From IMG/VR virus record IMGVR_UViG_3300014208_000027, positions 139,499 to 203,498 of that record: 64,000 nucleotides of DNA; one strand, written 5' to 3'. A model generated the notes under the pieces. The model was not told the origin of the DNA, made no database searches, and saw only the letters and a program-made list of their open reading frames with translations. This DNA comes from a virus (taxonomy: Duplodnaviria > Caudoviricetes). Numbering within the stretch: position 1 is the first letter of the stretch; every line of letters begins with the position of its first letter. Of the stretch, positions 1-64,000 are shown in pieces. A program made the translations under genes and the position numbers.

Positions 1-1485
1 ATTAAAACACTTATTAAAAAGTACGGTGAACTATCAGATTTTAAGAAACGCATAGATGATGTTAGAAAAGAAGTAACTTATAATAAAAAGCAAATAGAAG
101 AAAACAAAAAAATATGTGAACAATGTGAAGTAGAAAAAAAGGGTATAGAAAGTGAGATATCAGAACTCAAGAACAAGATCAATTTTGCTCCCAAGATTTC
201 TTTTAAAATATCAGATATTGTGGGGAAGATCAGTGTTCTGGATGATAAGAAGGCTAGCCTTATATCTCGAAAAGATGCAAGGGTAGAAGAAAATAAAAAG
301 TTATCTAAGAAACTTCATGAGATTAAGGAGTTTAGCAAAGATAGAGAGCAAAACGAGCAATCTTGCCACGAGTTGATACAAAAAGCCAACACTTACAAAG
401 ATATGGTATATTCTTTGCAGGTAAAATTAAACGCAAAAAATAAAGAGTTAGATAATTGCAATAAAAGAATAAAACTTCTTGAAGAAGTCCCCTGTGGTAA
501 CTCGTTTCCGAAATGTAAGTTTATTGCAGACTCCTTTATAGCGCAAAAAGAAGTAAAGGGTGTGTTAGAAGAGTGTGATAGCTTGCTTCATGAAATACAG
601 CGTGTTAATGCTGAAACTCCGAGTGTTGCAGATGCTTGTAATTCTCAAGAGTACCTTAAAAAATGTTCATTGTCAGATAAAGAAGAAATTGTTTTAAAGC
701 AAAAATTACTGGAGGGCAAGAACAGGATTAGCTCCATTGAAAATGATCTATTGAAGAATAATCAAGAGTCAGAGAAACTTCAAGAACAAAAGAGGCTATA
801 CGAAGATAACAAAGAAATTATTGAAGACTATGAAGGCGTGATAAGTTTATTGAACTTAAAAACTGAAGTTCTAGAACAAAAAGAAAAGAATATTCAAGAT
901 TGTGAAAATGTCTCTATGGAACTTTATAAAAAGCATGGTTCCATGGAGCAACAGTTAGAAACTCTGAGGCAGAATAGAAAAGAACTTGTTAAGATTCGTA
1001 CTGAGTATGAAGCATATGACTTGTTAGAAAAATGTTTTCATAGTACAGGTATTCCTTTCATTATCATTAAACAGCAGTTACCTTATATTAACTCTGAAAT
1101 TGGTAAGGTCTTGGCTAGCGTGGTAGGATTTAAAGTTTTCTTTGAGAGTGAAGATGATAAGCTAAATTTATTTATTCAACATAAAAACTATAGTCCTAGA
1201 CCGCTAGAAATGGGTAGTGGCGCAGAAAAAACTTTGGCTAGTATGGCTATAAGAATGGGCTTGACAAAAATTTCTAGCCTTCCACGATGTTCTATGTTAG
1301 TATTGGATGAGCCTGTACTGGCTTTGGATAGTAACATTTTAGAGGCGTTTTCAAAATTGCTAGAAGTGTTAAAAGAAGAATATAAGCCAATTGTTCTAAT
1401 TACTCATTTGGAAGCCCTCAAAGATATTGTAGATAATGAAATAATTCTGTCAACCAAGGGTAAATTTGCCCATATAAATCAATGA
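1..1485 (+). CDS. SbcC/Rad50/T4 gp46-like recombination exonuclease ATPase subunit (5' partial)
   Basis: Frame open from base 1. Coiled coil, zinc-hook-like PCGNSFPKC, ABC signature variant MGSGAEK, Walker B LVLDEP, H-loop LITH. Confidence 0.88.
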   Translation: MKTLIKKYGELSDFKKRIDDVRKEVTYNKKQIEENKKICEQCEVEKKGIESEISELKNKINFAPKISFKISDIVGKISVLDDKKASLISRKDARVEENKKLSKKLHEIKEFSKDREQNEQSCHELIQKANTYKDMVYSLQVKLNAKNKELDNCNKRIKLLEEVPCGNSFPKCKFIADSFIAQKEVKGVLEECDSLLHEIQRVNAETPSVADACNSQEYLKKCSLSDKEEIVLKQKLLEGKNRISSIENDLLKNNQESEKLQEQKRLYEDNKEIIEDYEGVISLLNLKTEVLEQKEKNIQDCENVSMELYKKHGSMEQQLETLRQNRKELVKIRTEYEAYDLLEKCFHSTGIPFIIIKQQLPYINSEIGKVLASVVGFKVFFESEDDKLNLFIQHKNYSPRPLEMGSGAEKTLASMAIRMGLTKISSLPRCSMLVLDEPVLALDSNILEAFSKLLEVLKEEYKPIVLITHLEALKDIVDNEIILSTKGKFAHINQ

Positions 1486-1492
1486 GGAAAAT

Positions 1493-1741
1493 ATGGAATA
1501 TCCAGATTTTAGTGTAATAGAACTTGGCGGTGGTGATCTTGAGGTTCTTTTTCTTGAAAAAGTTGGCGAAGATTTGCTTAAAGTGATTCAAAAAGAAATT
1601 GAAGTATACAGTAGAGAAGTTTTGACCACTAGAACGCTATATAGTATGAATTCTACAATCAAGAACAAACTTCATTATTTAGTTATGAGCGGGAAACTAA
1701 GATATAATTTATTTGACAAATCATGGGTTTTGGAAGCCTAA
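1493..1741 (+). CDS. hypothetical protein
   Basis: 82-aa ORF with GAGGA SD, in operon context. Confidence 0.6.
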   Translation: MEYPDFSVIELGGGDLEVLFLEKVGEDLLKVIQKEIEVYSREVLTTRTLYSMNSTIKNKLHYLVMSGKLRYNLFDKSWVLEA

Positions 1742-1754
1742 AAGGAGAATTTTT

Positions 1755-1994
1755 ATGGATCAAAGAACGATGTTGGATTTTGCAAAGAAGTTGTTGTCTC
1801 GCAAGTTGTTAGTGTGGATTGCTTCTACTGTTTTATTATGTTGCAAGGTTATTACTCAAGATGTATGGCAGTTAATATCTATTACTTTCATGGGTGTTCA
1901 TGCTGCACAAGCTGTTTTGACTGGGGCTGGTGTAGCAAACAAAGTATCTGCGCTGGTAACTAAAAAAGAAGATGAGAAGGAAGGTGAGGCGTAA
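1755..1994 (+). CDS. small two-TM membrane protein, holin-like
   Basis: ATG at 1755 behind AAGGAG. SRKLLVWIASTVLL plus a second hydrophobic segment and a charged C-terminal tail. Confidence 0.5.
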   Translation: MDQRTMLDFAKKLLSRKLLVWIASTVLLCCKVITQDVWQLISITFMGVHAAQAVLTGAGVANKVSALVTKKEDEKEGEA

Positions 1995-1995
1995 C

Positions 1996-2379
1996 ATGCT
2001 GCTCCTACTTCAAAAGGCTTGGTTAGCAGTAAAAAAGTTTTGGTATGTACCTGTGTTGTTAGTTGTGGCCGTTATTTTAGCTGTTGTTTACAGAAAAAAC
2101 ACTTCTGTTATTGAGATGTTATATAATACGCTTGATTCTTATAAAGAGCAGGCCGCTAAACTTGACAAACTGAACAAAGAACAACTAGCGCAAAAAGAAG
2201 ATCTGCAAAAAAAATACAATTTGGTTCTTCAGCAAATGATTGAGCAACACGAACACAATGAACAGGTTTTAACAGAGGAAAGAAAAAAAAGAATCAAAGA
2301 ACTTGTAGAGCAATATAAAGGTAAAGATGAAGAGCTAGCAAAAGCATTTTCCCAAGAATTTGGCATTGATTTAAAATAG
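1996..2379 (+). CDS. N-terminal TM plus coiled-coil protein, i-spanin-like
   Basis: KKFWYVPVLLVVAVILAVVYRK anchor followed by a long helical charged region. Confidence 0.45.
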   Translation: MLLLLQKAWLAVKKFWYVPVLLVVAVILAVVYRKNTSVIEMLYNTLDSYKEQAAKLDKLNKEQLAQKEDLQKKYNLVLQQMIEQHEHNEQVLTEERKKRIKELVEQYKGKDEELAKAFSQEFGIDLK

Positions 2380-2386
2380 GTGAAAA

Positions 2387-2824
2387 ATGGCTAAATTCAT
2401 AATTGTTTTTTCTTTGTTGTTTCCATGTATTTCTTACGCTCAAGATGGAGCAGTATTCCTAAAAAAAGGTGAACAAGTTCCTTTTAATGGAGTCCTGCTT
2501 CCACCTGATGTACAAGCTAAAATGATTGCAGATTCAGAGTATAATAAAAAAGTTTGTGCTCTGGAAACAAATTATTTATCTATGCGTCAAAAGACAACGT
2601 GCGATTTTGAAAAGAACTCTATGAAAATTGATTTAGATACGTTAAATAAAAAATACGATTTGGTAACTAAACTTAAAGATGATGAAATTACTAGGCTAAA
2701 TAAAAATATCGTAGACAATAGTAAAAGTAGTGATAGATGGGTATGGTGGTTAGCTGGTGGTGTTGTAAGTGGGATTGCCCTAACTGTAGCTGTTACTTAT
2801 GCGGTAACTCAAACGACAAAATAA
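2387..2824 (+). CDS. exported coiled-coil protein with C-terminal TM (possible spanin-like component)
   Basis: Signal peptide ending ISYA-QD. C-terminal hydrophobic WVWWLAGGVVSGIALTVAVTYAV. Confidence 0.45.
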   Translation: MAKFIIVFSLLFPCISYAQDGAVFLKKGEQVPFNGVLLPPDVQAKMIADSEYNKKVCALETNYLSMRQKTTCDFEKNSMKIDLDTLNKKYDLVTKLKDDEITRLNKNIVDNSKSSDRWVWWLAGGVVSGIALTVAVTYAVTQTTK

Positions 2825-2828
2825 TATT

Positions 2829-3359
2829 TTACCACCCCGCTCCGATTCTTCCACCGATTAAAGCATCATTGCCACCTTTTTTCTTCTCGTGTGGCACTTT
2901 CCCTAAATTAGTAGTTTCATCAGCAGGAGGATCTGTTAACCTTTCAATTTCTTTTTCTTTTATTTCTTTTTGATACAACCATTCTTCTCGTTCAGACTCC
3001 ACCCAAGCTGATAAAGTTTTTAAAACGTAATCTGTAGCTGTTAAGCCTTCACCACCGTCTTTTAACTCTGGATAAGTGGCTTCCATAGATCCGTAGACAT
3101 TGCCAGCATGTACTGTCTCAGGTTTAATAATTCCTTTCTTCATGAGGAACTTCATAATTTGATTTTGAATATCGTAAGTCTTAGATGATGTGTTTAGACT
3201 ATCATTGGTTAATACTAAAATTTTTCTTTTCTCCGGCATGACAACAACGTCAACGTCGGGATGGTCGAAAATGATAAAATCGCCGTCTAAAGTTTTACGA
3301 ATGTTTAGTTTAAATTTTAAATCGTTTTTATTTGGACCAATCGTTACTATTAGAGACAT
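2829..3359 (-). CDS. hypothetical phage protein
   Basis: 176-aa ORF, preceded on its own strand by CTATTTAT and AAGGA. Confidence 0.7.
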   Translation of the reverse strand: MSLIVTIGPNKNDLKFKLNIRKTLDGDFIIFDHPDVDVVVMPEKRKILVLTNDSLNTSSKTYDIQNQIMKFLMKKGIIKPETVHAGNVYGSMEATYPELKDGGEGLTATDYVLKTLSAWVESEREEWLYQKEIKEKEIERLTDPPADETTNLGKVPHEKKKGGNDALIGGRIGAGW

Positions 3360-3374
3360 TTTTAAATCCTTGAG

Positions 3375-3399
3375 ATAAATAGTGGTTAAATCTAATTAC
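3375..3399. promoter_or_regulatory. divergent putative late-promoter pair (CTATTTAT on -, CTAATTAC on +)
   Basis: Motif copies at 3375-3382 (minus) and 3392-3399 (plus) between divergent genes. Confidence 0.5.
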
Positions 3400-3413
3400 T
3401 AGCAGGAGTACGA

Positions 3414-3779
3414 ATGGACAAAGATATTTCAAAACTTGAATCCGCAATTATTGAAAAATACGGTGAAGAAACTAACTTTAATCTTGATAATTGTTGGACG
3501 GTAGAGAAAGAAAAAGAATACCTTATATCTTTAAAAGAATCCGTTACTAGTGAGCCTGAAGAAATCCTTCTAAAAAGCGATGGATACTTACAGTTTAAAA
3601 AACTAATTATTAAGAATGAAAGTGCTTGTATAGTATGTAAAAGATATACATTGACTAAAAGTGATGATGTTTATTTGACTAAGTATGAATGTTGTGAAAA
3701 GTGCTATATACAACATGTGGAAGGTCGTGAAGGCAAGTGGGAAGGCAAGAAAAAAACTTTTAAGGACATAAAAATATAA
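3414..3779 (+). CDS. hypothetical protein with Cys cluster
   Basis: CIVC...CCEKC putative zinc site. GCAGGAG SD. Confidence 0.7.
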   Translation: MDKDISKLESAIIEKYGEETNFNLDNCWTVEKEKEYLISLKESVTSEPEEILLKSDGYLQFKKLIIKNESACIVCKRYTLTKSDDVYLTKYECCEKCYIQHVEGREGKWEGKKKTFKDIKI

Positions 3780-3780
3780 C

Positions 3781-3948
3781 ATGAAAATTTCAAGAAAAAG
3801 ATTAGAAGAGATTATTCTAGAAGAAGTGGAACTTCACTTCATGAATGATGAAAAAGAATGCGAGCATGGTGAAGATGAGGAATGCGATTGTAAATTGAAA
3901 CATGAAAAACTTCTTGAGCAAAGCGTAAACCTTAAAGGTGAAAAGTAA
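3781..3948 (+). CDS. 55-aa protein, probable virion/head protein (absent from the ORF track)
   Basis: Manual translation MKISRKRLEEIILEEVELHF...GEK*. Fills the gap between two + genes; the minus-strand track ORF here is its shadow. Confidence 0.65.
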   Translation: MKISRKRLEEIILEEVELHFMNDEKECEHGEDEECDCKLKHEKLLEQSVNLKGEK

Positions 3949-3949
3949 C

Positions 3950-4513
3950 ATGGCAAAAGATAAAAAAGTTACTGGTAATACTGCCATTTTAAATGTCATT
4001 CAGGGCATTTCTCAGGCTTTAGCCGGTAAGCATGACACAATTTATGATAATGATGGCGAGAAGAAAGAAATTGGGCTTAAGCGTGAAGTAGAAAATTATT
4101 TAACTATGTCTAGGGGTATGGATGGATTCTCTGCTCGTGTAAGCAGCAATACTCTCATTGTCACATATCAAAGTGAAATTCTTATGAAAGATGTGCATGA
4201 GAAGAAATTTGAAGAAGACATTGAAAGTACGTTTAAAGATATTCTAAAATTTATCAAGAAGCAATATAAAAACTACACCAAGCAAAATTTAACACTTAAA
4301 GAAAATGGTAAATGTGATATTAAAGTTGAAACTGTAAGCCGTTACCGTACATGGGTAATCGCCAAAAAAATGTATGAGATTAAAAACTTTGAAGTTGAAC
4401 CTGCTGGAGACAATAAAAAGTTAGATAAAGCCATTGAAAAGTGGTTAGACCAAAAGTCTGATAAAAGACCTACTAATGTAACAATTTCCAAGACGGATAA
4501 TGAAAAAGAATAA
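3950..4513 (+). CDS. hypothetical phage protein
   Basis: ATG at 3950 directly after the upstream stop; 187 aa. Confidence 0.7.
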   Translation: MAKDKKVTGNTAILNVIQGISQALAGKHDTIYDNDGEKKEIGLKREVENYLTMSRGMDGFSARVSSNTLIVTYQSEILMKDVHEKKFEEDIESTFKDILKFIKKQYKNYTKQNLTLKENGKCDIKVETVSRYRTWVIAKKMYEIKNFEVEPAGDNKKLDKAIEKWLDQKSDKRPTNVTISKTDNEKE

Positions 4514-6006
4514 TGAAAAATCTAGCCCTTCTTAGCGAGATAGAAACTATCATAGAAGATATGCTATCTGGTACTAATGATGTAGAGTCGGTAGATCAAC
4601 AAAAAGTTATTGATATGTTTCGTACTCATCCCGATCCTACGCCTGCAATGGTGGATAGTTTCGCTGAAGATTTGGGTATATCAAAAGAACAACTGGAAGA
4701 AAAAATTTATTGTTTGCTATCTGACATGTTGAATAACAAAACTAAAGTACCTGATGAAGTTAGTCTAACCACTGAAAAGAGAGAAGAAGTGTTAAAAGGT
4801 GGTATTGCTGATGGACATCCTAGAAGTGAATTTGATCCTGGAGAACTTCGCAAGGGTATGAAGGTTGAATTTGAGCATACAAATAATATCGATGCTGCTA
4901 GAGAAATAGCTGAAGATCATTTAATGGAAGACCCCGATTATTATAAAAAACTAGAGAAAATGGAGACCGGACAAGATATGCCGCTTAATAATTTAAAAGA
5001 ACTTGTATCTCGTGTAGTTCAAGAAGTTTGCAAGAAACATCAAACATCTATTGAAGAAATCTTTGAGCCTAACAAGCAAACTCTAGGGGAAGAAGGTAAG
5101 AAACTTAGGAAGGCATTAGCACATTTTAATAAAGAAGCTGGTGTATGGGGGCTTATTGATGATGAGACAAGAGAAGTGGTTCCTGGTACTCCTATTTGGC
5201 ATTCTCTAAAAGATGCCGTAAGGCAAGCCCCTCAAGGTGGGTATATCGTAAGTGGGCAAATGGAAGGTGACCTTCCACCGTGGCTAACTGAAAAAACTGT
5301 TCAAGGCACAGATACAAAGATTGATATTGGTGATAAACTAGCAAATTTTGAGAGAGTATCTGATCTTCTAAGAGATGAAAATTATCAATTATATCAACTT
5401 ATTAAATCTGGGGAACTAACTCAAAAACAAGCACCTGTGGCTATTGATGCGTTAAAAGATTTATCGCGTTATGCTCGTAGGGAAGACCAACAACAAGTTC
5501 TTGATATTTTAGCTAGAGATATTGAAGATGCTAGCGAAGGCACTGATCACGGTCTAGTAATGGAAGATGAAGTTGAAGGGCAAGAAAAAAATAATCCTAC
5601 CCCCGTTGAATTATTTGAGAAAGCTAAGAAATTACAAAAACGTCTTAAGATAGCTTTGCTTAAAATAGCTAAAACTCTTCCTAGCTATAGCGAGGCAAGG
5701 TCTGAACTTAGAAACTCTGTCTTTGCGTTAGATCGTATCAATATTAATGGTTTACAAGAAGAATATGAAGGCGAAATTGAAGACGAGAAAAATTTTCCTC
5801 GTGAGCCACGTAGCCTTAGTTACCCCATGAAAGAAGAACTGGTAGAAGTAGCTCCACCGGGAAGAGAAGAACAAGTCAAGGCATTAAAGAAAAAGTTTCC
5901 TAAAGGGTCTGACTCTCCTTATAAGATTTCATGGGCACAAGAAAAAAGAGAAGAGAACCTTTACGAATCAATGCTTAAAATAGCTACAAAGCGTAGTAAC
6001 AAATAA
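4513..6006 (+). CDS. multidomain probable virion protein with DUF5661-like domain
   Basis: ELRKGMKVEFEHTNNIDAAREIAEDHLMEDPDYYKKL matches the DUF5661 pattern as recalled. Acidic; many L-x-E motifs. Confidence 0.6.
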   Translation: MKNLALLSEIETIIEDMLSGTNDVESVDQQKVIDMFRTHPDPTPAMVDSFAEDLGISKEQLEEKIYCLLSDMLNNKTKVPDEVSLTTEKREEVLKGGIADGHPRSEFDPGELRKGMKVEFEHTNNIDAAREIAEDHLMEDPDYYKKLEKMETGQDMPLNNLKELVSRVVQEVCKKHQTSIEEIFEPNKQTLGEEGKKLRKALAHFNKEAGVWGLIDDETREVVPGTPIWHSLKDAVRQAPQGGYIVSGQMEGDLPPWLTEKTVQGTDTKIDIGDKLANFERVSDLLRDENYQLYQLIKSGELTQKQAPVAIDALKDLSRYARREDQQQVLDILARDIEDASEGTDHGLVMEDEVEGQEKNNPTPVELFEKAKKLQKRLKIALLKIAKTLPSYSEARSELRNSVFALDRININGLQEEYEGEIEDEKNFPREPRSLSYPMKEELVEVAPPGREEQVKALKKKFPKGSDSPYKISWAQEKREENLYESMLKIATKRSNK

Positions 6007-6021
6007 AAAAGTAGGCAATGA

Positions 6022-6798
6022 ATGATTTGCGGAACATTTCCTGGTCCAAATAGAAATCATATCTTAGGTATAGACCAATTAGACCCCTTACTTTGGGGGG
6101 TTTATCCAAACTTTAGATACCGTGGAATTGATGCTAATTTAACTAATTGGCCCGCGTGGAAGTATGGACCTACATTAACCTATTATGGAACTTCTTCTCC
6201 GCCAAATTTGTTGGTATCTTCAAGTCCTTACAGTGGACCTTCGGATAAGTCAGTTGAAATGTTTGGGAATACAGGTGCAGTTGGACCTGGAAGTTATCAA
6301 GATGCTACTGGTACTACAACTGGTGATGTAACAACTGGTGACATATTCATAGAAATGATTATTAAGTTTGTTGCCGGTGGTGGAGGTTGGATTATTTCAA
6401 AGGGGGCCTTTCCATCTGGTGGTAATGGCTGGCGCCTTTATTATGATAGCGTTCCAAACTGGGTTATTCCTAACAACGCATTAGTAGGCTCTTATGGTGC
6501 CGCTTCTGGTTTTGATCATTTAGTATTTTCATATAATCGTGATATAACTGGAGTACAAGGAATTCGTCACTATAGGAATGGAACGTTAAAAAATCTTGGA
6601 GCACAACAAATTACGACCACACTGACAAATGCTTATCCACTAACAATTAATGGTGATAAAAATAGAGCATTGACAAATACGCATTTTTATATTTCTTATG
6701 TATCAATGTGGACTTCGCAAGATTGGATACCGGCCGATACTACTGCCGTGGATGCCATGGTTTTAGCACGCTATAATGCGTTGCAAGGAAATTATTAA
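6022..6798 (+). CDS. LamG/concanavalin-like beta-sandwich protein, paralog of the N-terminal domain of 18920..21016
   Basis: G/T/S-rich; HLVFSY...YRNG pattern; visible alignment with the 698-aa protein. Confidence 0.6.
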   Translation: MICGTFPGPNRNHILGIDQLDPLLWGVYPNFRYRGIDANLTNWPAWKYGPTLTYYGTSSPPNLLVSSSPYSGPSDKSVEMFGNTGAVGPGSYQDATGTTTGDVTTGDIFIEMIIKFVAGGGGWIISKGAFPSGGNGWRLYYDSVPNWVIPNNALVGSYGAASGFDHLVFSYNRDITGVQGIRHYRNGTLKNLGAQQITTTLTNAYPLTINGDKNRALTNTHFYISYVSMWTSQDWIPADTTAVDAMVLARYNALQGNY

Positions 6799-6799
6799 C

Positions 6800-6828
6800 T
6801 TTACTTTCTTTCAAAAATAATATATCAT
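6800..6828 (+). promoter_or_regulatory. sigma70-type promoter of the HNH gene
   Basis: TTTACT-17 nt-TATCAT, followed by GTAGGAG SD. Confidence 0.45.
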
Positions 6829-6846
6829 GTAATGTAGGAGACAAAT

Positions 6847-7839
6847 ATGAAGATAGGAATATGCGAAATATGTAAGAAGGAAAAGAAGGTTTGTAGGCGC
6901 AGAAATACTGGCTCGACAACGTGTCACAGGTGTTATCTAGATTTTATTGCACCAAAGAGTTTATGTGAGTGTGGGAGGTTTGAACCTGCTGCAAAGATTG
7001 TAAACGGAAAACCATATTGTAAGAAATGTTTTTATAATAAACTAACTTTGGTATCTGAATGTTATATTTGTCATGAGGAAAAGGAAGTTAGAAAGCAAAA
7101 AAAAACTAATATACTTGTTTGTGAAAAATGTCACAAAGACAATTTTGCTTTAAAACGAATCTGCGCATGTGGAAAAAAAACAATTTCTGCAAAAGTTGTT
7201 GATGGTGAAGGATTTTGTGACACATGCTACAGAAAAAAGTTTTTATCTGAAGAGTGTGATGGGTGTCATGAAATAAAGGTTATAAATTGTAGAAGTGGTG
7301 GTAACTTTTGTAGTAAATGCTGGTTTAACAATATAAAAGAAAAAAAAGAGTGCCATGACTGCGGCGAGATAAGAAGAATATGCAGAGTTACTAATAACGG
7401 TCCAGTGTGTGAGAGGTGTAGCAGAAAATATCTGGAAAAACGGAAATGCACTGAATGCCCTAGAGTTAGACTAATACAAAAAGTATTGGGGGATAAAGAG
7501 TATTGCAGTGTTTGTTATAAAAAATATCGATTGCAAAATGATGAATCTTTTAGAGTTAAAGAAAACTTAAGAGATAGACTTGCGTCGGCGTTTAGAAGAC
7601 TATCTAAAGGTGGGAAGAAGGCCAATGCCAAGGAATATGGTATAGACTATCAAGCCATTTTTGAATATATCGGAGAATGCCCTGGAGATAGAAAAGATTA
7701 CCATATTGATCACATAAAACCTTTGTGTTTATTTGATTTTGATGATCCAGAACAAGTAAGAGATGCATTCCGCCCAGAGAACCATCAGTGGTTAACTAAA
7801 GAAGAAAATATGAAAAAAGGGTCAAAATATAATTCATAA
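6847..7839 (+). CDS. HNH endonuclease with about seven tandem CxxC...CxxC zinc-ribbon modules
   Basis: C-terminal YHIDHIKPLCLFDF...ENHQWLTKEENMKKGSK. Repeated Cys4 modules upstream of it. Confidence 0.8.
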   Translation: MKIGICEICKKEKKVCRRRNTGSTTCHRCYLDFIAPKSLCECGRFEPAAKIVNGKPYCKKCFYNKLTLVSECYICHEEKEVRKQKKTNILVCEKCHKDNFALKRICACGKKTISAKVVDGEGFCDTCYRKKFLSEECDGCHEIKVINCRSGGNFCSKCWFNNIKEKKECHDCGEIRRICRVTNNGPVCERCSRKYLEKRKCTECPRVRLIQKVLGDKEYCSVCYKKYRLQNDESFRVKENLRDRLASAFRRLSKGGKKANAKEYGIDYQAIFEYIGECPGDRKDYHIDHIKPLCLFDFDDPEQVRDAFRPENHQWLTKEENMKKGSKYNS

Positions 7840-9461
7840 TGGCTATTCCATCATTAAAACTAACAAAAGAAGACATAAAAAAAGAAATTATACGATGTGG
7901 CAGAGATCCTGTTTATTTCATCTCAAATTATTGCTATGTCCAACACCCCACAAAGGGAGTTGTCCGATTTAATTTGTATGATTTCCAAAAACAAATTATT
8001 CGAGACGTAAGTGATTATCGATTTAATGTCATACTTAAAGCAAGGCAATTAGGGGTTTCTACGGTTTCAGCTTGTTTCTCCTTATGGATGATGTTGTTTC
8101 ATCGTGGTCAGTCTATATTGATTTGCGCAACAAAAGAAAAAGTTGCTGTCAATGTCGTTAAAAAATGTAAATTAGCATATAAGAGGCTTCCTTCTTGGTT
8201 GAAAGTTTCTGATCTCACAATTGACAATAAAAACTCATTTGAATTAGAAAATTCAAGTTGGATCCGAGGAAGTAGTACTAGTGATGATGTGGGCCGTTCC
8301 GAAGCGTTATCCCTGCTAATAATTGACGAAGCTGCAATTATTAAAAATCTGGAAGATTTATGGCCCGGCTTATATAACACGGTTAGTGAGGGTGGAAAAA
8401 TTTTGATAATGTCAACTCCGCTTGGAGCTAGCGGTTTGTTCTATAAAATTTACACTGACTCTTTAGCGCAAAAAAATGACTTTCACTCATCATTTTATGA
8501 TTGGAGAAGCCACCCAAATCATGACCAGACTTGGTTTGATCACGAAGTAACTAACATGTCGCGCGCTCAAGTAGCTCAAGAATTACTGGGTAATTTCAAT
8601 ATGTCCGGTGAAACTGTATTTGATCCTGAGATGATTGAATGGATGGAAAAAACTCATATTCGTGAACCATTATATCATACTGGGTTTGATCGTAATCTTT
8701 GGGTTTGGGAGGGTTTTAACCCTGAAGAAAAATACTTTATTGCTGCTGACTGTGCCCGAGGTGATGCTACAGATTATTCTGTAGCAGTTGTGTTAAAGAT
8801 TGGGCTGTCTTCTTTGAGTGATAAAATGGAAATTGTGGCCTCTTATCAGGGGAAAACTCCTCCTGATTTATTCTCTAATTTTTTACACAACTTAGGAAAA
8901 GAGTATGGGAATGCTCTTTTAGTGGTTGAGAATAATACTGTTGGATTTGCTGTTGTTAGTAAATTGCAAGAATTGCAGTATCCAAATTTATATTATTCTG
9001 AAAAAGGAACGCATAATTTTGTTGAGTCTTATGAAGCAGAAACTAGTAATTCCGGTTATGTAGCAGGGTTTAGTACTACTTCAAAAACTCGTCCATTGAT
9101 CGTTTCTAAAATGGAAGAAGATTTAAGGAATAAACTTTTAATATTCCACGATGCAAGATTACTAAACGAATGCCGTACTTTTATTTTTGAAAGTGGAAGA
9201 CCGCAATCACAGCGAGGGTATAACGACGATCTAGTAATTGCAACTTGCATTGGCTGCTACGTGAAGGATCTTATTTATGCTACCAATACGGTTGAAATGA
9301 GTTATAAAAAAGCTTTCCTTAGTTCAATTTTTGTTAGCAATACAACTTTAAATACTAAAGTAGCTGGTCAAGCTGGAGCGCCCTTAACGGCTCAATATGA
9401 TCAAAGTTTAAAAGACTACCAAGAGTATAATTGGATATATGTTGATATGTTTAAAAAGTAG
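7839..9461 (+). CDS. terL: terminase large subunit (T4 gp17-like)
   Basis: KARQLGVST Walker A, LLIIDEAA Walker B, STPLG motif III, nuclease motifs AADCARG and NDDLVIA. Confidence 0.95.
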   Translation: MAIPSLKLTKEDIKKEIIRCGRDPVYFISNYCYVQHPTKGVVRFNLYDFQKQIIRDVSDYRFNVILKARQLGVSTVSACFSLWMMLFHRGQSILICATKEKVAVNVVKKCKLAYKRLPSWLKVSDLTIDNKNSFELENSSWIRGSSTSDDVGRSEALSLLIIDEAAIIKNLEDLWPGLYNTVSEGGKILIMSTPLGASGLFYKIYTDSLAQKNDFHSSFYDWRSHPNHDQTWFDHEVTNMSRAQVAQELLGNFNMSGETVFDPEMIEWMEKTHIREPLYHTGFDRNLWVWEGFNPEEKYFIAADCARGDATDYSVAVVLKIGLSSLSDKMEIVASYQGKTPPDLFSNFLHNLGKEYGNALLVVENNTVGFAVVSKLQELQYPNLYYSEKGTHNFVESYEAETSNSGYVAGFSTTSKTRPLIVSKMEEDLRNKLLIFHDARLLNECRTFIFESGRPQSQRGYNDDLVIATCIGCYVKDLIYATNTVEMSYKKAFLSSIFVSNTTLNTKVAGQAGAPLTAQYDQSLKDYQEYNWIYVDMFKK

Positions 9462-9614
9462 TGTTGCCCAATCTGCACAACATAACCTTTCTAGGCACAA
9501 CTTGATTACAATTTGGCAAGGCAACAAAAAATAAAGTGTTCAATGTTCATTATTGTTTCACGCTATGTTGAACAAGCTAATTTGTGAAACACCTACTACT
9601 AGTGCTCCACTAAA

Positions 9615-9622
9615 CTATTTAT
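9615..9622 (+). promoter_or_regulatory. putative late promoter (portal)
   Basis: CTATTTAT about 20 nt upstream of the ATG. Confidence 0.5.
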
Positions 9623-9641
9623 CATATTCAAAGGGTGAAAT

Positions 9642-11957
9642 ATGCCTCCAAAGAATCATAATACTAGAAATCCGTTAGAACAATCTCATGATCTTTTTAA
9701 ACGCTTAACACGTCTTTTTAGTGGTCCACTAGTCTCATACAAAGCACAAGTTGAGAAGTCTCTTAGGCGTAAACAATTAGATAAGTATTCTCGTCAGCTA
9801 AAGACAACAGATGGTCAACATTTTAAGAAGCAACAATTTAATTTATATGATGCCTTGAGATCTGCTGCGTTTATGAATGTCCAAAGGCATCAACGTTATA
9901 ATGATTTTAATGAGATGGATACGGATGCTTATATCAGTTCTTGCCTAGACATATATTCTGATGAAATGTGTACGTACTCTAAGCTTCAACCAATGTTGAC
10001 GATTAACTGTGCAAATGAAGAAATTAAAGAAGTTTTAAAAGTTCTCTATAAAGATGTGCTAAATGTGGAATGTAATTTGCCTGGTTGGTGCAGGTCAATG
10101 TGTAAGTTTGGTGATTTTTTTATGTTTCTTGACATTGACGATTCTCTTGGAATTCAGCGTGGAATTGCATTACCACCTGGAGAAGTAGAGCGACTTGAAG
10201 GAGAAGATAAGTTAAACCCTGATTATGTTCAATTTCAGTTAAATACCGGAGGATTAACTCTTGAAAATTGGCAAGTTGCACATTTTAGAATCTTAGGTGT
10301 AGACAAATATGCCCCATTTGGAGTAAGTGTGTTAGATGGTGGGAGAAGAACCTACAGACAGCTTTGTTATGCTAAGGGAACAAAAGTTTGGCTTCCAAAT
10401 CTTGAAGAAAAAAATATTGAAGATATGAAAATTGGGGATGTTGTATTTTCTTTTGATCGTAGTATAAACCAAATAATTGAAACAAAAGTAAAAAATGTTG
10501 CATTTATGGGGATACAAAAGGTAATTGAAATAAAAAGCGGGGAGATTACTTTAAAAGTTACTCCAAATCATGGAGTTTATGTTAGAAATAAAGATGATCA
10601 AATTATTTGTAAAATGGCAAAAGACTTAATTTGCTTTGAAGATAAGTTGATTTGTCCTACTGAACTAAATGATTGCGATTGCGGTGATTGGAGTTATTAT
10701 AGTTTCCAACTTGTAGAAGAAGTTGTTGACAATGGAGAATTTGTTGAAACTTATGATCTTGAAGTTGATCATGAATGTCACAACTTCACTGCTGATGGAG
10801 TAATTGCTTCTAACACACTATTAGAAGATTCTATTATAGCTTATCGTATTGTTCGCGCACCTGAAAGAAAAGTTTTTTATCTTGACGTAGGTAATATCCC
10901 GCCACAAGATGTTGAAGTATTTATGCAGAAAGCTATGACGCAAATGAAACGTCACCAAATTGCTGATCCCACTACAGGTAGAGTAGACCTTCGCTATCAA
11001 CCTATGAGTGTTGAGAATGATTATTTTCTTCCTGTGCGCGGTCAAGGTTCTGCTACTAGAATTGAGCCCCTACCAGGTGGTCAATTTGTTGGCGATATTG
11101 ATGATTTGAAATATATTAAAGATAAATTGTTTGCTGCCTTAAAGGTTCCTATTTCTTATATTTCTCGTGGCGAAGGCTCTAGTGAAGATCAAGGTTCTTT
11201 AAGTGTCAAAGATATCCGCTTTGCTCGCACTATTCAACGCCTACAGAAGTCAGTTATTGCAGAGTTAACTAAAATTGGTCTTGTGCATCTTTTTATTCTA
11301 GGTTACCGTAACGAAGATCTGCTATCATTTTCGCTAGCGTTGAATAATCCTTCGAAGATTGCAGAACTTCAAGAACTTGAACATTGGAAAACTAAATTTG
11401 AGGTTGCTGGCGCTGCTACGGAAAACTTCTTTTCTAGGCGTTGGATCGGTGAAAGAATTTTTAATCTTTCTGAAGAAGAGATGCTTCGTAATCAGCGTGA
11501 AATGTATCAAGATCGATGGCTAGATTCACAATTAAATTCTATTTCTGAAGGTACTGAGTCTAGCTCTGGAGGTGGCGGTGGACTTGAGGGCTTATCTAGC
11601 CCCGATAACACACCTGACGCTGGTTTAGAGGGCACTGATGAAACTGGAGAGCCATCAGAACCACCTACTCTTCTAGCCGCTCCTGGTAAGCGTGACGAGC
11701 CTCATTTAACGCCTGGTTCAAAAGGTAAAGTTTATTTTCCTGAAGAGTTTGATAAGCGTGGTATGGGGGCTAGATCTGTTCATATGGATTCTTTAGGTGG
11801 CACTATTTTACCAGGGCTTAAAAAAATGAAATCTCTTGGTAGAGGTATTGCTAATGAATCTTTAACATTGGAAGAAAGTAAACTTCATAACACTAGTTTT
11901 GAAATTAAACAATTATTAGAAAAGTTAGAAAGTAAAACAGACAAGAAGATTATTTAA
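9642..11957 (+). CDS. portal vertex protein (T4 gp20-like) containing an intein
   Basis: WCRSMCKFGDFF, AHFRILG, YRIVRAPERKVFYLDVGNIPP, IEPLPGG and DIRFARTIQRLQ motifs; lies next to terL. Confidence 0.93.
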   Translation: MPPKNHNTRNPLEQSHDLFKRLTRLFSGPLVSYKAQVEKSLRRKQLDKYSRQLKTTDGQHFKKQQFNLYDALRSAAFMNVQRHQRYNDFNEMDTDAYISSCLDIYSDEMCTYSKLQPMLTINCANEEIKEVLKVLYKDVLNVECNLPGWCRSMCKFGDFFMFLDIDDSLGIQRGIALPPGEVERLEGEDKLNPDYVQFQLNTGGLTLENWQVAHFRILGVDKYAPFGVSVLDGGRRTYRQLCYAKGTKVWLPNLEEKNIEDMKIGDVVFSFDRSINQIIETKVKNVAFMGIQKVIEIKSGEITLKVTPNHGVYVRNKDDQIICKMAKDLICFEDKLICPTELNDCDCGDWSYYSFQLVEEVVDNGEFVETYDLEVDHECHNFTADGVIASNTLLEDSIIAYRIVRAPERKVFYLDVGNIPPQDVEVFMQKAMTQMKRHQIADPTTGRVDLRYQPMSVENDYFLPVRGQGSATRIEPLPGGQFVGDIDDLKYIKDKLFAALKVPISYISRGEGSSEDQGSLSVKDIRFARTIQRLQKSVIAELTKIGLVHLFILGYRNEDLLSFSLALNNPSKIAELQELEHWKTKFEVAGAATENFFSRRWIGERIFNLSEEEMLRNQREMYQDRWLDSQLNSISEGTESSSGGGGGLEGLSSPDNTPDAGLEGTDETGEPSEPPTLLAAPGKRDEPHLTPGSKGKVYFPEEFDKRGMGARSVHMDSLGGTILPGLKKMKSLGRGIANESLTLEESKLHNTSFEIKQLLEKLESKTDKKII
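10365..10814 (+). mobile_element. 150-aa mini-intein in the portal
   Basis: CYAKGTKV start, TPNH block B, TYDLEVD...HNFTADGVIASN end, +1 Thr. Removing it restores RQL-TLLED. Confidence 0.92.
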
Positions 11958-11961
11958 TTTA

Positions 11962-13047
11962 ATGTTCAATTTCAAGAAAATCTTAAGAGAGAATATTCAG
12001 CAAACTAGATTGTTGTTATGGGAAGGTTTAGGTCAACTTGATGAAAGAGCTAGGTATAGAGAGAAAGATATAGAGCTGCCAGAACTATGGGATGTGTTAA
12101 AAAAACTTAAAGTTGACAATCCCAATGATAGTCAATATTTTGTTCATCTTTCACAAATAGAAAAAGTTGGAATTAACCCACAATTTAGTCACGATGAATC
12201 GCCAATTGGAATATATACTTATCCTATAGATGAAGAGTTTTTTCGAATTTTTAAAGACAAAGTAGTATACGCTACAGACTTTCCATATGTTTTTATTCTA
12301 AAGTTTGTCGGAGATCCATCAAAGATTTATACTTTCGGGCAACGAAGCAAACTTTATTCTGAAATGTCGGAAGAAAGCTATAATAAATATTTAAATCTGA
12401 TAAAAGTTCTCTTTAATGGGAAGCCTGAATTTGAAAAAATTTCAAAGTTTGAAAAAGAATATAGATCCTTTGAGCCTATCCAAAGGTTATGGAATATAAC
12501 TAGAGGGTTAGTTGGCGATGGAAATGGCAAACAGTGGGGATTTTTATTAAAAAAACTTGGAATAAATGGATTCGTAGATTCTGGTCTGGGTGCTATACAT
12601 GCCGCAGAAGATTCTCAGGCTATATTTTTTAATTATCCTGATCTTCAAATTGAGTATGAATTTACTAATATAAGTGATTCTAGACGGTATGAAAAACTGA
12701 TTAACAACATCATTGATTTGTATAAGAATGGAAAAGTACCTAGCGAAAAAATGTTTAATGAATTAAACGATGTGAATTTAAAAAAAGTAGTGGAAGACGA
12801 CGAATTGTATTTTGATAAATTTTGGGTTAAGTTGTCGAAGCGAAAAAATCTACCAGAAGAATTTATTGTTAAGTTTTCGGGTTATCTTGATTGGGGTTAT
12901 ATTTCTCTTTATCAAAACTTGAGTGAAGACTTTATTGAAAAGTTTAGGAATAAGATTAATTGGATATCTCTCTCTAAAAACAAGGAAATTCCCGAAGAAA
13001 CAAAAAACAAGTTTATTAACAAAGGAAAGGTAAAAAATGGCGTTTAG
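11962..13047 (+). CDS. probable internal head protein: shared N-terminal tag, ART-like middle domain, Trp repeats
   Basis: MFNFKKILRE start; VHLS..PIGIYTYP..GINGFVD..EDSQAIFF; C-terminal W..IS..Q.LSE.FI repeats. Confidence 0.5.
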   Translation: MFNFKKILRENIQQTRLLLWEGLGQLDERARYREKDIELPELWDVLKKLKVDNPNDSQYFVHLSQIEKVGINPQFSHDESPIGIYTYPIDEEFFRIFKDKVVYATDFPYVFILKFVGDPSKIYTFGQRSKLYSEMSEESYNKYLNLIKVLFNGKPEFEKISKFEKEYRSFEPIQRLWNITRGLVGDGNGKQWGFLLKKLGINGFVDSGLGAIHAAEDSQAIFFNYPDLQIEYEFTNISDSRRYEKLINNIIDLYKNGKVPSEKMFNELNDVNLKKVVEDDELYFDKFWVKLSKRKNLPEEFIVKFSGYLDWGYISLYQNLSEDFIEKFRNKINWISLSKNKEIPEETKNKFINKGKVKNGV

Positions 13048-13828
13048 ACACAACAAAAAAAAGAATACGCTTTTTATCTATGAAGTTCTTATACGTGAAC
13101 TTACTAGATGTATTCTAAAAGAAGACAAGGCACAAAAAAAAGAAATTCTCAACATTATTAAAACTTTCTTTGCTAAGGATAAGCCTTTAGCTAAAGAAAT
13201 AGAGTTATATCGTATTCTATCTGAAACTACTGACCTTAAAGAAGGGTTAGCGCGTAAACTGTTATCAGAAACTTTACGAGTTTATAGTAACTTCAATCAT
13301 AATGATTTACAACAGGAACAAGAAAAATTACTTGCTCAAGTTAACGAGAAAACTGATTCTGAATCATTATTTACTACTTTTATTCCTTCTTATAGAAATC
13401 TTGCAAGTATCTACCAAATTTTTAACCGTAAAATGAATCCTAAAGAAAAAGTTATTCTTGAAGAACGCATTGTAGAATCTTTAATGAGTTCGCCAAAGTT
13501 AAAAGAGGAAGAAAAATTTAATCCTATTGGAAATTTAGAGTTTAAAACATTTCTAAACTCATTTAATGAAGTATACTCTGGTACGCTTATAAAAGAACAA
13601 CAAGAGTTGTTAACTCGTTATGTGCTTTCTAGTACAGATGATGGTACGGAACTAAAAATATATCTTAATGAGGAAATTTCAAGATTGAAAGGTGCTGTAA
13701 AGGGTAGGGAAGAATTAAAAGAAGTGTTACAGGTTTTAGAAAACTTTCAAAATCAACCAATTAGTACGGAAGTATTAAGTCAAGTGTTGCGAGTGCAAGA
13801 TTTAGTAAGTCAGTTAGAAAACAAATAG
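13037..13828 (+). CDS. conserved head-module protein
   Basis: MAFRHNKKKNT start; helical; sits between portal and protease. Confidence 0.65.
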   Translation: MAFRHNKKKNTLFIYEVLIRELTRCILKEDKAQKKEILNIIKTFFAKDKPLAKEIELYRILSETTDLKEGLARKLLSETLRVYSNFNHNDLQQEQEKLLAQVNEKTDSESLFTTFIPSYRNLASIYQIFNRKMNPKEKVILEERIVESLMSSPKLKEEEKFNPIGNLEFKTFLNSFNEVYSGTLIKEQQELLTRYVLSSTDDGTELKIYLNEEISRLKGAVKGREELKEVLQVLENFQNQPISTEVLSQVLRVQDLVSQLENK

Positions 13829-13836
13829 AATCACAA

Positions 13837-13844
13837 CTATTTAT
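13837..13844 (+). promoter_or_regulatory. putative late promoter
   Basis: Intergenic CTATTTAT followed by AGGAG. Confidence 0.5.
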
Positions 13845-13858
13845 TGCTAGGAGATATT

Positions 13859-13945
13859 ATGCAAGATTTCGTCTATATTGTTCGTAAGTGGCAAAATAAA
13901 CGTAGAGTTGCTTTGTGTTGTAAAGGTAGCATAAGCAAGCCCTAG
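13859..13945 (+). CDS. 28-aa peptide MQDFVYIVRKWQNKRRVALCCKGSISKP
   Basis: Own promoter motif and AGGAG SD; stop codon lies inside hairpin GCCCTA-GCGAG-TAGGGC. Confidence 0.55.
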   Translation: MQDFVYIVRKWQNKRRVALCCKGSISKP

Positions 13946-13967
13946 CGAGTAGGGCAAGAAAAAATAA

Positions 13968-14570
13968 ATGTCAAAAATGCTTCTTACAGAATTTTTTAGT
14001 TTATGCCCTGGGGGTCAATGTGAAGATCTGTTAACTGAGCATGATAAACATATGGTTCGTGAAGGCAACATTATTTTAACTGGTAAAATTCAAGAAGCAA
14101 ACACTAGGAATGGCAATGGAAGAGTTTATCCCAAGAAAATCCTTGAACGTGAAATCAACAAGTATCAGCAATTAATTGAAGAAAAACGGGCACTTGGGAC
14201 CTTAGATCACGGAGTGGATGAGACAGTGATGTTGAAAGATGCCTCGCATTTAATGACACAACTATGGTGGGATGGTGATTGCGTTATGGGCAAGCTCAGA
14301 GTGTTAAAAACTCCTGTAGGTCAAATTTTAGAAACTTTGATTAAAGAAGGCATATTACTTGGAATTTCTTCTAGAGCACTCGGTAGCTTAACAGAAGGTA
14401 GGGATGGAAATTCTATTGTCAATGAAGATCTTGCCCTACTGTCGTTTGATATAGTTTCAGTCCCTTCTACAAATCGTGCATTTCTTCAACAAGTTCAAGA
14501 GTCAAAGTTGAACGAATCTAAACAAAGTAAAATTTCTTCCCTAGTTAGTGAAATCCTCAAGAGGCGCTAA
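13968..14570 (+). CDS. prohead core protease (T4 gp21-like)
   Basis: NTRNGNGRVYP, ALGTLDH, SHLM, GISSRALGSL, FDIVSVPST. Confidence 0.93.
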   Translation: MSKMLLTEFFSLCPGGQCEDLLTEHDKHMVREGNIILTGKIQEANTRNGNGRVYPKKILEREINKYQQLIEEKRALGTLDHGVDETVMLKDASHLMTQLWWDGDCVMGKLRVLKTPVGQILETLIKEGILLGISSRALGSLTEGRDGNSIVNEDLALLSFDIVSVPSTNRAFLQQVQESKLNESKQSKISSLVSEILKRR

Positions 14571-15016
14571 TGAATCTTCTAGAATTAAAAAAACTCCTTA
14601 AACCTTTAATTCGTGACATTGTTAAAGAAGTTATCCTTGAAGAGCAAGGTATTATTTCTCATGTCATAAAGGAGTCTATGACTGCTATAGCGGGTAATAA
14701 AGCTTCTTTACCTGTTCAACAGTTGCAAGAAGAAGTTAAATCTTTTCAACCTCGTAAACTCCCTAGTGACGTTAAAGATCAACTAGCAGGCACAAGAAAA
14801 AAACTTTTAGAAGCTATTGGTAAAGATGCTTATAACGGTGTAGATCTTTTTGCCGGTACAGAACCGCTAAGAGAAAACGCTCCTACGGTTACGCCTATGG
14901 GAAGCGTCCCGTCACCACTAGCAAACATGGATCCTAGTGATCCAGGTGTTCCAATCGATAAATTTTTCGATACTCAAAACTGGGCAAAGTTAGCAGCAGG
15001 TAAGAAAAAAAAATAA
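14570..15016 (+). CDS. hypothetical head-module protein
   Basis: 148 aa, translationally coupled (TAATG) to the protease gene. Confidence 0.7.
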   Translation: MNLLELKKLLKPLIRDIVKEVILEEQGIISHVIKESMTAIAGNKASLPVQQLQEEVKSFQPRKLPSDVKDQLAGTRKKLLEAIGKDAYNGVDLFAGTEPLRENAPTVTPMGSVPSPLANMDPSDPGVPIDKFFDTQNWAKLAAGKKKK

Positions 15017-15043
15017 CTTCAAAACATTAACAAAGGATAGAAA

Positions 15044-15334
15044 ATGGCTTATTATAACCACAAACGACGTGTGCATGAAAAGAAGGAATGGGGTGTTACC
15101 GGAGATGAGGCAGCAGGTTCAATTCTTCTAGAAGTAGTATTTGAAGAAAATGATACTGTTGAAAAACTTATTAAACGCTTCCTAAAGAAGTTTAAGAAGA
15201 ATAAGTTAATGGATGAGATCCATGAGCATAATTATTATGTGAAGCCTTCTATGCGCCGCAAACTTAAACGGTCTAGACGTAGGAAAGTGGCTCAACGCAT
15301 TCAACAAGAAAAAGATTTATCTAATTTAGACTAA
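15044..15334 (+). CDS. rpsU: ribosomal protein bS21 homolog
   Basis: VVFEENDTVEKLIKRFLKKFKKNKLMDEIHEHNYYVKPSMRRKLKR parallels bS21 V.E.E..D.ALRRFK...E...REFYEKP..RK. Confidence 0.8.
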   Translation: MAYYNHKRRVHEKKEWGVTGDEAAGSILLEVVFEENDTVEKLIKRFLKKFKKNKLMDEIHEHNYYVKPSMRRKLKRSRRRKVAQRIQQEKDLSNLD

Positions 15335-15341
15335 CTAACAT

Positions 15342-16322
15342 ATGGCGGTAGAACATCTTTGGCGGCAAATCGGGGGTAGTGGTGGTGGAGCTACTGGGCC
15401 TACGGGACCTACAGGCCCAACGGGCGCTACTGGAGCCACTGGGACTAGTGTAACCGGACCTACTGGTGCTACTGGTCCAACTGGTGCTGATTCTACTGTA
15501 CCTGGCCCTACAGGCCCAACTGGCCCAGTAGCTACATTTGATACCAGACTTCCTCAAATGATGTGGATTTCTTCTACGGCAATAGATGTGTACCCCCCTC
15601 CAGGAGTTTCTACAGCTAGATTAACGCTTCAAAATGGCACTCAATACGCATTAACTTCTGCACTTTCTTTTTCGTTTTCTAATCCTGTAGGAGGGGATTT
15701 GGGGTTAGATGTTGGAGCTGAAGCTCCTTCAACATGGTATTATATGTACGTATTGCCAAAGTCTGGTTCTGCTACGGAATTTACTGTAAAAGCATCTGCA
15801 ACTTCTCCAACAAATACATCAGGGCCTCCAAGCTCTAGTAGTTACGCATACCTTGGTTCATTTTATAATAATTCTGGAAGTAACATTCGTCCATTTGACC
15901 AAAATAATAGTTATTTTTCTTATAGAGATTATACTGGCTTAGAGTTGGTGTTGTATACGGAAAGTGCAGGTTCTCCTGCAACTGGAACATGGACTCTGCT
16001 ATCGGCATCATCTATATCTTCTTCCTTTCCAACCAATACTGCTGGGTCTGTAGTCATTACTGGGGTTATGGATTCGGATGCTGCTGGAGTTCATGAAATA
16101 ATGGTTGAAGCAGGGAACCCACCTTCATATACCCCATCTTCATTTAATCAAACATTTTTAATAGCTCAAGAAAATTCTCGTTGTGCGAATACGAAAATTA
16201 TAAATTTAACTTTAAACGGTAGTTCCAAGGGGGATATTTCTAGGTATTGGCTTAATAGAACGGGTTTAGTAGATATTAGGTTGTGGGTATTAGGATACTA
16301 CGATAAATATCTCCCAGGCTAG
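15342..16322 (+). CDS. collagen-like fibre/decoration protein
   Basis: N-terminal GPT/GAT triplets, then a beta-rich domain with WYYMYV and YAYLGSFYN. Confidence 0.75.
   Translation: MAVEHLWRQIGGSGGGATGPTGPTGPTGATGATGTSVTGPTGATGPTGADSTVPGPTGPTGPVATFDTRLPQMMWISSTAIDVYPPPGVSTARLTLQNGTQYALTSALSFSFSNPVGGDLGLDVGAEAPSTWYYMYVLPKSGSATEFTVKASATSPTNTSGPPSSSSYAYLGSFYNNSGSNIRPFDQNNSYFSYRDYTGLELVLYTESAGSPATGTWTLLSASSISSSFPTNTAGSVVITGVMDSDAAGVHEIMVEAGNPPSYTPSSFNQTFLIAQENSRCANTKIINLTLNGSSKGDISRYWLNRTGLVDIRLWVLGYYDKYLPG
15387..15530 (+). repeat. collagen G-X-T triplet repeat
   Basis: 12 G-X-Y triplets (mostly GPT/GAT) with two interruptions. Confidence 0.9.
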
Positions 16323-16329
16323 GTGATCT

Positions 16330-17622
16330 TTGCGAAACTTAATAAAACTCAATATGATTGTTAAAAATGAGTCTGCCCGTATTCGTCAGACTTTAGAGTC
16401 TGTCCTTCCTTACATTGATTCATGGTGTATTGTCGATACTGGTTCAACTGATGATACGGTAGAAATAATTAAAAGTTGCCTTAGTAATGTCCCAGGCCAT
16501 CTTATACGCCATCCTATTATTACTTATTTAGACACTGATTGTATTGATTATGCTGCTACTCGTAATATGGCGCTTGAATATGCTAGTAATAATTCTACCT
16601 TTATTTTTTTAATGAGCGGTGATGAGATTCTACAAAATGGTGAATCCCTTAGAACGTTTTGTGAAGAGGCAAAAGAAAAAAAAGATTACGACGCTCATTA
16701 TGTTCAGTTACTAGGCTCTTCTAGGGGCAGCTATGATCAAATAAGATTATTACGCTCTAACGCTAACCTTCGTTATACTTTTCCTACGCATGAATATATT
16801 TTTAACGCTAAGAATATTGGACAACGCATATTGAATGTAAGTATTAACTCTTTCTCAGAACCCTATGAAAAATCCTGTGAACGCTGGGAACGAGATATAA
16901 AAGTTCTCTACCGCTACATGCAAAATGTTCCTGGTAACTATTTAACTAAAGAATCTGAGGATTCTAATATCGGCGGGGGTCGTCGATTACACGGGTGGAG
17001 ACAAAATAAGACTTCTTTCCCCTTTAAAGAAGCATTGTCGGAGAAGCCCGAAGTTTCGAAAGAAACAACCCACCTAGCTCAGAACTATGATAGCGGAGAT
17101 CGAAATAGGGCGATCTTTTATCTTGCGCAAAGTTATGAGTGTCTTGGTAATAATGATTTAGCATTTGAATATTATGAAAAGCGTTCAAAAATGGGTGGAT
17201 GGTCTGAAGAAGTATATGAAGCTAAAAAAAGAATGGCTCAATGCGCTGATAGGTTAAAAATAGTATCTTCTAAAAAGTTTTCATGGGAAGAAGTAAAAGA
17301 AATGTATTTAGAGACATACTCTTTTAGACCAGAACGATTAGAAGCCATATATGAAATAGCCAAGCACTATTACGATGAAAAGAATTTTTCGTTATGTTAC
17401 TTGTACGCTTTAATAGGATTAGACTGTAAAGCGCCAGAGCAAGATGTTTTGTTTGTAGATAGAGAAGTCTATACTTGGAAACTTGCAGATTTAGTTTCTG
17501 CTTCTGCTTGGAACATAGGAAAGAAAGAAATTGGGTTAAAAGCAGCTAAAAAGGCGTATCGAGCAAATTCTGAAGATAAGCGACTGCAAGAAAATTATTA
17601 TTTCTATCGGGACAACTCCTAA
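16330..17622 (+). CDS. GT2-family glycosyltransferase with TPR-like C-terminus
   Basis: LNMIVKNES, IVDTGSTDDT, SGDE (DxD-like), THEY; FYLAQSY and RPERLEAIYEIA TPR helices. TTG start uncertain. Confidence 0.85.
   Translation: MRNLIKLNMIVKNESARIRQTLESVLPYIDSWCIVDTGSTDDTVEIIKSCLSNVPGHLIRHPIITYLDTDCIDYAATRNMALEYASNNSTFIFLMSGDEILQNGESLRTFCEEAKEKKDYDAHYVQLLGSSRGSYDQIRLLRSNANLRYTFPTHEYIFNAKNIGQRILNVSINSFSEPYEKSCERWERDIKVLYRYMQNVPGNYLTKESEDSNIGGGRRLHGWRQNKTSFPFKEALSEKPEVSKETTHLAQNYDSGDRNRAIFYLAQSYECLGNNDLAFEYYEKRSKMGGWSEEVYEAKKRMAQCADRLKIVSSKKFSWEEVKEMYLETYSFRPERLEAIYEIAKHYYDEKNFSLCYLYALIGLDCKAPEQDVLFVDREVYTWKLADLVSASAWNIGKKEIGLKAAKKAYRANSEDKRLQENYYFYRDNS
16940..17090 (+). mobile_element. in-frame structured insert resembling a TnpB (IS605/IS607) right-end omegaRNA remnant
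   Basis: GATTACACGGGTGGAGAC..ATAAGAC..GAAGCCCGAAG with nested stems and a GAAA tetraloop; interrupts the GT2-TPR linker. Boundaries approximate. Confidence 0.5.
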
Positions 17623-17635
17623 ACCATTCTTCAGA

Positions 17636-17643
17636 CTAATTAT
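17636..17643 (+). promoter_or_regulatory. putative late promoter
   Basis: Intergenic CTAATTAT, then AAGGAG. Confidence 0.5.
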
Positions 17644-17674
17644 TTTTGGTTAAGTACAATCTAAGGAGCTATTC

Positions 17675-18100
17675 ATGGCAAATTGGCAAACACCACCCCA
17701 ACCTGGTTACGGAAATGTTGGGTCATATCAAATTTCAGGTATCCCATTTTTAACTGGTTCTGATGTTAATGGAACTGGAACAAATAATGGTGAAGTAAAG
17801 ATTTCTTTTCCGTATGTAGCTAGATCTATCACTGTTGTAAATACTGGATCTGTAGCTCTTTGGATACACTTTGATAGCCGTGCGAATACTGATGTTGTTA
17901 CTTATAAACATTATGCTGTTGTGGCTAATAGTGGTGATGCCTGGGCATTTAACGTAAGGGTAAAAGAAATATATGTTTCTGCTGCCACTGCTGTAGCTGG
18001 TGGAGGTTTTTCATTAGGAGCAGAACTAACGCCAATTCCAGTACGAGATATTCCAGTTATGACTGGTTCTGGAATCAATAGCAAAGGCTTAGGATTTTAG
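17675..18100 (+). CDS. probable virion structural protein
   Basis: PGYGNVGSYQISGIPFLTGS; beta-rich, G/S/T composition. Confidence 0.65.
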   Translation: MANWQTPPQPGYGNVGSYQISGIPFLTGSDVNGTGTNNGEVKISFPYVARSITVVNTGSVALWIHFDSRANTDVVTYKHYAVVANSGDAWAFNVRVKEIYVSAATAVAGGGFSLGAELTPIPVRDIPVMTGSGINSKGLGF

Positions 18101-18103
18101 CTT

Positions 18104-18910
18104 ATGAGTGGTTCACCATTTGGAGCACCTAGGTTTAAACAGAGTAGTAATGTTTTAAGTGGCGATGTTATTATTTCTGGCTCGTTAACTGTGTCTGGAA
18201 GTTTTAATGTTTCTGGTTCTTCTACTGGGTCGATGGCAGCAACTTTACCTGTTGCTGATAATGCTGTTGCCCGTTGGGATGGTACGAGTGGTTTAATCCT
18301 TCAAAATTCTCTAGTCGTCATTGATGATGTAGGAAATATTTCTGGTCCTACTGGCTCAATATCTGTTTTAGGAACTGCTTTAGATGGTGGTTCTGCTGTG
18401 GGTGTAATTTTAGGAAGTAGTGCAAGTTATATAACTTCTGGAGCAAAATTAGTTAGTATTCAAAATAGTGGATTGGAAAGAAACTATACTGATTATAGCG
18501 GAAGCCATACATATAATATTTCTAATTGGGGTGGTTATCTAAGGAATAATTATTTTAGTGAATTGGTTACATGTGCTACTGGAACACTCTGGACAACTGT
18601 TAATGTAATTCCTGCTGGAGCATTAAATTTAGGGGTAGGGTTACGAGTAATTGATAGTTTTGCTACGGCATCAAAATTATATTTAGGCGTATTGTCTAGT
18701 TCCTACAACAAATGGGCTATTGGAATGGATAGTAACAGTACTGTAACAAATTTAACAAGTTCTATGGCATCTGGGTTAGAGTTTTACCAATCTAATCAAG
18801 CTATAACGCTTAGTTCATCTGTGGGACAACAACAAAGTTTAACAACTACTGTAACAGGTAGTGTTCGAGTAGAGGCACGATATATTACTTTACTTCCACC
18901 TCAAAGTTAG
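18104..18910 (+). CDS. tail fibre-associated structural protein
   Basis: S/G/T-rich; DNAVARWDGTSGLILQNSLVVIDD fibre-type motif. Confidence 0.6.
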   Translation: MSGSPFGAPRFKQSSNVLSGDVIISGSLTVSGSFNVSGSSTGSMAATLPVADNAVARWDGTSGLILQNSLVVIDDVGNISGPTGSISVLGTALDGGSAVGVILGSSASYITSGAKLVSIQNSGLERNYTDYSGSHTYNISNWGGYLRNNYFSELVTCATGTLWTTVNVIPAGALNLGVGLRVIDSFATASKLYLGVLSSSYNKWAIGMDSNSTVTNLTSSMASGLEFYQSNQAITLSSSVGQQQSLTTTVTGSVRVEARYITLLPPQS

Positions 18911-18919
18911 GAAAAATAA

Positions 18920-21016
18920 ATGAAAATTAAAGGTGGTAAAAGTAAAGGTGGAATAATCGTACCAACACCTGACCCAACATTTTCATTATTTGATTTTGAT
19001 AATAATCCTAATGGAGTAGAAAATTTAGATCCTGCGTGGACAGTTAACGGACAAACTGTTTATCCAGCTTTAAGATATAATGCTGCCGATGCTACGCCAA
19101 CCGGATGGAAGTCCTGGGGCTATGGTGGTCCATTGGCCGAAGCTGGGACTGGGGTATCTCCATCATATAATACGGGATCTCCATTCTTAGGGCAAAAAAA
19201 TGATGGAGTAAAATATAATGGCACTGGAACAAAATATCATTTAGGACAAGATGTTGTTCCAACGATTGGAACAAATGATATTATTATCGAATATGTTTTC
19301 AGAGCTACAAATGGTTCGGCGGGCGCGACCGTACCTGGATTGTTTGATTTGCGATTAAACACACTTACCCCTGGATTTACAGCTTACAAATCGGTAGGAC
19401 ACCACATAAGTGTTTTATATGGAACCACTGCGAATGGATTATTACATTATTTTACTTCTCCTGCAGTCTCCCCTGTAGATGGTAGATATGCTTATGTTGT
19501 TTCTTGTATGGATAATAGTGAGGGAGGCTCTGTAACTAACGGAATAAGAGTTTGGTTAAATGGAGTTTTTTCTACGGCAACATACGCACTGCTTGGTGCT
19601 GGAACCGTGGGTTTAAGTTTTTCTGCTGGAGAGAAATTAAAAATTGGTTATGTTGTGAATGCCGGTTCTGTTACATCTGAAGAATCTATAATGTATTTTG
19701 CAATGTGGAACAAGGCAGATTTATTTGCTGCTACGGGTGGGTCTTGGACCGAGATGGATACGTTTGTAGCAAAGAGGGCACAGAAACTTTTTGGGACATA
19801 TCCGAATCAATCAAGAGGGACGCCTTCTTTAATTTCTCAAAGTACAAGGAACTCTCTTGCGCATTTCGGGAAAATAGAATCGGACGGTACAACAAAACTT
19901 TATTCTGTTTCCAACAACTGGGCTAGAGTAGAGTCAAAAAAGAATGGAAGTAGCAGTTCTGTGGTTAAAGGTTTATTAATAGAGCCTGCAGTAACACAAC
20001 GAATTGCACAAAGTGAAGAATTCAGTAACGCCTCTTGGGCAAAAACAAGAAGCTCAATAGCTTCGACATCAATTGTTTGTCCTACTGGCTTTGCATCTAC
20101 CTATGTAACTTTGCATGAAGACGCTACGGCTGGTTCGACACACTTCGTAAGTCAATCTGCGGTACAGTTAATAACTGGAACACGACAGACAATAAGTGTT
20201 TTTGCAAAACCGATTAATAGAAATTGGATACAAATTGAAAATTTAATAAATCCGAATGCTTCTGCTTATTTTAATGTTTCAACGAAAACGGTTGGTACAA
20301 CTTCAGGATGTGTAGCTGGAATTGATCCAACAGTATATACAAATGGATGGGTTAGAGCATATATATCTTTTGTTGCTACTGCCTTAACTGGTTCTGCTAT
20401 TAGTTTTTATGTTGCTTCTGCCGATAACGTAAATTCTTTTGATGGATTAAATCAAGATTCTTTAGCCATTTGGGGTGCTCAATCTGAAGGTGGAACTGCT
20501 CAAATTTTTCCATCATCATACTTGTCTTCATCTGCGGCTGTTTCCCGTACCGCAGATACTTTTAGATATATTGGTAATGATGGCAATTTGAGTAGTTCTA
20601 TTGGGACTGATGTTTCTTCTTCAGGTACAATAGAAGCAAATATTTTTCTTCCTAGTTTTGACCTTTTAAATAATGCGTATATTTGTGATTTAACTGGATC
20701 TGGAACGAATAGAGTTTCTTTATATCTTAACCCAACTGGAGATATCTTACAAGCCAGTTCAAGTTTAAATAGTATAAGTCAATATGATGTGAGTGGCTCT
20801 ACCGATATTGTAGATGGAAATATGCATAGCGTAAAACATGTTTATCAAGTTAACAATGCAAGTATTTTTGTTGATGGTGCGTTAGAAGGTTCTCCCGATA
20901 CATCTTGTTCTTCTTCTGTAAAATTAGATCGCATTGATATTGGTCAATCATCTGCTCAAACCAGCCAGTTAAACGGTCTTATTTCTAATTTCAAGATCTA
21001 TGATCGTATCAAGTAA
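18920..21016 (+). CDS. LamG-like / carbohydrate-binding virion protein
   Basis: GLLIEPAVT..IAQSEEFSNASW, NGWVRAY, IWGAQSEGG and VSRTAD motifs typical of phage spike/fibre LamG proteins. Confidence 0.7.
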   Translation: MKIKGGKSKGGIIVPTPDPTFSLFDFDNNPNGVENLDPAWTVNGQTVYPALRYNAADATPTGWKSWGYGGPLAEAGTGVSPSYNTGSPFLGQKNDGVKYNGTGTKYHLGQDVVPTIGTNDIIIEYVFRATNGSAGATVPGLFDLRLNTLTPGFTAYKSVGHHISVLYGTTANGLLHYFTSPAVSPVDGRYAYVVSCMDNSEGGSVTNGIRVWLNGVFSTATYALLGAGTVGLSFSAGEKLKIGYVVNAGSVTSEESIMYFAMWNKADLFAATGGSWTEMDTFVAKRAQKLFGTYPNQSRGTPSLISQSTRNSLAHFGKIESDGTTKLYSVSNNWARVESKKNGSSSSVVKGLLIEPAVTQRIAQSEEFSNASWAKTRSSIASTSIVCPTGFASTYVTLHEDATAGSTHFVSQSAVQLITGTRQTISVFAKPINRNWIQIENLINPNASAYFNVSTKTVGTTSGCVAGIDPTVYTNGWVRAYISFVATALTGSAISFYVASADNVNSFDGLNQDSLAIWGAQSEGGTAQIFPSSYLSSSAAVSRTADTFRYIGNDGNLSSSIGTDVSSSGTIEANIFLPSFDLLNNAYICDLTGSGTNRVSLYLNPTGDILQASSSLNSISQYDVSGSTDIVDGNMHSVKHVYQVNNASIFVDGALEGSPDTSCSSSVKLDRIDIGQSSAQTSQLNGLISNFKIYDRIK

Positions 21017-21070
21017 CCTGTACGGCAACAAAAAAATAAAACCTTTCTAGTACTTTCTTCTAAGTAATCA

Positions 21071-21078
21071 CTACTTAA
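21071..21078 (+). promoter_or_regulatory. putative late promoter (variant)
   Basis: CTACTTAA upstream of the scaffold gene. Confidence 0.4.
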
Positions 21079-21118
21079 TGGAGATACAAGTATTTTATCA
21101 GATTTAGGAGAATAATAT

Positions 21119-22681
21119 ATGTCCGACCTTTTAGACAAAGCTATCGTGGATGCAAAGACTCTCAAAGAAGTTGCTACTCGAAACGCTGAGTCTCTTATAG
21201 TTGAAAAATACTCCAAGCAAATTAAAGAAGCTATTAATTTTATGTTGGAAAAAGATGACGAAGAATTAAATGGGGATATGGGAGGAATGCCGTCTGAACC
21301 TTCTCTAAGTGGTGATGATGGTGGAGCTATGAGTCCTGGTGGAAGTCCTGAAGGTATGGATGCTCCTCCTATGGATATGGGTTCTGATTCTTCACTATTA
21401 GGAGCTACATCATCTGAAACTAGCTTGGCCGATTCGCAAGTTCCTATGGCGGCCGGAACGAATGCTCCTGGTCAAGATGATATGGTGGAAATTGATTTTT
21501 CTGGTTTAGATAATCAAACAAGCGATGAACAAGGCTTAGAAGTTTCTCAATCTTTAGATATGGGCAATCCTTCTAGTGAAATACCTAATCCTCAAGAAAT
21601 GCCTAACGAAATGCCTACTGATTCTACAACTGGTGACCTGCCTTTACCGGGCGAAGAAAAAAAGAATGTTCCTGTAACGGAAAATGAAAATGATGGAGTA
21701 AGAGATAATTTAGTTCGCAAATTACAATATCATGATGAAATGATGAAATACTATTTAGAAGCATCTAAAAAAATTCCTACGAAAAAGAATGCTTTTGGAA
21801 TGAATGTTATTACTCCCGAAATTCAAGCACATAACGATGCTTATCGTGAGCATAAAAATGCAGCCGCAAAACTTGAAAATATTTTGACTGGGGATGGAGC
21901 ATACGATTCTGAAGGTATACCAATAGAAGGTTCTGATGAGGATATTCTTTCTATTAAAGAAAATGATGTTGTGCCTTCTAATAGTCCTCCAGCCTGGAAT
22001 GGTGGTGATACTGAACAAGATTTAACTTTAGAAGATATTGATGAAGGTCTTTTAAATGAACTTATGGAAGCATTTAAAGTAGGTTATGAGCCTGCTCTAG
22101 ATGGTTGGTTAGGTTCTAACCCTGTAGAAAAGCGAGAGTACGAGGATGGCACTAAAGCCGTTCAAGCTGCTCATGAGACTAGTGAGTCTGAAGAGGAAGA
22201 AAAAAAAGAAGATGAGAATGAGAGTTGGATGAAAGAAAGAGTAGAACTCCAAGAGTCACTTAAGAGAACTACTAATAAATCTAATAAAGTAGAAAAAGAA
22301 TTAGCGGTACTACAAAAAGATAACAGGGAACTAAAAAATAATCTTAAAGTAGTATTAAACAAGTTAAATGAAAGCAATATAAGTAATGCAAAATTATTGT
22401 ATACGAATCGTACTCTAGAAAACTCCTCACTGAATGAGCGACAAAAGAAAGTTTTTGTTGAACAGTTATCTAAAGTTGATTCTGTAGAACAAGCGAAGGT
22501 GATTTATGAAACACTTAATTTAACGGGTCTTACTGGTAAATCTAGTAAGCCACAATCGCTAAATGAAATAGTTTCTAAACCTTCAATGACTTCTCTACTC
22601 ACGCGCCAACATGAAGAGAAGAAAATATCCGACCCTCTAAAGGACAGGATGAGAGTATTGGCAGGCATAGGCAAAAAATAA
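21119..22681 (+). CDS. prohead core scaffold protein (gp22-like)
   Basis: Acidic, low-complexity and coiled coil; SNAKLLYTNR..LNERQK..AKVIYETL; directly upstream of MCP. Confidence 0.8.
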   Translation: MSDLLDKAIVDAKTLKEVATRNAESLIVEKYSKQIKEAINFMLEKDDEELNGDMGGMPSEPSLSGDDGGAMSPGGSPEGMDAPPMDMGSDSSLLGATSSETSLADSQVPMAAGTNAPGQDDMVEIDFSGLDNQTSDEQGLEVSQSLDMGNPSSEIPNPQEMPNEMPTDSTTGDLPLPGEEKKNVPVTENENDGVRDNLVRKLQYHDEMMKYYLEASKKIPTKKNAFGMNVITPEIQAHNDAYREHKNAAAKLENILTGDGAYDSEGIPIEGSDEDILSIKENDVVPSNSPPAWNGGDTEQDLTLEDIDEGLLNELMEAFKVGYEPALDGWLGSNPVEKREYEDGTKAVQAAHETSESEEEEKKEDENESWMKERVELQESLKRTTNKSNKVEKELAVLQKDNRELKNNLKVVLNKLNESNISNAKLLYTNRTLENSSLNERQKKVFVEQLSKVDSVEQAKVIYETLNLTGLTGKSSKPQSLNEIVSKPSMTSLLTRQHEEKKISDPLKDRMRVLAGIGKK

Positions 22682-22718
22682 AAAACTGTTCTAAAAGAAC
22701 AAAAGGAGAAGTACAATT

Positions 22719-24491
22719 ATGAGTTCCATCGTACAAAGATTAACAGAAGGCGTCATTAGTCGTGACGTTAAAGCAGAAGGTCAAGCCCTTCTAGCTAAGT
22801 GGGAAAAGACTGGTCTACTTGAAGGTCTTTCTAGTGACCATATGCGTAATGGTATGGCCATTCTACTTGAAAACCAAGCTAAACAATTACTGAAAGAAAG
22901 CACTTCTATGTCTAATGGGGATGTGGAAGGATTTGCCGCAGTAGCATTCCCATTGGTCCGACGTGTATTCGGTAACTTGATTGCTAATGACCTCGTGTCT
23001 GTGCAACCAATGAGTCTACCTTCGGGTCTGATCTTCTTTCTTGACTTTACCTATAACGAAACTAAACGCGGCGCTGGTGCTGTTGCCAATGCTTCGCTCT
23101 ATGGGCAAGGCAAGGTTGGTTCGCAACTTACGGGCGGTGCCGATCTTACATCGCTTGATCTTACTAATGGTCTTCGAAATTCGGAATTAGGATTTTATTC
23201 GCTTAATAATGGTTATGCTAGCCCAACTGGTTCTGTTGCTGTTCAAATGACTCTCGTGGCTGCTCGTTCTGGTTCTGGTACTTGGTCGACTAACCAAAAC
23301 GCAAACGCACTTCCTACTGAGTATTCTAATAAGCAAGATGGCCTTATTTTGGGGGATGTCGATCTTTCTGGTTCTTCCATTGTGTGTTACACTGTTCCCA
23401 AGGCATCTTATACTAATTTGAATACTGAGAATCTTATTGGTATTCATACAATTCTAACTGGTTCTCGGTCTGGTTGGGTGCTGGTTCGCCGCTTAACTCG
23501 TGATTGCCCTGTTTCTGGTTCTAGCAAATTACTGTTGACCTACGCTACCAATAATTCGGGTAGTGTTGATACATCTAGTCTTGATGTTGGTACGGGTCTT
23601 TCTGGATCTACGCTTACTTTCACCTACCCACTTGCTGACGCTTTTACTGCTGGTGGCGCACTTGGGTCGACTCAAGGAACTTCGCCTTGGGGTCTTGAAT
23701 TTAGTGGGAATGCAACAGGTCTTAATGTGGACATTCCTGAAATTGACATCAAGATTGACTCGGTTGCTGTAACTGCAATCACTAAGAAACTTAAGGCTGT
23801 TTGGACTCCCGAACTTGGTCAAGATCTTAACGCATATCACAATCTTGACGCTGAAGTAGAACTTACTTCTATTCTGTCTGAGCAAATTGCTCTTGAGATT
23901 GATCAAGAAATCCTTAATGACCTCGTTAAGGGTGCTTCTGCTGGCACTTACTTCTGGAGTCGTCGGCCTGGTAAGTTTGTCAATCGACTGACTGGTGCTG
24001 ACGTGTCTGGTGGAACCAATCCTCCTGATTTCACTGGTAACGTATCAATGTGGTACGAGACCTTACTTGAGACGGTTAATGATGTGTCGGCTCAAATCCA
24101 TCGTAAGGTACTTCGTGGTGGGGCAACCTTCATTGTTTGCTCTCCTGAAGTAGCTAACCTTCTTGAGTTCACTGCTGGTTTCCGTGCTAGCACTACTGCT
24201 GATGAAGAGAAGGGTGAGGCTGGTGCTGTTAAGGTCGGATCGATTAACAAGAAATGGGATGTGTACGTTGACCCATACTTCGTCCGTAATCTAATCTTGG
24301 TAGGTCGTAAAGGTAGTAGCTTTTTGGAATCCGGATATGCGTTCTGCCCTTACGTTCCCCTACAAGTAACCCCTACAATCTTTAATCCAACTACCCTTGT
24401 CCCCACGAAAGGGGTCCTTACTCGCTACGCTAAACGCATGTATAGGTCCGATCTTTTTGGATTAGTTGTGGTGCTTGATTTACTAGGCTAA
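22719..24491 (+). CDS. major capsid protein (T4 gp23-like)
   Basis: FPLVRRVFG, VSVQPMSLPSGLIFFLDF, KLKAVWTPELGQDLNAYH, EIDQEIL, YVPLQ, TRYAK. Confidence 0.96.
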   Translation: MSSIVQRLTEGVISRDVKAEGQALLAKWEKTGLLEGLSSDHMRNGMAILLENQAKQLLKESTSMSNGDVEGFAAVAFPLVRRVFGNLIANDLVSVQPMSLPSGLIFFLDFTYNETKRGAGAVANASLYGQGKVGSQLTGGADLTSLDLTNGLRNSELGFYSLNNGYASPTGSVAVQMTLVAARSGSGTWSTNQNANALPTEYSNKQDGLILGDVDLSGSSIVCYTVPKASYTNLNTENLIGIHTILTGSRSGWVLVRRLTRDCPVSGSSKLLLTYATNNSGSVDTSSLDVGTGLSGSTLTFTYPLADAFTAGGALGSTQGTSPWGLEFSGNATGLNVDIPEIDIKIDSVAVTAITKKLKAVWTPELGQDLNAYHNLDAEVELTSILSEQIALEIDQEILNDLVKGASAGTYFWSRRPGKFVNRLTGADVSGGTNPPDFTGNVSMWYETLLETVNDVSAQIHRKVLRGGATFIVCSPEVANLLEFTAGFRASTTADEEKGEAGAVKVGSINKKWDVYVDPYFVRNLILVGRKGSSFLESGYAFCPYVPLQVTPTIFNPTTLVPTKGVLTRYAKRMYRSDLFGLVVVLDLLG

Positions 24492-24535
24492 TCTTTTTAG
24501 CATAACTTCCCTCCTATTTGACTATTTAATCTAAT

Positions 24536-24553
24536 CCCCCTCGAAAGAGGGGG
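24536..24553 (+). terminator. GC hairpin after MCP (terminator or 5' stabiliser)
   Basis: CCCCCTC-GAAA-GAGGGGG; the U-tract (AACTCTTT) is weak. Confidence 0.55.
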
Positions 24554-24611
24554 AACTCTTTATACTTGATCTTTTTGAAAATAGGGTATAAACTAAAAAT
24601 AGGAGAGTTTT

Positions 24612-25367
24612 ATGCTCGAAAAAGTAGACGAAATTGTAGGTGTAACAAAAAAATGCCGTGTTTGTAATGAAGAGAAATTATTAAAAGAATTTCATGTAGA
24701 TAAAAAAGCAAAATATGGAGTTAGGACTATTTGTAAAATTTGTGCAAATGAAAATTCTAAAAGAATTCGTGGAGAAGACGCGGAGAGAATTTCTAAGCAA
24801 AGAAAAGAACATTATGAATTAAATAAAGAAAGAATTTTGGAAGAACGGAAAGAGTACTATGAAGAAAATAGAGAAACAGTCAAAGAAAGAGTTTTGAGAT
24901 ATTATCAAGATAATAAAGAAGTTGTTCTTCAAAAGAGCAAAAAATATCAAGAAGAACATAAGGAAGAAATGAAAACATATAGGAGAGAACATCGCTTGGA
25001 AAATATAGAAGAATATAAGGCCAGAGATAAAAAATATAGTGAAGAAAATAAGGATCGCATTCGTGCTTATCGACAATCTCTTAAAGGAAAGTGGGTAGCT
25101 TATCGTACTACAGCTAAACGTCGTAATCGCCCTTTCGAGTTAACTTTAGAACAATTTGCATCTTTTTGGCAGCAACCTTGTCATTATTGTGGATGTGATG
25201 TTCCTACAATTTGTCTTGATAGAGTTGATAGTTCTAAAGGTTATATTTTTGAAAATGTTGTTTCTAGTTGTTTAAACCATAATAGAATGAAGTTAGATCA
25301 TACGACAGAAGAATTTATACAACTTTGTCGCGATGTAGTTAATTTTCACGATAAGAAATCCCCTTGA
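24612..25367 (+). CDS. free-standing HNH-type homing endonuclease
   Basis: N-terminal CRVC..CKIC finger, charged helical linker, CHYCG..LDRVDSSKGY..NVVSSC..HN..K. Confidence 0.8.
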   Translation: MLEKVDEIVGVTKKCRVCNEEKLLKEFHVDKKAKYGVRTICKICANENSKRIRGEDAERISKQRKEHYELNKERILEERKEYYEENRETVKERVLRYYQDNKEVVLQKSKKYQEEHKEEMKTYRREHRLENIEEYKARDKKYSEENKDRIRAYRQSLKGKWVAYRTTAKRRNRPFELTLEQFASFWQQPCHYCGCDVPTICLDRVDSSKGYIFENVVSSCLNHNRMKLDHTTEEFIQLCRDVVNFHDKKSP

Positions 25368-25392
25368 CATCTTTTCTTTCCCCTGCTATACT
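25364..25392 (+). promoter_or_regulatory. strong sigma70-type early promoter
   Basis: TTGACA-17-TATACT with extended -10 TG. Confidence 0.85.
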
Positions 25393-25410
25393 ATTTTTAT
25401 AGGTGATTAA

Positions 25411-25647
25411 ATGTCTTTAAGTGAAATTCTTGAAAATTTGCAAGTTCGTAACGGTTCTTTATGTTTCCGACCTTTATATTGGAAAGGTTCAGGAACTTCG
25501 CTTATAGTTGGTCCAAAATTAAATATTTTTTACGCACCTGAAGGTGAATTCTGTAAGGTTTGGATTCCTAATTTAATTGATTTAATTAACGAAAAGTGGG
25601 AAATTTGTTCTTTAATAGAAGTTATGAATGAAACAAATGTAGAATAA
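25411..25647 (+). CDS. hypothetical protein (paralog of 26044..26268)
   Basis: FRPLYWKGSG..W.P...DL...W.IC. Confidence 0.7.
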   Translation: MSLSEILENLQVRNGSLCFRPLYWKGSGTSLIVGPKLNIFYAPEGEFCKVWIPNLIDLINEKWEICSLIEVMNETNVE

Positions 25648-25660
25648 TTTTTTTCTTGCC

Positions 25661-25846
25661 TTGGAGAATGTTGTGAATAATAGAGTAGATTGCTTTTGTC
25701 CTAAATGTGGTAAAATTCGTCGTGCTTTTATGAAAGCTAATGGCAAATTAGAATTTCTTATGAGTCATTACTTGCCAGCCGGTAAATTTAATAAACGCGC
25801 TCCAAAATATTGCTATCGTCCTTGTAAAGATTGTTTAGCGCATTAG
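25661..25846 (+). CDS. small Cys/basic protein
   Basis: CPKC...C..PC..C; TTG start uncertain. Confidence 0.45.
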   Translation: MENVVNNRVDCFCPKCGKIRRAFMKANGKLEFLMSHYLPAGKFNKRAPKYCYRPCKDCLAH

Positions 25847-25859
25847 AAAGTATTTTATC

Positions 25860-26042
25860 ATGGAAAAGAACTTAATGGATGTGATTTGTCCTCATTGCGG
25901 TAGAAATTGTAAAGCTCATGGTAATAAAAGGGGTTATCGTTTGGTTACATCATGGAGTAGGTTACAATCTAAGAAACAATCTCATAGATATGTTTATAAA
26001 CTTTGTGATCATTGCGAAGATCGAAACATAGGAAGGTCTTAA
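25860..26042 (+). CDS. small zinc-ribbon protein
   Basis: CPHC...CDHC. Confidence 0.55.
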   Translation: MEKNLMDVICPHCGRNCKAHGNKRGYRLVTSWSRLQSKKQSHRYVYKLCDHCEDRNIGRS

Positions 26043-26043
26043 A

Positions 26044-26268
26044 ATGTTATTACATGAAGTTTTAAGTTGCGAAGATGTTCAAAAAGGTGTAGTCTGGTTT
26101 AGACCATTATTTTGGGAAGGTAGTGGTCAAGCTTTGAGCATTCACGGTGGTATTAAAATTGAGCCAAGTTTTTCCCATGATGTAAATTGGAACCCAAGAT
26201 TAGAAGATTTAAAAGGTGAATGGCAGATTTGTCCTCCTAGCACTGTTTTAAATGAGATAGAAGTTTAA
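26044..26268 (+). CDS. hypothetical protein (paralog of 25411..25647)
   Basis: FRPLFWEGSG..WNPRLEDL..EWQIC. Confidence 0.7.
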   Translation: MLLHEVLSCEDVQKGVVWFRPLFWEGSGQALSIHGGIKIEPSFSHDVNWNPRLEDLKGEWQICPPSTVLNEIEV

Positions 26269-26269
26269 A

Positions 26270-26500
26270 ATGATAACATTTTCTTCGATTGAAGACGCAC
26301 TTAAGGTTCAATCTGGTGATTTATTTTGGGTGAAGTTGCCAGAACCTTATGGTGAATATGTTCCTGCTGAAGTGTTAGATTATAAAACACAAGAATTTGG
26401 CGAACATGCTGGTGAAGTAGGTTATGAAATTAAACTTTGCTCAGGAACATATTGTGTTAATGTTTATAAAAAAGATTTATTTGTTAAGAGGATTCGATAA
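26270..26500 (+). CDS. small SH3/Tudor-like protein
   Basis: GDLFWVK...PAEV..Y.I beta pattern. Confidence 0.5.
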   Translation: MITFSSIEDALKVQSGDLFWVKLPEPYGEYVPAEVLDYKTQEFGEHAGEVGYEIKLCSGTYCVNVYKKDLFVKRIR

Positions 26501-26802
26501 TGGTTAAATTTAAAAAAGTTAAGGTATGTTGTAGTGAAATAGAAGATGTTATCTGCAATAAGTGTGGCAACTCTATGATGCCCGAGCATAATGTTTGTGG
26601 TTTGAACGCTGAAGTTACAGGTTGTTATGAGTCTTCAGTATTCAGTGATATGGATAAATATAAGTTTTCTATATGTGAGCATTGTCTTTTAGAAATTTTT
26701 GAAACTTTTAAAGTTCCAGTTGAATTTGAACATTATTATTTTGATAATTCAGATTGTTGGGAAATTGATAGTGATATGGAGGATTGTAATGACGTGAAGT
26801 GA
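26500..26802 (+). CDS. small zinc-binding protein
   Basis: CNKCG...FSICEHC. Confidence 0.6.
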   Translation: MVKFKKVKVCCSEIEDVICNKCGNSMMPEHNVCGLNAEVTGCYESSVFSDMDKYKFSICEHCLLEIFETFKVPVEFEHYYFDNSDCWEIDSDMEDCNDVK

Positions 26803-26862
26803 TTTATTTTTTATTGCCTAGTAAACTTTTTTAACCTTTAACCGTTTTTGAGGAGTTTTAAA

Positions 26863-27078
26863 ATGTCAAAGAAGAATCAACAACTTAATTTGCGAGATGA
26901 CCTTTCTTATTCTTTTGTAGGTTCTAAGAAGGCTTGGATGACTACTCGGCAAGCGTCTAATTGGTATAGCGTTAATGATCGCACTGTTCGTAAGTGGGTG
27001 GCTAAGGATCGGCTAAACTGGACAGATGTTGGTCTTAACGCCTCTCGATATCTTGTCGAAGTAGATCTTCTTTCCTAA
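26863..27078 (+). CDS. helix-turn-helix DNA-binding protein (excisionase/MerR-like)
   Basis: GAGGAG SD before the ATG at 26863; MTTRQASNWYSVNDRTVRKWV. Confidence 0.65.
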   Translation: MSKKNQQLNLRDDLSYSFVGSKKAWMTTRQASNWYSVNDRTVRKWVAKDRLNWTDVGLNASRYLVEVDLLS

Positions 27079-27133
27079 TAATTTCTTTTTCTTCCCACCC
27101 TATTTTTTTGTAGTTAATTGTGCTAGTTAGTTT

Positions 27134-29446
27134 ATGGCGCAAGAAGAAACAATAATTTCTCATTCGAAGTATCTTGATAATGTATATACTGCAATGGGAG
27201 ATTATGTAAAATCTGTATATGTTGAATCTGTTCAGGTTCTTCGAGACAGTATAGTTAATTCTTATAGTAAATTTGCTAAAACATTAGGGTACTGGAAATC
27301 TGGAGATGGTGGCGGTAGCACTTATTGGTGGGATGCTTCTTGTACTTTAAATGACGATGGTGGATCTGTTTTAAAACCTGCAAATATTGTTAATGTTTTA
27401 ACGCCCGGAAGATGGAGATTGATTATAAATGAATCTGTTAATGTAAAACAATTTGGGGCTAAAGGAGATGGCATTGCAGATGATACTACTTCTATTCAGA
27501 ATTGTTTAAATTATGCTTTCCCGATTCCAGGTGCTAGAAGTTATTCTTTTGCTTTGTGTAGTGTTTTTATTCCCAGAGGATACTATAAAATAACAAGAGC
27601 ATTAATTGTTGGCATTACTTTAGAAAATTTAGAAGCATTAACCAACCTTCCACAGTATATTTATGGTCCCAGAATATATGGTGAGGGCTATGTCACGACA
27701 AAATTACTTTGGTGCGGAGATGCTTATGATAAAGTAGGAACCACAGCGGAAAGAACTACTGTTTTAACAATGTTTCACTGTCAACATCCTAGTGTTGAAA
27801 GTTTAGTTATTGAATCTAAATCTACTAACTTTAGATGTGGAATACATTTTAGATGTGGTCCTTCTTCTGCAACAGATGCTATTAATTATCAACATACAAA
27901 AGATGTTACAGTGGTCGGCGGGACTTGGGTTTATGATGGTTTTTATTGGAGACCTGGGGGAGGAATTGCCGCAGGCGGACATTTAGACTGGACAGGATGG
28001 AATTCTCCTTTTCCTAATGGTCAATATAGTTATGGAACTTACAATACTTCATTTTATATTGGTTCTGGAACCGGGTTTATTTTTATTGGAACTAATGGAG
28101 AAAATCAATCGCTTTGGAATTGTGGTTCGATCAATGCTGTTCCTTCATCTGCACAATATAAAAAATGTATGGTGTATGGATATAATCTTCGTGGGCTATA
28201 TGTTGATGGATATGAGTGTGCTACAATAAACGGACAAAATCAAGCCCCTGGAACACACAATCAAGGATTTTTATATGTTGAGGGAACATCTACGGATTGT
28301 CCTTATGATTTAAAAAATATGCGTTTGGAACACACTTGGCAAATAGCAAAAATAGTATATCCTTTTGGTGCAGCTAACGGGGGTACTATTCCAAGAAATA
28401 GCACTCATGCTTCAATAAATATTGAAAATGTACAAACTTCTGCCGAAACAGATCATGATCCAGGTAGTGCTCCATGTTATGTTGTTGATGTTGGCCAACC
28501 AACCAATGTTTATATGAAACATGTTCACTGGGGTCTTGTAGATACTAAAATCAGAGTTGCCGATCCTGGAACAGATAATTTATCTCCTTCTATTGTAACT
28601 TTAGATGGTTGTAGTTTTAAAAACTCGGAAGCTTTGACGAATCCGGCTGCTTTACTTGAAGTTGTTGCTGGCCCTGAAAACTCTTCTACTTATCCGACAA
28701 GTTGCTTGATTACACGAGGTTGTACTGTGATGACTAATGGCAGGACTCAGAATATTAATGTTTCATTAGCCAACACAACTTCTTACAATGTCACTATTAT
28801 AATTGACATGAATGGGACTCCGATATCTTCCACATATACTTCTAGTGAAAATGCCACTATAACAGAGATTGTGAATGCTCTTGTTTCTGCTATCAATAAT
28901 AGTTCTGCTTCAACTTATTTAATAGCTAGTAATGCATCTAATACACTTAGAATAACTTCTGTAAATGGTGTATATTGTGTCAAATTACTTACTGATACTC
29001 CAAATGTAGTTACCGTTCCTTCTTTGGCTGGCGAAGCGAATCAAGCACATCTACCTGTTTGGAACGCAGGATATATTGCAGATGGAACTTGGTATCGTAA
29101 TGCTGCAACAGAAACAGGCGTGTCTTTTACTAATCCAATAAAAATATCTCAGACGGGCGTTTCAATTGGTTTGGCTGGGACAGAAATAAAAAAACATCTC
29201 TCTGCGAAGGGAGTTTGGTCTTCTGGGAATATTAATGCTTCATCTGTTGGAGTTTTTGATGTAACCGTTCCTGGTTCTTGTGCTGGAAATACTATAAATG
29301 TCGGAATTACTTCTCCACTATCTAAAGCAACTATAAGTGGCTGTTATTTATCTGGAAGTGTTGTTCGAGTTGTAGTGAATAATTTAGATAACTCACCTGC
29401 AAATGTAAACGGTTCTACTGTTACAGTTGATTGCTGGCAGCATTAA
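27134..29446 (+). CDS. tailspike / beta-helix depolymerase-like protein
   Basis: TLGYWKSGDGGG N-terminal module, then VNVKQFGAKGDGIADDT and VFIPRGYY pectate-lyase-3 entry motifs. Confidence 0.8.
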   Translation: MAQEETIISHSKYLDNVYTAMGDYVKSVYVESVQVLRDSIVNSYSKFAKTLGYWKSGDGGGSTYWWDASCTLNDDGGSVLKPANIVNVLTPGRWRLIINESVNVKQFGAKGDGIADDTTSIQNCLNYAFPIPGARSYSFALCSVFIPRGYYKITRALIVGITLENLEALTNLPQYIYGPRIYGEGYVTTKLLWCGDAYDKVGTTAERTTVLTMFHCQHPSVESLVIESKSTNFRCGIHFRCGPSSATDAINYQHTKDVTVVGGTWVYDGFYWRPGGGIAAGGHLDWTGWNSPFPNGQYSYGTYNTSFYIGSGTGFIFIGTNGENQSLWNCGSINAVPSSAQYKKCMVYGYNLRGLYVDGYECATINGQNQAPGTHNQGFLYVEGTSTDCPYDLKNMRLEHTWQIAKIVYPFGAANGGTIPRNSTHASINIENVQTSAETDHDPGSAPCYVVDVGQPTNVYMKHVHWGLVDTKIRVADPGTDNLSPSIVTLDGCSFKNSEALTNPAALLEVVAGPENSSTYPTSCLITRGCTVMTNGRTQNINVSLANTTSYNVTIIIDMNGTPISSTYTSSENATITEIVNALVSAINNSSASTYLIASNASNTLRITSVNGVYCVKLLTDTPNVVTVPSLAGEANQAHLPVWNAGYIADGTWYRNAATETGVSFTNPIKISQTGVSIGLAGTEIKKHLSAKGVWSSGNINASSVGVFDVTVPGSCAGNTINVGITSPLSKATISGCYLSGSVVRVVVNNLDNSPANVNGSTVTVDCWQH

Positions 29447-29466
29447 TTTTTTCCTTCCTCTCTTCA

Positions 29467-29474
29467 CTATTTAA
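29467..29474 (+). promoter_or_regulatory. putative late promoter (neck genes)
   Basis: Intergenic CTATTTAA. Confidence 0.5.
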
Positions 29475-29498
29475 CAGTAACTATAAGAGGATCACTAT

Positions 29499-30821
29499 GT
29501 GGCACATTTAATCGATCTTAACCCTTTATCTACTATATCAGAAGTTGTATTGCCTGCTACAGGTAGTATTAACAATGTTAATTTATATGTGCCTAATGGA
29601 ATTTATAGTGATCCAGGTTCAGAGTTTTATTCAGTAAATTTTCTTTATGGTGCAGTAGATCAAGTAGCTTATACCTATAAAAAGTTAGGTGGAGATGTAC
29701 TTGATATTGAAGTTACAGAAGGTACGGTATACGCTAACTATGAAGAAGCTGTTTTAGAGTATTCTTATATTGTTAACATTCACCAAGCTAAAAATTCTTT
29801 ATCTCGTATGCTTGGTTCTCAAACAGGTTCTTTTGATAGTGATGGTACACTTACTTCAGGTTCTTTAAAAACTAGTTTATCCGGTTCTCACGTAGGACAA
29901 AAGTTTCCTAAATTTTCTTTTGACTATGCCAATAGTATTATGCAAGGCGTATCAAATCAAGTTCCAGTTGGTCAGGCCATTACGGAGTATTCAGCTAGTT
30001 TTTCTATTGTTTTAGAACAACAAGATTATGACCTTCAACAGGCCGTTCAAGATATGGCAGCTTCAGGATCTTTTGGTCCTTATTTTAGTTTAGGTAATAA
30101 ACGTGTGAAGGTAACAAAAGTTTTTTATATTACCCCTCAAGCTACATGGAGATTCTTTGGTCAATATGGAGTAGGTGGATTTAATGTTATTGGTAATTTG
30201 TCTAACTATTCAGGTTATGGTCAATATACCGATGATTCAACTTGGCAAGTTGTTCCTGTTTGGCAAAATATTTTACAAGCCCAAGCATACAGAGAAGCTA
30301 TTACAGTTAGATGCTCAAATTATTCCTATGAATTAAATGGTTCTAAAATTAGAATTTACCCTACGCCTCAAATTTATTCACCGGATAAGTTTTGGTTTAG
30401 ATTTACTTTAGAGAATAGCGATATTTGGAATGAAAAAATAGAAGATGACGGGGCTAAACTTGATTCAGGCTTGAACGGCATTAACAATTTAAACAATGCT
30501 CCGTTTGAGTCTATACCTTACAATGATATCAACAGTATTGGTAAAAATTGGATTAAACGCTTTTGTTATTTGTTAAGCCTTGAAACTCTTGGTCAAATTA
30601 GAAGTAAATTTGATCCGCTTCCTATTCCTAATACAAATATAAGTTTGAACGGCAAAGAATTAATTTCTAATTCGCAAAAAGGTCAGGAAGATATGCGAAA
30701 AGAATTATTTGAAGTACTTGACCAGTTGACTTATGCAGAATTAACTAAACGTGATGCAGAATTACTTGACAGTACCAAGAGCATAGCAGAAAAAATTCCT
30801 AATATGATTTATATAGGGTAA
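29499..30821 (+). CDS. neck/head-tail adaptor (gp13-like)
   Basis: LGGDVLDIEVT; ETLGQIRSKF..IP..NISLNG..L. Position ahead of the sheath. Confidence 0.75.
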   Translation: MAHLIDLNPLSTISEVVLPATGSINNVNLYVPNGIYSDPGSEFYSVNFLYGAVDQVAYTYKKLGGDVLDIEVTEGTVYANYEEAVLEYSYIVNIHQAKNSLSRMLGSQTGSFDSDGTLTSGSLKTSLSGSHVGQKFPKFSFDYANSIMQGVSNQVPVGQAITEYSASFSIVLEQQDYDLQQAVQDMAASGSFGPYFSLGNKRVKVTKVFYITPQATWRFFGQYGVGGFNVIGNLSNYSGYGQYTDDSTWQVVPVWQNILQAQAYREAITVRCSNYSYELNGSKIRIYPTPQIYSPDKFWFRFTLENSDIWNEKIEDDGAKLDSGLNGINNLNNAPFESIPYNDINSIGKNWIKRFCYLLSLETLGQIRSKFDPLPIPNTNISLNGKELISNSQKGQEDMRKELFEVLDQLTYAELTKRDAELLDSTKSIAEKIPNMIYIG

Positions 30822-30827
30822 TTTTAA

Positions 30828-31328
30828 TTGTCCCAAGCTAACAAAAAGTATGATCGTCAACTTGCTCCTGCTCCTCCACTATTTCTAGGGGCAAAAGAAA
30901 AAAAGTATCAAAAGCAAATTAACGATCAGCTTATTGAAACTGTTCTACCTTTTCAAATTCTATATTTTCCTATTGATATAGACACTACTAATTTTCACTC
31001 ATTATATGGCGAGGCAATAGAAAAAAACTTTCTTAACCCTATAGTAGTTCGATGTATTGTAGAATGGGCAGGCGAGCAAACAGAGACTACAGGTTATGGT
31101 ATTGATCGCAAGGCTTCACCAATTAAAATATATTTTCATAAGCGTAGACTAGTAGAAGATCAAAATCTTTATGTTCGCATGGGTGATTTCGTTCAGTATG
31201 GTGACAACTTCTATGAAATTATAGACCTTAACGAAACTAGAGAACTTTTCGGGGATAATTCTTTTAAAGTTGAGATTAGTGCTACGTGCATTAGAGCCAG
31301 AGAAGAATTATTTAATGGGCAATTTTAA
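30828..31328 (+). CDS. head closure / neck protein (gp14-like)
   Basis: HSLYGEAIEKNF; GDFVQYGDNFYEI; synteny. Confidence 0.7.
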   Translation: MSQANKKYDRQLAPAPPLFLGAKEKKYQKQINDQLIETVLPFQILYFPIDIDTTNFHSLYGEAIEKNFLNPIVVRCIVEWAGEQTETTGYGIDRKASPIKIYFHKRRLVEDQNLYVRMGDFVQYGDNFYEIIDLNETRELFGDNSFKVEISATCIRAREELFNGQF

Positions 31329-31331
31329 TTT

Positions 31332-32216
31332 ATGACTGCAATTTCAAATAAATCTATTCATGAAATACCATTTCAACCTTCTACGATTGAAAATATCGAT
31401 ATAGCCTTTTATCAATGGCTTAATGAAACAGTAAATGTTTTTTGTACGACTAAAGAAGGTTGGCAAAAAGTTGAAGTAGTTTGGGTAGGTTCTGAACGTG
31501 CTTGGTTATCTAAAAAAACTAAAGATGCCCATGAAAAAACTGGTGCTTTATTTTTCCCACTTATATCGGTGGAAAGAAAAAATATAGTTAAGGATCTCGC
31601 CAAGAAAGGTAAATTTTTTGCTGGTCTACCTTTAGTTAATGATGAAAAAGGTGGTACTGAAACGGTTACTATAGCTAAAAGAATTAAACAAGATAAGACT
31701 GCTAATTTTGTTAATAATGATATGAAACAACGGTTTGGTCAAAGTAATTTTCCTCGTAAATCTAGTAAAATAGTTTATGAAACCATGTCTATCCCTATCC
31801 CGGTATATATTGAGATTGATTATGAGGTAAAGATTAAAACTTTGTATCAACAACAAATGAACGAAATGCAACAACCATTTATGACGAAGACGCTAGGGTT
31901 AAATTATTTTGTTATCCGTAATGAAGGTCATAGATACGAGTCTTTTATGGATTCAAACTTTAACAATCTTCATAGCAATTCAACTCTAGATGGTAAAGAA
32001 AGAATATTTGAAACATCATTTAGTGTCAAAGTTCTAGGTTATCTAATTGGTGGTGGTAAAAACGATAGTCAACCTAAAATAGTTATTCGTGAGAATGCCG
32101 TAGAATTTCGGATGCCAAAAGAAAGTATTGTGTTTGGAGATAAAACACTACAAGGTGGTGAATATGTAGGTATAGGCGGGTTTGGTAGCAATCCTAAGAA
32201 AATTAGACCTATTTAA
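31332..32216 (+). CDS. tail terminator/completion protein (gp15-like)
   Basis: ENIDIAFYQW; PVYIEIDYEV..T.YQQQMNE; synteny. Confidence 0.7.
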   Translation: MTAISNKSIHEIPFQPSTIENIDIAFYQWLNETVNVFCTTKEGWQKVEVVWVGSERAWLSKKTKDAHEKTGALFFPLISVERKNIVKDLAKKGKFFAGLPLVNDEKGGTETVTIAKRIKQDKTANFVNNDMKQRFGQSNFPRKSSKIVYETMSIPIPVYIEIDYEVKIKTLYQQQMNEMQQPFMTKTLGLNYFVIRNEGHRYESFMDSNFNNLHSNSTLDGKERIFETSFSVKVLGYLIGGGKNDSQPKIVIRENAVEFRMPKESIVFGDKTLQGGEYVGIGGFGSNPKKIRPI

Positions 32217-32270
32217 ATCGTTACAAGTCAAGAAAAATTTTTCTTTGCTAGCATAAGGAAAGTGTTGGAA

Positions 32271-32278
32271 CTATTTAT
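32271..32278 (+). promoter_or_regulatory. putative late promoter (sheath)
   Basis: CTATTTAT, then AAGGAG. Confidence 0.5.
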
Positions 32279-32310
32279 TTGGAGATAGCCTTATAAGGAG
32301 AAATTTAAGC

Positions 32311-35250
32311 ATGTCGGTTTCCCAATACAAATTTGTAAGTCCCGGAGTTTTTGTTTCAGAGATTGATAACTCACAACTTCCAAAAACTTCTAATAAGCTT
32401 GGTCCAGTTATTATTGGTCGTTCTGAACGTGGTCCTTCTATGCGTCCTGTACGAGTAGAGTCTTTTTCTGAGTTTATTGAGATCTTTGGGAATCCTATTC
32501 CAGGTGGTCAAGGTGGTGATGTTTGGCGAGATGGAAATTATACCGCTCCTACTTATGGACCTTACGCAGCCCAAGCATGGTTAAAAAATAATTCTCCTCT
32601 AACATACGTTCGACTTCTGGGTTTCTCTCATACCAATGCTACTGCCGCTGGCGCGGCTGGTTGGACTACTAAAGACACTAGTGGGAATACTACTGGTCTT
32701 GGTGTGCAAGATACTAATGGTGGAGCATACGGACTTTTTATTATTGCCTCGTCATCCTATGGTGTATTGTCTGGGTCTACTGGACTTACAGGGACTGATA
32801 CAAGCCCCGCTACAGGCTCACTAGCCGCCGTTTGGTATGTTAACCAAGGGTCTATTGGTTTGACGGGTTCATATCCTGGAACGGGCGGGAGTGGAGCCAC
32901 AACGGCATCTGGTTCTGCCGTCATGGTTCAATCTGTTGGTGCTAACAAAGAATTTAAAGTTGTTCTACGCGATAAAAACAGTAGTGTTGTCAGTACGACT
33001 ACTTTCAACTTTAATCGTGATTCACAAAAGTTTATTCGCAAGGTTTTTAATACTAATCCTACACTTACAAATCTTAGTGTAACTCAAGGCGCGAATACTG
33101 CTTCTTATTGGCTCGGACCTACTTATGAAACTTTTCTTGACAATACTGTTAGTAGCGGTTCTACTGCTGGTGATTGTTTCGGAATTATCCTTGGGTTGAA
33201 GAATTCTACTACCGAAGGAAGCAATTTTAAAGTTTCTGCTCAACCTGCTAAAACTGGTTGGTTCTTTAGTCAAGATTTACAATCTGTTACTGGTTCTTCT
33301 AATTCTTATCAACCAGAGAATATGACGAAGCTGTTCCGATTCCTTTGTCTTGACACTGGAGAATGGACTCAATCAAACATTAAAATCTCTATTCAAGATG
33401 TCAAGGCTTCAACGAATCCATTTGATCTTTATGGAACTTTTACAGTTGTACTTCGTAAAGCTGATGACACTGACAATGCAGTTAGAGTTATCGAACGCTT
33501 TTCGGAATGCAGTTTGAATCCATTTTCTCCAAATTACATTGCTAAGAAAGTTGGTGATAAATATCTTACTTGGGATGACACCGAAAGACGTTATCGAGAA
33601 TATGGAAACTATAATAATCTTTCTAAGTTTGTTCGTGTGGAAATGAATTCTGACGTAGACCAAGGTGCTGTCAATGCTGAATGTTTACCATTTGGTGTTT
33701 ATGGCCCAGTTCGATTTAAAGGGTTTGGTCTTGTGAGTGGTTCTACAGATACATTAGTTTATGGAGCTAATACTTCTGGAGCTACTGCATTTGCTAATGC
33801 TATGGCTGAAGGTGGTACTAGTTTAGTTCGGGCTGATGTAAATGGTTCACAAGTATTTAATCCTGGAAATTTGGCCTTTACTGGCTCTTTCTTATTCCCG
33901 GCGCTTACGATTCGTAGTGCTTCTAGCGACGGTGGTATGGCTAGTCCTAAAGATGCTTATTGGGGTCTTCAAACTACAATTTCCAACACCAACACTCGTT
34001 ATGACGCAGCTTATAAAGATGTTGTTCGTATGCTTCCAAGTGGCTATAATGATACTCTAGCTGATAATACCGTAACTGAGTACTCTTGGATTGTTACCCT
34101 TGATAACGTAGCCAAGACTTCTTCTACTGCTACTCATGCAGTTTATGTGTCAGGTTCTCGTGCTACCGGATATTCTTTGACGGCTCAAGGATCAAATAAT
34201 TATAAAGCTGTCCTAGATGCAGGGTTTGATCGGTTCACTACACCTCTTTATGGTGGTTTTGATGGTCTAGATATTACTGAAAAAGATCCTTTTAACAATA
34301 CTGATCTAGCTGGTGGTTCTGAGACTACAAATTATGCTTTCAACTCTGTTAAACGTGCAATGGATTGTTTAGCTGATCCAGAGATGGTTGAGTGTAACAT
34401 GATGTCTTACCCTGGATTAACTCATGATGGTTTAACGGCTCACCTTTTAAATATCTGTTCTGATAGAGCAGATGCTTTTTGTGTGATTGATCTTCCAGGT
34501 GGTTATGTTCCTCCTTCTGAGAATGGCAATGGTGATTCTTCTGTTGGAAACCGTGGTGATGTTGACACTACCGTTTCTAATCTTCTCGGAAGAGGAGTAA
34601 ATAATAGTTACGGTGGAGCTTATTATCCTTGGGTACAGGCTAAAGACACTATCACTGGCGCTACTCTTTGGGTGCCGCCCTCTATCGCTGCTATCGGCAC
34701 TATGGGTAGTTCTGAAGCCAAGTCTGAAATTTGGTTTGCTCCTGCTGGTTTTAATCGTGGTGGGCTTTCCGACGGTGCAGCAGGTATCCCAATCGTAGGG
34801 GTAAAAGAAAAATTAACTGTTAAACAGCGTGATAAACTTTATGCTGCCAATATCAATCCGATTGCATCCTTTCCAAGTGAAGGTATTGTAATCTTTGGCC
34901 AGAAGACTCTTCAAGTAACTCCTTCTGCTCTTGATAGAATCAATGTTCGTAGAATGCTTATTCATGTCAAGAAAGAAATTTCTAGAATGGCAGCAACGAT
35001 TCTTTTTGATCAGAATGTTAAAGCTACTTGGAATCGTTTCATTGGTAAGGCAGATCCTTTCCTTCGTACTGTTAAAGTTCGATTTGGTTTGGTAGATTAT
35101 AAAATCGTTCTTGATGAGACTACAACTACTCCAGACCTTATTGATCGAAATGTTTTGTACGCTAAGATTTTCCTTAAACCTGCTAAGGCGATTGAATATA
35201 TTGCTCTTGATTTTAATATCACTGGTCAAGGCGCTTCATTTATTGACTAA
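32311..35250 (+). CDS. tail sheath protein (gp18-like)
   Basis: FVSPGVFVSEIDNS, YYPWV, WFAPAGFNRG, FGQKTLQ..SALDRINVRRML, KPAKAIEYI. Confidence 0.96.
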   Translation: MSVSQYKFVSPGVFVSEIDNSQLPKTSNKLGPVIIGRSERGPSMRPVRVESFSEFIEIFGNPIPGGQGGDVWRDGNYTAPTYGPYAAQAWLKNNSPLTYVRLLGFSHTNATAAGAAGWTTKDTSGNTTGLGVQDTNGGAYGLFIIASSSYGVLSGSTGLTGTDTSPATGSLAAVWYVNQGSIGLTGSYPGTGGSGATTASGSAVMVQSVGANKEFKVVLRDKNSSVVSTTTFNFNRDSQKFIRKVFNTNPTLTNLSVTQGANTASYWLGPTYETFLDNTVSSGSTAGDCFGIILGLKNSTTEGSNFKVSAQPAKTGWFFSQDLQSVTGSSNSYQPENMTKLFRFLCLDTGEWTQSNIKISIQDVKASTNPFDLYGTFTVVLRKADDTDNAVRVIERFSECSLNPFSPNYIAKKVGDKYLTWDDTERRYREYGNYNNLSKFVRVEMNSDVDQGAVNAECLPFGVYGPVRFKGFGLVSGSTDTLVYGANTSGATAFANAMAEGGTSLVRADVNGSQVFNPGNLAFTGSFLFPALTIRSASSDGGMASPKDAYWGLQTTISNTNTRYDAAYKDVVRMLPSGYNDTLADNTVTEYSWIVTLDNVAKTSSTATHAVYVSGSRATGYSLTAQGSNNYKAVLDAGFDRFTTPLYGGFDGLDITEKDPFNNTDLAGGSETTNYAFNSVKRAMDCLADPEMVECNMMSYPGLTHDGLTAHLLNICSDRADAFCVIDLPGGYVPPSENGNGDSSVGNRGDVDTTVSNLLGRGVNNSYGGAYYPWVQAKDTITGATLWVPPSIAAIGTMGSSEAKSEIWFAPAGFNRGGLSDGAAGIPIVGVKEKLTVKQRDKLYAANINPIASFPSEGIVIFGQKTLQVTPSALDRINVRRMLIHVKKEISRMAATILFDQNVKATWNRFIGKADPFLRTVKVRFGLVDYKIVLDETTTTPDLIDRNVLYAKIFLKPAKAIEYIALDFNITGQGASFID

Positions 35251-35275
35251 GGGAAGAAAAAATAAGTTAACACGG

Positions 35276-35283
35276 CTATTTAG
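35276..35283 (+). promoter_or_regulatory. putative late promoter (tube)
   Basis: CTATTTAG, then CAGGAG. Confidence 0.5.
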
Positions 35284-35309
35284 TTTGTTACAGGAGACTT
35301 TAAGTAAAA

Positions 35310-35840
35310 ATGGCTAAATATAGTTTCTGGTCAGATGCATCACTAGAACCAAAAAGAAATTTTAGGTTTACCTTGCTTATGAATGGTATTCCATCTTGGC
35401 TTATTAAGAAAGTAAATAAACCTGCCTTCAAAATTAACGAAGCTAAGCATCAATATCTTGGACACACTTTTTATTATCCTGGGAATGTTGAGTATGAACC
35501 TGTTACCATTACGTTAGTTGACCCACTTACTCCTGATGCGTCTAGAACGATTATGAATCATATTGCAGCTTCAGGTTATAAATTTCCTCTTGATGCGACA
35601 AGTACTTCTACAGTTTCTAAAGTTAATGCTGTTGCTGCTTTAGGAAATTTAACTGTTGAGCAAATTGACGCTGATGGTAACATTGCTGATAAGTGGACAT
35701 ATAAAAATGCTTGGATTAGTGATGTTAAGTTTGGTGAACTTGCTTATGAAGATAATAACTTAACTGAGATTACATTAACAGTTCGTTATGACTGGGCTGA
35801 AATGGATGTTCCTGGTCCCGAAGCTGGTGGTCAAAGCTAG
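35310..35840 (+). CDS. tail tube protein (gp19-like)
   Basis: EPKRNFRF, YYPGNVEYEPVTITLVDP, WTYKNAWI..FGEL, LTVRYDWA. Confidence 0.93.
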   Translation: MAKYSFWSDASLEPKRNFRFTLLMNGIPSWLIKKVNKPAFKINEAKHQYLGHTFYYPGNVEYEPVTITLVDPLTPDASRTIMNHIAASGYKFPLDATSTSTVSKVNAVAALGNLTVEQIDADGNIADKWTYKNAWISDVKFGELAYEDNNLTEITLTVRYDWAEMDVPGPEAGGQS

Positions 35841-35922
35841 TTAATCTTTAAACCTCTTGGTGATGTTTGCTTTATAATCTTTCGCTGCAACAAAATAATA
35901 ATTCATTCATAAGGATTTTTTA

Positions 35923-36771
35923 ATGTCTAGAAACAACGATAAACTTGTAGGTACTCTACCCGATGATAGCTTACCTATTATGTCACAAGATAATTCTAAT
36001 TCACAACTTAATTTTATTACGCCTACTCAACTTGTAGATTTGCCTTCTAAGGGTAGATTTTATCCAGATGGCCATCCTTTGAAAGATAAAGAAGATGTTG
36101 AAATGCTTTTTATGTCTGCTAAAAGTGAGGACATTCTAACTAACAAATCTTTTATTAAGAAAGGCGTAGCTATTGATAGAATGCTATCGTCTCTTCTAGT
36201 AGATAAAAATTTAGATCTTGACTCGCTTCTTATTGGCGATAAGAACGCTATGATCATTGAAGCGAGGATTAGTGGTTACGGTAGCGAATATAAAACTAAA
36301 TTTACATGCCCTACGTGTGGAGAATCTCAAGACTATGAGTTTGATCTTGACACTGCAAAGAAAATAAACTTTGGTGAAGATGTAGAAGAGGTTAGTGAAG
36401 TTACTGCTCAAGGAACATTTGTTGTTACTTTACCCCGCAGTAAGGCGTTGGTAGAGTGTAAGTTGTTAACAGGTAAAGATGAAAAAGAGTTAGCATTTTT
36501 ACAGGAAAAGAAAAAGAAACATAACCTACCTGATTCTTTAATGACAGATCAATTGAAAATGTTCATTGTAGCTGTCAATGGGGATAGTAGCAAAGAAAAA
36601 GTTTCTAGAGCAGTAGAGACTATGCCAGCTATTGATTCTAGGTGGCTAAGAAGCGTTTACAAAAAGGTTAATCCTAATATGACACTTAAGCAGGAGTTCA
36701 CCTGCAAGGCTTGTGCCAGCGCCGAGGAGGTGGATGTGCTGCTCGGCACAAGCTTTTTTTGGCCTAACTAG
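35923..36771 (+). CDS. tail assembly chaperone / baseplate hub assembly protein (gp26-like)
   Basis: VDLPSKGRFYP, EDILTN, LLIGDKNA..I.ARI.GYG, two CxxC motifs, ends FFWPN. Confidence 0.8.
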   Translation: MSRNNDKLVGTLPDDSLPIMSQDNSNSQLNFITPTQLVDLPSKGRFYPDGHPLKDKEDVEMLFMSAKSEDILTNKSFIKKGVAIDRMLSSLLVDKNLDLDSLLIGDKNAMIIEARISGYGSEYKTKFTCPTCGESQDYEFDLDTAKKINFGEDVEEVSEVTAQGTFVVTLPRSKALVECKLLTGKDEKELAFLQEKKKKHNLPDSLMTDQLKMFIVAVNGDSSKEKVSRAVETMPAIDSRWLRSVYKKVNPNMTLKQEFTCKACASAEEVDVLLGTSFFWPN

Positions 36772-36937
36772 CGAGTATTCCAAAGCTATTTACGATATCT
36801 TTTTTCAAATGAAGTATCATGGAAATTTTTCTTTGTTTGAGTTGTATAATCTACCAGTGCAGATAAGAAGTTATTTTCTAGAGAAGCTGTCAGAGCAGAT
36901 AAACAAAGAAAACGAAGCCGCTAACAAATCTCACTAA
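36752..36937 (+). CDS. C-terminal chaperone extension (gp51-like/GT-like), likely reached by frameshift
   Basis: +1 frame FFGLTSEY..MKYHGNFSLFELYNLP; T7 run at 36754-36760; no SD-led start. Confidence 0.6.
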   Translation, partial: AFFGLTSEYSKAIYDIFFQMKYHGNFSLFELYNLPVQIRSYFLEKLSEQINKENEAANKSH

Positions 36938-36954
36938 CAATAGTTAAATTTCTT
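36884..36954 (+). repeat. 71-bp imperfect direct repeat, copy 1
   Basis: Matches 38045-38115; encodes KLSEQINKENEAANKSH*. Confidence 0.9.
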
Positions 36955-36966
36955 TCTAATTAGGAT

Positions 36967-38055
36967 ATGTCATTTAACTTCAAGTCTTTAATCCAAGACA
37001 GCCTTATAAATAACAAGCGAATTCTTTGGGAAAACCTTTCAGAAAGGTATTACCCTGATGAATTTAAAAATGTCTTTCCGGATAAAGAAGCTGCCTATGA
37101 TAAAATCAATAGACAAGTTAGCCAACGAGCGTTCATTCCTTTTGTTTTGAAAAATTCAGATGATTATGATGTTGATGAACTTGTAAAACTTGTTAATTAC
37201 TATTATATGCTTATTCGTAGTGGTGTAATTGATAAGTTCATACGACAAACCAAAACTCGTTTAGATGTCAAAGATATCAATAGTTGGAAAAATGTAGAGA
37301 GTCTCAAATCTTTTTTGAAATCTGTAGCTGGATTCGCTCAAGAAACAGAAAATAAAACAAAGGTAATTGGTGGAACAAACATTTACGAAGACAAAAGTTC
37401 TGTAGTTATTTTTATGCACACTTCAAATCTTTTTCTCGAAGAAGAAGATATTTCTATGAAAGAAAGTTTGTTTAGTCGTTATTTGAAACTTGGGAAAATG
37501 GTTTATGTGATAGCGGATAGATTGCAAGAAGGCTTTAAAAAAACTTTTGTTGTCGTTAATATCGATGGTTCTCGTGAAGACTCTTTGTTGGAAAGTATAG
37601 CAGTTGAGTGGAAAGATAAAAAGATTATGAATGCTATTGACACTCACCATAAACAAGGATTAAAGAACTGGATAAAACAACATGAAGAAGTAATAAATTG
37701 GAAAGGTGTTTCTTACAGCGAGATTTTACCAGAAGAATTCATTGACGTATTTCAAGATAAAGTTGATTGGACTTATGTTTCTCAAAAACAAAAACTGTCT
37801 GAATCTTTCATTGAAAAGCACGAACATCTTGTCAACTGGAAAGAAATTGCTAAGCATCAAACATTGTCGGCAGAGTTTATTTACAAGTATCAGAAGCAAC
37901 TTCCCTGGAGTTTATTATCGTTAAATCCAAACATTCCAGATTCGGTTAAAGAAAAATACAGGAAGTCTACTGCGGCTGGGAAACCTTTACATAATAGTGT
38001 TATGCAAAGTAGAGGACCGGGAAATCAGTTCATCAAGAGGGAAGAAGCTGACTGA
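36967..38055 (+). CDS. probable internal head protein with shared N-terminal tag and Trp repeats
   Basis: MSFNFKSLI..ILWE start; INW/VDW/VNW/LPW repeats; CTAATTAG at 36956. Confidence 0.6.
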   Translation: MSFNFKSLIQDSLINNKRILWENLSERYYPDEFKNVFPDKEAAYDKINRQVSQRAFIPFVLKNSDDYDVDELVKLVNYYYMLIRSGVIDKFIRQTKTRLDVKDINSWKNVESLKSFLKSVAGFAQETENKTKVIGGTNIYEDKSSVVIFMHTSNLFLEEEDISMKESLFSRYLKLGKMVYVIADRLQEGFKKTFVVVNIDGSREDSLLESIAVEWKDKKIMNAIDTHHKQGLKNWIKQHEEVINWKGVSYSEILPEEFIDVFQDKVDWTYVSQKQKLSESFIEKHEHLVNWKEIAKHQTLSAEFIYKYQKQLPWSLLSLNPNIPDSVKEKYRKSTAAGKPLHNSVMQSRGPGNQFIKREEAD

Positions 38056-38115
38056 GCAAATTAGTAAAGAAAATGAAAGTGCTAATAAATCTCACTAGCA
38101 ATAGTTAAATTTCTT
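38045..38115 (+). repeat. 71-bp imperfect direct repeat, copy 2
   Basis: Encodes relic KLTEQISKENESANKSH*. Confidence 0.9.
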
Positions 38116-38305
38116 CAAAAAGACCTTTCGTTGGATAATACTTAATAGTTTGACCTTCTTCAAAAAAATATAAAAAATATGATCCTGGAAATCGTTTATC
38201 ATCAAAATCTTTAGTGCTTTTATAAAGAACCAAGGCAATTTGCCCAGCGCCAGTATAATATGACGTTTCGTTCATCCGAACAAGCATTCCTGGTTTAAAC
38301 TTCAT
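38105..38305 (-). CDS. small SH3/KOW-like protein (FKxGDLV family)
   Basis: MKFKPGMLVRM. Confidence 0.6.
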   Translation of the reverse strand: MKFKPGMLVRMNETSYYTGAGQIALVLYKSTKDFDDKRFPGSYFLYFFEEGQTIKYYPTKGLFEEI

Positions 38306-38311
38306 CTAGCT

Positions 38312-38557
38312 CTATCCTCGGAACACACAATAAACAACAAATGCAATTAGTAGAAGGTAAATAATCACTAGTCTGAATTGGACATCCGGCATTTCTCTAG
38401 AAAACGGTATTTGACTAGAGCCTGTCTTCTCTCCCAGTATATGATCTGCGGATTTCTGACCCAGCGCGACTTCTAGTCCTCCTCTGATCTTTGTGCCAGC
38501 ACTAGTCAAACTATCGTCTTTGGTAACGCCAAATAGGTCTAGTAAATTTTGTGACAT
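38312..38557 (-). CDS. small membrane protein
   Basis: C-terminal TM LVIIYLLLIAFVVYCVF. Confidence 0.6.
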   Translation of the reverse strand: MSQNLLDLFGVTKDDSLTSAGTKIRGGLEVALGQKSADHILGEKTGSSQIPFSREMPDVQFRLVIIYLLLIAFVVYCVFRG

Positions 38558-38601
38558 GTCTTATCCCCGCGTTAGGTTGTTTTTTTCTTGCCTACACCTA
38601 T

Positions 38602-38629
38602 ACTCTAGCACGGCTCTTACAAAAGTCAA
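38602..38629 (-). promoter_or_regulatory. sigma70-type promoter (minus strand)
   Basis: TTGACT-16-TAGAGT with extended -10 TG. Confidence 0.6.
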
Positions 38630-38647
38630 GTGTTCTCTAATTACTTC

Positions 38648-41119
38648 ATGGCCGACAAGTCGTTTGATGCCACAAAACTGTTAAAATCCTACCAAGAGAT
38701 TGAAAAGCTTGCAGAATCTACCGTTACAAAGGCTGCTCGCCTCAATCAATTAAAAGAAGTTGAGCAAACTTTACTTGAAAAAGGAAAAACTGAACGCGAA
38801 GTTCAAGCAAGCCTTCTTGAAAAACAAGGTGAATTGCTAGGTAAACAAAAAGATAATCTTACTAACCAACAAGCTTTGATGAATCAGATTCTTGAGAAGC
38901 ACCAAGAAATTGTTAAAAATGGCGGTGAGCTTAACGATCTTCAGTTAATATACAACGAGCGCGCTCAAAAGAATTTAAACATTACTAATGACAGGTTAGA
39001 AGTTCTCAAGAAACAAACAACTGAGTTGAACAAACAAACAACTGCTTTTGAACGATTTTCTAAGCTTGAAAAAGACGCAGATAGAATCATGTCTACTCTT
39101 TTTAAGTTTAAAGGTGCTGAGTGGGAAACAACTGCGCTAGGTTCTTTATTTAAGTCACTGTCAAAAGACGGTCTGATGGCTAGTTTCAAGTCTATTGGTT
39201 CTAGCATTATGACAACTATAAACCCTCTTAATTTACTTGGCAACGCTCTTGTCGATACCATCGATATGTTCAAGTCGTTTGAGGAGGCTCGTGCTAGTCT
39301 TGTTAAAGATACAGGTGTTGCTGCTTATGGTGATACGCTAAAAACCGTAGGGCAACAAAATATAACTCTTGGTATTAAATCTGAAGGTGCTTCTCAAGCA
39401 TTAAAAGATCTACATAAAGAGTTTACTGATTTTACTACCCTTGGAGCGCCTGCTCAACTTCAGCTAACAACTTTTGCTGCTAGTATGGAAAAGTTAGGTG
39501 TTAGTACAAGTGTCACAAGTGCTAACATTCAAATAGCTAATAAAGTTATGGGCATGAATGCTTCTCAGGCTATGAAGAGTCAGAAAGAAATTTTATCTTT
39601 AGCTAATCAACTTAAAGTAGCACCTCAAAAGATGGCAGCAGATTTTCAAGCCGCTATGCCCAAACTAGCTGCATGGGGTAATCTAGCTATTGATAAATTT
39701 AAAGAGTTGTCAGTTGTGGCTAAGCGTACTGGTATGGATATTAACGAGTTAATAGATTGGTCTGCACAGTTTGACACATTTGAAGGTGCTGCTGATGCAG
39801 TAGGTAAATTAAATGTCATCCTAGGTGGACCTTTACTTGATTCTATGCAAATGGTTTATATGGACGAGAAGGAACGAGCACAAGCCATTAAAAAAGCTGT
39901 TGAAAGCTCTGGTCAAGCCTTTGGAACAATGTCGAAACAAATGCAACAAGCTGTTACGAAAGCCGCTGGTATGAAAGATGTAGCCACAATGGCGAAATTT
40001 ATGTCTTCAAGTTTTGAAGGCGTTGAAGCGGCAGCTAAAGCGGAAGCAGCTAGTCAAGAAAAAATGAATAAAATGATTGAAGAGGCTAGACCTTTGATGG
40101 ATAAGTTGATGGACTTTGCTAGGTCTATTACTGCTCTTGTTATGCCGGCAATAGACGCATTAGCTTGGGCTGTTGATAAACTTCATAAAGGCTTTGTGTT
40201 TTTATCTGAATATCTAGGACAAAATGGAGCAGCGGCGTTTATATTGATTATAGGAGTTGTTTCAAGATTTGTGGGCATTCTTAACATTATACCGTGGTTA
40301 TTTAATAAAATTGGTATTTCTGCTGGTTTAGCAGCAATGAAGAATTTTTTCTTTGCTGAATCATCTGCAACCGCTGCCGCTGCTCAAGGTCCATTAGCCG
40401 CCGCTACCACTACAACCGGCGCAGCCATGACTTCAGCATCTCCTGGGGTATTAGCTTTTGGTGCTGGTATAGGTTTAGCTTCTGCTGGTATTGGTTTGTT
40501 ATTTTGGGGATTGTCAAAAGTTATTGATTCACTTTCTAGTTTTGCAAAAGAGTCTAAGATGTCTGCTTCTAATGTTCTGGGTTTAGCAGGTGCTTTAGGA
40601 TTATTTAGTTTAAGTGGTGCCGCAGCATCTATAAGTTTAGTTTTGTTAGCTGTTGGATTTGGTGCTTTAGCCTTATCCTTAGCTCTTATTAAAACAGATG
40701 ATTTGAAAGCTGTTGCTTTAATGTTTGCTAGTATTTCCATGATTACAACAGATACGATAGAAAATATAAATTCTGTGTCTAGTGCCATTAAAAATATGGC
40801 TAAGGCTATGGATGACTTACCTACTGATAAAACTATTAAATTTACTCAACTGTTAGATACCACTAGCAATATGACGGCAGAAAAAGTTGGTAATGTTAAA
40901 AAGTTAGTAGAAGCTACTGAGAAATATAAAAATGTTACTAACTCTACAAATACAAACGAAACGAACACTAAAACCACTAATTCAAATGTGAATACTCAAA
41001 GTTCAACAGGCACAAATAATAATAACACTAGACCGATTATCTTACAACTTGACGGAAGAGTTTTGAAAAAGTTTGTAATGGATATAGTCAATGATGAGAT
41101 GAACCCAAGGAAAATCTAA
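38648..41119 (+). CDS. tape measure protein
   Basis: Ala-rich and helical; FDTFEGAADAVGKLN; hydrophobic segments; follows the chaperone. ATG at 38648 after CTAATTAC. Confidence 0.85.
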   Translation: MADKSFDATKLLKSYQEIEKLAESTVTKAARLNQLKEVEQTLLEKGKTEREVQASLLEKQGELLGKQKDNLTNQQALMNQILEKHQEIVKNGGELNDLQLIYNERAQKNLNITNDRLEVLKKQTTELNKQTTAFERFSKLEKDADRIMSTLFKFKGAEWETTALGSLFKSLSKDGLMASFKSIGSSIMTTINPLNLLGNALVDTIDMFKSFEEARASLVKDTGVAAYGDTLKTVGQQNITLGIKSEGASQALKDLHKEFTDFTTLGAPAQLQLTTFAASMEKLGVSTSVTSANIQIANKVMGMNASQAMKSQKEILSLANQLKVAPQKMAADFQAAMPKLAAWGNLAIDKFKELSVVAKRTGMDINELIDWSAQFDTFEGAADAVGKLNVILGGPLLDSMQMVYMDEKERAQAIKKAVESSGQAFGTMSKQMQQAVTKAAGMKDVATMAKFMSSSFEGVEAAAKAEAASQEKMNKMIEEARPLMDKLMDFARSITALVMPAIDALAWAVDKLHKGFVFLSEYLGQNGAAAFILIIGVVSRFVGILNIIPWLFNKIGISAGLAAMKNFFFAESSATAAAAQGPLAAATTTTGAAMTSASPGVLAFGAGIGLASAGIGLLFWGLSKVIDSLSSFAKESKMSASNVLGLAGALGLFSLSGAAASISLVLLAVGFGALALSLALIKTDDLKAVALMFASISMITTDTIENINSVSSAIKNMAKAMDDLPTDKTIKFTQLLDTTSNMTAEKVGNVKKLVEATEKYKNVTNSTNTNETNTKTTNSNVNTQSSTGTNNNNTRPIILQLDGRVLKKFVMDIVNDEMNPRKI

Positions 41120-41121
41120 TA

Positions 41122-41580
41122 ATGTCTTTTAATTTTAAACAGTTACTACGAGAAGGCATTGATGAAATCAGAAAATCTAAACAGTCTGATCTAGATGAAC
41201 CAGAATCTTATTTTTCTGTTAAAAGTTTAGACGCTGCAAAAGAAAAAAATGAACCTCAAGGGCATACGTTATTTAAAGCGTCACAAGAAAAAGGGCTGCC
41301 ACCAGAGTCATCTTCTACTGCTCATTATATTCCATTTGTAACAAAATATATGCGCTCTTATCCTCGTGAAGAATTGATTAGTATTTGTAAAAAGTATGAT
41401 AGGGCTATGAGGACTAATCGTAAGTTTGAAAAGTTTCTTGCTATTCATTCACCAGGCAAACTTAGAATGGTTGATTTCACACCCGAAGAATTAAATAAAG
41501 TGTTAGACACCTTCCTTTCTAAACCAGGTGAAGCATCTAAAGAACTTGGTGATATTATCCAAAATCTCAAATTTCGATAG
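41122..41580 (+). CDS. probable internal head protein with shared N-terminal tag
   Basis: MSFNFKQLLRE start. Confidence 0.55.
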   Translation: MSFNFKQLLREGIDEIRKSKQSDLDEPESYFSVKSLDAAKEKNEPQGHTLFKASQEKGLPPESSSTAHYIPFVTKYMRSYPREELISICKKYDRAMRTNRKFEKFLAIHSPGKLRMVDFTPEELNKVLDTFLSKPGEASKELGDIIQNLKFR

Positions 41581-41600
41581 TTTTCACTCAGCTCCTAAGA

Positions 41601-41849
41601 TTAAACTTCTTTGCTAGAATAATTTAATACTTTGATTGCTTCTTCAAATTCATCTAGTTTTTTAGATGCAAGTGAAAGCATACAGGAGAATACTGGCATA
41701 TCTAAACAAACCTCTACAAAAGAAATATTTTTTGTAGCTTTATATAATAGTTTGTGTTGTGACGTGCTATCATCTAGATAACTTACTTGTAAAATCAACT
41801 GTCCTCCTTCTTCATTGTCCGCTAGAAGCATGTTACATGTTTTGTGCAT
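41601..41849 (-). CDS. hypothetical early protein
   Basis: ATG at 41849 behind AAGGA; the track's TTG start at 41915 is the -35 box. Confidence 0.6.
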   Translation of the reverse strand: MHKTCNMLLADNEEGGQLILQVSYLDDSTSQHKLLYKATKNISFVEVCLDMPVFSCMLSLASKKLDEFEEAIKVLNYSSKEV

Positions 41850-41886
41850 TTTTTCTATCCTTTGTTGTTTGTTAGACTTCTCTTGA

Positions 41887-41915
41887 ACTATAGCAGGTTG
41901 TTTGAACTTTGTCAA
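41887..41915 (-). promoter_or_regulatory. strong sigma70-type promoter (minus strand)
   Basis: TTGACA-17-TATAGT with TG extension. Confidence 0.85.
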
Positions 41916-41956
41916 GGCGCAAAATTTAATTTCCTTCTCTTTCTAATTACAATATC

Positions 41957-42775
41957 ATGGCTTCCTATGTCTTAGGTGACAACGAAAAAAAAGATGGCAT
42001 AGTTGATGCTACTTTAGTATTTACAAACCGTGAATACTTTATAGAGATTTATCACATCCCTTCAGGTCAAACTGTTCAATTTAAAGCATTCTTAACTAAC
42101 TTTAGCGATAAATATAATTCTTCTTGGGACGATCAATCTGCCTATGGACGCATGGATCCTTTAAGCGCATTTAAAAATACTACACGAACTATTTCTTTAG
42201 CTTATGATGTCGTAGCTAATAGCGAAGGTGAAGCTATTGATAACATGAGAAGGGTTTCTTTATTAGCTGCTATGCTTTATCCATCTTATGATAACGACCC
42301 TCAAGGAAGTGCAACAAGTATTAATTCTGCGCCTCTACTCAAACTTAGTTTTGCTAACTGGATCAAAAATAGCAATACTATTTCTAAAAGTTCAATATCT
42401 CAAGCAAGTGGCTTGGTGGGAAAAATAAATGGTGGGCTAGCTATAACACCTAATATACCAGCAGGTATGTTTGATTCCGAAACAGGTGTCTTATATCCTA
42501 AAGAATACAAAATTTCTTTTAACTATACAGTTTTTCATACGCATAGATTAGGTTGGAATAGAGAAAGTAAAGAATTTTTCGCTAAGAACTTTCCTTATGG
42601 TGTGTCACATTTATCTAGTAATCCACCTAACAAAGTTAAAGAAGATTCTAAGAGTAACAAAACAACTCAACAAAAACAAGCGGCAGTAAATAAAATAACT
42701 AATCGAAATGTCGTGAATGGTCAAAGTACACCAGACTTTTTTCCAGCTAGTTTACCTCAAAGTAGGGCGAAATAA
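41957..42775 (+). CDS. tail tube initiator / baseplate protein (gp48/54-like)
   Basis: FKAFLTNFSD.Y...W....YGRMDP...F..T.RTISL; CTAATTAC at 41943. Confidence 0.75.
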   Translation: MASYVLGDNEKKDGIVDATLVFTNREYFIEIYHIPSGQTVQFKAFLTNFSDKYNSSWDDQSAYGRMDPLSAFKNTTRTISLAYDVVANSEGEAIDNMRRVSLLAAMLYPSYDNDPQGSATSINSAPLLKLSFANWIKNSNTISKSSISQASGLVGKINGGLAITPNIPAGMFDSETGVLYPKEYKISFNYTVFHTHRLGWNRESKEFFAKNFPYGVSHLSSNPPNKVKEDSKSNKTTQQKQAAVNKITNRNVVNGQSTPDFFPASLPQSRAK

Positions 42776-42777
42776 TA

Positions 42778-43113
42778 ATGGCTTCACGATTAGATGGCAA
42801 AAACATAGCTGTTAATGCTGATCCAATGTATGCTAATGTTTTTAAATCTCGTGGAGTCAATTATATTCGTCAATATACCACACAAAGATTAACTTATCCT
42901 ACGCCAGAAGAGTTAGCAGATATTCAAGACATTGGTGTTGTGTGGGGTGTTGGGGATCATCTTTGGAAGTTATCACAAAAGTATTATGGACTTCCAGAGT
43001 ATTGGTATATCATAGCGTTCTATAACCAGACTCATGAATTTAATATCAAGCCTGGACAAACAATTTATATTCCTACTCCGTTGAGTAGAATTCTCAGCAT
43101 CATAGAAGTTTAA
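42778..43113 (+). CDS. LysM-domain baseplate wedge protein (gp53/tail X-like)
   Basis: GDHLWKLSQKYYG...WYIIA.YN...IKPGQTIYIP. Confidence 0.85.
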   Translation: MASRLDGKNIAVNADPMYANVFKSRGVNYIRQYTTQRLTYPTPEELADIQDIGVVWGVGDHLWKLSQKYYGLPEYWYIIAFYNQTHEFNIKPGQTIYIPTPLSRILSIIEV

Positions 43114-43114
43114 A

Positions 43115-45772
43115 ATGGCAGAAGTTAATGGCATTATTGATATAGCTGGTAACCAGGTAGCCTCTACTAGTGCTCCTTTAATAAATCTTGCCGGTAGAAA
43201 AACAGCAGAGCAAATCTCAGAAGAAAAAAAGAGTTCTGACATTGACACTAAAGAAGGTTTAAATGTTCAATGCTTTTTAGTTGACAATCTTCTTCAAATT
43301 GCTCAAAGTAAAGCTAAACAGGCTATCAATTCCGGTCTACCTGAATATGATTCTTTTGTTATGCTTGAAGCTCATGGTGGTGGTCCTGGTGATGTAACTC
43401 AAGAGATCTTATCCCGTAAAGGTCTTAAAGAACTTTTTAATCTTTCCTCTGCTCAGAAAGCATTACTTGTTCCTAAGATTGAAATATATAAGATTACCTA
43501 TAACAACACTGAAGGTGTTAACGGTACTGACGTTAAATTAGTTTTTGCTGATAGTATGCGCAATTCTGAAATTGAAAGTTTGATAAGCGGTAAAAAAGGT
43601 AGGGGCGATGATGTAGGATTAAAGAGTTTCTCTTATGCTTTTGATGCTACTCAACCAGCAGAAAGTGGTATTATTAAAACCACCTTGACTTTATTATTTC
43701 AAAATGCTTCAGGATTCACAGAGTCTAGACCTAATGGCATAACTTTTAGCGATCTTATATGGGATAAAAACTCAGTCTCTAAGACAGGAATAGTTTTTAA
43801 TCCTTTAGCTTTCAGAATGAAAATTGTATCAGGTTGGGCAGTCCCGTCAGATCCGGGTGGTGTATTATTTTCTAAAGACTTATTGAAAGCTATTGAGAAT
43901 ACTAAGACTATTTTATTTGTTACCCATGTAAAACATGACTTAGAATTTAATGAAGATGGTACGCTTCGAGTCACTATAGAATTTTGTGGTGCCATTGATA
44001 TTGCGCTAGGCGATACAATAAAATCTAACTTATTCCAAACTAATAGTTATCTACAGAAGAGGCTTGATAAAGAACGCCTTAAAGAAAAAGAAAAACAAGA
44101 GGCTATTACGAAGCAGTCACAGGCTTCAGGACAAGCCGCAGTTGATAGTGCCATCGCAGGCTCAAAGGTAGATGAGAAAGGCTCTATTGCTATCCTAGAG
44201 GCTATAGATAAGCAAGAGAAGTACTCTCGCATTATCAAAGAACTGTACGACTCAAGCAGTATGTATTATATTGATATTGATGCTAGCATGCTACAAGTTC
44301 TTGATGATGAAAAGAAAAACTATACTGCTGAGAAAATTAAAGAGAAAAGAGGTACAGATAAAGTAGATGACAAAGAAATAGAAAATGTAGCTATTCAAGA
44401 AAGAATGAATGGTCGGAGAGTTTCTTCTAAGTTAGAAATTAATAGAGTAGATTCTGATGAAGGCAAAAAGAGACTAGAGAAGAAAAAAGAAATCTTGAAA
44501 GCTGGTATGAAAGAAGCTTTAGATGTGAGTAGACAATATGGATTAAAGTTCACAACAAGTCTAAGCACGGAAAAAGATTTTTGGGACGAAACTGTTACTA
44601 CTAAAAAAAATACCGAGGAAGAGAAAAACAAAATCATTGCTACGGCTATTAAATCTGCTAGTACTTCTGAACTTTTAACGTCTGGTAAAGTTAGAGCATA
44701 CTTTTTTTACCTTGGCGATCTTCTCGATAGTATCTTTAGAAAATTTGTTTATAAGCGTGCTGATCTTGACAATATGAGAATTATGTTAGGTACGCTTGTT
44801 TATACTGATCCTAGGACTAAAAAGCAAGAAGAAGTTAATATAGCCGATATTCCTATATCTTTAGAACGATTTATTACATGGTACACTAAAAAAGTTATCT
44901 CTACTCAACCAGTTACATATTTAGTTAGACAATTTATTAGAGATGTGTTAGAACAAATTGTTATTGGTGCTTTAGGTGAGTACTGTTTTGGCAACCTTAG
45001 TCAGAATCTTCCTAACATTGTATTCAATATTTTTTCTGTTCCTGCTACAAGTGGTGAACCATTAGCACATCTTAAGAACGGTAAACGATATTCGTTTAAA
45101 GGTGGTTTATCTAAGCCAGGTGACGATTCTATAAAGAAAAGTGACGCTTCAGATTCTACAAAGGTACAACATTTTCTTTATATTTATGCTAACAATTATA
45201 ACATTACAAACGCTAACGGTGATTTAAATGAGGATGCTTCTAGAGGCGTGTATCACTTAGCTCCAGGATTAGATAGAGGTCTGGTTAAGAATGTTAAATT
45301 TGTTAAGAATGCTGTACAGTTTATGGCTGAAGCACAATTAACTTCAGAAAATAAAAAGACTAGATTGTCTCCTAATGTTTATAATGCTACTGTTCGCATG
45401 CTTGGGAATAATTTGTTTATGAATGGAAACTATATTTATATTGATACTGCTCGTATGAATCTTGGCTCTCCATTTAAAAAAGAGTTTGGCAAATTACAAC
45501 CAAATATGTTATCCTTTGAATATCACTTAGGCGGTTATTATATGGTAACAAAAGTTTCTTTTGACTTTACTGAATCAGATTACGAAACAGTTTTAACTGC
45601 TAGATGGGTAGGCGCTTTGCCAGAAGAGAATGATTTATTTAACATGGCTAATAATGGATTAGGTACGGTTAAATTTGCATCTCAACAGTCTGTTATGAAG
45701 GATAAAAGTTTATTCTACGGTGACGAACTCCCCAACTTGAAAGATTTTAAAGGTCAATCAAAGGCGAAATAA
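43115..45772 (+). CDS. baseplate hub protein (gp27/gpD-like)
   Basis: C-terminal YNATVRMLGN.LF..GNYIYID and GGYYMVTKV; synteny. Confidence 0.7.
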   Translation: MAEVNGIIDIAGNQVASTSAPLINLAGRKTAEQISEEKKSSDIDTKEGLNVQCFLVDNLLQIAQSKAKQAINSGLPEYDSFVMLEAHGGGPGDVTQEILSRKGLKELFNLSSAQKALLVPKIEIYKITYNNTEGVNGTDVKLVFADSMRNSEIESLISGKKGRGDDVGLKSFSYAFDATQPAESGIIKTTLTLLFQNASGFTESRPNGITFSDLIWDKNSVSKTGIVFNPLAFRMKIVSGWAVPSDPGGVLFSKDLLKAIENTKTILFVTHVKHDLEFNEDGTLRVTIEFCGAIDIALGDTIKSNLFQTNSYLQKRLDKERLKEKEKQEAITKQSQASGQAAVDSAIAGSKVDEKGSIAILEAIDKQEKYSRIIKELYDSSSMYYIDIDASMLQVLDDEKKNYTAEKIKEKRGTDKVDDKEIENVAIQERMNGRRVSSKLEINRVDSDEGKKRLEKKKEILKAGMKEALDVSRQYGLKFTTSLSTEKDFWDETVTTKKNTEEEKNKIIATAIKSASTSELLTSGKVRAYFFYLGDLLDSIFRKFVYKRADLDNMRIMLGTLVYTDPRTKKQEEVNIADIPISLERFITWYTKKVISTQPVTYLVRQFIRDVLEQIVIGALGEYCFGNLSQNLPNIVFNIFSVPATSGEPLAHLKNGKRYSFKGGLSKPGDDSIKKSDASDSTKVQHFLYIYANNYNITNANGDLNEDASRGVYHLAPGLDRGLVKNVKFVKNAVQFMAEAQLTSENKKTRLSPNVYNATVRMLGNNLFMNGNYIYIDTARMNLGSPFKKEFGKLQPNMLSFEYHLGGYYMVTKVSFDFTESDYETVLTARWVGALPEENDLFNMANNGLGTVKFASQQSVMKDKSLFYGDELPNLKDFKGQSKAK

Positions 45773-46911
45773 TGTCTCTTAAAAATCTCTACCTTGCCAA
45801 CAATGCCATGAGTGCCTTGGAAATGTATGAGTATCGTAAGTTGTATCACGATTCTGTTATGGCGCTAGGTAATGAAAAAAAACTTGATCTATGGTATGAT
45901 GCACCTCACTATGGGAAGGTTAATCTTCGAGGGCAACCTATTTTTCTTTCTGAATCAAACTTAAAACAACTTGACTCCGAAGGTAGCGATACTCTAATGG
46001 CTTTAGATTTTGTTGCAGATGCTTTTGATGATCTCCAGCATTATTTTCAGAAGGCTTTGTCAACGAATAGAATTAAGTCTACAGGTATTCTTTCTAACAT
46101 TAAAGCTAAGTCAGCTTGGGTAAATGTTTCTAAACTTCACCATATTCATATGGATAGTCTTTATAAATCTTATACATTTTCATATCTTAGAGATATTGGT
46201 GAAAACAAAGTAAAAACCTTTGATGATTTCTTGGTAAATTTTCTAAACTTCATAGAGTTTTCATCAGCAATTCTACCTGTTACAAGAACTTCTTTTATTC
46301 GCTCTAGTTTTTGCACTCCAATGATCACTGGTTTAATGATTGAAATTTCTGATGAGGATAGAAGTGATGATTATTTAAAGCAAACTCATGTTCTTGAAGA
46401 TGAAAATTATTTATTCTACGTGAACGCCTTGAAGCGGTTTGGTTTCTTTATTGACAAGAATGTTCCTTCTAGGCTTGTAGCAGATGTTATGTCTAAGAGC
46501 ATGATCAAGTATATGCAAACCTATGGAATGACAAGTGAGAAACTATTTTCTTCCTACTTCTACAGGTCACTAGATTATGATATTGAAATTTTGATGAATT
46601 ACTTAGTACAGATGTGGAATAGCTATGCTACGATGAACTCTCTAGTAAAAGAAATAAAAGAAGATTGTACCGGTAGAAAGCTGTTGTCAAAAATCTCACA
46701 TCGTGAAAAAGTAGACTTACAATCGCTTCATGAACAGTATGACTTCTCATTCTGGGTAGGTTATTATTTTCAACTGAGGCTAAAGGAAGAAAATATATTT
46801 TTAGATCGCGACGACCTGGAAAGAAAGTTGGAAACTCTTAAAAGAATTGTAGAAAAAACAGATGGAAAGATTGTTTACCAATTCATAGAGAATGAAATAA
46901 ACAACATCTAG
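45772..46911 (+). CDS. conserved hypothetical protein (baseplate region)
   Basis: 379-aa ORF coupled to the hub gene. Confidence 0.65.
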   Translation: MSLKNLYLANNAMSALEMYEYRKLYHDSVMALGNEKKLDLWYDAPHYGKVNLRGQPIFLSESNLKQLDSEGSDTLMALDFVADAFDDLQHYFQKALSTNRIKSTGILSNIKAKSAWVNVSKLHHIHMDSLYKSYTFSYLRDIGENKVKTFDDFLVNFLNFIEFSSAILPVTRTSFIRSSFCTPMITGLMIEISDEDRSDDYLKQTHVLEDENYLFYVNALKRFGFFIDKNVPSRLVADVMSKSMIKYMQTYGMTSEKLFSSYFYRSLDYDIEILMNYLVQMWNSYATMNSLVKEIKEDCTGRKLLSKISHREKVDLQSLHEQYDFSFWVGYYFQLRLKEENIFLDRDDLERKLETLKRIVEKTDGKIVYQFIENEINNI

Positions 46912-46914
46912 TAC

Positions 46915-46942
46915 TTGACATCCCTGTAAAATCTGCTAAAAT
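46915..46942 (+). promoter_or_regulatory. sigma70-type promoter
   Basis: TTGACA-16-TAAAAT with TG extension. Confidence 0.8.
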
Positions 46943-46948
46943 TTTAAT

Positions 46949-47971
46949 GTGGTTACCTGGGCATATCATCCTTCGCTAGATTCTTTTGACGTTCAATACG
47001 CCAAATTATATTGTCTTGGTAAGCCTATTAAAGATGTATGTCCTAAGCGGTTACTTTCTCAGTGGCTTGCCTCTAAACAAAAAATAAAAGCATACAGTGT
47101 TTCTATCAGTGAGTCAAGAGTTTCTAAAGATATTTTATTATCTTCTTTAATTCCTAAACATGTCCTAGAGAATCATCTTAACTTAAAAAGTCTTATTTGT
47201 GAGCACGTATTAAAAACTTATCCCAAGCCAGAAAATTATGATTTTTTACTCCAAGCAACCAAACTTCTTTATGCTATTTCTACCAAAAAGGTTAATTTCG
47301 GCAATAATAGTGACCGTTACTGCAAGTATAATCTTTTTGGATCTAAGACTGGAAGGCTTACAACATTAAAAGATTCCTTTCCCATTCTAACTTTAAAACG
47401 CGAAGATCGTGTTCATATTAAACCTAACAATGATCTATTCATTGTGATGGATTACAATTCTGCTGAGCTGAGAACTTTGAATTGTTTGCTAGGCAAAGAA
47501 AATAATGTTGACGATCTTCATACCTGGAATGTTGAAAATCTCTATGACAATTCTACAACACGTGACCAAGCTAAGAAAGAATTTTTTGCATGGCTTTATA
47601 ATCCAGAATGCGTTAATGAACGGTTAGAAAGTCACTATAATAGGCAGAAATTATTGGAGAAGTATTTTGACGGGGAACAAATAAAAAACCCCTTTCAACG
47701 CGCTATAAAGTGTGACAATTACCATGCTTTAAACTATTTAATACAGTCAACTTTGACGGATCTGTTCTTGAGACAAGCCACTAAAATCTTTGAGAAATTA
47801 CAGAATAGTAAAAGTTATATTTCTATGCTAATACATGATAGTATAGTGATAGATTCGTGTAGGCAAGAAAAAAATATTTTGATGGAATGTGTTGACGCTT
47901 TTCAAGACACATGCTATGGTAAGTTTAAGGCTAGTGTAAAAGTCGGAAACAATTTAGGAGAGTTAAAATGA
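46949..47971 (+). CDS. minimal family A DNA polymerase-like protein
   Basis: TGRL; motif A MDYNSAELR; motif B RDQAKK.FF..LY; ALNYLIQST; motif C IHDS. No exonuclease domain. Confidence 0.75.
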   Translation: MVTWAYHPSLDSFDVQYAKLYCLGKPIKDVCPKRLLSQWLASKQKIKAYSVSISESRVSKDILLSSLIPKHVLENHLNLKSLICEHVLKTYPKPENYDFLLQATKLLYAISTKKVNFGNNSDRYCKYNLFGSKTGRLTTLKDSFPILTLKREDRVHIKPNNDLFIVMDYNSAELRTLNCLLGKENNVDDLHTWNVENLYDNSTTRDQAKKEFFAWLYNPECVNERLESHYNRQKLLEKYFDGEQIKNPFQRAIKCDNYHALNYLIQSTLTDLFLRQATKIFEKLQNSKSYISMLIHDSIVIDSCRQEKNILMECVDAFQDTCYGKFKASVKVGNNLGELK

Positions 47972-48138
47972 ATTTAATTTGCCCAGAATGTGAAGAAGTT
48001 GAGTCTGATGCTCAAAAGAAACTTAACAAGATTAAAAAGCAACTTGATATGTGGAACGATATGAATGTTTACGGTATGACCACATCAACGGAAGCATATC
48101 AACTTATTGATATTATCAAGAATATCGTGGAAAAGTAA
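47968..48138 (+). CDS. small Cys-containing protein (absent from the ORF track)
   Basis: MNLICPECEE...KNIVEK*; AGGAG SD. Confidence 0.6.
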   Translation: MNLICPECEEVESDAQKKLNKIKKQLDMWNDMNVYGMTTSTEAYQLIDIIKNIVEK

Positions 48139-48139
48139 A

Positions 48140-48430
48140 ATGAGCAAATCGTGGATTCATTATTATAGTAGAGAAACTCGTAATCAATGTAAGGATTATA
48201 AACTTCCTTTTTTGGAAAGAGCCAATTATTGTGATTGGGAAGACGCAGAAGAAACGAGATGGCAATGTTTTTGCGATAGACCTAAAAATCCTGGAAAAAA
48301 TCTTAGTGCCGAAGAAAAACTCGATAAAATCGAAAGTGTAATGAAGTTGTTCACCTTGGAAAATCAAGAAAATTACATCGATATTCTTGTCGACATTTAC
48401 GAAATTCTTTATGGTTCACAAAATGAGTAG
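48140..48430 (+). CDS. hypothetical protein
   Basis: ATG at 48140, just after the upstream stop. Confidence 0.6.
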   Translation: MSKSWIHYYSRETRNQCKDYKLPFLERANYCDWEDAEETRWQCFCDRPKNPGKNLSAEEKLDKIESVMKLFTLENQENYIDILVDIYEILYGSQNE

Positions 48431-48641
48431 CCATTTAAAATGTTTAGGTCGTGCTAATTGTGGCTGGGTAGATGGTGGTCAATATGTTTGTCATTGTTTT
48501 GAACCTGTCAAGAAAAATAGTTTAGAAGAGATAAAAGAACTTGTCTCATCAGTCTTGGCGAGGTTTGATTCTGTTAGGACTGAAAACGAAAATATCATGT
48601 TGAGTGTTTTAAATAAGATTAAGAAGGTCGTTGAAAAATGA
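48423..48641 (+). CDS. small Cys-rich protein
   Basis: MSSHLKC..NCGW..VCHC; overlapping start/stop. Confidence 0.55.
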   Translation: MSSHLKCLGRANCGWVDGGQYVCHCFEPVKKNSLEEIKELVSSVLARFDSVRTENENIMLSVLNKIKKVVEK

Positions 48642-48892
48642 TTACCAGGGATTCTATGGGTGAATACTTTCCGGAATATGATTTTGTTGGTATACGATGC
48701 GATGTATGTAATACATATATCGGAAAATGTACTCAAGATAGACAAGATAAAGAAGATGAAATAGATCTCTGCAAAGAGTGCAACGATAATGAAGAAATAA
48801 AAAATATGATCATTGATTACAAAGACAATGGAGCTGGATTCTTTGGACCTGAAGAACTCTTAGTAAAGATTAAAAAACTCATAGGTAAATAA
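48638..48892 (+). CDS. small zinc-finger protein
   Basis: CDVC...CKEC. Confidence 0.6.
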   Translation: MITRDSMGEYFPEYDFVGIRCDVCNTYIGKCTQDRQDKEDEIDLCKECNDNEEIKNMIIDYKDNGAGFFGPEELLVKIKKLIGK

Positions 48893-49728
48893 TGATCGTA
48901 CTTTCCCTTGGCCCTACTGCTTGTCGCATAGCAGATAAGTTTTCTTCTTACCCTGGCTATAAACTATACAAAATTAGCCACGACCTTGTGCGCATTAAAA
49001 ATAATTTAAAAGTCCCTCAATATGAACAGTTTTATGAATATGAACAAACTTTTCCGCAGGATAAATTAGATAGATTCCTCAAGACTTTGAGGGGTGAGGT
49101 TTTATTTGTTACTTGTGGAAGCGAACCGATATCATTATTATCATTACGTGTCTTGGAGATTTTGAGCAAGTCGTGTACGATTTCAATTTGTTATATTAAG
49201 CTAGACCAAATGTTGGTAGGACAAGAAAAAAAAGAGATTGAAAAACTTGTATATGAGATGTTACAAAATTATACTTTGTCAGGTTACGTTCAACAGATGT
49301 ATCTTTTTGACAACACTTTAGTTGAAAAAATGTGTCAAGATATAGATGTTTTTAATTATTATGACAAAGTATACGAGATGATAAGTTGGATACTTCATAC
49401 AAATAATTCTTTAAAGTACCAAGATGCTATATTTGATAATCTTAACAAAACTAGAGAGATGGGTATTAAGTCATTTAGTTTAGGATCTTTAGAAGGTGAA
49501 CAAAAAAATAGTACATTTCTACTTGACAAAGTGACTGAAGAAAAGGTATATTATGTTATCAATAAAAACTTAATACAGCAGAATAAAGAATTATTTAATA
49601 CGATTAGAAATGACATTCAAAAGGAGTCTATTGGCATAAATAAAAAAATGTGTTATGCGGTGTATTCAACAGAATTAGAGCAAAGTTTAGTACTAACAGA
49701 ACAACAAAGTTTAATTTACCAAAAATAA
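48892..49728 (+). CDS. tubulin/FtsZ-like (PhuZ/TubZ-like) protein, degenerate
   Basis: IVLSLGPTACRIADKF resembles the T1 loop GLGxAGCNIA; VLFVTCGS sits at the T4-loop position; MYLFDN. Confidence 0.55.
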   Translation: MIVLSLGPTACRIADKFSSYPGYKLYKISHDLVRIKNNLKVPQYEQFYEYEQTFPQDKLDRFLKTLRGEVLFVTCGSEPISLLSLRVLEILSKSCTISICYIKLDQMLVGQEKKEIEKLVYEMLQNYTLSGYVQQMYLFDNTLVEKMCQDIDVFNYYDKVYEMISWILHTNNSLKYQDAIFDNLNKTREMGIKSFSLGSLEGEQKNSTFLLDKVTEEKVYYVINKNLIQQNKELFNTIRNDIQKESIGINKKMCYAVYSTELEQSLVLTEQQSLIYQK

Positions 49729-49738
49729 GGAGAATAAA

Positions 49739-49927
49739 ATGTCAAAGAAATTGTATCGTGTTTGCTATGATCATCCTGAACGAAATTGGTTTGTAGTGGC
49801 TAAAAGTGAGGAAAGTGCAAAGAAAAAGGTTTTTGCCGAGTATGAAGTTGCTGATGAAGAATCTGTGTATGTTTATGAATACGAAGGTGTTGTTGAGGTT
49901 GGTTCAACTCTATTTTGTGATGGATAA
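49739..49927 (+). CDS. hypothetical protein
   Basis: AAGGAG SD; 62 aa. Confidence 0.65.
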   Translation: MSKKLYRVCYDHPERNWFVVAKSEESAKKKVFAEYEVADEESVYVYEYEGVVEVGSTLFCDG

Positions 49928-49948
49928 CAAACAATAAGGAGAATAGAA

Positions 49949-50752
49949 ATGGCTTTAAATTTAGAAAAGATTCAAGAACGTCTTAATCGTCTTAACTCTA
50001 AGGGAAGGAATAATAATTCTTTTTGGAAGGTTCCTGAAGGCGAAAGTGTAATTCGTATTCCACCTATGCCTGATGGTGATCCATTTGTCGAGCATCATTT
50101 ACATTATAATGTTGGTAAGGCTGTAGGGTTTGTTTGTCTTAGACGAGAATATAATAAACCTTGCCCTGTGTGTGCACTTGTGAATAAACTTTATAAGTCT
50201 GATAATGCTGAAGATGTTGTATTAGCAAAGAAGTTAACTGCTAAGGCAAGATTTTATTCTCCTGTTCTAGTACGAGGGGAAGAAGAGAAGGGTGTTAGGT
50301 GGTGGAGTTATGCTAAGACTCCTTATGCTAAGCTGCTTAAATGGGCTAGCAATCAAGAAGAGTATGGAGATATCACGGATTCTAAACATGGTACTGATAT
50401 TGAATTAGTTAACAAGAAGCCACCAGGTGGTGAGTTTTTTGTTACTGATATCGAGTTAAAGCGTAAGGAAAGTGATTTCTGCAAGGGTATGGAAGAAGGG
50501 AAGTGCAAGGAATTATTAGAAAATATTCCTGAACTTATGATTGATAAAAAGACTGCTGAAGAAATACAAGTTCTACTTGACGAGTGGCTACTAGGAGACG
50601 AAGAAGAAACTGTTGAAAGTGCTGAGGAAGGTGGTGAAGTAGAGAAATTTGGTGTAGGTAAAGAAAAGAAATCTTCTCCTGCTAAGGCTGATAAAGAAAT
50701 GAGCGAAATTGACAAGAAGTTTGCCGAGCTAACTACTGAGGATGATGAATAA
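49949..50752 (+). CDS. single-stranded DNA-binding protein (T4 gp32-like)
   Basis: FWK...VIRIPP; zinc site H..C...CPVC; GDITD...GTDI; acidic C-terminal tail. Confidence 0.88.
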   Translation: MALNLEKIQERLNRLNSKGRNNNSFWKVPEGESVIRIPPMPDGDPFVEHHLHYNVGKAVGFVCLRREYNKPCPVCALVNKLYKSDNAEDVVLAKKLTAKARFYSPVLVRGEEEKGVRWWSYAKTPYAKLLKWASNQEEYGDITDSKHGTDIELVNKKPPGGEFFVTDIELKRKESDFCKGMEEGKCKELLENIPELMIDKKTAEEIQVLLDEWLLGDEEETVESAEEGGEVEKFGVGKEKKSSPAKADKEMSEIDKKFAELTTEDDE

Positions 50753-51081
50753 TGGCGCCGCCTAAGAAAGAAAAAGAAGGCGAGGAGAAGAAAAAGAATA
50801 AGTTTAAACTTGATGGGCTTTCGACTGATATGTCTAACGCTGAAAGAATGGAAACACTTAGAAATATCTTAAATAAGAGTGCTGGAAGCAAGGTGGCTTA
50901 TAATTTAGAAGAAGAAAATCCTACCAAGGTAAAGCAATGGATTTCTACAGGAAGCTATCTTTTAGATAGAATTATTTGCAAGGGGATGGTGGGCGGAATT
51001 CCAATGGGGAAGATAGTGGAAATGTCTGGGTTAGAAGCGTGTGTTACAGAGGATACAGAGGTTGACATAGAAGTAGAATAA
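50752..51081 (+). CDS. recA: RecA/UvsX N-terminal fragment fused to a 13-aa split-intein N-part
   Basis: WISTGSYLLD..GGIPMGKIVEMSGLEA, then CVTEDTEVDIEVE* (51040-51078). Confidence 0.92.
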   Translation: MAPPKKEKEGEEKKKNKFKLDGLSTDMSNAERMETLRNILNKSAGSKVAYNLEEENPTKVKQWISTGSYLLDRIICKGMVGGIPMGKIVEMSGLEACVTEDTEVDIEVE

Positions 51082-51087
51082 GGGTGG

Positions 51088-51129
51088 TCTCCTACTAATT
51101 AGTATAAGTTACTCTGTGATAGTAGGAGA
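51088..51129 (+). promoter_or_regulatory. SD-sequestering hairpin overlapping a putative late promoter
   Basis: TCTCCTACTA (51088-97) pairs with TAGTAGGAGA (51120-29); CTAATTAG at 51095-51102. Confidence 0.75.
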
Positions 51130-51136
51130 TTTATCA

Positions 51137-52261
51137 ATGACATTCGTTAGTTCTATCTCGGAAGAGACACTAAAACAAATTGCGGACCTTATTGTGGATG
51201 GCTATGGAAACAAGTATATTTTTGAACAATTTAATTTTGCGTTTTCTCACAAAGTGATTTATAGAGCTGCAAAAAAATTTGGTGTCTATGAACGATTAAA
51301 AGAAAATAACAAAAAAACGAAATCTTTTGCTATTAAGGATCGAGTAAAGAATTCTGCTTACGAAAGATATGTTGAGTTTGATGCGAAATACGGTGAAGAC
51401 GTTAAAAGAATGATAAATGACGGATTTCATATGAGCAAAATCTTAGTAGAGCTTGATCTTTGGCAGTCTTTTTTTACGAAATATTTAAAATGGAAAGATG
51501 CCGATGGGGGTTTGAAAAATCAGTTGTCAATCAACTCTGAGAGAGTTATTCGCGAAAATGGGTTGCGTAACATACAGTGGATAAAAGAAAATGTCGTTCC
51601 TTGGAATAAGAAAACAATTACTAACGACATTGCTCTTTACTACAAAGAACTGGTTGAGAATGGGCTGTATAGAGCACAAATCACTCGGTCTATGAAAAAA
51701 ATATATGATATTGGGCCAAAAAAAGTTGCTGAGATTATAAAAACATATGGGAAACCAAACGTTAAGTGTGATGGCAAAGGGAAAAATAATCCAGCTTATG
51801 GAAAGACATACATAAAAGGCGGAAGAGGAATTGTTGGTTTTATTTTGGCGAGCGGGAAGAAAATTTACTTCAGAAGTTCATTAGAGATGAAAATATATTT
51901 TTATTTACTTGAAAATGATGTTGCGTTTTCGCTTTCAAAACATTCAATAGAATATGAATTTGATGGGGCGAAGCGGACATATAACCCAGACATCGTAATT
52001 AGTGATGTGATTTATGAAATTAAACCCAGAAAATTGGTTTCTTTAAGAATCAATGTAGAGAAATTTAATGCACTAAAAAAATATTGTGAAAAGTTTAGCT
52101 TAAAATGCGATCATATTTTTGAGGATACATTTAACTGTAGTTTTATTGATTTAGATTATGTAGAACAAAAAATAAAGGACGGAATTTTGCTTTTAGACCA
52201 AAAACAAGAAGAGAGATTGAAGAGGATTATGAAATATGAGAGTAAAAATATCAAAAATTAA
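51137..52261 (+). CDS. free-standing PD-(D/E)XK (TnsA-N-like) homing endonuclease with NUMOD3 motif
   Basis: GKNNPAYGK NUMOD3; FRSSLE..RTYNPDI...IYEIKP nuclease motif; ATG behind AGGAG. Confidence 0.8.
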   Translation: MTFVSSISEETLKQIADLIVDGYGNKYIFEQFNFAFSHKVIYRAAKKFGVYERLKENNKKTKSFAIKDRVKNSAYERYVEFDAKYGEDVKRMINDGFHMSKILVELDLWQSFFTKYLKWKDADGGLKNQLSINSERVIRENGLRNIQWIKENVVPWNKKTITNDIALYYKELVENGLYRAQITRSMKKIYDIGPKKVAEIIKTYGKPNVKCDGKGKNNPAYGKTYIKGGRGIVGFILASGKKIYFRSSLEMKIYFYLLENDVAFSLSKHSIEYEFDGAKRTYNPDIVISDVIYEIKPRKLVSLRINVEKFNALKKYCEKFSLKCDHIFEDTFNCSFIDLDYVEQKIKDGILLLDQKQEERLKRIMKYESKNIKN

Positions 52262-53450
52262 AGAATTGTTGTCTTCTGGAAAGAAAGTTAGAATCAAGAG
52301 TGTGGATGGGAGATTTGTAAGCGTTGGAAAATACATAGAAAAAGGAATCAAGGATACATACTGTGTTTTATTGCAGAACGGACTCTCCATTAAGGTATCG
52401 AATCATCATAAATTTTTTTCTAACTCAGGTTGGTTAGAAACTAGACATTTAATTCCAGGAGAAACTAAACTCTTGTGTGATGATGGAAATTATTATGTCG
52501 TTAAGAATGTTTTATATGTCGGTAAACACAAGATAGTTGATGTTACTGTTGATGATATGGACCATTGCTATTTTGGGAATGGAATTTTAAATCATAACTC
52601 TGGCAAGTCTTACATTGCCATGCAAATTGCTTCTAATGCTTTAAAAGAAGATGTTGATGTCGTTTATTTTGATACAGAAGCAGCAGTAGATCCAGATTTC
52701 ACGAAAAAAATTCTAGATAAAAACGGGTTCACGCTTAATGACTTTCTTTATGTGATGCCCGACTCTCTTGAACTTGTGTTAGAAAGTATTGAAAATATTC
52801 TTGCAAATTCCACTAAATCAACTTTATTCATTCTTGACTCACTTGCAAATTGCCCGACTAGAAACAGTCTTGAACAAGAGTTCACTCCTGGTGCATCTAT
52901 TGGCGAAGTTGCTAGGATGTTGTCAATTGCCTTTAAAAAATTGACCGTTCCTTTATCCAACCATGAGTCAACGTTTTTAATAATTAACCAGTTGAAAACA
53001 AATATTAAACCTGCTAATCCTGGAGAAATTTATACAGATCCTTTTGTTACTCCGGGAGGTAAAGCTTTACTTTACATGGCTTCTTTAAGAATTTGGTTAA
53101 CGCTTGAGAAAGGAAAGAAACACTTTGTTTATGATGATGTAACTGGAGAGCGTATGGGATCTGAAATTGTCTGTATGATTAAGAAATCTCGTTTCGGGAC
53201 TATGGGAAGAGAGGTAGAAACTAAATTCCTTTGGTCTGGAGAAGACCTTTGTTTCCAAGAAGATGAGGCTATGCTTGAGATTATCAAGAAGTCGGATGCT
53301 GTCAATCAGGCTGGTGCTTGGACTACTATGAAGTATGAGGATGGAAGCGAGGAAAAGTTCCAAGGTGCTTCATATCTTGAAAGAATGAAGTCTGACCCTA
53401 AGTTTAAATCCCGTGTGCTTCAACTTGTAGATTCTGTTCTCCTTCGCTAG
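52236..53450 (+). CDS. recA: split-intein C-part (121 aa) fused to the RecA/UvsX C-terminal fragment
   Basis: Intein part ends IVDVTVDD..HCYFGNGILNHN (52598), then SGKSY, YFDTE, ILDSLA, IINQLK, TPGGKAL. Confidence 0.93.
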   Translation: MRVKISKIKELLSSGKKVRIKSVDGRFVSVGKYIEKGIKDTYCVLLQNGLSIKVSNHHKFFSNSGWLETRHLIPGETKLLCDDGNYYVVKNVLYVGKHKIVDVTVDDMDHCYFGNGILNHNSGKSYIAMQIASNALKEDVDVVYFDTEAAVDPDFTKKILDKNGFTLNDFLYVMPDSLELVLESIENILANSTKSTLFILDSLANCPTRNSLEQEFTPGASIGEVARMLSIAFKKLTVPLSNHESTFLIINQLKTNIKPANPGEIYTDPFVTPGGKALLYMASLRIWLTLEKGKKHFVYDDVTGERMGSEIVCMIKKSRFGTMGREVETKFLWSGEDLCFQEDEAMLEIIKKSDAVNQAGAWTTMKYEDGSEEKFQGASYLERMKSDPKFKSRVLQLVDSVLLR

Positions 53451-53481
53451 TCATTTTCTTTTTTTCTTTCTATTTAAATTT

Positions 53482-54084
53482 ATGTCACCAACCGATAAAG
53501 TTGAACCCATTAACTTAGATAACGCTATTTCTTCTAACCTTGAAAATGTTTCTATGACTGCTCAAGAATTGCGTAAGGATGCTGAGCATTTCAGTTCTAA
53601 GCAGGAGATTACGCCCGAGCAACGAAAAGATATTTTACTTGCCACGGCTTGTGGATTAGCTGCTGATTATCAAGTTGACAAGGCGCTTTCTACTCTTCAA
53701 CAATATCAAACCTCTAGTATAAAAGAACAAGAAGTTGTTGATGATTATAAAAACTCAAGACCTCGTGACACTTCTTTTGATCGACCTGTATATTCTCATG
53801 AAGAAGAAAATACTTTAGATGTTGATATTAGTGATCGGTTAGAAAAGATTAAAACATTTTATCAGAGAGCAATGTATGCCGCTGTTATGACTCGTAAACA
53901 AGGTAAAGTAACGCCTGAACAAGAGAAAATGTTGCGCTTGTTTTATGCTATTGGTTACATGGTAGAAAAAAAGATTCCTGAAGCTGAGAAGACTTTGAAA
54001 GAATTGTCCACTATGCAAGAAAGTTATACGCTTAATGAGTCTAAGCAATTACTTAGAATGCGCCAGTTGGCCTTCAAGAAATAA
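53482..54084 (+). CDS. probable late/virion protein
   Basis: CTATTTAA at 53470. C-terminal LNESKQLLRMRQLA resembles the scaffold C-terminus RMRVLAG. Confidence 0.55.
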   Translation: MSPTDKVEPINLDNAISSNLENVSMTAQELRKDAEHFSSKQEITPEQRKDILLATACGLAADYQVDKALSTLQQYQTSSIKEQEVVDDYKNSRPRDTSFDRPVYSHEEENTLDVDISDRLEKIKTFYQRAMYAAVMTRKQGKVTPEQEKMLRLFYAIGYMVEKKIPEAEKTLKELSTMQESYTLNESKQLLRMRQLAFKK

Positions 54085-54095
54085 ATCTTCTTTCG

Positions 54096-54123
54096 TTGAC
54101 AATTAGTATGTCTCTGCTACCAT
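54096..54123 (+). promoter_or_regulatory. sigma70-type promoter (leaderless)
   Basis: TTGACA-16-TACCAT with TG; ATG 7 nt after the -10. Confidence 0.75.
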
Positions 54124-54129
54124 GGTTTC

Positions 54130-54525
54130 ATGACTCGCAAAATTTTATCCTACTTTGAGTTAGCCAAGAATATAGCATTCCAAAGTAATCACGATGTATT
54201 TCGTCATGGTGCTATTCTTGTGAAGGGCAGTAAAATAATAAATGCTTCCTGTAACAATGTTCACTATAGTAAGTTTGCCAAAAGGTTTCTTCCTAGAGGA
54301 TATTCAGAGCGGTTTGCTACTCGTCATGCGGAATTGTCTGTAGTTTTAAATGTTTGCCCAGAGAATACTCATGGTGCAGATGTTTATGTGGTGCGAATAA
54401 ATAATGATGGTGAGTTTAGGTATAGTCACCCTTGCCCAATGTGTCTAAATGTGCTAGAATTTGTAGGCATAAGAAATGTTTATTATTCTTTGAACGGTGA
54501 AGGATATGGAAAAGTTAGAATTTGA
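54130..54525 (+). CDS. dCMP/cytidine deaminase-like zinc protein
   Basis: RHGAILV; HAE...PCPMC. Confidence 0.88.
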   Translation: MTRKILSYFELAKNIAFQSNHDVFRHGAILVKGSKIINASCNNVHYSKFAKRFLPRGYSERFATRHAELSVVLNVCPENTHGADVYVVRINNDGEFRYSHPCPMCLNVLEFVGIRNVYYSLNGEGYGKVRI

Positions 54526-54721
54526 AACGGGAATGTTAGCAATCTTGCTTGATTGGAAAGGTGATCATTGGGAATATAACGTAGTGGTTTTATTAATCGT
54601 GCAAGATCCCATCGGTCTTCACACTGAGCCGTCCTGGCTGGTATTTAATTTTTTCACCAACAAAAAGGAGGTTCACTATCAGCACCTATTTTCCCGACTT
54701 ACTGGTACAAATCATGTCTAA
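54506..54721 (+). CDS. small SH3/KOW-like protein
   Basis: MEKLEFETGMLAI; AAGGA SD. Confidence 0.55.
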   Translation: MEKLEFETGMLAILLDWKGDHWEYNVVVLLIVQDPIGLHTEPSWLVFNFFTNKKEVHYQHLFSRLTGTNHV

Positions 54722-54884
54722 ATTAGAATTTGAAGTTGGAGATCTGGTGCAGTTTAATTCAGCTGATTTTGCAGTAATACTCTGTATTGATGAGAAGGAA
54801 GCAAAACTTTTTTGTTTTGATAGCCAATGTGTAGAAATTTTTCTTTCCTTCGGGGATTATACAAAGACGTTTGAACATGCATAA
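54714..54884 (+). CDS. small SH3/KOW-like protein (absent from the ORF track)
   Basis: MSKLEFEVGDLVQF...TFEHA*; 56 aa. Confidence 0.6.
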   Translation: MSKLEFEVGDLVQFNSADFAVILCIDEKEAKLFCFDSQCVEIFLSFGDYTKTFEHA

Positions 54885-55065
54885 ATTTAAAATTGGCGAT
54901 TTGGTAAAAATTAAAATTGAATCATGTGTTAGACACGACGGGACATATGGGATTGTTTTAAAAATTTCTCATGGTAGTTCGGAGTATTGTGATGAGTTGT
55001 TAGTTTATTCTTTTAATTTTTCAGAGTTTTTGCATCAAATTCCAAGTTCAATAGAAATAATTTAA
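54877..55065 (+). CDS. small SH3/KOW-like protein
   Basis: MHKFKIGDLVKIK. Confidence 0.6.
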   Translation: MHKFKIGDLVKIKIESCVRHDGTYGIVLKISHGSSEYCDELLVYSFNFSEFLHQIPSSIEII

Positions 55066-55067
55066 AT

Positions 55068-56045
55068 ATGCCTAGACTTTTAGTCATTGATGGTCTTAAT
55101 GAATTTATTCGTCACTATGCTGCAAACCCTTTGCTTTCTTCTAATGGCATTCCTGTTGGTGGTATCTTTGGGTTTATACGCTCGCTGCAACGCTTTACAG
55201 ACGACTTTGATCCTACTAGGGTTATCATATGTCTTGACGGTCAAGGCGGCTCTAGTCGCAAGAGAGGCACGTTTAAAGGTTACAAGGAAGGTCGTAAGCC
55301 TTTGCGGTTGAATAGGTTTGTTGATACTCAAAGTTTTGACGAGGAACAAAATAATAAAGTATGGCAGTTAGCAAGGTTAACTGAATATATTGAAGACTTA
55401 CCTGTTCAACAGTTTATTTATGATGGCATAGAGGCCGATGATTTAATCGCTTATATTACAAATCATGAAGCGTTTTATGACTGGCAAAAAATAATAGTTA
55501 GCTCTGATAAAGATTTTATACAATTACTTAACGATAAAACTTTATTGTATAGACCCATGAAAAAGGTTTTTGAAAGCGTTAAAACAATTTTAAAAGAATA
55601 TAGCATACATCCTAATAACTTTTGTTTAGCTAGATCGATGGCTGGCGATGTAAGTGATAATATAAAAGGTGTTGAAGGTGTTGGTTTAAAAACACTAGCT
55701 AAACGATTTCCATTTTTGAGCGAAGAAAAAGATTATTATCTTGATGATGTTCAAAAATACTGTCAAGAACAAATAGGTAACAAAAGTAAACTTAAAGTTT
55801 ATGAACAAGTACAAACAGAAAAGGATAGAATAAAAGAAAATTATTCTATTATGCAATTAGCTTCACCTAACTTTTCTATACAAACAAAGATGAAAATAAA
55901 TCAAACACTTCAAGATTGTTCATTCAGTTTTAATAAATCTAAGTTTATAGGAAAAATGATACAAGATCAGGTTGCGCTTGACTTTAACCTTGATAACTTG
56001 TACAGTTGGAGTCGAAGAATAATCATTGATGGTAACAAAAAATAA
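55068..56045 (+). CDS. 5'-3' exonuclease / flap endonuclease (T4 RNase H-like)
   Basis: LLVIDG, EADD, SSDKDF.QL, GDVSDNIKGVEGVGLKT. Confidence 0.92.
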   Translation: MPRLLVIDGLNEFIRHYAANPLLSSNGIPVGGIFGFIRSLQRFTDDFDPTRVIICLDGQGGSSRKRGTFKGYKEGRKPLRLNRFVDTQSFDEEQNNKVWQLARLTEYIEDLPVQQFIYDGIEADDLIAYITNHEAFYDWQKIIVSSDKDFIQLLNDKTLLYRPMKKVFESVKTILKEYSIHPNNFCLARSMAGDVSDNIKGVEGVGLKTLAKRFPFLSEEKDYYLDDVQKYCQEQIGNKSKLKVYEQVQTEKDRIKENYSIMQLASPNFSIQTKMKINQTLQDCSFSFNKSKFIGKMIQDQVALDFNLDNLYSWSRRIIIDGNKK

Positions 56046-56229
56046 ATTTAAAATTGGGGACCTAATAGTATTTCGAAGAAAAGAATCTTCTAGAGGCGGA
56101 AAACAAGTTGGTGTGGTTTTATACAAAGGGAAGGGAACCTTTACTATTGGTGGTGAAGGATATCTATGTTATTTCTTCGAAATGGATAAAAGAATTATAA
56201 TACATGAAAATAACCTTACTAAACTTTAA
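56029..56229 (+). CDS. small SH3/KOW-like protein
   Basis: KFKIGDLIVFR. Confidence 0.6.
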   Translation: MVTKNKFKIGDLIVFRRKESSRGGKQVGVVLYKGKGTFTIGGEGYLCYFFEMDKRIIIHENNLTKL

Positions 56230-56231
56230 AA

Positions 56232-56432
56232 ATGTTATCTAAATTTAAGCCTGGAGATCTTATACAAGTTATAGATGATGAAGATATTATTGAGGGGGCT
56301 AGAGTAGGCGACACAGGGTTCATAATAAAAAGAATTGGCTGCTTCAGATCTAATGAAAAACACTTTTATGATGTTTATATTTTTTCTTATGGATTTATAA
56401 CATTAGAAGAATCTGAGATGATTAAATTATGA
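56232..56432 (+). CDS. small SH3/KOW-like protein
   Basis: KFKPGDLIQV...GDTGFI. Confidence 0.6.
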   Translation: MLSKFKPGDLIQVIDDEDIIEGARVGDTGFIIKRIGCFRSNEKHFYDVYIFSYGFITLEESEMIKL

Positions 56433-56638
56433 GTAAATTTAAAATCGGTGATTTAGTTAGATTTGACCCAATGTCTTTACCTTGGCATGAGAATAAAATT
56501 GGTATGATTGTATCCGATATAATTTATAAATATAAATATAAAGAAAGATGCCTAGAAAAAGATGCTGTATTTTTGTGCTACATTTTTCAAGATGATAAAA
56601 AACTTCCTATAAGTTCGTCTGATCTTATCAAATTTTAA
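56429..56638 (+). CDS. small SH3/KOW-like protein
   Basis: MSKFKIGDLVRF...GMIV. Confidence 0.6.
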   Translation: MSKFKIGDLVRFDPMSLPWHENKIGMIVSDIIYKYKYKERCLEKDAVFLCYIFQDDKKLPISSSDLIKF

Positions 56639-56646
56639 GGATATTT

Positions 56647-58032
56647 ATGCCTAATACTAATGATAATTTTGAACACTTTGGCAATCATTTTCAAGATAAA
56701 CTAGCTTATATTATTGCTCACGATGGTATATTTGCTGATCAAATTCAAGAAGTATTAGAATATAATTTCTTTGAATTTAAACACCTACAATGTTTTGTAC
56801 AAGTTCTGTTTGATTATAAGAATAAATACAAAATTCATCCTTCTATAGAAACTATTAAAGATATCATTAAACTTGAAACAGAAGATAGAGAAGGAGTACT
56901 CAAGGAACAAGTTTTAAAATTCTTTAATGAAAAGATATTATCGCAAGAAGTCTTTGATGATAAGGAATATATAAAAGAGAAATCACTAGACTTCTGCAAG
57001 AAACAAAAATTAAAAGAGGCTATGCTAAAATCTATACCGCTACTTCAACAAGCTTCTTTTGATGAAATAAGTACAGTTATAAATACAGCATTAAAGCTAG
57101 GAACAGATAATAATTTTGGTCATGAATACTTTAGAGATTTTGAAGCAAGGTATGTTACAAATAACCGAGGAACGATCACCACAAATTGGAGTATTATAGA
57201 TGATTTGACGCAGGGAGGTCTAGCTAAAGGAGAACTTGGCGTAATCATAGCTCCAACTTCTGCGGGAAAATCATTCTGCCTTGTGCATCTTGGTACCGCT
57301 GCTTTATTGGCTGGATATGATGTAATTCATTATACCTTGGAGTTGACTGATACAGCTGTAGCAAGAAGATATGATTCTTGCATTTCCGGAGTTGCAATAA
57401 ATGATTTAAACCTTTTTAAAGATACTGTATTCCAAAAAATTAAAGATGTTCCTGGAAACTTAATAATAAAAGAATACCCTACTAAAAGTGTTTCTATCAA
57501 GACTATTAAGAATCATTATGAGAGAGTAAGGCAAAGAAAAAATAAATCTTACGAACTTGTGATTATTGATTATGGAGATTTACTAAAACCGTTAAAGTCG
57601 CAAGAGAAAAGATTAGAACTTGAGTCTGTATTTGAAGATATGAGAGCAATGGCTCAGGAATTCCATTGTGGTGTATGGTCGGCTAGTCAAACCAAAAGAG
57701 AAACTATGGAAAAAGAAGTTATTACCATGGAATCTATCTCTGAAAGTTTTGCTAAATGTTTCATAGCGGATCTTATTTTAGCACTATCAAGAACTATGAA
57801 AGATAAAAATTCTAATCAAGGTAATTTCTATGTTGCTAAGAATAGAAATGGTAGAGATGGCATGCTTTACCCTCTATTTGTAGACACATCAATGTCTAAA
57901 ATAAAAGTCTTCCCGCCTCATGAAAAAGATGACCACGGAGTAGTTATTAGTTCACCGACAAGCGATGGAAGCCCAAGTGCTACGACAAAAGAAAAATACA
58001 AATTATTGAGAAAGCAATTGAAAAATGCGTAG
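56647..58032 (+). CDS. replicative DnaB-like helicase (T4 gp41-like)
   Basis: GGLAKGELGVIIAPTSAGKS, YTLEL, IIDYGD, WSASQ, KNRNG. Confidence 0.92.
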   Translation: MPNTNDNFEHFGNHFQDKLAYIIAHDGIFADQIQEVLEYNFFEFKHLQCFVQVLFDYKNKYKIHPSIETIKDIIKLETEDREGVLKEQVLKFFNEKILSQEVFDDKEYIKEKSLDFCKKQKLKEAMLKSIPLLQQASFDEISTVINTALKLGTDNNFGHEYFRDFEARYVTNNRGTITTNWSIIDDLTQGGLAKGELGVIIAPTSAGKSFCLVHLGTAALLAGYDVIHYTLELTDTAVARRYDSCISGVAINDLNLFKDTVFQKIKDVPGNLIIKEYPTKSVSIKTIKNHYERVRQRKNKSYELVIIDYGDLLKPLKSQEKRLELESVFEDMRAMAQEFHCGVWSASQTKRETMEKEVITMESISESFAKCFIADLILALSRTMKDKNSNQGNFYVAKNRNGRDGMLYPLFVDTSMSKIKVFPPHEKDDHGVVISSPTSDGSPSATTKEKYKLLRKQLKNA

Positions 58033-58192
58033 AAAATTAGTTCAATTGGTTTTTCAAGTTGGCTCTAGGACTGATCTGTGGTTTGATGGACAAAATGTGT
58101 ATGACAAAGATGGAAATATTCTTAAAACAAGGCCGCTAAAAGATCTGTTGGAAGAAAATAAAAAACCTATCAAACAAAATTTAAGTAAATAA
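58025..58192 (+). CDS. 55-aa hypothetical protein (absent from the ORF track)
   Basis: MRRKLVQLVFQVG...NLSK*; overlaps the helicase stop by 8 nt. Confidence 0.5.
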   Translation: MRRKLVQLVFQVGSRTDLWFDGQNVYDKDGNILKTRPLKDLLEENKKPIKQNLSK

Positions 58193-58209
58193 ACTTTAGG
58201 AGATTTTTT

Positions 58210-61200
58210 ATGGCTACTCGTGATGAAGTCTTCCAAGAGACATTAAAGTATTTTGATGGTGATGAACTTGCTGCAAATGTGTTTTTTAAGTATTGTCTAA
58301 AAGACAAACAAGGGATTTATCACGAGTTAACCCCTGACGACATGCACAAGCGACTAGCTAGTGAGTTTGCAAGGATAGAAAAGAAGTTTGAAGGTGAAGG
58401 TGAAGTAAGCGAGAAAGAAATTTATGATTTGTTGAAGGACTTCAAATATATAGTCCCGCAAGGTTCGCCAATGATGGGCATAAAAAATAACTTCTCTATC
58501 GTTTCTTTGTCGAATTGTGTAGTAATTGCGCAACCTAATGACAGTATGTCTGGGATTTTTGATACGGCTAAAGATGCTGCCAATCTTTTTAAATCTCGTT
58601 GCGGAGTCGGAATAGATCTTTCCACGCTTAGGCCAGATGGAATGACAGTAAATAACTCTTCTGGGACTTCCACTGGAGCTTGGAGTTGGTCAAATTTTTT
58701 TAGTGAAGTTACCCGCATGGTGGGACAGAATAATAGGCGCGGCGCCTTGATGATTACTATGGATGTTCGGCATCCTGACATTGAAAAATTTGTGGTCATG
58801 AAGCATGATCTAACTAAAGTCACTGGGGCTAATATCTCTGTAAAAATCTCTGATGATTTTATGAAGGCTGTAGAGGAAGACAATAATTTTTTGTTAAAGT
58901 TTCCTGTTGATTCGGATAAACCAAAATTTTCTAGATACATCAAAGCTAAGAATTTATGGGATTCTATTGTAGATTCGGCAAGAACTACAGCAGAGCCGGG
59001 AATTATATTCTGGGATACTGCAACAAAGTTTTTGCCTGCCAATGAATATCCAAACTTCAAGGCAGTAAGCACAAACCCTTGCAGCCCTCGTGATACAAAA
59101 GTATTAACCCCTATGGGTATTAGGGTCTTTGATGAAATCGATGTCGGAAGTGAAATTTGGGATGGAAATAAATTTGTTGTCGTGACCGATAAGCAGTGTA
59201 CGGGCATTAAAGAGGTTTTTGAATATCATACAAACGCTGGGATTTTTGTGGGAACAGAAAATCACAGAATTGTGCAAGAAGGTAAAAAATTTGAAGTGAA
59301 AGATGCCGATTCAATTGATATTTGCAGAGGAAGTTTTGAAAAGCTAGAATTGTTTGACCCGCAGACTATTGTAGATGGTTTAGTGATGGGCGACGGGAGT
59401 GCTTATAAATCGTCAAAAGGGCTTTACATTGGGAAAGATGATGGAGATTATTTTAACAGTGAAATATCTAATTTTATTCTAGAATATAGACCGAAAATTA
59501 ATAAAGATTTCTGGGAAATTGATACCACTATTTCCGTCGATGAATTACCGAGGACATACGAAAGAAAAATTCCAGAAAGATTCTTGAAAGGGAGCCGAAA
59601 AACAGTTTGTTCTTTTCTCCGAGGCTTATATTCTGCCAACGGTTCTATTTGTGGCAATAGAATAACATTAAAGGCGTCTAGCAAGCAAATCATTTTAGAC
59701 GTTCAGATTATGCTTTCTTCTGTGGGTATTCTGTCGTATTATACCACTAACAAACCAAGTTTGGTTGAATTTAGAAACGGAGAATACGAGTGCAAACAAA
59801 GCTATGATCTCAATATTTCTGTTGACAGAAAGAAGTTTTACGATTGCATCGGGTTTATTCAAAAGTATAAACAGAAGCGATTGTTGGAAACTTGTGAAAT
59901 AACAACTAATCGTACTAAGATTTCTTACGAAATTAAAGAAATAATTCGCAGAGGTGAAGAAAAAGTTTATGACATTACAGTGGATAGCCCCGAACATGTT
60001 TATTGGACTGGTGGGCTTTTAGTTTCCAACTGTTCTGAAATTATTCTAAGTGAAAATGATGCTTGTAGACTTATTTCTATTAATCTAAAGAATTTTGTTA
60101 AGAATCCATTCAGTGAACTTTGTTGCTTTGATTTTAAACAATTCTCTAATGTGGTTCGTATAGCTGCTAGGATGTCAGATGATCTTGTAGAGTTGGAAAT
60201 AGAACGTATAGAATCCATTATTTCTTTTGCTGACGAAGAAGATGTAAAAGTTCTATGGCGAAAAATGCTCGAAAGTGCAATTCAAGGTCGAAGGTGTGGT
60301 CTTGGAACTCATGGTTTGGCAGATGTTTTTTCTGGCATGTGCTGTCGGTATGATAGCGAAGAAGCGTTAAAGCTGACAGATAATATCTATAGAGTTTTAA
60401 GAGATGTAACATATGAAACAAGTTCAGAACTAGCTCTTGAACGTGGTTCATTCCCTTGCTTTGATTGGAATTTAGAAAAAAACAATGCTTTCATTAAGAA
60501 TCTTCCTGAATATTTGCAAGAAAAAATTAAATTACAAGGTAGAAGGAATATTTCTTTGCTCACTAATGCCCCAACCGGCAGCGTATCCATCTTGTCTAGA
60601 ACAAGTTCCGGTATTGAGCCTATATTTAGGCATTCATATACGCGAAGAAAGAAGATCAATGGCCCTAGTGGAGAAACTAAGGTTGATTTTACAGATCAAA
60701 ATGGTGATGCCTGGGAAGAGTTTAAAGTATTCCACAAAAATATTGAAGATTATATGAAATTAAATGGTTTAGTTAATTCTGATAATTTGCCAGATTTTTT
60801 TGTTTCTAGTGAAAATATAAATTGGAAAAATCGAGTGAAGTTACAGGGGATTATTCAAAAATATATTGATCATTCAATTTCCAGTACAATTAATCTTCCA
60901 AAAGGAACATCTGTTAGTGTTGTAGACGAACTTTACAGAACCGCTTGGAAACTTGGTCTTAAAGGGATTACTGTCTATGTTGATGAATCAAGAACAGGTG
61001 TATTAGTTACAAAAAAAGAGGATTGTATTAAAGAAAGTTTTTGTCCTAAGCGACCTATTGAACTTGAGTGTGATATCCACCAAATTAGTGTTAAAGGGCA
61101 ACCGTGGGTAGTGTTTGTTGGTTTAATGAAGGATTTAATGGGAAATAATTCTCCTTATGAAATATTTGCAGGAGAATCAAATAAAATAAAAATCCCGAAA

Positions 61201-61590
61201 AAATATCTCAAAGGAATGGTTATCAAGAAAGGTAAAAAAGAAGAAAAATCAATTTATAACTTGAGAATTGGTAAGGGAGATGAAGAACTTTTAATTTCTG
61301 ACATTGTTGACACTTTTGATAATGATGCCCATGCTGCGTTAACCAGAATGACTTCTCTTAGTCTTAGACACGGTGTGCCTGTAAAATTCCTTAGCGAACA
61401 ACTCTCTAAGGATAAGACCTCTGATATGTTCTGTTTTTCTCAAGCAGTCGCTAGAGTTTTAAAAAAATATATTGCAGATGGGCAAAAACCTTCGTCCGAT
61501 AAACTTTGTAAGTCTTGTGGGAAGAACTCTTTAGTGTATCAGGGAGGGTGTGTTGTTTGTGTGGATTGCGGTTGGAGTAAGTGTTCTTAG
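58210..61590 (+). CDS. nrdJ: class II (B12-dependent) ribonucleotide reductase with intein and C-terminal TSCPD/Zn-ribbon
   Basis: SLSNC, GVGIDLS, RRGALM, TNP/CSE, GLGTHG, APTGSVS, SSGIEP, HSISST; C-terminal CxxC..CxxC. No small subunit in the window. Confidence 0.9.
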   Translation: MATRDEVFQETLKYFDGDELAANVFFKYCLKDKQGIYHELTPDDMHKRLASEFARIEKKFEGEGEVSEKEIYDLLKDFKYIVPQGSPMMGIKNNFSIVSLSNCVVIAQPNDSMSGIFDTAKDAANLFKSRCGVGIDLSTLRPDGMTVNNSSGTSTGAWSWSNFFSEVTRMVGQNNRRGALMITMDVRHPDIEKFVVMKHDLTKVTGANISVKISDDFMKAVEEDNNFLLKFPVDSDKPKFSRYIKAKNLWDSIVDSARTTAEPGIIFWDTATKFLPANEYPNFKAVSTNPCSPRDTKVLTPMGIRVFDEIDVGSEIWDGNKFVVVTDKQCTGIKEVFEYHTNAGIFVGTENHRIVQEGKKFEVKDADSIDICRGSFEKLELFDPQTIVDGLVMGDGSAYKSSKGLYIGKDDGDYFNSEISNFILEYRPKINKDFWEIDTTISVDELPRTYERKIPERFLKGSRKTVCSFLRGLYSANGSICGNRITLKASSKQIILDVQIMLSSVGILSYYTTNKPSLVEFRNGEYECKQSYDLNISVDRKKFYDCIGFIQKYKQKRLLETCEITTNRTKISYEIKEIIRRGEEKVYDITVDSPEHVYWTGGLLVSNCSEIILSENDACRLISINLKNFVKNPFSELCCFDFKQFSNVVRIAARMSDDLVELEIERIESIISFADEEDVKVLWRKMLESAIQGRRCGLGTHGLADVFSGMCCRYDSEEALKLTDNIYRVLRDVTYETSSELALERGSFPCFDWNLEKNNAFIKNLPEYLQEKIKLQGRRNISLLTNAPTGSVSILSRTSSGIEPIFRHSYTRRKKINGPSGETKVDFTDQNGDAWEEFKVFHKNIEDYMKLNGLVNSDNLPDFFVSSENINWKNRVKLQGIIQKYIDHSISSTINLPKGTSVSVVDELYRTAWKLGLKGITVYVDESRTGVLVTKKEDCIKESFCPKRPIELECDIHQISVKGQPWVVFVGLMKDLMGNNSPYEIFAGESNKIKIPKKYLKGMVIKKGKKEEKSIYNLRIGKGDEELLISDIVDTFDNDAHAALTRMTSLSLRHGVPVKFLSEQLSKDKTSDMFCFSQAVARVLKKYIADGQKPSSDKLCKSCGKNSLVYQGGCVVCVDCGWSKCS
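59080..60030 (+). mobile_element. 317-aa LAGLIDADG intein at the RNR catalytic Cys
   Basis: CSPRDTKV start; TENH; DGLVMGDG and LRGLYSANG blocks; VYDITV..YWTGGLLVSN end; +1 Cys. Confidence 0.93.
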
Positions 61591-61593
61591 TCC

Positions 61594-61622
61594 TTGACAC
61601 TACTTCCCCAATGTGCTAAACT
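61594..61622 (+). promoter_or_regulatory. sigma70-type promoter
   Basis: TTGACA-17-TAAACT with TG. Confidence 0.8.
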
Positions 61623-61645
61623 ATTATTACAACTTGGAGGATGAA

Positions 61646-62020
61646 ATGATAAATTTGATGGTAGAAATTTTTAAAGTGTTAGAAGGGAATAATCTTTGGT
61701 CGTGTGACATTTCTTGGGTAGGTTCTAAGGACGGAGCGTATGCTATGACTTGGGACGAGTTTCATGGAAAATTCAAAAATTTAAAATATAATTCTGGGTA
61801 TGGAGTACAAGAAATTGCCACTGATTTAGTTGTTGTAAGCACTACTAAGGGATGGTGGTTGGAACGTCATGCATACGATGGATCTGAATGGTGGGTGGTT
61901 AAAAAAATGCCCACATTAACTAATAATCCAAAATTATTTAATAAAATTATTTCAGATTGTATGGGGTGGGCTACTTTAAATATTATAAATTCTTGTGAAG
62001 ATCGAGGAAAAGTGAAATGA
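61646..62020 (+). CDS. hypothetical phage protein
   Basis: GGAGG SD before the ATG at 61646; YNSGYG..WWLERHAYDGSEWW. Confidence 0.7.
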   Translation: MINLMVEIFKVLEGNNLWSCDISWVGSKDGAYAMTWDEFHGKFKNLKYNSGYGVQEIATDLVVVSTTKGWWLERHAYDGSEWWVVKKMPTLTNNPKLFNKIISDCMGWATLNIINSCEDRGKVK

Positions 62021-62304
62021 ATTATAGAGATTATATTCAAGTTCTTTGTAAGAGTGGTCATTGTTTTGAACTTCTATCATGCGATAACAATGATTTTTTT
62101 CCAGAACATCGTCCTCCTTGGTGGGCTGAAAATAGAGAATTTCCACTTTGGCGATGTCCTTTATGCGAAGAACATGCCGTGTGGTATAATAACTTGGGGT
62201 GTAATGAGTTTGTTAAGTTAGAACTTATAAAAACAGAATCAGGCGTAATTCAATTTTTTAAATTGCCACCAAAAAATGTTGGTAATCACAAAGGAGATTT
62301 TTAA
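62017..62304 (+). CDS. hypothetical Cys-containing protein
   Basis: CKSGH...CPLC. Confidence 0.6.
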   Translation: MNYRDYIQVLCKSGHCFELLSCDNNDFFPEHRPPWWAENREFPLWRCPLCEEHAVWYNNLGCNEFVKLELIKTESGVIQFFKLPPKNVGNHKGDF

Positions 62305-62582
62305 TGGGCCGTCCTAAGAAGCAACCTCAAGAACCTATCGCATTTAATCCCGAACTTATTCAATCTTATGTTAATCAGCTTTTTACCCTTGAGAATGAAA
62401 TTCGTACTGTGCGTGAAGGCATCAAAGATTTAAAAGATCAGTATAAGGATCAAGTAGATCTTAAACTTGTTAGTAGTGTTATTAGACTTGTTAAGGCGCA
62501 ACTTAAAATTAATGTATCTGATGAAACTTCTCAACAATTGCAAGATGTCGTAATGGATAAAATCAATATGGTTGTTAGTTAG
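62304..62582 (+). CDS. small dsDNA-binding protein (GapR/T4 DsbA-like)
   Basis: GRPKK AT-hook-like start; helical L..LENEI....E.IKDL...K..V..VIRL. Confidence 0.5.
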   Translation: MGRPKKQPQEPIAFNPELIQSYVNQLFTLENEIRTVREGIKDLKDQYKDQVDLKLVSSVIRLVKAQLKINVSDETSQQLQDVVMDKINMVVS

Positions 62583-62594
62583 GAAAAAATAAAA

Positions 62595-62861
62595 ATGTAT
62601 ATTAAATTTGACAAAGAATTAAAGTCGGTCATTAAAAATGTTCGCAAACAAGTAGCCGGTAAATTTAAAACAGATTATAAAAATGTCGCATTTGTTTTTT
62701 GTTCATCTAACAATGCAGGTGGTGATGGTATGTTAGATCTTTGTTTTCAATGCGAGAAAGGATATGCTAATTTAGAACTAAAGGATGCTCATTTAGAACT
62801 TTTAGAAATTCTCAAAGGGTTTATTAAAAATAAAAATGTAGAATGGGATAGGGAGGGTTAA
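62595..62861 (+). CDS. hypothetical protein
   Basis: AGGA SD; 88 aa. Confidence 0.6.
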   Translation: MYIKFDKELKSVIKNVRKQVAGKFKTDYKNVAFVFCSSNNAGGDGMLDLCFQCEKGYANLELKDAHLELLEILKGFIKNKNVEWDREG

Positions 62862-62862
62862 C

Positions 62863-63147
62863 ATGAAATACGAACAAAAATCTTTTACAGAGTGTTATGG
62901 TTCTCAAGAATATCGTGATGGTTGGCAAAGAACTTTTGCAGGAACAAATAATAATCTTGACCTAGAAGAAGGTGTCACCCACAATGATGATGGTACTTAT
63001 AATGTAGAAATTGACATTCCTGATGATCTTGCCAAAGTTGTAGATGACCTAGCAAAGAAAAATAATGTTTCTTTTGAAGTTCAAGCTGGTAAAATGGTTG
63101 AAGAAGGATTAAAAATTATGATGGAAAATGAAAAGGAAGATAAATAA
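62863..63147 (+). CDS. hypothetical protein with C-terminal ribbon-helix-helix-like segment
   Basis: VEIDIPDDLAKVVDDLAKKNNVSF. Confidence 0.5.
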   Translation: MKYEQKSFTECYGSQEYRDGWQRTFAGTNNNLDLEEGVTHNDDGTYNVEIDIPDDLAKVVDDLAKKNNVSFEVQAGKMVEEGLKIMMENEKEDK

Positions 63148-63443
63148 TGTCATTTAAGCCTTGTTTCCGCCAAATTGTGGTTGAACCAGTTCTTAATAAG
63201 GTAAAGAAAAATAAATCTTCTGTATTGCTTCCTGACGATACACAAGCTGAAACATCAACTCACACTCTTTGCAAGGTTGTAGATTTTGCTAAGGATTGCC
63301 AACTTGTCAGAACCTTGGCTAGTGTTGCAGAGGAACGATTTGTAATTGTTGAAACTCATATGATTCAAAAAATTGTAACACCCGAAGGAGATTTATTTAT
63401 TATACCTGAAACTGCTGTAGTTTTAATGTCATATAGAGACTAA
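63147..63443 (+). CDS. GroES-like co-chaperonin (T4 gp31 analog)
   Basis: FKPCFRQIVVEP, mobile-loop SVLLPD, CKVV, FIIPETAVV. Confidence 0.65.
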   Translation: MSFKPCFRQIVVEPVLNKVKKNKSSVLLPDDTQAETSTHTLCKVVDFAKDCQLVRTLASVAEERFVIVETHMIQKIVTPEGDLFIIPETAVVLMSYRD

Positions 63444-63471
63444 TCTTTTCTTTTCTCCCTTGCTTTTTCTC

Positions 63472-63499
63472 TTGCTTTTCTCATTTCACCTGCTATAGT
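63472..63499 (+). promoter_or_regulatory. sigma70-type promoter (leaderless)
   Basis: TTGCTT-16-TATAGT with TG; ATG 7 nt after the -10. Confidence 0.65.
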
Positions 63500-63505
63500 T
63501 TCATT

Positions 63506-64000
63506 ATGTCAAATAAACTTAAAATTGGTGATCTGGTAGAATTTGAAAATAATCATCTTGTTATTTTAGAATTCTTAACTTTAGAAGGTAGAGACGATTA
63601 TCCCTCTATTAAATCCGTCAAAGTTATAGAATATCCTAATAATACGATTGAGTTATATAAAATAAAAAATAATAAAGTTCAAAATAAAGTTGATTGGATT
63701 GATATTTCCCATTATCAAACTTTAAGCGAAGGTTTTATTAGAGAGTTTCAAAATAAAGTTCATTGGATAGATATTTCCCATTATCAAACTTTAAGCGAAG
63801 GTTTTATTAGAGAGTTTCAAAATAAAGTTGATTGGGATTATATTTCCTATCATCAAACTTTAAGCGAAGGTTTTATTAGAGAGTTTCAAAATAAAGTTAA
63901 ATGGGGTAATATTTCCCACTATCAAACTTTAAGCGAAGGTTTTATTAGAGAGTTTCAAAATAAAGTTCATTGGATAGATATTTCCTATCGTCAAACTTTA
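63506..64000 (+). CDS. SH3-like N-terminus plus 23-aa Trp-repeat protein (3' partial)
   Basis: MSNKLKIGDLVEFE..., then (QNKVxWxxISxxQTLSEGFIREF)n running off the window. Confidence 0.85.
   Translation, partial: MSNKLKIGDLVEFENNHLVILEFLTLEGRDDYPSIKSVKVIEYPNNTIELYKIKNNKVQNKVDWIDISHYQTLSEGFIREFQNKVHWIDISHYQTLSEGFIREFQNKVDWDYISYHQTLSEGFIREFQNKVKWGNISHYQTLSEGFIREFQNKVHWIDISYRQTL
63680..64000 (+). repeat. 69-bp coding tandem repeat (about 4.6 copies in window)
   Basis: Units start at 63680, 63749, 63818, 63887 and 63956. Confidence 0.97.

Follow-up and report, generated by a model that had tools for sequence, protein, structure and literature searches.

In a T4-like groundwater jumbo phage (203 kb) the recA/uvsX gene is present in two parts, with the break inside the ATP-binding loop and a nuclease gene between the halves, and with a probability of roughly 0.85 we regard it as a fractured gene carrying a class 1 mini-intein in its Walker A loop, whose halves are joined by protein trans-splicing; association and splicing of the halves are what we infer from the features described below. 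In the window (the whole stretch of 64,000 nucleotides that was analysed) the locus consists of three open reading frames, all on the plus strand and in three different frames. ORF1 (50752-51081; 109 aa) comprises the 96 codons of the recA/uvsX N-extein (50752-51039) and the IntN (51040-51081, 13 codons and TAA), its 3' end reading SGLEA followed by CVTEDTEVDIEVE and the stop, with a further in-frame stop (TAG) seven codons on. ORF2 (51137-52261; 374 aa) is a free-standing gene for a putative homing endonuclease of the PD-(D/E)XK type. ORF3 (52236-53450; 404 aa) starts with MRVKISKIKELL and is made up of the 121 codons of the IntC (52236-52598), containing blocks B, F and G, and the C-extein (52599-53450, 283 codons and stop), with residues 116-126 reading GILNHN and then SGKSY across the junction. 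The start ATG of ORF1 overlaps the stop of an upstream gp32-like SSB gene (TAATG), the nuclease gene has a Shine-Dalgarno (SD) sequence AGGAGA with a 7-nt spacer before its ATG at 51137, and the IntC has GAGGA 9 nt upstream of its start, which lies in a 26-nt overlap with the 3' end of the nuclease gene. A check of the reading frames returned the same coordinates, fragment lengths of 13 and 121 aa and overlap as the preliminary description of this DNA.

The two exteins together give one recombinase. The Pfam RecA profile continues over the break, from positions 10-63 in ORF1 (22.7 bits) to 62-254 in ORF3 (79 bits; 4.6e-22), and the RecA core, Walker A, Walker B and catalytic Glu of a RecA/UvsX protein were all found, in agreement with PHROG 97 (UvsX-like). 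Walker A is whole only once both exteins are joined; the C-extein begins with the +1 Ser of SGKS. The earlier proposal that RecA is cut inside its P-loop and that joining would rebuild GLEASGKS is borne out as far as the position of the break is concerned. The comparison with intein-free recA alleles of relatives that had been suggested was made with one locus (L045/P0002), in which the gene is uninterrupted and has the same neighbours. This allele shares 81% amino acid identity with the C-extein, is collinear with the window on both sides of the break and is without exactly the stretch at about 51021-52602. Its P-loop reads SGLNSVGKSY, with Val at the +1 position, compared to SGLEASGKSY predicted for the spliced protein of the window. 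Among cultured-phage records no close relative was detected by tblastn, the best match having 27% identity, and PA5oct-like Pseudomonas phages were matched via the IntC with 25%.

All residues of a class 1 intein are present in the two fragments, with Cys1 in block A (CVTEDT), S55-N-H-H58 as block B, D102, and H120-N121 before the +1 Ser. The SNHH motif, the terminal HN and the +1 Ser had been pointed out before, and the relatives support them: H58, D102, H120 and N121 occur in every one of the 13 split alleles compared, the +1 residue is always Ser or Thr, and Cys1 is kept in every IntN examined. Pfam models for Hint and intein domains match ORF3 residues 6-121 below their gathering thresholds (PT-HINT 26.3 vs 27.7; Intein_splicing 22.2 vs 35.8), and phmmer against the PDB led to NpuDnaB (6.8e-6) and VidaL (1.5e-4). 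An AF2 model of a contiguous homologue (P0012; pLDDT 86) matched at least 50 intein structures at probability 1.00, the best TM being 0.77 to 6VGV (1.7 A rmsd, 22% identity). The IntN segment of this model, covered by only four alignment rows, has a pLDDT of 56-61 with no strands called, so that the model, which does not resolve the IntN hairpin, cannot show the seating of the 13 residues. IntN and IntC are encoded by separate reading frames. IntN ends after beta2 and the split lies just before helix alpha1, at the S1 site, with IntC starting at the residues that make up helix 22-30 of the modelled homologue.

The IntN has a net charge of -6 and the first 25 residues of the IntC one of +6, a complementarity found clade-wide. 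Complex prediction for ORF3 1-135 with ORF1 70-109 gave an ipSAE of 0.60 compared to 0.02 for the best control, a score that the tool itself rates as 'weak support', values up to 0.60 being the weak end; the mark applied to such predictions was attained for 51 out of 78 solved complexes and for two out of 108 mismatches. At least 73% of the contacts agree between runs with a partner pLDDT of at least 46, and solved inteins may be remembered by the model. Complementary charges alone would favour association, and the RecA fragments might assemble non-covalently via the intein pieces and function without a peptide bond, as is documented for phage Aeh1, whose NrdA is in fragments since a homing endonuclease invaded its gene (PMC3045599). 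We consider this unlikely, because the full set of splicing residues, needless for association, is kept throughout the split alleles, including a +1 Ser or Thr where the intein-free allele has Val, and because a Walker A loop opened by a domain of 134 residues is unlikely to bind ATP.

Slightly less probable still is that the cassette broke a recA gene no longer needed by the phage and that the pieces are decaying. The locus is in no RNA run, and it is the only recA-like locus in the 203-kb record, by which a back-up copy is neither shown nor excluded. Nevertheless, the frames are all intact with good SD sequences, and comparison of both exteins with the intein-free allele shows strong purifying selection (pN 0.124, pS 0.712). 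Since synonymous sites are saturated, dN/dS was unusable for most locus pairs, but a related pair of split alleles (L008 and L009) shows 14 synonymous and one non-synonymous difference in the IntC, corresponding to an omega of 0.015. Moreover, the split layout is kept in many diverged lineages, some of which are without the nuclease gene.

Among the relatives, about 22 of the 31 best cluster representatives begin with IntC, and contiguous mini-intein alleles at the same site are interspersed among the split ones. The gene is still split where the nuclease is truncated (L004/5), degenerate (L002) or absent (L001 and L053, the latter with a gap of only about 107 nt); the split outlives the nuclease. 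From intein-free, contiguous, split with nuclease and split with decayed nuclease to split without nuclease, this allele series records the life cycle of a gene-fracturing element. Together with the break in the P-loop and the homology to VidaL, the contiguous and intein-free alleles uphold the initial view that recA is fractured, that its intein is split atypically and that an endonuclease gene lies in between.

It is very improbable that the 1.5 kb between the halves are excised from the RNA by a group I intron or a similar element, even though group I introns with endonuclease reading frames are known in the recA genes of Bacillus and phage 0305phi8-36 (PMC2677866, PMC3239194). No Rfam match was obtained in 50000-54000 at E <= 1 except a chance snoRNA, the boundaries are intein blocks in frame with the exteins, contiguous inteins occupy the same site at the protein level, and three reading frames in three frames, as well as the short gap in L053, are difficult to reconcile with such an element. 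An artefact, with a wrong stop at 51079 and a contiguous intein, is hardly credible despite the origin of the sequence from a metagenome assembly of about 10x depth, as contigs of an independent groundwater study (X2) are identical at 50701-51081 and 52096-52611 including the stop codon, a separate conserved gene lies in the 1154 nt between IntN and IntC, and 11 further loci have their stop, as TAA, TAG or TGA, in the identical position.

The nuclease consists of three N-terminal helical modules, for which no match was found, and a C-terminal PD-(D/E)XK domain with E250, D285, E294 and K296, all invariant in nine homologues; in the AF2 model this catalytic constellation sits on an alpha/beta core (234-347; pLDDT 81-95). 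It had been described as a NUMOD3/PD-(D/E)XK nuclease, and the latter assignment is supported by the invariant residues and the fold. NUMOD3 was not supported (E = 1.1; 9.7 bits where the cut-off is 20.4), and a search for GIY-YIG in the nuclease gave no match. Phage_endo_I and TnsA_N were matched in Pfam below the cut-off and a PHROG endonuclease (15427) at 1.6e-10. Foldseek against the PDB gave no match at E <= 0.001, with TnsA on top (E = 4.9e-3; rmsd 3.1 A over 129 columns) and I-Bth0305I at a probability of 0.98. These weak, concordant matches suggest a domain resembling TnsA and endonuclease I, for which we infer nuclease activity. Homologues of the nuclease occupy the same position in seven other loci, and a word-index search with it found only three other clusters. 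Upstream of the gene a predicted RNA hairpin (51083-51135, plus strand) has an MFE of -18.3 kcal/mol (z = -2.1), and its 3' arm pairs with the nuclease SD (TCTCCTACTA / TAGTAGGAGA). The loci L008 and L009 have comparable hairpins, and between these two there is a compensatory change. As a scan for promoters and terminators gave no excess of sites over shuffles, no promoter is claimed inside the cassette.

From the anatomy of the locus and its alleles, the following course of events would explain the present arrangement. A mini-intein sits in the Walker A loop, preceded by GLEA and followed by SGKS, and its coding sequence would have been invaded by the PD-(D/E)XK cassette at the loop after beta-strand 2 (S1), the cassette providing both the stop that limits IntN to 13 residues and the start ATG of IntC. 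Two polypeptides, RecA(1-96)-IntN13 and IntC121-RecA(97-379), would then be made, and the acidic IntN is expected to dock as a beta-hairpin on the basic N-terminal region of IntC and so complete the HINT fold. Cys1, His58, Asp102, His120, Asn121 and Ser+1 would perform the trans-splicing, leading to a recombinase of 379 aa with the P-loop GLEASGKS. The nuclease may be regarded as a selfish passenger, whose translation is probably restrained by the hairpin hiding its SD.

The 13-aa fragment had been put forward as possibly one of the shortest natural IntN, together with a range of roughly 15-37 aa for short natural fragments that agrees with the literature, in which the record is 15 aa (PMC13014065, PMC10189870). 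The claim fits this range, and the 13-aa IntN is marginally shorter than published natural fragments and below any natural one shown to splice; it is not peculiar to this phage, as the IntN is 13-14 aa throughout the clade (12 split loci examined), i.e. one or two residues under the published natural minimum. Such a length is biochemically plausible, since the artificially split M86 splices with an IntN of 11 aa (PMC13014065). The locus would represent a further case of a core replication or recombination enzyme dependent on protein trans-splicing, and the charge pattern suggests a candidate orthogonal partner to VidaL for semisynthetic labelling, points that do not change in kind what is known in phage biology and protein engineering. 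Possible, though we would advance it only tentatively, is a wider reading in which the acidic 13-residue IntN is the shortest natural one and fully competent for fast trans-splicing, also as a synthetic peptide, its opposite charge makes it orthogonal to VidaL and thus a second ultra-short tool, and a dedicated TnsA-like family repeatedly invades the S1 loop, so that the target site of the endonuclease and not folding constraints dictates 'atypical' split sites.

The closest characterised system is VidaL (PDB 6VGV/6VGW), described as an 'ultra-short' naturally split intein with fast trans-splicing and a 16-aa IntN (Burton et al., 2020, as cited in PMC13014065 and PMC11185735). Both inteins share the site in the RecA/UvsX Walker A loop (for VidaL read from the native flanks ESG and SGK in the PDB construct), the S1 split after beta2, and class 1 residues with Cys1 and Ser+1. 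VidaL matches the window IntC at E = 1.5e-4 and the sister clade at E = 1.7e-41, and in the intein tree the window's clade is separate from the VidaL clade with full support. The window IntN aligns to residues 1-13 of the VidaL IntN and is without its three-residue tail after beta2. The charge polarity of the split interface is reversed, the IntN being basic and the start of the IntC acidic in VidaL and its clade. PolB16 OarG, AceL-TerL and GOS-TerL, the remaining atypically split inteins known from nature, also have a short IntN that can be supplied as a synthetic peptide; PolB16 OarG (PMC10189870) is likewise split at S1, but is cysteine-less, with a DNA polymerase as its host and an IntN of 15 aa, whereas the TerL inteins have their split at S2 and an IntN of 25-37 aa and that of the window is Cys-dependent with 13 aa. 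The nuclease has the E...PD...ExK core of TnsA of Tn7 (PDB 1T0F/1F1Z) and of the I-Bth0305I domain (PDB 3R3P), both being weak matches.

The gene arrangement corresponds to the 'fractured gene' layout of Dassa, London, Stoddard, Schueler-Furman and Pietrokovski 2009 (PMC2677866): N-extein and IntN are followed, after a short spacer, by a free-standing endonuclease gene and then by IntC and C-extein, everything lies on the same strand, a hairpin precedes the start of the endonuclease gene, and there are alleles in which the endonuclease is lost. The overlap of nuclease and IntC (26 nt) falls within the 6-69 bp reported there, and the spacer to the nuclease ATG is 55 nt compared to 27-51. Those inteins are split at the canonical position with an IntN of about 100 aa, in contrast to the atypical 13 aa of the window, and their endonucleases are GIY-YIG or Vsr-like (I-Bth0305I), the window nuclease bearing a weak resemblance to TnsA first and to I-Bth0305I second. 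RecA/uvsX is not among the fractured hosts of that study, in which UvsX appears only as a neighbouring gene. The arrangement is of a known type, and the intein is related to VidaL, which has been characterised before, and has a slightly shorter N-terminal piece.

The three reading frames of the locus are arranged head to tail on the + strand, each in its own frame. ORF1 (50752-51081, 109 aa) encodes the recA N-extein and IntN and ends with ...MSGLEA, CVTEDTEVDIEVE and a TAA codon; seven codons on there is another stop in the same frame. ORF2 (51137-52261, 374 aa; preferred start ATG 51137 with AGGAGA seven bases upstream) encodes a nuclease, and ORF3 (52236-53450, 404 aa; GAGGA nine bases upstream), which overlaps ORF2 by 26 nt, encodes IntC and the recA C-extein. 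The Pfam RecA profile is matched at positions 10-63 in ORF1 and 62-254 in ORF3, and therefore a single RecA domain is severed at one point. Pfam intein models match ORF3 residues 6-121 with scores under the curated cut-offs, and phmmer against the PDB led to solved inteins including NpuDnaB (6.8e-6) and VidaL (1.5e-4), a characterised natural split intein. The predicted piece lengths are 13 aa for IntN and 121 aa for IntC, and joining the exteins in silico gave 379 aa with a Walker A loop of GLEASGKS. ORFs, profile continuity and intein matches thus agree with the preliminary description of a fractured recA with an atypically split intein and an intervening endonuclease, including both piece lengths, the rebuilt P-loop and the 374-aa nuclease frame with its 26-nt overlap. 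At 50750-50754, the sequence TAATG holds both the termination codon of a gp32-like SSB gene and the recA-N start, which lies one base within that codon, an overlap suggestive of coupled translation of SSB and recombinase.

Predicted protein trans-splicing by a VidaL-type class-1 intein split at S1, after beta-strand 2, is the most likely mechanism (probability about 0.85), and the split would have been made by a TnsA-like free-standing putative homing endonuclease. H58, D102, H120 and N121 are unchanged in 13 split alleles with Ser or Thr at +1 throughout, a position occupied by Val in the intein-free allele; this conservation pattern is the one that splicing chemistry demands. Mere non-covalent assembly of the RecA fragments has no need of such a pattern and appears improbable. 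Inactivation of recA is slightly less plausible still, as a dead gene would need neither this conservation nor the observed selection: when split allele L008 is compared with split allele L009, synonymous differences number 14 in IntC and 48 in the C-extein, against 1 and 0 non-synonymous ones (omega 0.015 for IntC), and the window exteins differ from the intein-free allele with pN 0.124 and pS 0.712 (saturated). Removal of the insert at the RNA level is very unlikely, since an Rfam search found no intron and no ribozyme. The window is the final 64 kb of a 203,498-bp groundwater virus record in IMG/VR. Another, independent study of groundwater yielded contigs with identical sequence at 50701-51081 (ORF1 stop included) and 52096-52611 (ORF2/ORF3 overlap included); as the stop also recurs at the same position in eleven other loci, the assembly error considered in the preliminary description, or a sequencing error, is practically dismissed. 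Stop-codon recoding was ruled out as well, because TAA, TAG or TGA is used at this position in these loci.

Comparison with an intein-free relative, suggested earlier, was possible with P0002 (contig L045), an uninterrupted recA of 377 aa with 81% identity to the joined exteins, reading SGLNSVGKSY at the insertion site. L045 aligns collinearly with the window to the left and right of the site (45-358 = 50699-51021; 380-1478 = 52602-53711) and further downstream across the 5'-3' exonuclease and DnaB genes; thus an insert of ~1.56 kb is missing from the relative. Other relatives carry a contiguous mini-intein of 133-139 aa at the same site (P0011 (= L003), P0012, P0015, L013/L014). Among the split alleles, IntN is 13 aa in the window, L001, L004-6, L008-10 and L011-12, and 14 aa in L002, L007 and L050-53. 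Of the 31 cluster representatives that an exhaustive profile search gave at E <= 1e-30, about 22 have the start of IntC among their first 15 residues; the split form is thus common in metagenomes and the 13-aa IntN a clade trait. The intein tree separated the window's clade from the VidaL-like clade with full support, and within each clade split alleles are intermixed with contiguous ones (split L011 is sister to contiguous L013 with 99% support; the window and P0003 are sister to contiguous L003), a topology by which splitting, or re-fusion, occurred several times.

ORF2 has homologues of 25-50% identity at the equivalent place in L007, L008/9, L011/12 and L050-52; L004/5 retain no more than the C-terminal 138-150 aa, and in L002 the 1140-nt gap between the recA halves contains no long ORF. 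In L001 (212-nt gap) and L053 (about 107 nt) the nuclease gene is absent and recA is still split. The assignment to PD-(D/E)XK nucleases was borne out by E250, D285, E294 and K296 (RSSLE...PDIV...EIKP), invariant among homologues, weak Pfam matches to Phage_endo_I and TnsA_N, and the model fold; the NUMOD3 part of that proposal found no support in Pfam. ORF2 also matched PHROG 15427 'endonuclease' (1.6e-10). Its AF2 model (pLDDT 83) shows an alpha/beta core preceded by three helical modules, and no PDB match to the model at E <= 0.001 was obtained, TnsA being first (E = 4.9e-3) and the I-Bth0305I catalytic domain next (probability 0.98). The ORF2 SD is base-paired in a hairpin spanning 51083-51135 (-18.3 kcal/mol, z = -2.1); an analogous structure occurs in L008 and L009, which differ in it by a compensatory change. 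Hairpin, spacer and 3' overlap (here 26 nt) are shared with the fractured genes of Dassa et al. (PMC2677866), who proposed that upstream stop and downstream start come from the invading cassette.

Further inteins and endonucleases were observed. A T4-like portal protein gp20 (9642-11957, +; Pfam 1.5e-65) is interrupted around residues 241-391 by a contiguous mini-intein (Intein_splicing 29.7 bits, under cut-off), the second intein of this phage, and the ribonucleotide reductase large subunit (58210-61590, +; 1126 aa, LAGLIDADG_3 at residues 466-514) probably carries a full-size homing intein and would be the window's third gene with an intein. At 43115-47971 (+), three consecutive ORFs (885, 379 and 340 aa) show a DNA_pol_A match in the last only (profile 278-357); the polymerase may have diverged or be split over several ORFs, and the layout upstream of gp32 in L053 is similar. 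Some 4 kb 3' of their split recA, L001 (about 6594-8260) and L002 (about 7189-8855) encode another P-loop protein with a large LAGLIDADG intein ending in ...THN or ...HHN ahead of [STC]GK[ST]. The contig of P0003 (JGI 3300069644), the nearest split allele (intein 66% identical), has a GIY-YIG/NUMOD3 gene immediately 3' of recA plus an ORF upstream of IntC, and hence two endonuclease genes around a single recA. P0125 (755 aa) starts with the IntC of the window's clade, has three separate Hint-profile stretches and is possibly a split recA C-part with further inteins.

The crystallised VidaL construct (6VGV) has ESG at its start, then a 16-aa IntN, and ends with ...SH(A)SGK. It aligned end to end with the contiguous UvsX intein of L020 from the sister clade (E = 1.7e-41), whose N-extein matches a solved phage UvsX, and to the window IntC, where the alignment begins at residue 2 and extends to extein residue +3; the VidaL junction ...RLTKKG / MIEEKKVTVQEL... 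is the counterpart of ...IEVE stop / MRVKISKIKEL... in the window. The AF2 model of the contiguous P0012 (mean pLDDT 86) has a HINT fold with 6VGV as top TM-score (0.77, rmsd 1.7 A, 22% identity), and the helix beginning IntC corresponds to model residues 22-30. VidaL and PolB16 are split 'immediately following beta-strand 2 (S1)' (PMC13014065). Alignment, fold, split position and published lengths thus place the window's intein among the VidaL-type S1-split P-loop inteins, with a shorter IntN.

A complex prediction of ORF3 1-135 with ORF1 70-109 gave an ipSAE of 0.60, graded 'weak support' by the tool and at the unreliable end of its scale (0.60 and below), versus 0.02 for the best control; runs shared at least 73% of contacts with a partner pLDDT of at least 46. 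The mark is reached by 51/78 solved complexes and 2/108 mismatches, and a pass for intein pieces may reflect memory of solved inteins. Net charge is -4 to -6 for IntN (window -6) and +5 to +7 for the first 25 residues of IntC (window +6) in most loci of the window's clade, whereas VidaL and its clade have the opposite polarity with a K/R-rich IntN and an E/D-rich IntC start; one L015-L036 example pairs an acidic start of IntC with a basic IntN of 15 aa (net about +6). These VidaL-like UvsX P-loop inteins (L015-L036, IMG/VR) have an IntN of 15, 29 or 32 aa. Three candidate features go slightly past the literature: a natural IntN of 13 aa, an interface with reversed charges, and the nuclease family. 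The range for IntN of atypically split inteins in the preliminary description agrees with the published 15-37 aa (PMC13014065; also PMC10189870), in which VidaL has 16 aa, the artificial M86 IntN 11 aa and PolB16 OarG a 'record-short' 15 aa (PMC13014065). The claim of one of the shortest natural IntN therefore stands by length, as a property of the clade and not of this phage alone: with splicing predicted, the window IntN is two residues below that of PolB16 OarG, the shortest characterised natural IntN.

Follow-up and report, generated by a model that had tools for sequence, protein, structure and literature searches.

The endonuclease gene that interrupts the recombinase gene uvsX in this phage is probably controlled through the start of its own messenger RNA: a hairpin would hide its ribosome-binding site, transcripts from a late-type promoter would free it, and the nuclease would be made mainly late. 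We put the probability of this explanation as a whole at roughly three in four. The locus is a fractured uvsX (a phage recA-family recombinase) in a T4-like myovirus of ~203 kb, and the features within the window, the whole stretch of 64,000 nucleotides that was analysed, are collected in Table 1.

In the mechanism that we propose, a free-standing nuclease gene is lodged 13 codons into an intein interrupting the Walker A P-loop, leaving a short IntN and a long IntC. Non-late transcripts arriving from upstream through gp32 and uvsX-N would contain, just past the uvsX-N stop codon, a sequence that pairs with the Shine-Dalgarno of the endonuclease gene, and this pairing would make for poor translation of the nuclease on read-through RNA. 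The 5' hairpin arm shares its 3' end with the promoter motif CTAATTA, and late RNA starting just after this motif would expose the ribosome-binding site.

Table 1. Sequence features of the fractured uvsX locus and its surroundings.
Feature	Coordinates	Strand	Evidence and remarks
Sigma-70-like promoter candidate, TTGACA-18-TATATT	49523..49552	+	11/12 consensus matches; consensus match only
gp32-like single-stranded DNA-binding protein gene	49949..50752	+	Pfam gp32, E = 3e-12
UvsX/RecA N-extein, 96 aa, ends ...EMSGLEA inside the Walker A P-loop	50752..51039	+	Pfam RecA, E = 7.9e-5; phrog_97 (UvsX-like recombinase), E = 1.2e-11; aligned to intact allele P0153
IntN, 13 aa, CVTEDTEVDIEVE, plus stop codon	51040..51081	+	Conserved at the same site in homologous loci
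5' hairpin arm, anti-Shine-Dalgarno, TCTCCTACTA	51088..51097	+	Sequence, folding, inverted-repeat scan
CTAATTA, instance of the late-type promoter motif CTAWTTA, within the 12-bp palindrome TACTAATTAGTA (51093-51104)	51095..51101	+	Enrichment
Predicted 5' end of late transcript	51102..51107	+	From ATG 4-5 nt past the motif in many genes
3' hairpin arm, TAGTAGGAGA, contains Shine-Dalgarno AGGAGA (51124-51129)	51120..51129	+	Sequence, folding
Free-standing endonuclease gene, 374 aa	51137..52261	+	PD-(D/E)xK core at ~residues 234-330; N-terminal helical DNA-binding-like modules
GAGGA, candidate Shine-Dalgarno of IntC-uvsX-C, inside the endonuclease gene 3' end	52222..52226	+	Inference from sequence
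IntC, 121 aa, ends ...GNGILNHN	52236..52598	+	Pfam PT-HINT and Intein_splicing; whole-length alignment to VidaL 6vgv, E = 1.5e-4
UvsX/RecA C-extein, 283 aa, starts SGKSY	52599..53450	+	Pfam RecA, E = 4.6e-22; phrog_97, E = 1.2e-34
CTATTTA, 5 nt before ATG 53482 of the next gene	53470..53476	+	Nearby comparison case of a leaderless-type late promoter

A fractured uvsX gene

The two uvsX parts lie in adjacent ORFs that carry the split-intein halves, and the endonuclease ORF sits between them, overlapping the ATG of IntC-uvsX-C at 52236 by 26 nt; this is the arrangement of a fractured gene. When the halves are rejoined, the junction reads C1...HN/S+1 and the P-loop is rebuilt as GLEA/SGKS, in alignment with the intact allele.

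The intein has the build of the atypical short-IntN split inteins of the VidaL/AceL-TerL type (IntN of at most ~25 residues, IntC of at least ~100 residues, intact splicing blocks). IntN starts with a cysteine and its pattern, C[VL][TH].D....[IV]..., is kept across the homologous loci, while IntC contains the block B-like SNHH and ends in HN, after which Ser+1 follows. IntN and IntC presumably rejoin UvsX by trans-splicing.

The endonuclease and its probable mobility

The nuclease is a PD-(D/E)xK enzyme that, judged by its AlphaFold model (pLDDT 78), is closest in structure to TnsA. Residues E250, P284-D285 and E294-I-K296 are invariant in our alignment A1 and give the E...PD...ExK signature of the superfamily; the model has a β-sheet core at residues 234-330. 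The top Foldseek match was TnsA (1t0f/1f1z; probability 1.0, rmsd 2.8 Å over 129 columns) and the second-best I-Bth0305I (rmsd 8.3 Å), whose Vsr-like EDxHD motif is absent from the conserved columns of A1. Profile searches gave a match to phrog_15427 (endonuclease, E = 1.6e-10) and scores short of the Pfam gathering thresholds for both TnsA_N (PF08722, 18.2 vs 26.5 bits) and Phage_endo_I (PF05367, 19.5 vs 29.1 bits). The earlier note had called the nuclease TnsA-like, which fits its core and its best structural match but not the Pfam TnsA threshold; the resemblance is at the level of the fold only. The endonuclease family comprises 2037 representatives at E <= 1e-3, and roughly 60 of its members are full-length.

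A close relative has an uninterrupted, syntenic uvsX allele (80% identical), and the C-extein region matches the intact allele P0153 at 83% identity. Decayed or truncated remnants of the endonuclease are found in L020-22 and L027. An empty-site allele together with decayed copies is as expected of a homing element, and on this sequence evidence we infer that the endonuclease is of the homing type and would act on intein-less uvsX, in line with the earlier proposal that the split-intein locus homes into intact recA. Since the intact allele has a valine where the intein requires Ser+1, homing would need co-conversion of the flanks.

A hairpin over the endonuclease start

The two arms had been described as perfect complements, the second containing the Shine-Dalgarno of the endonuclease, and both sequence and folding bear this out. 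They can be read from the sequence as a stem of 10 bp with a loop of 22 nt, and AGGAGA in the 3' arm is separated by 7 nt from the ATG at 51137, a start that is backed by the alignment of homologues. In folding, this stem is both the minimum-energy and the centroid structure (z = −2.98 and −2.76; 1 of 200 shuffles as stable). The significance of the energy varies with the length of RNA folded, z being only −1.46 for a longer piece of 108 nt. Perfect inverted repeats of at least 10 bp with loops of 3-40 nt occur at ~20 distinct places in the 203 kb, and in this genome-wide scan only the repeat at 51088-51129 coincides with the start of a gene.

The pairing probability of the endonuclease Shine-Dalgarno, 0.90, ranks second among 252 genes, and among the 15 genes listed this gene has the highest pairing of the whole initiation region and is fourth by energy. 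The predicted fold thus contains an RNA structure sequestering the Shine-Dalgarno/start codon, as in control of the I-TevI/mobE type. If the RNA starts at 51106, so that the 5' arm is gone, the structure is lost (−26.5 to −9.8 kcal/mol; z = +0.86), and the predicted pairing of the initiation region falls from 0.71 to 0.32.

There are no relatives at 36%-100% protein identity, and thus none usable for covariation on the exact stem. We also considered the stem as an intrinsic terminator and rejected it: nothing terminator-like was scored at 51088-51129 in the scan, the loop has 22 nt, and only three U come after the stem.

CTAWTTA as a probable late-type promoter

The motif originally singled out at this locus was the 8-mer CTAATTAG (51095-51102), which takes in the final 3 nt of the 5' arm. 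This overlap stands, but the 8-mer itself occurs at chance frequency (2 in the window vs 1.97 expected), and we replaced it by the 7-mer CTAWTTA, the word with the strongest enrichment upstream of genes (11-14 fold). In the 60 nt that precede genes, CTAATTA is enriched 13.9-fold and CTATTTA 11.4-fold, and one-base variants are mostly without enrichment. The same motif heads the enrichment list in the relative G001.

CTAWTTA is found before the genes for portal, sheath, tube and tail-fibre-like proteins; at the head-protease ORF it lies 124 nt ahead. It precedes the ATG either by 4-8 nt, often 4-5, or by 15-39 nt with an intervening Shine-Dalgarno, and divergent pairs of it occur in tiny intergenic gaps elsewhere in the genome. 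The gene starting at ATG 53482 has an orthologue in L043 with CTAATTA 4 nt ahead of its ATG. Other genes of the phage are served by TTGACA-N17-TATAGT. These patterns support the reading of CTAWTTA as a promoter that is specific to the phage and serves structural (late) genes; the label ‘late’ rests on the association with structural genes, and some of the genes preceded by the motif are without known function. A candidate sigma (L010:12979-13695) had no Pfam or PHROG match, and an Atlas lead on sigma has Sigma70_r2 in 21% of the members of viral clusters.

Because many ATGs lie 4-5 nt past the motif, the transcript start must be within ~5 nt of the motif end. At the endonuclease gene this predicts a 5' end a few bases upstream of the 51107-51110 estimated in the earlier note, and a start after the motif would give late RNA without the 5' arm. 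Judged by its motif, the locus thus has a late promoter placed to omit the inhibitory arm, a further feature of I-TevI/mobE-type control. The idea of such an arm-omitting promoter, already put forward for this locus, agrees with the enrichment of CTAWTTA before structural genes and with the predicted loss of pairing on removal of the arm. As the motif is palindromic here, it could act on the other strand too.

Non-late transcripts that cross gp32 and uvsX-N and enter the endonuclease gene would likely come from the sigma-70-like candidate at 49523-49552. CTAWTTA is absent between 47734 and 51095, the scan found no terminator-like sites ahead of the endonuclease gene, and gp32 and uvsX-N meet in TAATG, where the stop of the first overlaps the start of the second.

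Recurrence in related loci

Relatives were gathered through alignment A1 and protein searches; among deposited phage genomes, blastn found none that matched the locus, and single-protein searches of viral contigs with endonuclease and UvsX extein queries found nothing. Eleven further, diverged loci have the same order of uvsX-N with an IntN of 13-15 residues, endonuclease and IntC-uvsX-C, at the same insertion site, with endonucleases that have only about one residue in three in common. A [C/A]TAWTTA-type motif lies before the endonuclease gene, within a spacer of 21-55 nt, in 10 of the 11 loci (L003 is without it). In all five phages that could be tested, this motif is the resident phage's own variant, namely CTAWTTA in G000, G001 and L049 and ATATTTA in G002 and L048.

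Hairpins over the Shine-Dalgarno or AUG, at z <= −1.7 and with unrelated stem sequences, are predicted in 8 of the 11 loci (L046 −6.4, L018 −4.9, L003 −4.1, L015 −4.05, L016 −3.9, L047 −2.3, L002 −2.1, L006 −1.7), and are weak or absent in L014, L044 and L045. In the phage analysed here, a second gene for a homing endonuclease, located outside any split gene, also has CTATTTA and a hairpin adjoining its start (z = −2.56), which vanishes when the RNA begins after the motif. The presence of promoter motif and hairpin in most of the 11 loci and at this second gene argues, on sequence grounds, for the timing logic of T4 that the earlier note had proposed.

A bolder and more doubtful reading, to which we give well under even odds, is that promoter and anti-start hairpin form a portable module of the endonuclease family, re-tuned to the late word of the host phage (CTAWTTA or ATATTTA), and that some lineages may have swapped the hairpin, partly or wholly, for a leaderless gate. 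The candidates for such a swap are L014 and L015, in which the ATG lies 6 nt past the promoter and there is no clear Shine-Dalgarno. A gate of this kind would allow translation only from leaderless late mRNA and keep the gene silent within read-through transcripts.

Alternative explanations

Hairpin and motif could both be real and yet serve another end. The 5' end might arise by RNA processing, or the module might serve IntC-uvsX-C or mRNA stability, with control of the endonuclease as a side effect; CTAWTTA would then be a cleavage or stability element, or the promoter of uvsX-C. The endonuclease gene overlaps the start of uvsX-C in every locus (mostly by 4-26 nt; the called overlap in L006 reaches 53 nt), which implies one transcript for both genes, and the same possibility was raised by Dassa et al. 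(PMC2677866). We nevertheless regard it as rather unlikely, because the near-fixed spacing of 4-8 nt between motif and ATG and the divergent pairs are promoter-like, the stems cover the Shine-Dalgarno or AUG of the endonuclease and not that of uvsX-C, and the second endonuclease gene shares the design outside a split gene.

That the inverted repeat acts in DNA, as an operator of the endonuclease (I-TevI-like autorepression), as the site of another protein or as part of a bidirectional promoter, appears distinctly improbable. I-TevI does bind an operator overlapping its own late promoter (PMC2988022), and here TACTAATTAGTA is a perfect palindrome and CTAWTTA occurs in divergent pairs elsewhere. 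However, the minus strand at this place is without a gene, and in the relatives the arms vary in sequence yet in every case pair with the start region, a pattern that speaks for selection on the structure of the RNA and not on a binding sequence. Nor was an I-TevI-like operator copy of the putative homing site found: in local alignments, the spacer scored no better than shuffles against the intact L043 P-loop site and the rejoined junction.

Least probable of all is an inverted repeat that arose by chance beside a real promoter and has no regulatory effect. The ~20 such repeats in the genome could place roughly one near some gene start by chance, and z is weak in one of the pieces folded. But the repeat falls on the very gene, that of a homing-type endonuclease, by which uvsX is interrupted, and its pairing with the Shine-Dalgarno is exact; start regions are also sequestered in most homologous loci and at the second homing endonuclease gene examined.

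Comparison with known systems

Control of the endonuclease by hairpin and late promoter, the reading that we favour, follows a logic already described by Dassa et al. (2009) and in the T4 literature, and specialists would expect the design. In T4, which had been correctly cited as the precedent, and in Aeh1, a stable stem hides the ribosome-binding site of I-TevI/II/III and segB and of mobE, respectively, on RNA from promoters further upstream, and late RNA is without the inhibitory arm (PMC2988022). The hidden ribosome-binding site and the late promoter omitting an arm are common to those genes and ours; they were mapped experimentally there, whereas here they are predicted from sequence. Further, the carrier is a split intein here and a group I intron or intergenic site in T4 and Aeh1, and the nuclease family and promoter motif differ as well.

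The fractured genes of Dassa et al. (2009, PMC2677866) also resemble our locus in layout: a phage DNA-metabolism gene broken into two ORFs that carry the intein halves, an intervening endonuclease ORF whose 3' end overlaps the downstream ORF, and a leader hairpin that carries a late-promoter element. Hairpins were present in 15 of 16 endonuclease leaders, 10 of those with a late promoter. In contrast to our PD-(D/E)xK enzyme, which is like TnsA and endonuclease I, their nucleases are GIY-YIG or Vsr-like; their promoter word is TATAAATA and not CTAWTTA or ATATTTA; and their inteins are not split after only 13 residues. That study mentions uvsX solely as an ORF next to fractured gp41 loci, and we found no description of a fractured uvsX in the literature searched.

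For TnsA, the comparison ends with the fold, as the partner genes of Tn7 are not present here. Compared with TnsA and T7 endonuclease I, the enzyme has extra N-terminal DNA-binding modules, and its free-standing relatives have NUMOD3; both are typical of homing endonucleases.

The closest intein is VidaL, which we take to come from a uvsX gene. Despite low sequence similarity, it aligns with our IntC end to end (PDB 6vgv/6vgw) and shares a splice junction before the P-loop SGK and a very short N-terminal piece. The locus offers a natural genomic setting for such a VidaL-like ultra-short split intein, in the form of a free-standing nuclease gene 13 codons into the intein; short-IntN split inteins are in use for protein engineering.

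The 12 diverged loci and the empty-site allele together make a comparative system for how mobile nucleases restrict the damage they do to an essential host gene. If our reading is correct, the control scheme known from T4 extends to an uncultured phage group whose late-promoter word is unlike that of T4 and in which many late genes are apparently leaderless, to a different nuclease family and to uvsX as host gene.

The interrupted uvsX locus

The window is the terminal 64 kb of a 203,498-bp IMG/VR virus record (genome G000), with a G+C content of ~35% and almost all large ORFs on the + strand. In it, a free-standing endonuclease gene splits uvsX, separating an N-terminal ORF (uvsX-N) from a C-terminal ORF that starts with an intein half. 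For the endonuclease we favour the ATG start over the mechanically listed upstream GTG, because the alignment with homologues supports the ATG.

Coordinates of the features discussed; positions are those of the window unless prefixed by a locus.
Feature	Position	Strand	Remark
gp32-like gene	49949-50752	+	
109-aa ORF (uvsX-N)	50752-51081	+	matches RecA/UvsX start
Hairpin 5' arm	51088-51097		TCTCCTACTA
Palindrome	51093-51104		TACTAATTAGTA, 12 bp, perfect
8-mer	51095-51102		CTAATTAG
CTAWTTA motif	51095-51101		CTAATTA
Hairpin 3' arm	51120-51129		TAGTAGGAGA
Shine-Dalgarno	51124-51129		AGGAGA
374-aa ORF (endonuclease)	51137-52261	+	ATG start
404-aa ORF (IntC-uvsX-C)	52236-53450	+	first ~120 residues match intein/HINT models, rest RecA/UvsX
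Small-ORF runs	47968-48892; 54497-55065; L012:12802-13932		56-84 aa
Adjoining endonuclease-like genes	L012:11121-12730	-	G000 111121-112730
Homing-endonuclease-like ORF	L012:12041-12730	-	230 aa
Sigma-factor candidate	L010:12979-13695	+	G000 72979-73695; 239 aa

The runs of small ORFs elsewhere in the genome look like tandem families: several members at 47968-48892 have paired cysteines (CxxC-like), and those at 54714-55065 and in the L012 run have common N-termini of the type (F/P)-x-(V/I/P)-G-(D/Q)-(L/I/M)-(V/I/L).

A hairpin over the endonuclease start

The earlier note proposed that the endonuclease is gated by an anti-Shine-Dalgarno hairpin and a late promoter. The perfect complementarity of the two arms and the Shine-Dalgarno within the 3' arm, 7 nt upstream of the ATG, can be read directly from the sequence. 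The resulting 10-bp stem with a 22-nt loop is both the minimum-energy and the centroid structure; it stands out in shuffle tests (z = −2.98 and −2.76, 1 of 200 shuffles equally good), and a longer piece of 108 nt gives z = −1.46. Perfect inverted repeats of at least 10 bp with loops of 3-40 nt number ~20 distinct cases genome-wide, and this is the sole one at a gene start. When the −60 to +30 region was folded for all 252 called genes, the endonuclease gene ranked second in Shine-Dalgarno pairing (0.90) and fourth by energy, and its initiation-region pairing of 0.82 was the highest of the 15 genes listed. For an RNA beginning at 51106 the structure is not significant (z = +0.86) and initiation-region pairing drops from 0.71 to 0.32.

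CTAWTTA as a putative late-type promoter

The 8-mer named in the earlier note does overlap the end of the 5' arm, but it occurs at chance frequency (2 copies, 1.97 expected); it is the 7-mer CTAWTTA that is enriched instead. When k-mers in upstream regions were scanned without bias, CTAATTA came first and CTATTTA second, with enrichments of 13.9-fold and 11.4-fold within 60 nt upstream of starts, and one-base variants were mostly unenriched (ATAATTA 1.4-fold, TTAATTA 1.2-fold, CTAAATA 0). Of 57 genome copies, 27 are sense-oriented and ~40 nt or less from a gene start, with the ATG either 4-8 nt away, leaving no space for a Shine-Dalgarno, or 15-39 nt away with a Shine-Dalgarno in between. Several copies are paired divergently where the intergenic gap is very short (e.g. 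window 3382/3392). The motif precedes portal, tail sheath, tail tube and tail-fibre-like genes, among others, and one copy lies 124 nt upstream of the head-protease ORF; classical TTGACA-N17-TATAGT promoters are found at other genes. From position and gene class we infer a late-type promoter with CTAWTTA as its single element, comparable to the T4 element TATAAATA yet distinct from it.

Since many ATGs follow the motif by only 4-5 nt, transcripts must start no more than ~5 nt after it, and the late endonuclease RNA is therefore predicted to begin at ~51102-51107, past the entire 5' arm. Motif copies 4-5 nt before an ATG that lacks a Shine-Dalgarno occur at many G000 genes (window e.g. 36956, 38637, 41943, 53470), a spacing which suggests that leaderless late mRNAs are widespread in this genome. 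As the endonuclease motif lies in a palindrome, the minus strand carries the promoter word too, directed into uvsX-N; no gene on that strand lies at the palindrome. Pfam, PHROG and Atlas neighbours confirmed no sigma factor for CTAWTTA: the L010 candidate had no Pfam or PHROG match, and among its Atlas neighbours is a viral cluster with Sigma70_r2 in 21% of members.

The same genome has two adjoining endonuclease-like genes in L012. One, matching homing-endonuclease PHROGs, has a leader with CTATTTA followed directly by a AAGAGACAC...GUGUCUCUU stem, which overlaps the end of the Shine-Dalgarno and adjoins the UUG start (z = −2.56); the structure is gone when the RNA starts past the motif. The other, a 305-aa zinc-ribbon, endonuclease VII/HNH-like ORF, has a plain AGGAGA and no motif.

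Homologous loci

Three database homologues of the endonuclease (31-35% identity) all lie between gp32/uvsX-N and IntC-uvsX-C. A profile search yielded a family of 2037 representatives, and four loci picked blind from its matches (L044-47) were all at the same uvsX insertion site. A scan of viral contigs gave 14 loci: L014-L019 have the full arrangement (L016 and L017 near-identical, L019 cut at its 5' end), L020-22 (genome G005) a shortened endonuclease of 138-150 aa, L027 a 71-aa remnant, and L023-26 free-standing homologues at other places, with NUMOD3 motifs in the two scanned (L023, L025).

Counting the window, 12 loci combine a full-length endonuclease with a leader that could be compared. 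A [C/A]TAWTTA-type word is present in the 21-59-nt spacer of 11, missing in L003, and 9, counting the window (−2.8 to −3.0), have a start-region hairpin with z ≤ −1.7 (L015 −4.05, L016 −3.9, L018 −4.9, L003 −4.1 with −7.3 for the full stem, L046 −6.4, L047 −2.3, L002 −2.1, L006 −1.7); on folding, it was weak or absent in the L014, L044 and L045 leaders. The relatives' stems are mutually unlike in sequence, each pairing with the Shine-Dalgarno or AUG, and the motif always lies inside, overlapping or just past the 5' arm; L018 and L046 replicate the window's design exactly. In L014 and L015 the motif is 6 nt from the ATG, a leaderless-type spacing. Wherever enough host genome is available, the motif at the endonuclease matches the form native to the resident phage: CTAWTTA in G000, G001 and L049, ATATTTA in G002 and L048. 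The sheath proteins of G001 and G000 are 54% identical and their top k-mers the same.

In L020-L022 the nuclease core is left, the N-terminal DNA-binding modules are gone and the spacer showed no promoter motif; this endonuclease looks like a decaying copy. In L027 (4198-6581), an ORF that ends in ...NGQVNHNT and is probably a second intein breaks up the uvsX-C region once more, and the 579-aa uvsX-C ORF of L018 (5957-7696) is long enough for a further insertion. L048 (14912-17261) encodes a class II ribonucleotide reductase as two adjacent ORFs. Both match the intein splicing domain, and CTAATTA lies 18 nt upstream of the second; this may be another fractured gene, free of an endonuclease.

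Nuclease, intein and mobility

The endonuclease has invariant residues E250, P284-D285 and E294-x-K296 in the homologue alignment, sub-threshold Pfam matches to Phage_endo_I and TnsA_N, and an AlphaFold model (pLDDT 78) in which the N-terminal modules are helical and the core is alpha-beta. The top PDB match is TnsA (probability 1.0, E = 4e-3), followed by I-Bth0305I. These features place the protein among the PD-(D/E)xK nucleases, with a fold like that of TnsA; the earlier designation as TnsA-like holds for the fold, but with a TnsA_N score below threshold membership in the TnsA family is not demonstrated. Over its full length IntC can be aligned with the solved intein VidaL (6vgv), and SGK directly follows both. 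All uvsX loci examined have common junctions, ...G-x-x-x/C[VL][TH].D... (13-15 aa) on the N side and ...H[NH]N/[ST]GK[ST] on the C side (slash, splice point).

An uninterrupted UvsX of 377 aa (P0153, locus L043) is 80% identical to the window's exteins joined in silico, with P-loop GLNS-VGKS against GLEA/SGKS. Its neighbour genes are those of the window, and it too has a motif copy, CTAATTA, 4 nt before the ATG of the next gene. The site is empty in the closest relative and filled in more distant ones, with nuclease copies decayed elsewhere, as would fit the cycle through which a homing element with putative cleavage activity passes. L043 and the endonuclease-bearing L006 come from one sequencing run (SRR33452759), from different phage lineages. 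Local alignment of the spacer with the putative homing site gave no operator-like match better than those of shuffled controls.

Comparison with known systems

Comparative evidence supports control of the endonuclease by a hairpin and a late promoter; for the window locus we infer the promoter assignment, start site, late timing, repression, trans-splicing and cleavage. This mechanism is of a known kind. A T4 review reports hairpins that occlude the ribosome-binding site, combined with late promoters whose transcripts lack the inhibitory arm (I-TevI/II/III, segB, Aeh1 mobE; PMC2988022). In fractured genes, a split intein is accompanied by an endonuclease gene that stands free; downstream ORFs overlap, and hairpins occur in the leaders of 15 of 16 such endonuclease genes, 10 of these including TATAAATA (Dassa et al. 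2009, PMC2677866). Natural split inteins with short IntN are also known (AceL-TerL, GOS-TerL; PMC11766414). The window locus is a further instance of such fractured genes, differing from the described cases in its host gene uvsX, nuclease family, promoter word and unusually short IntN.
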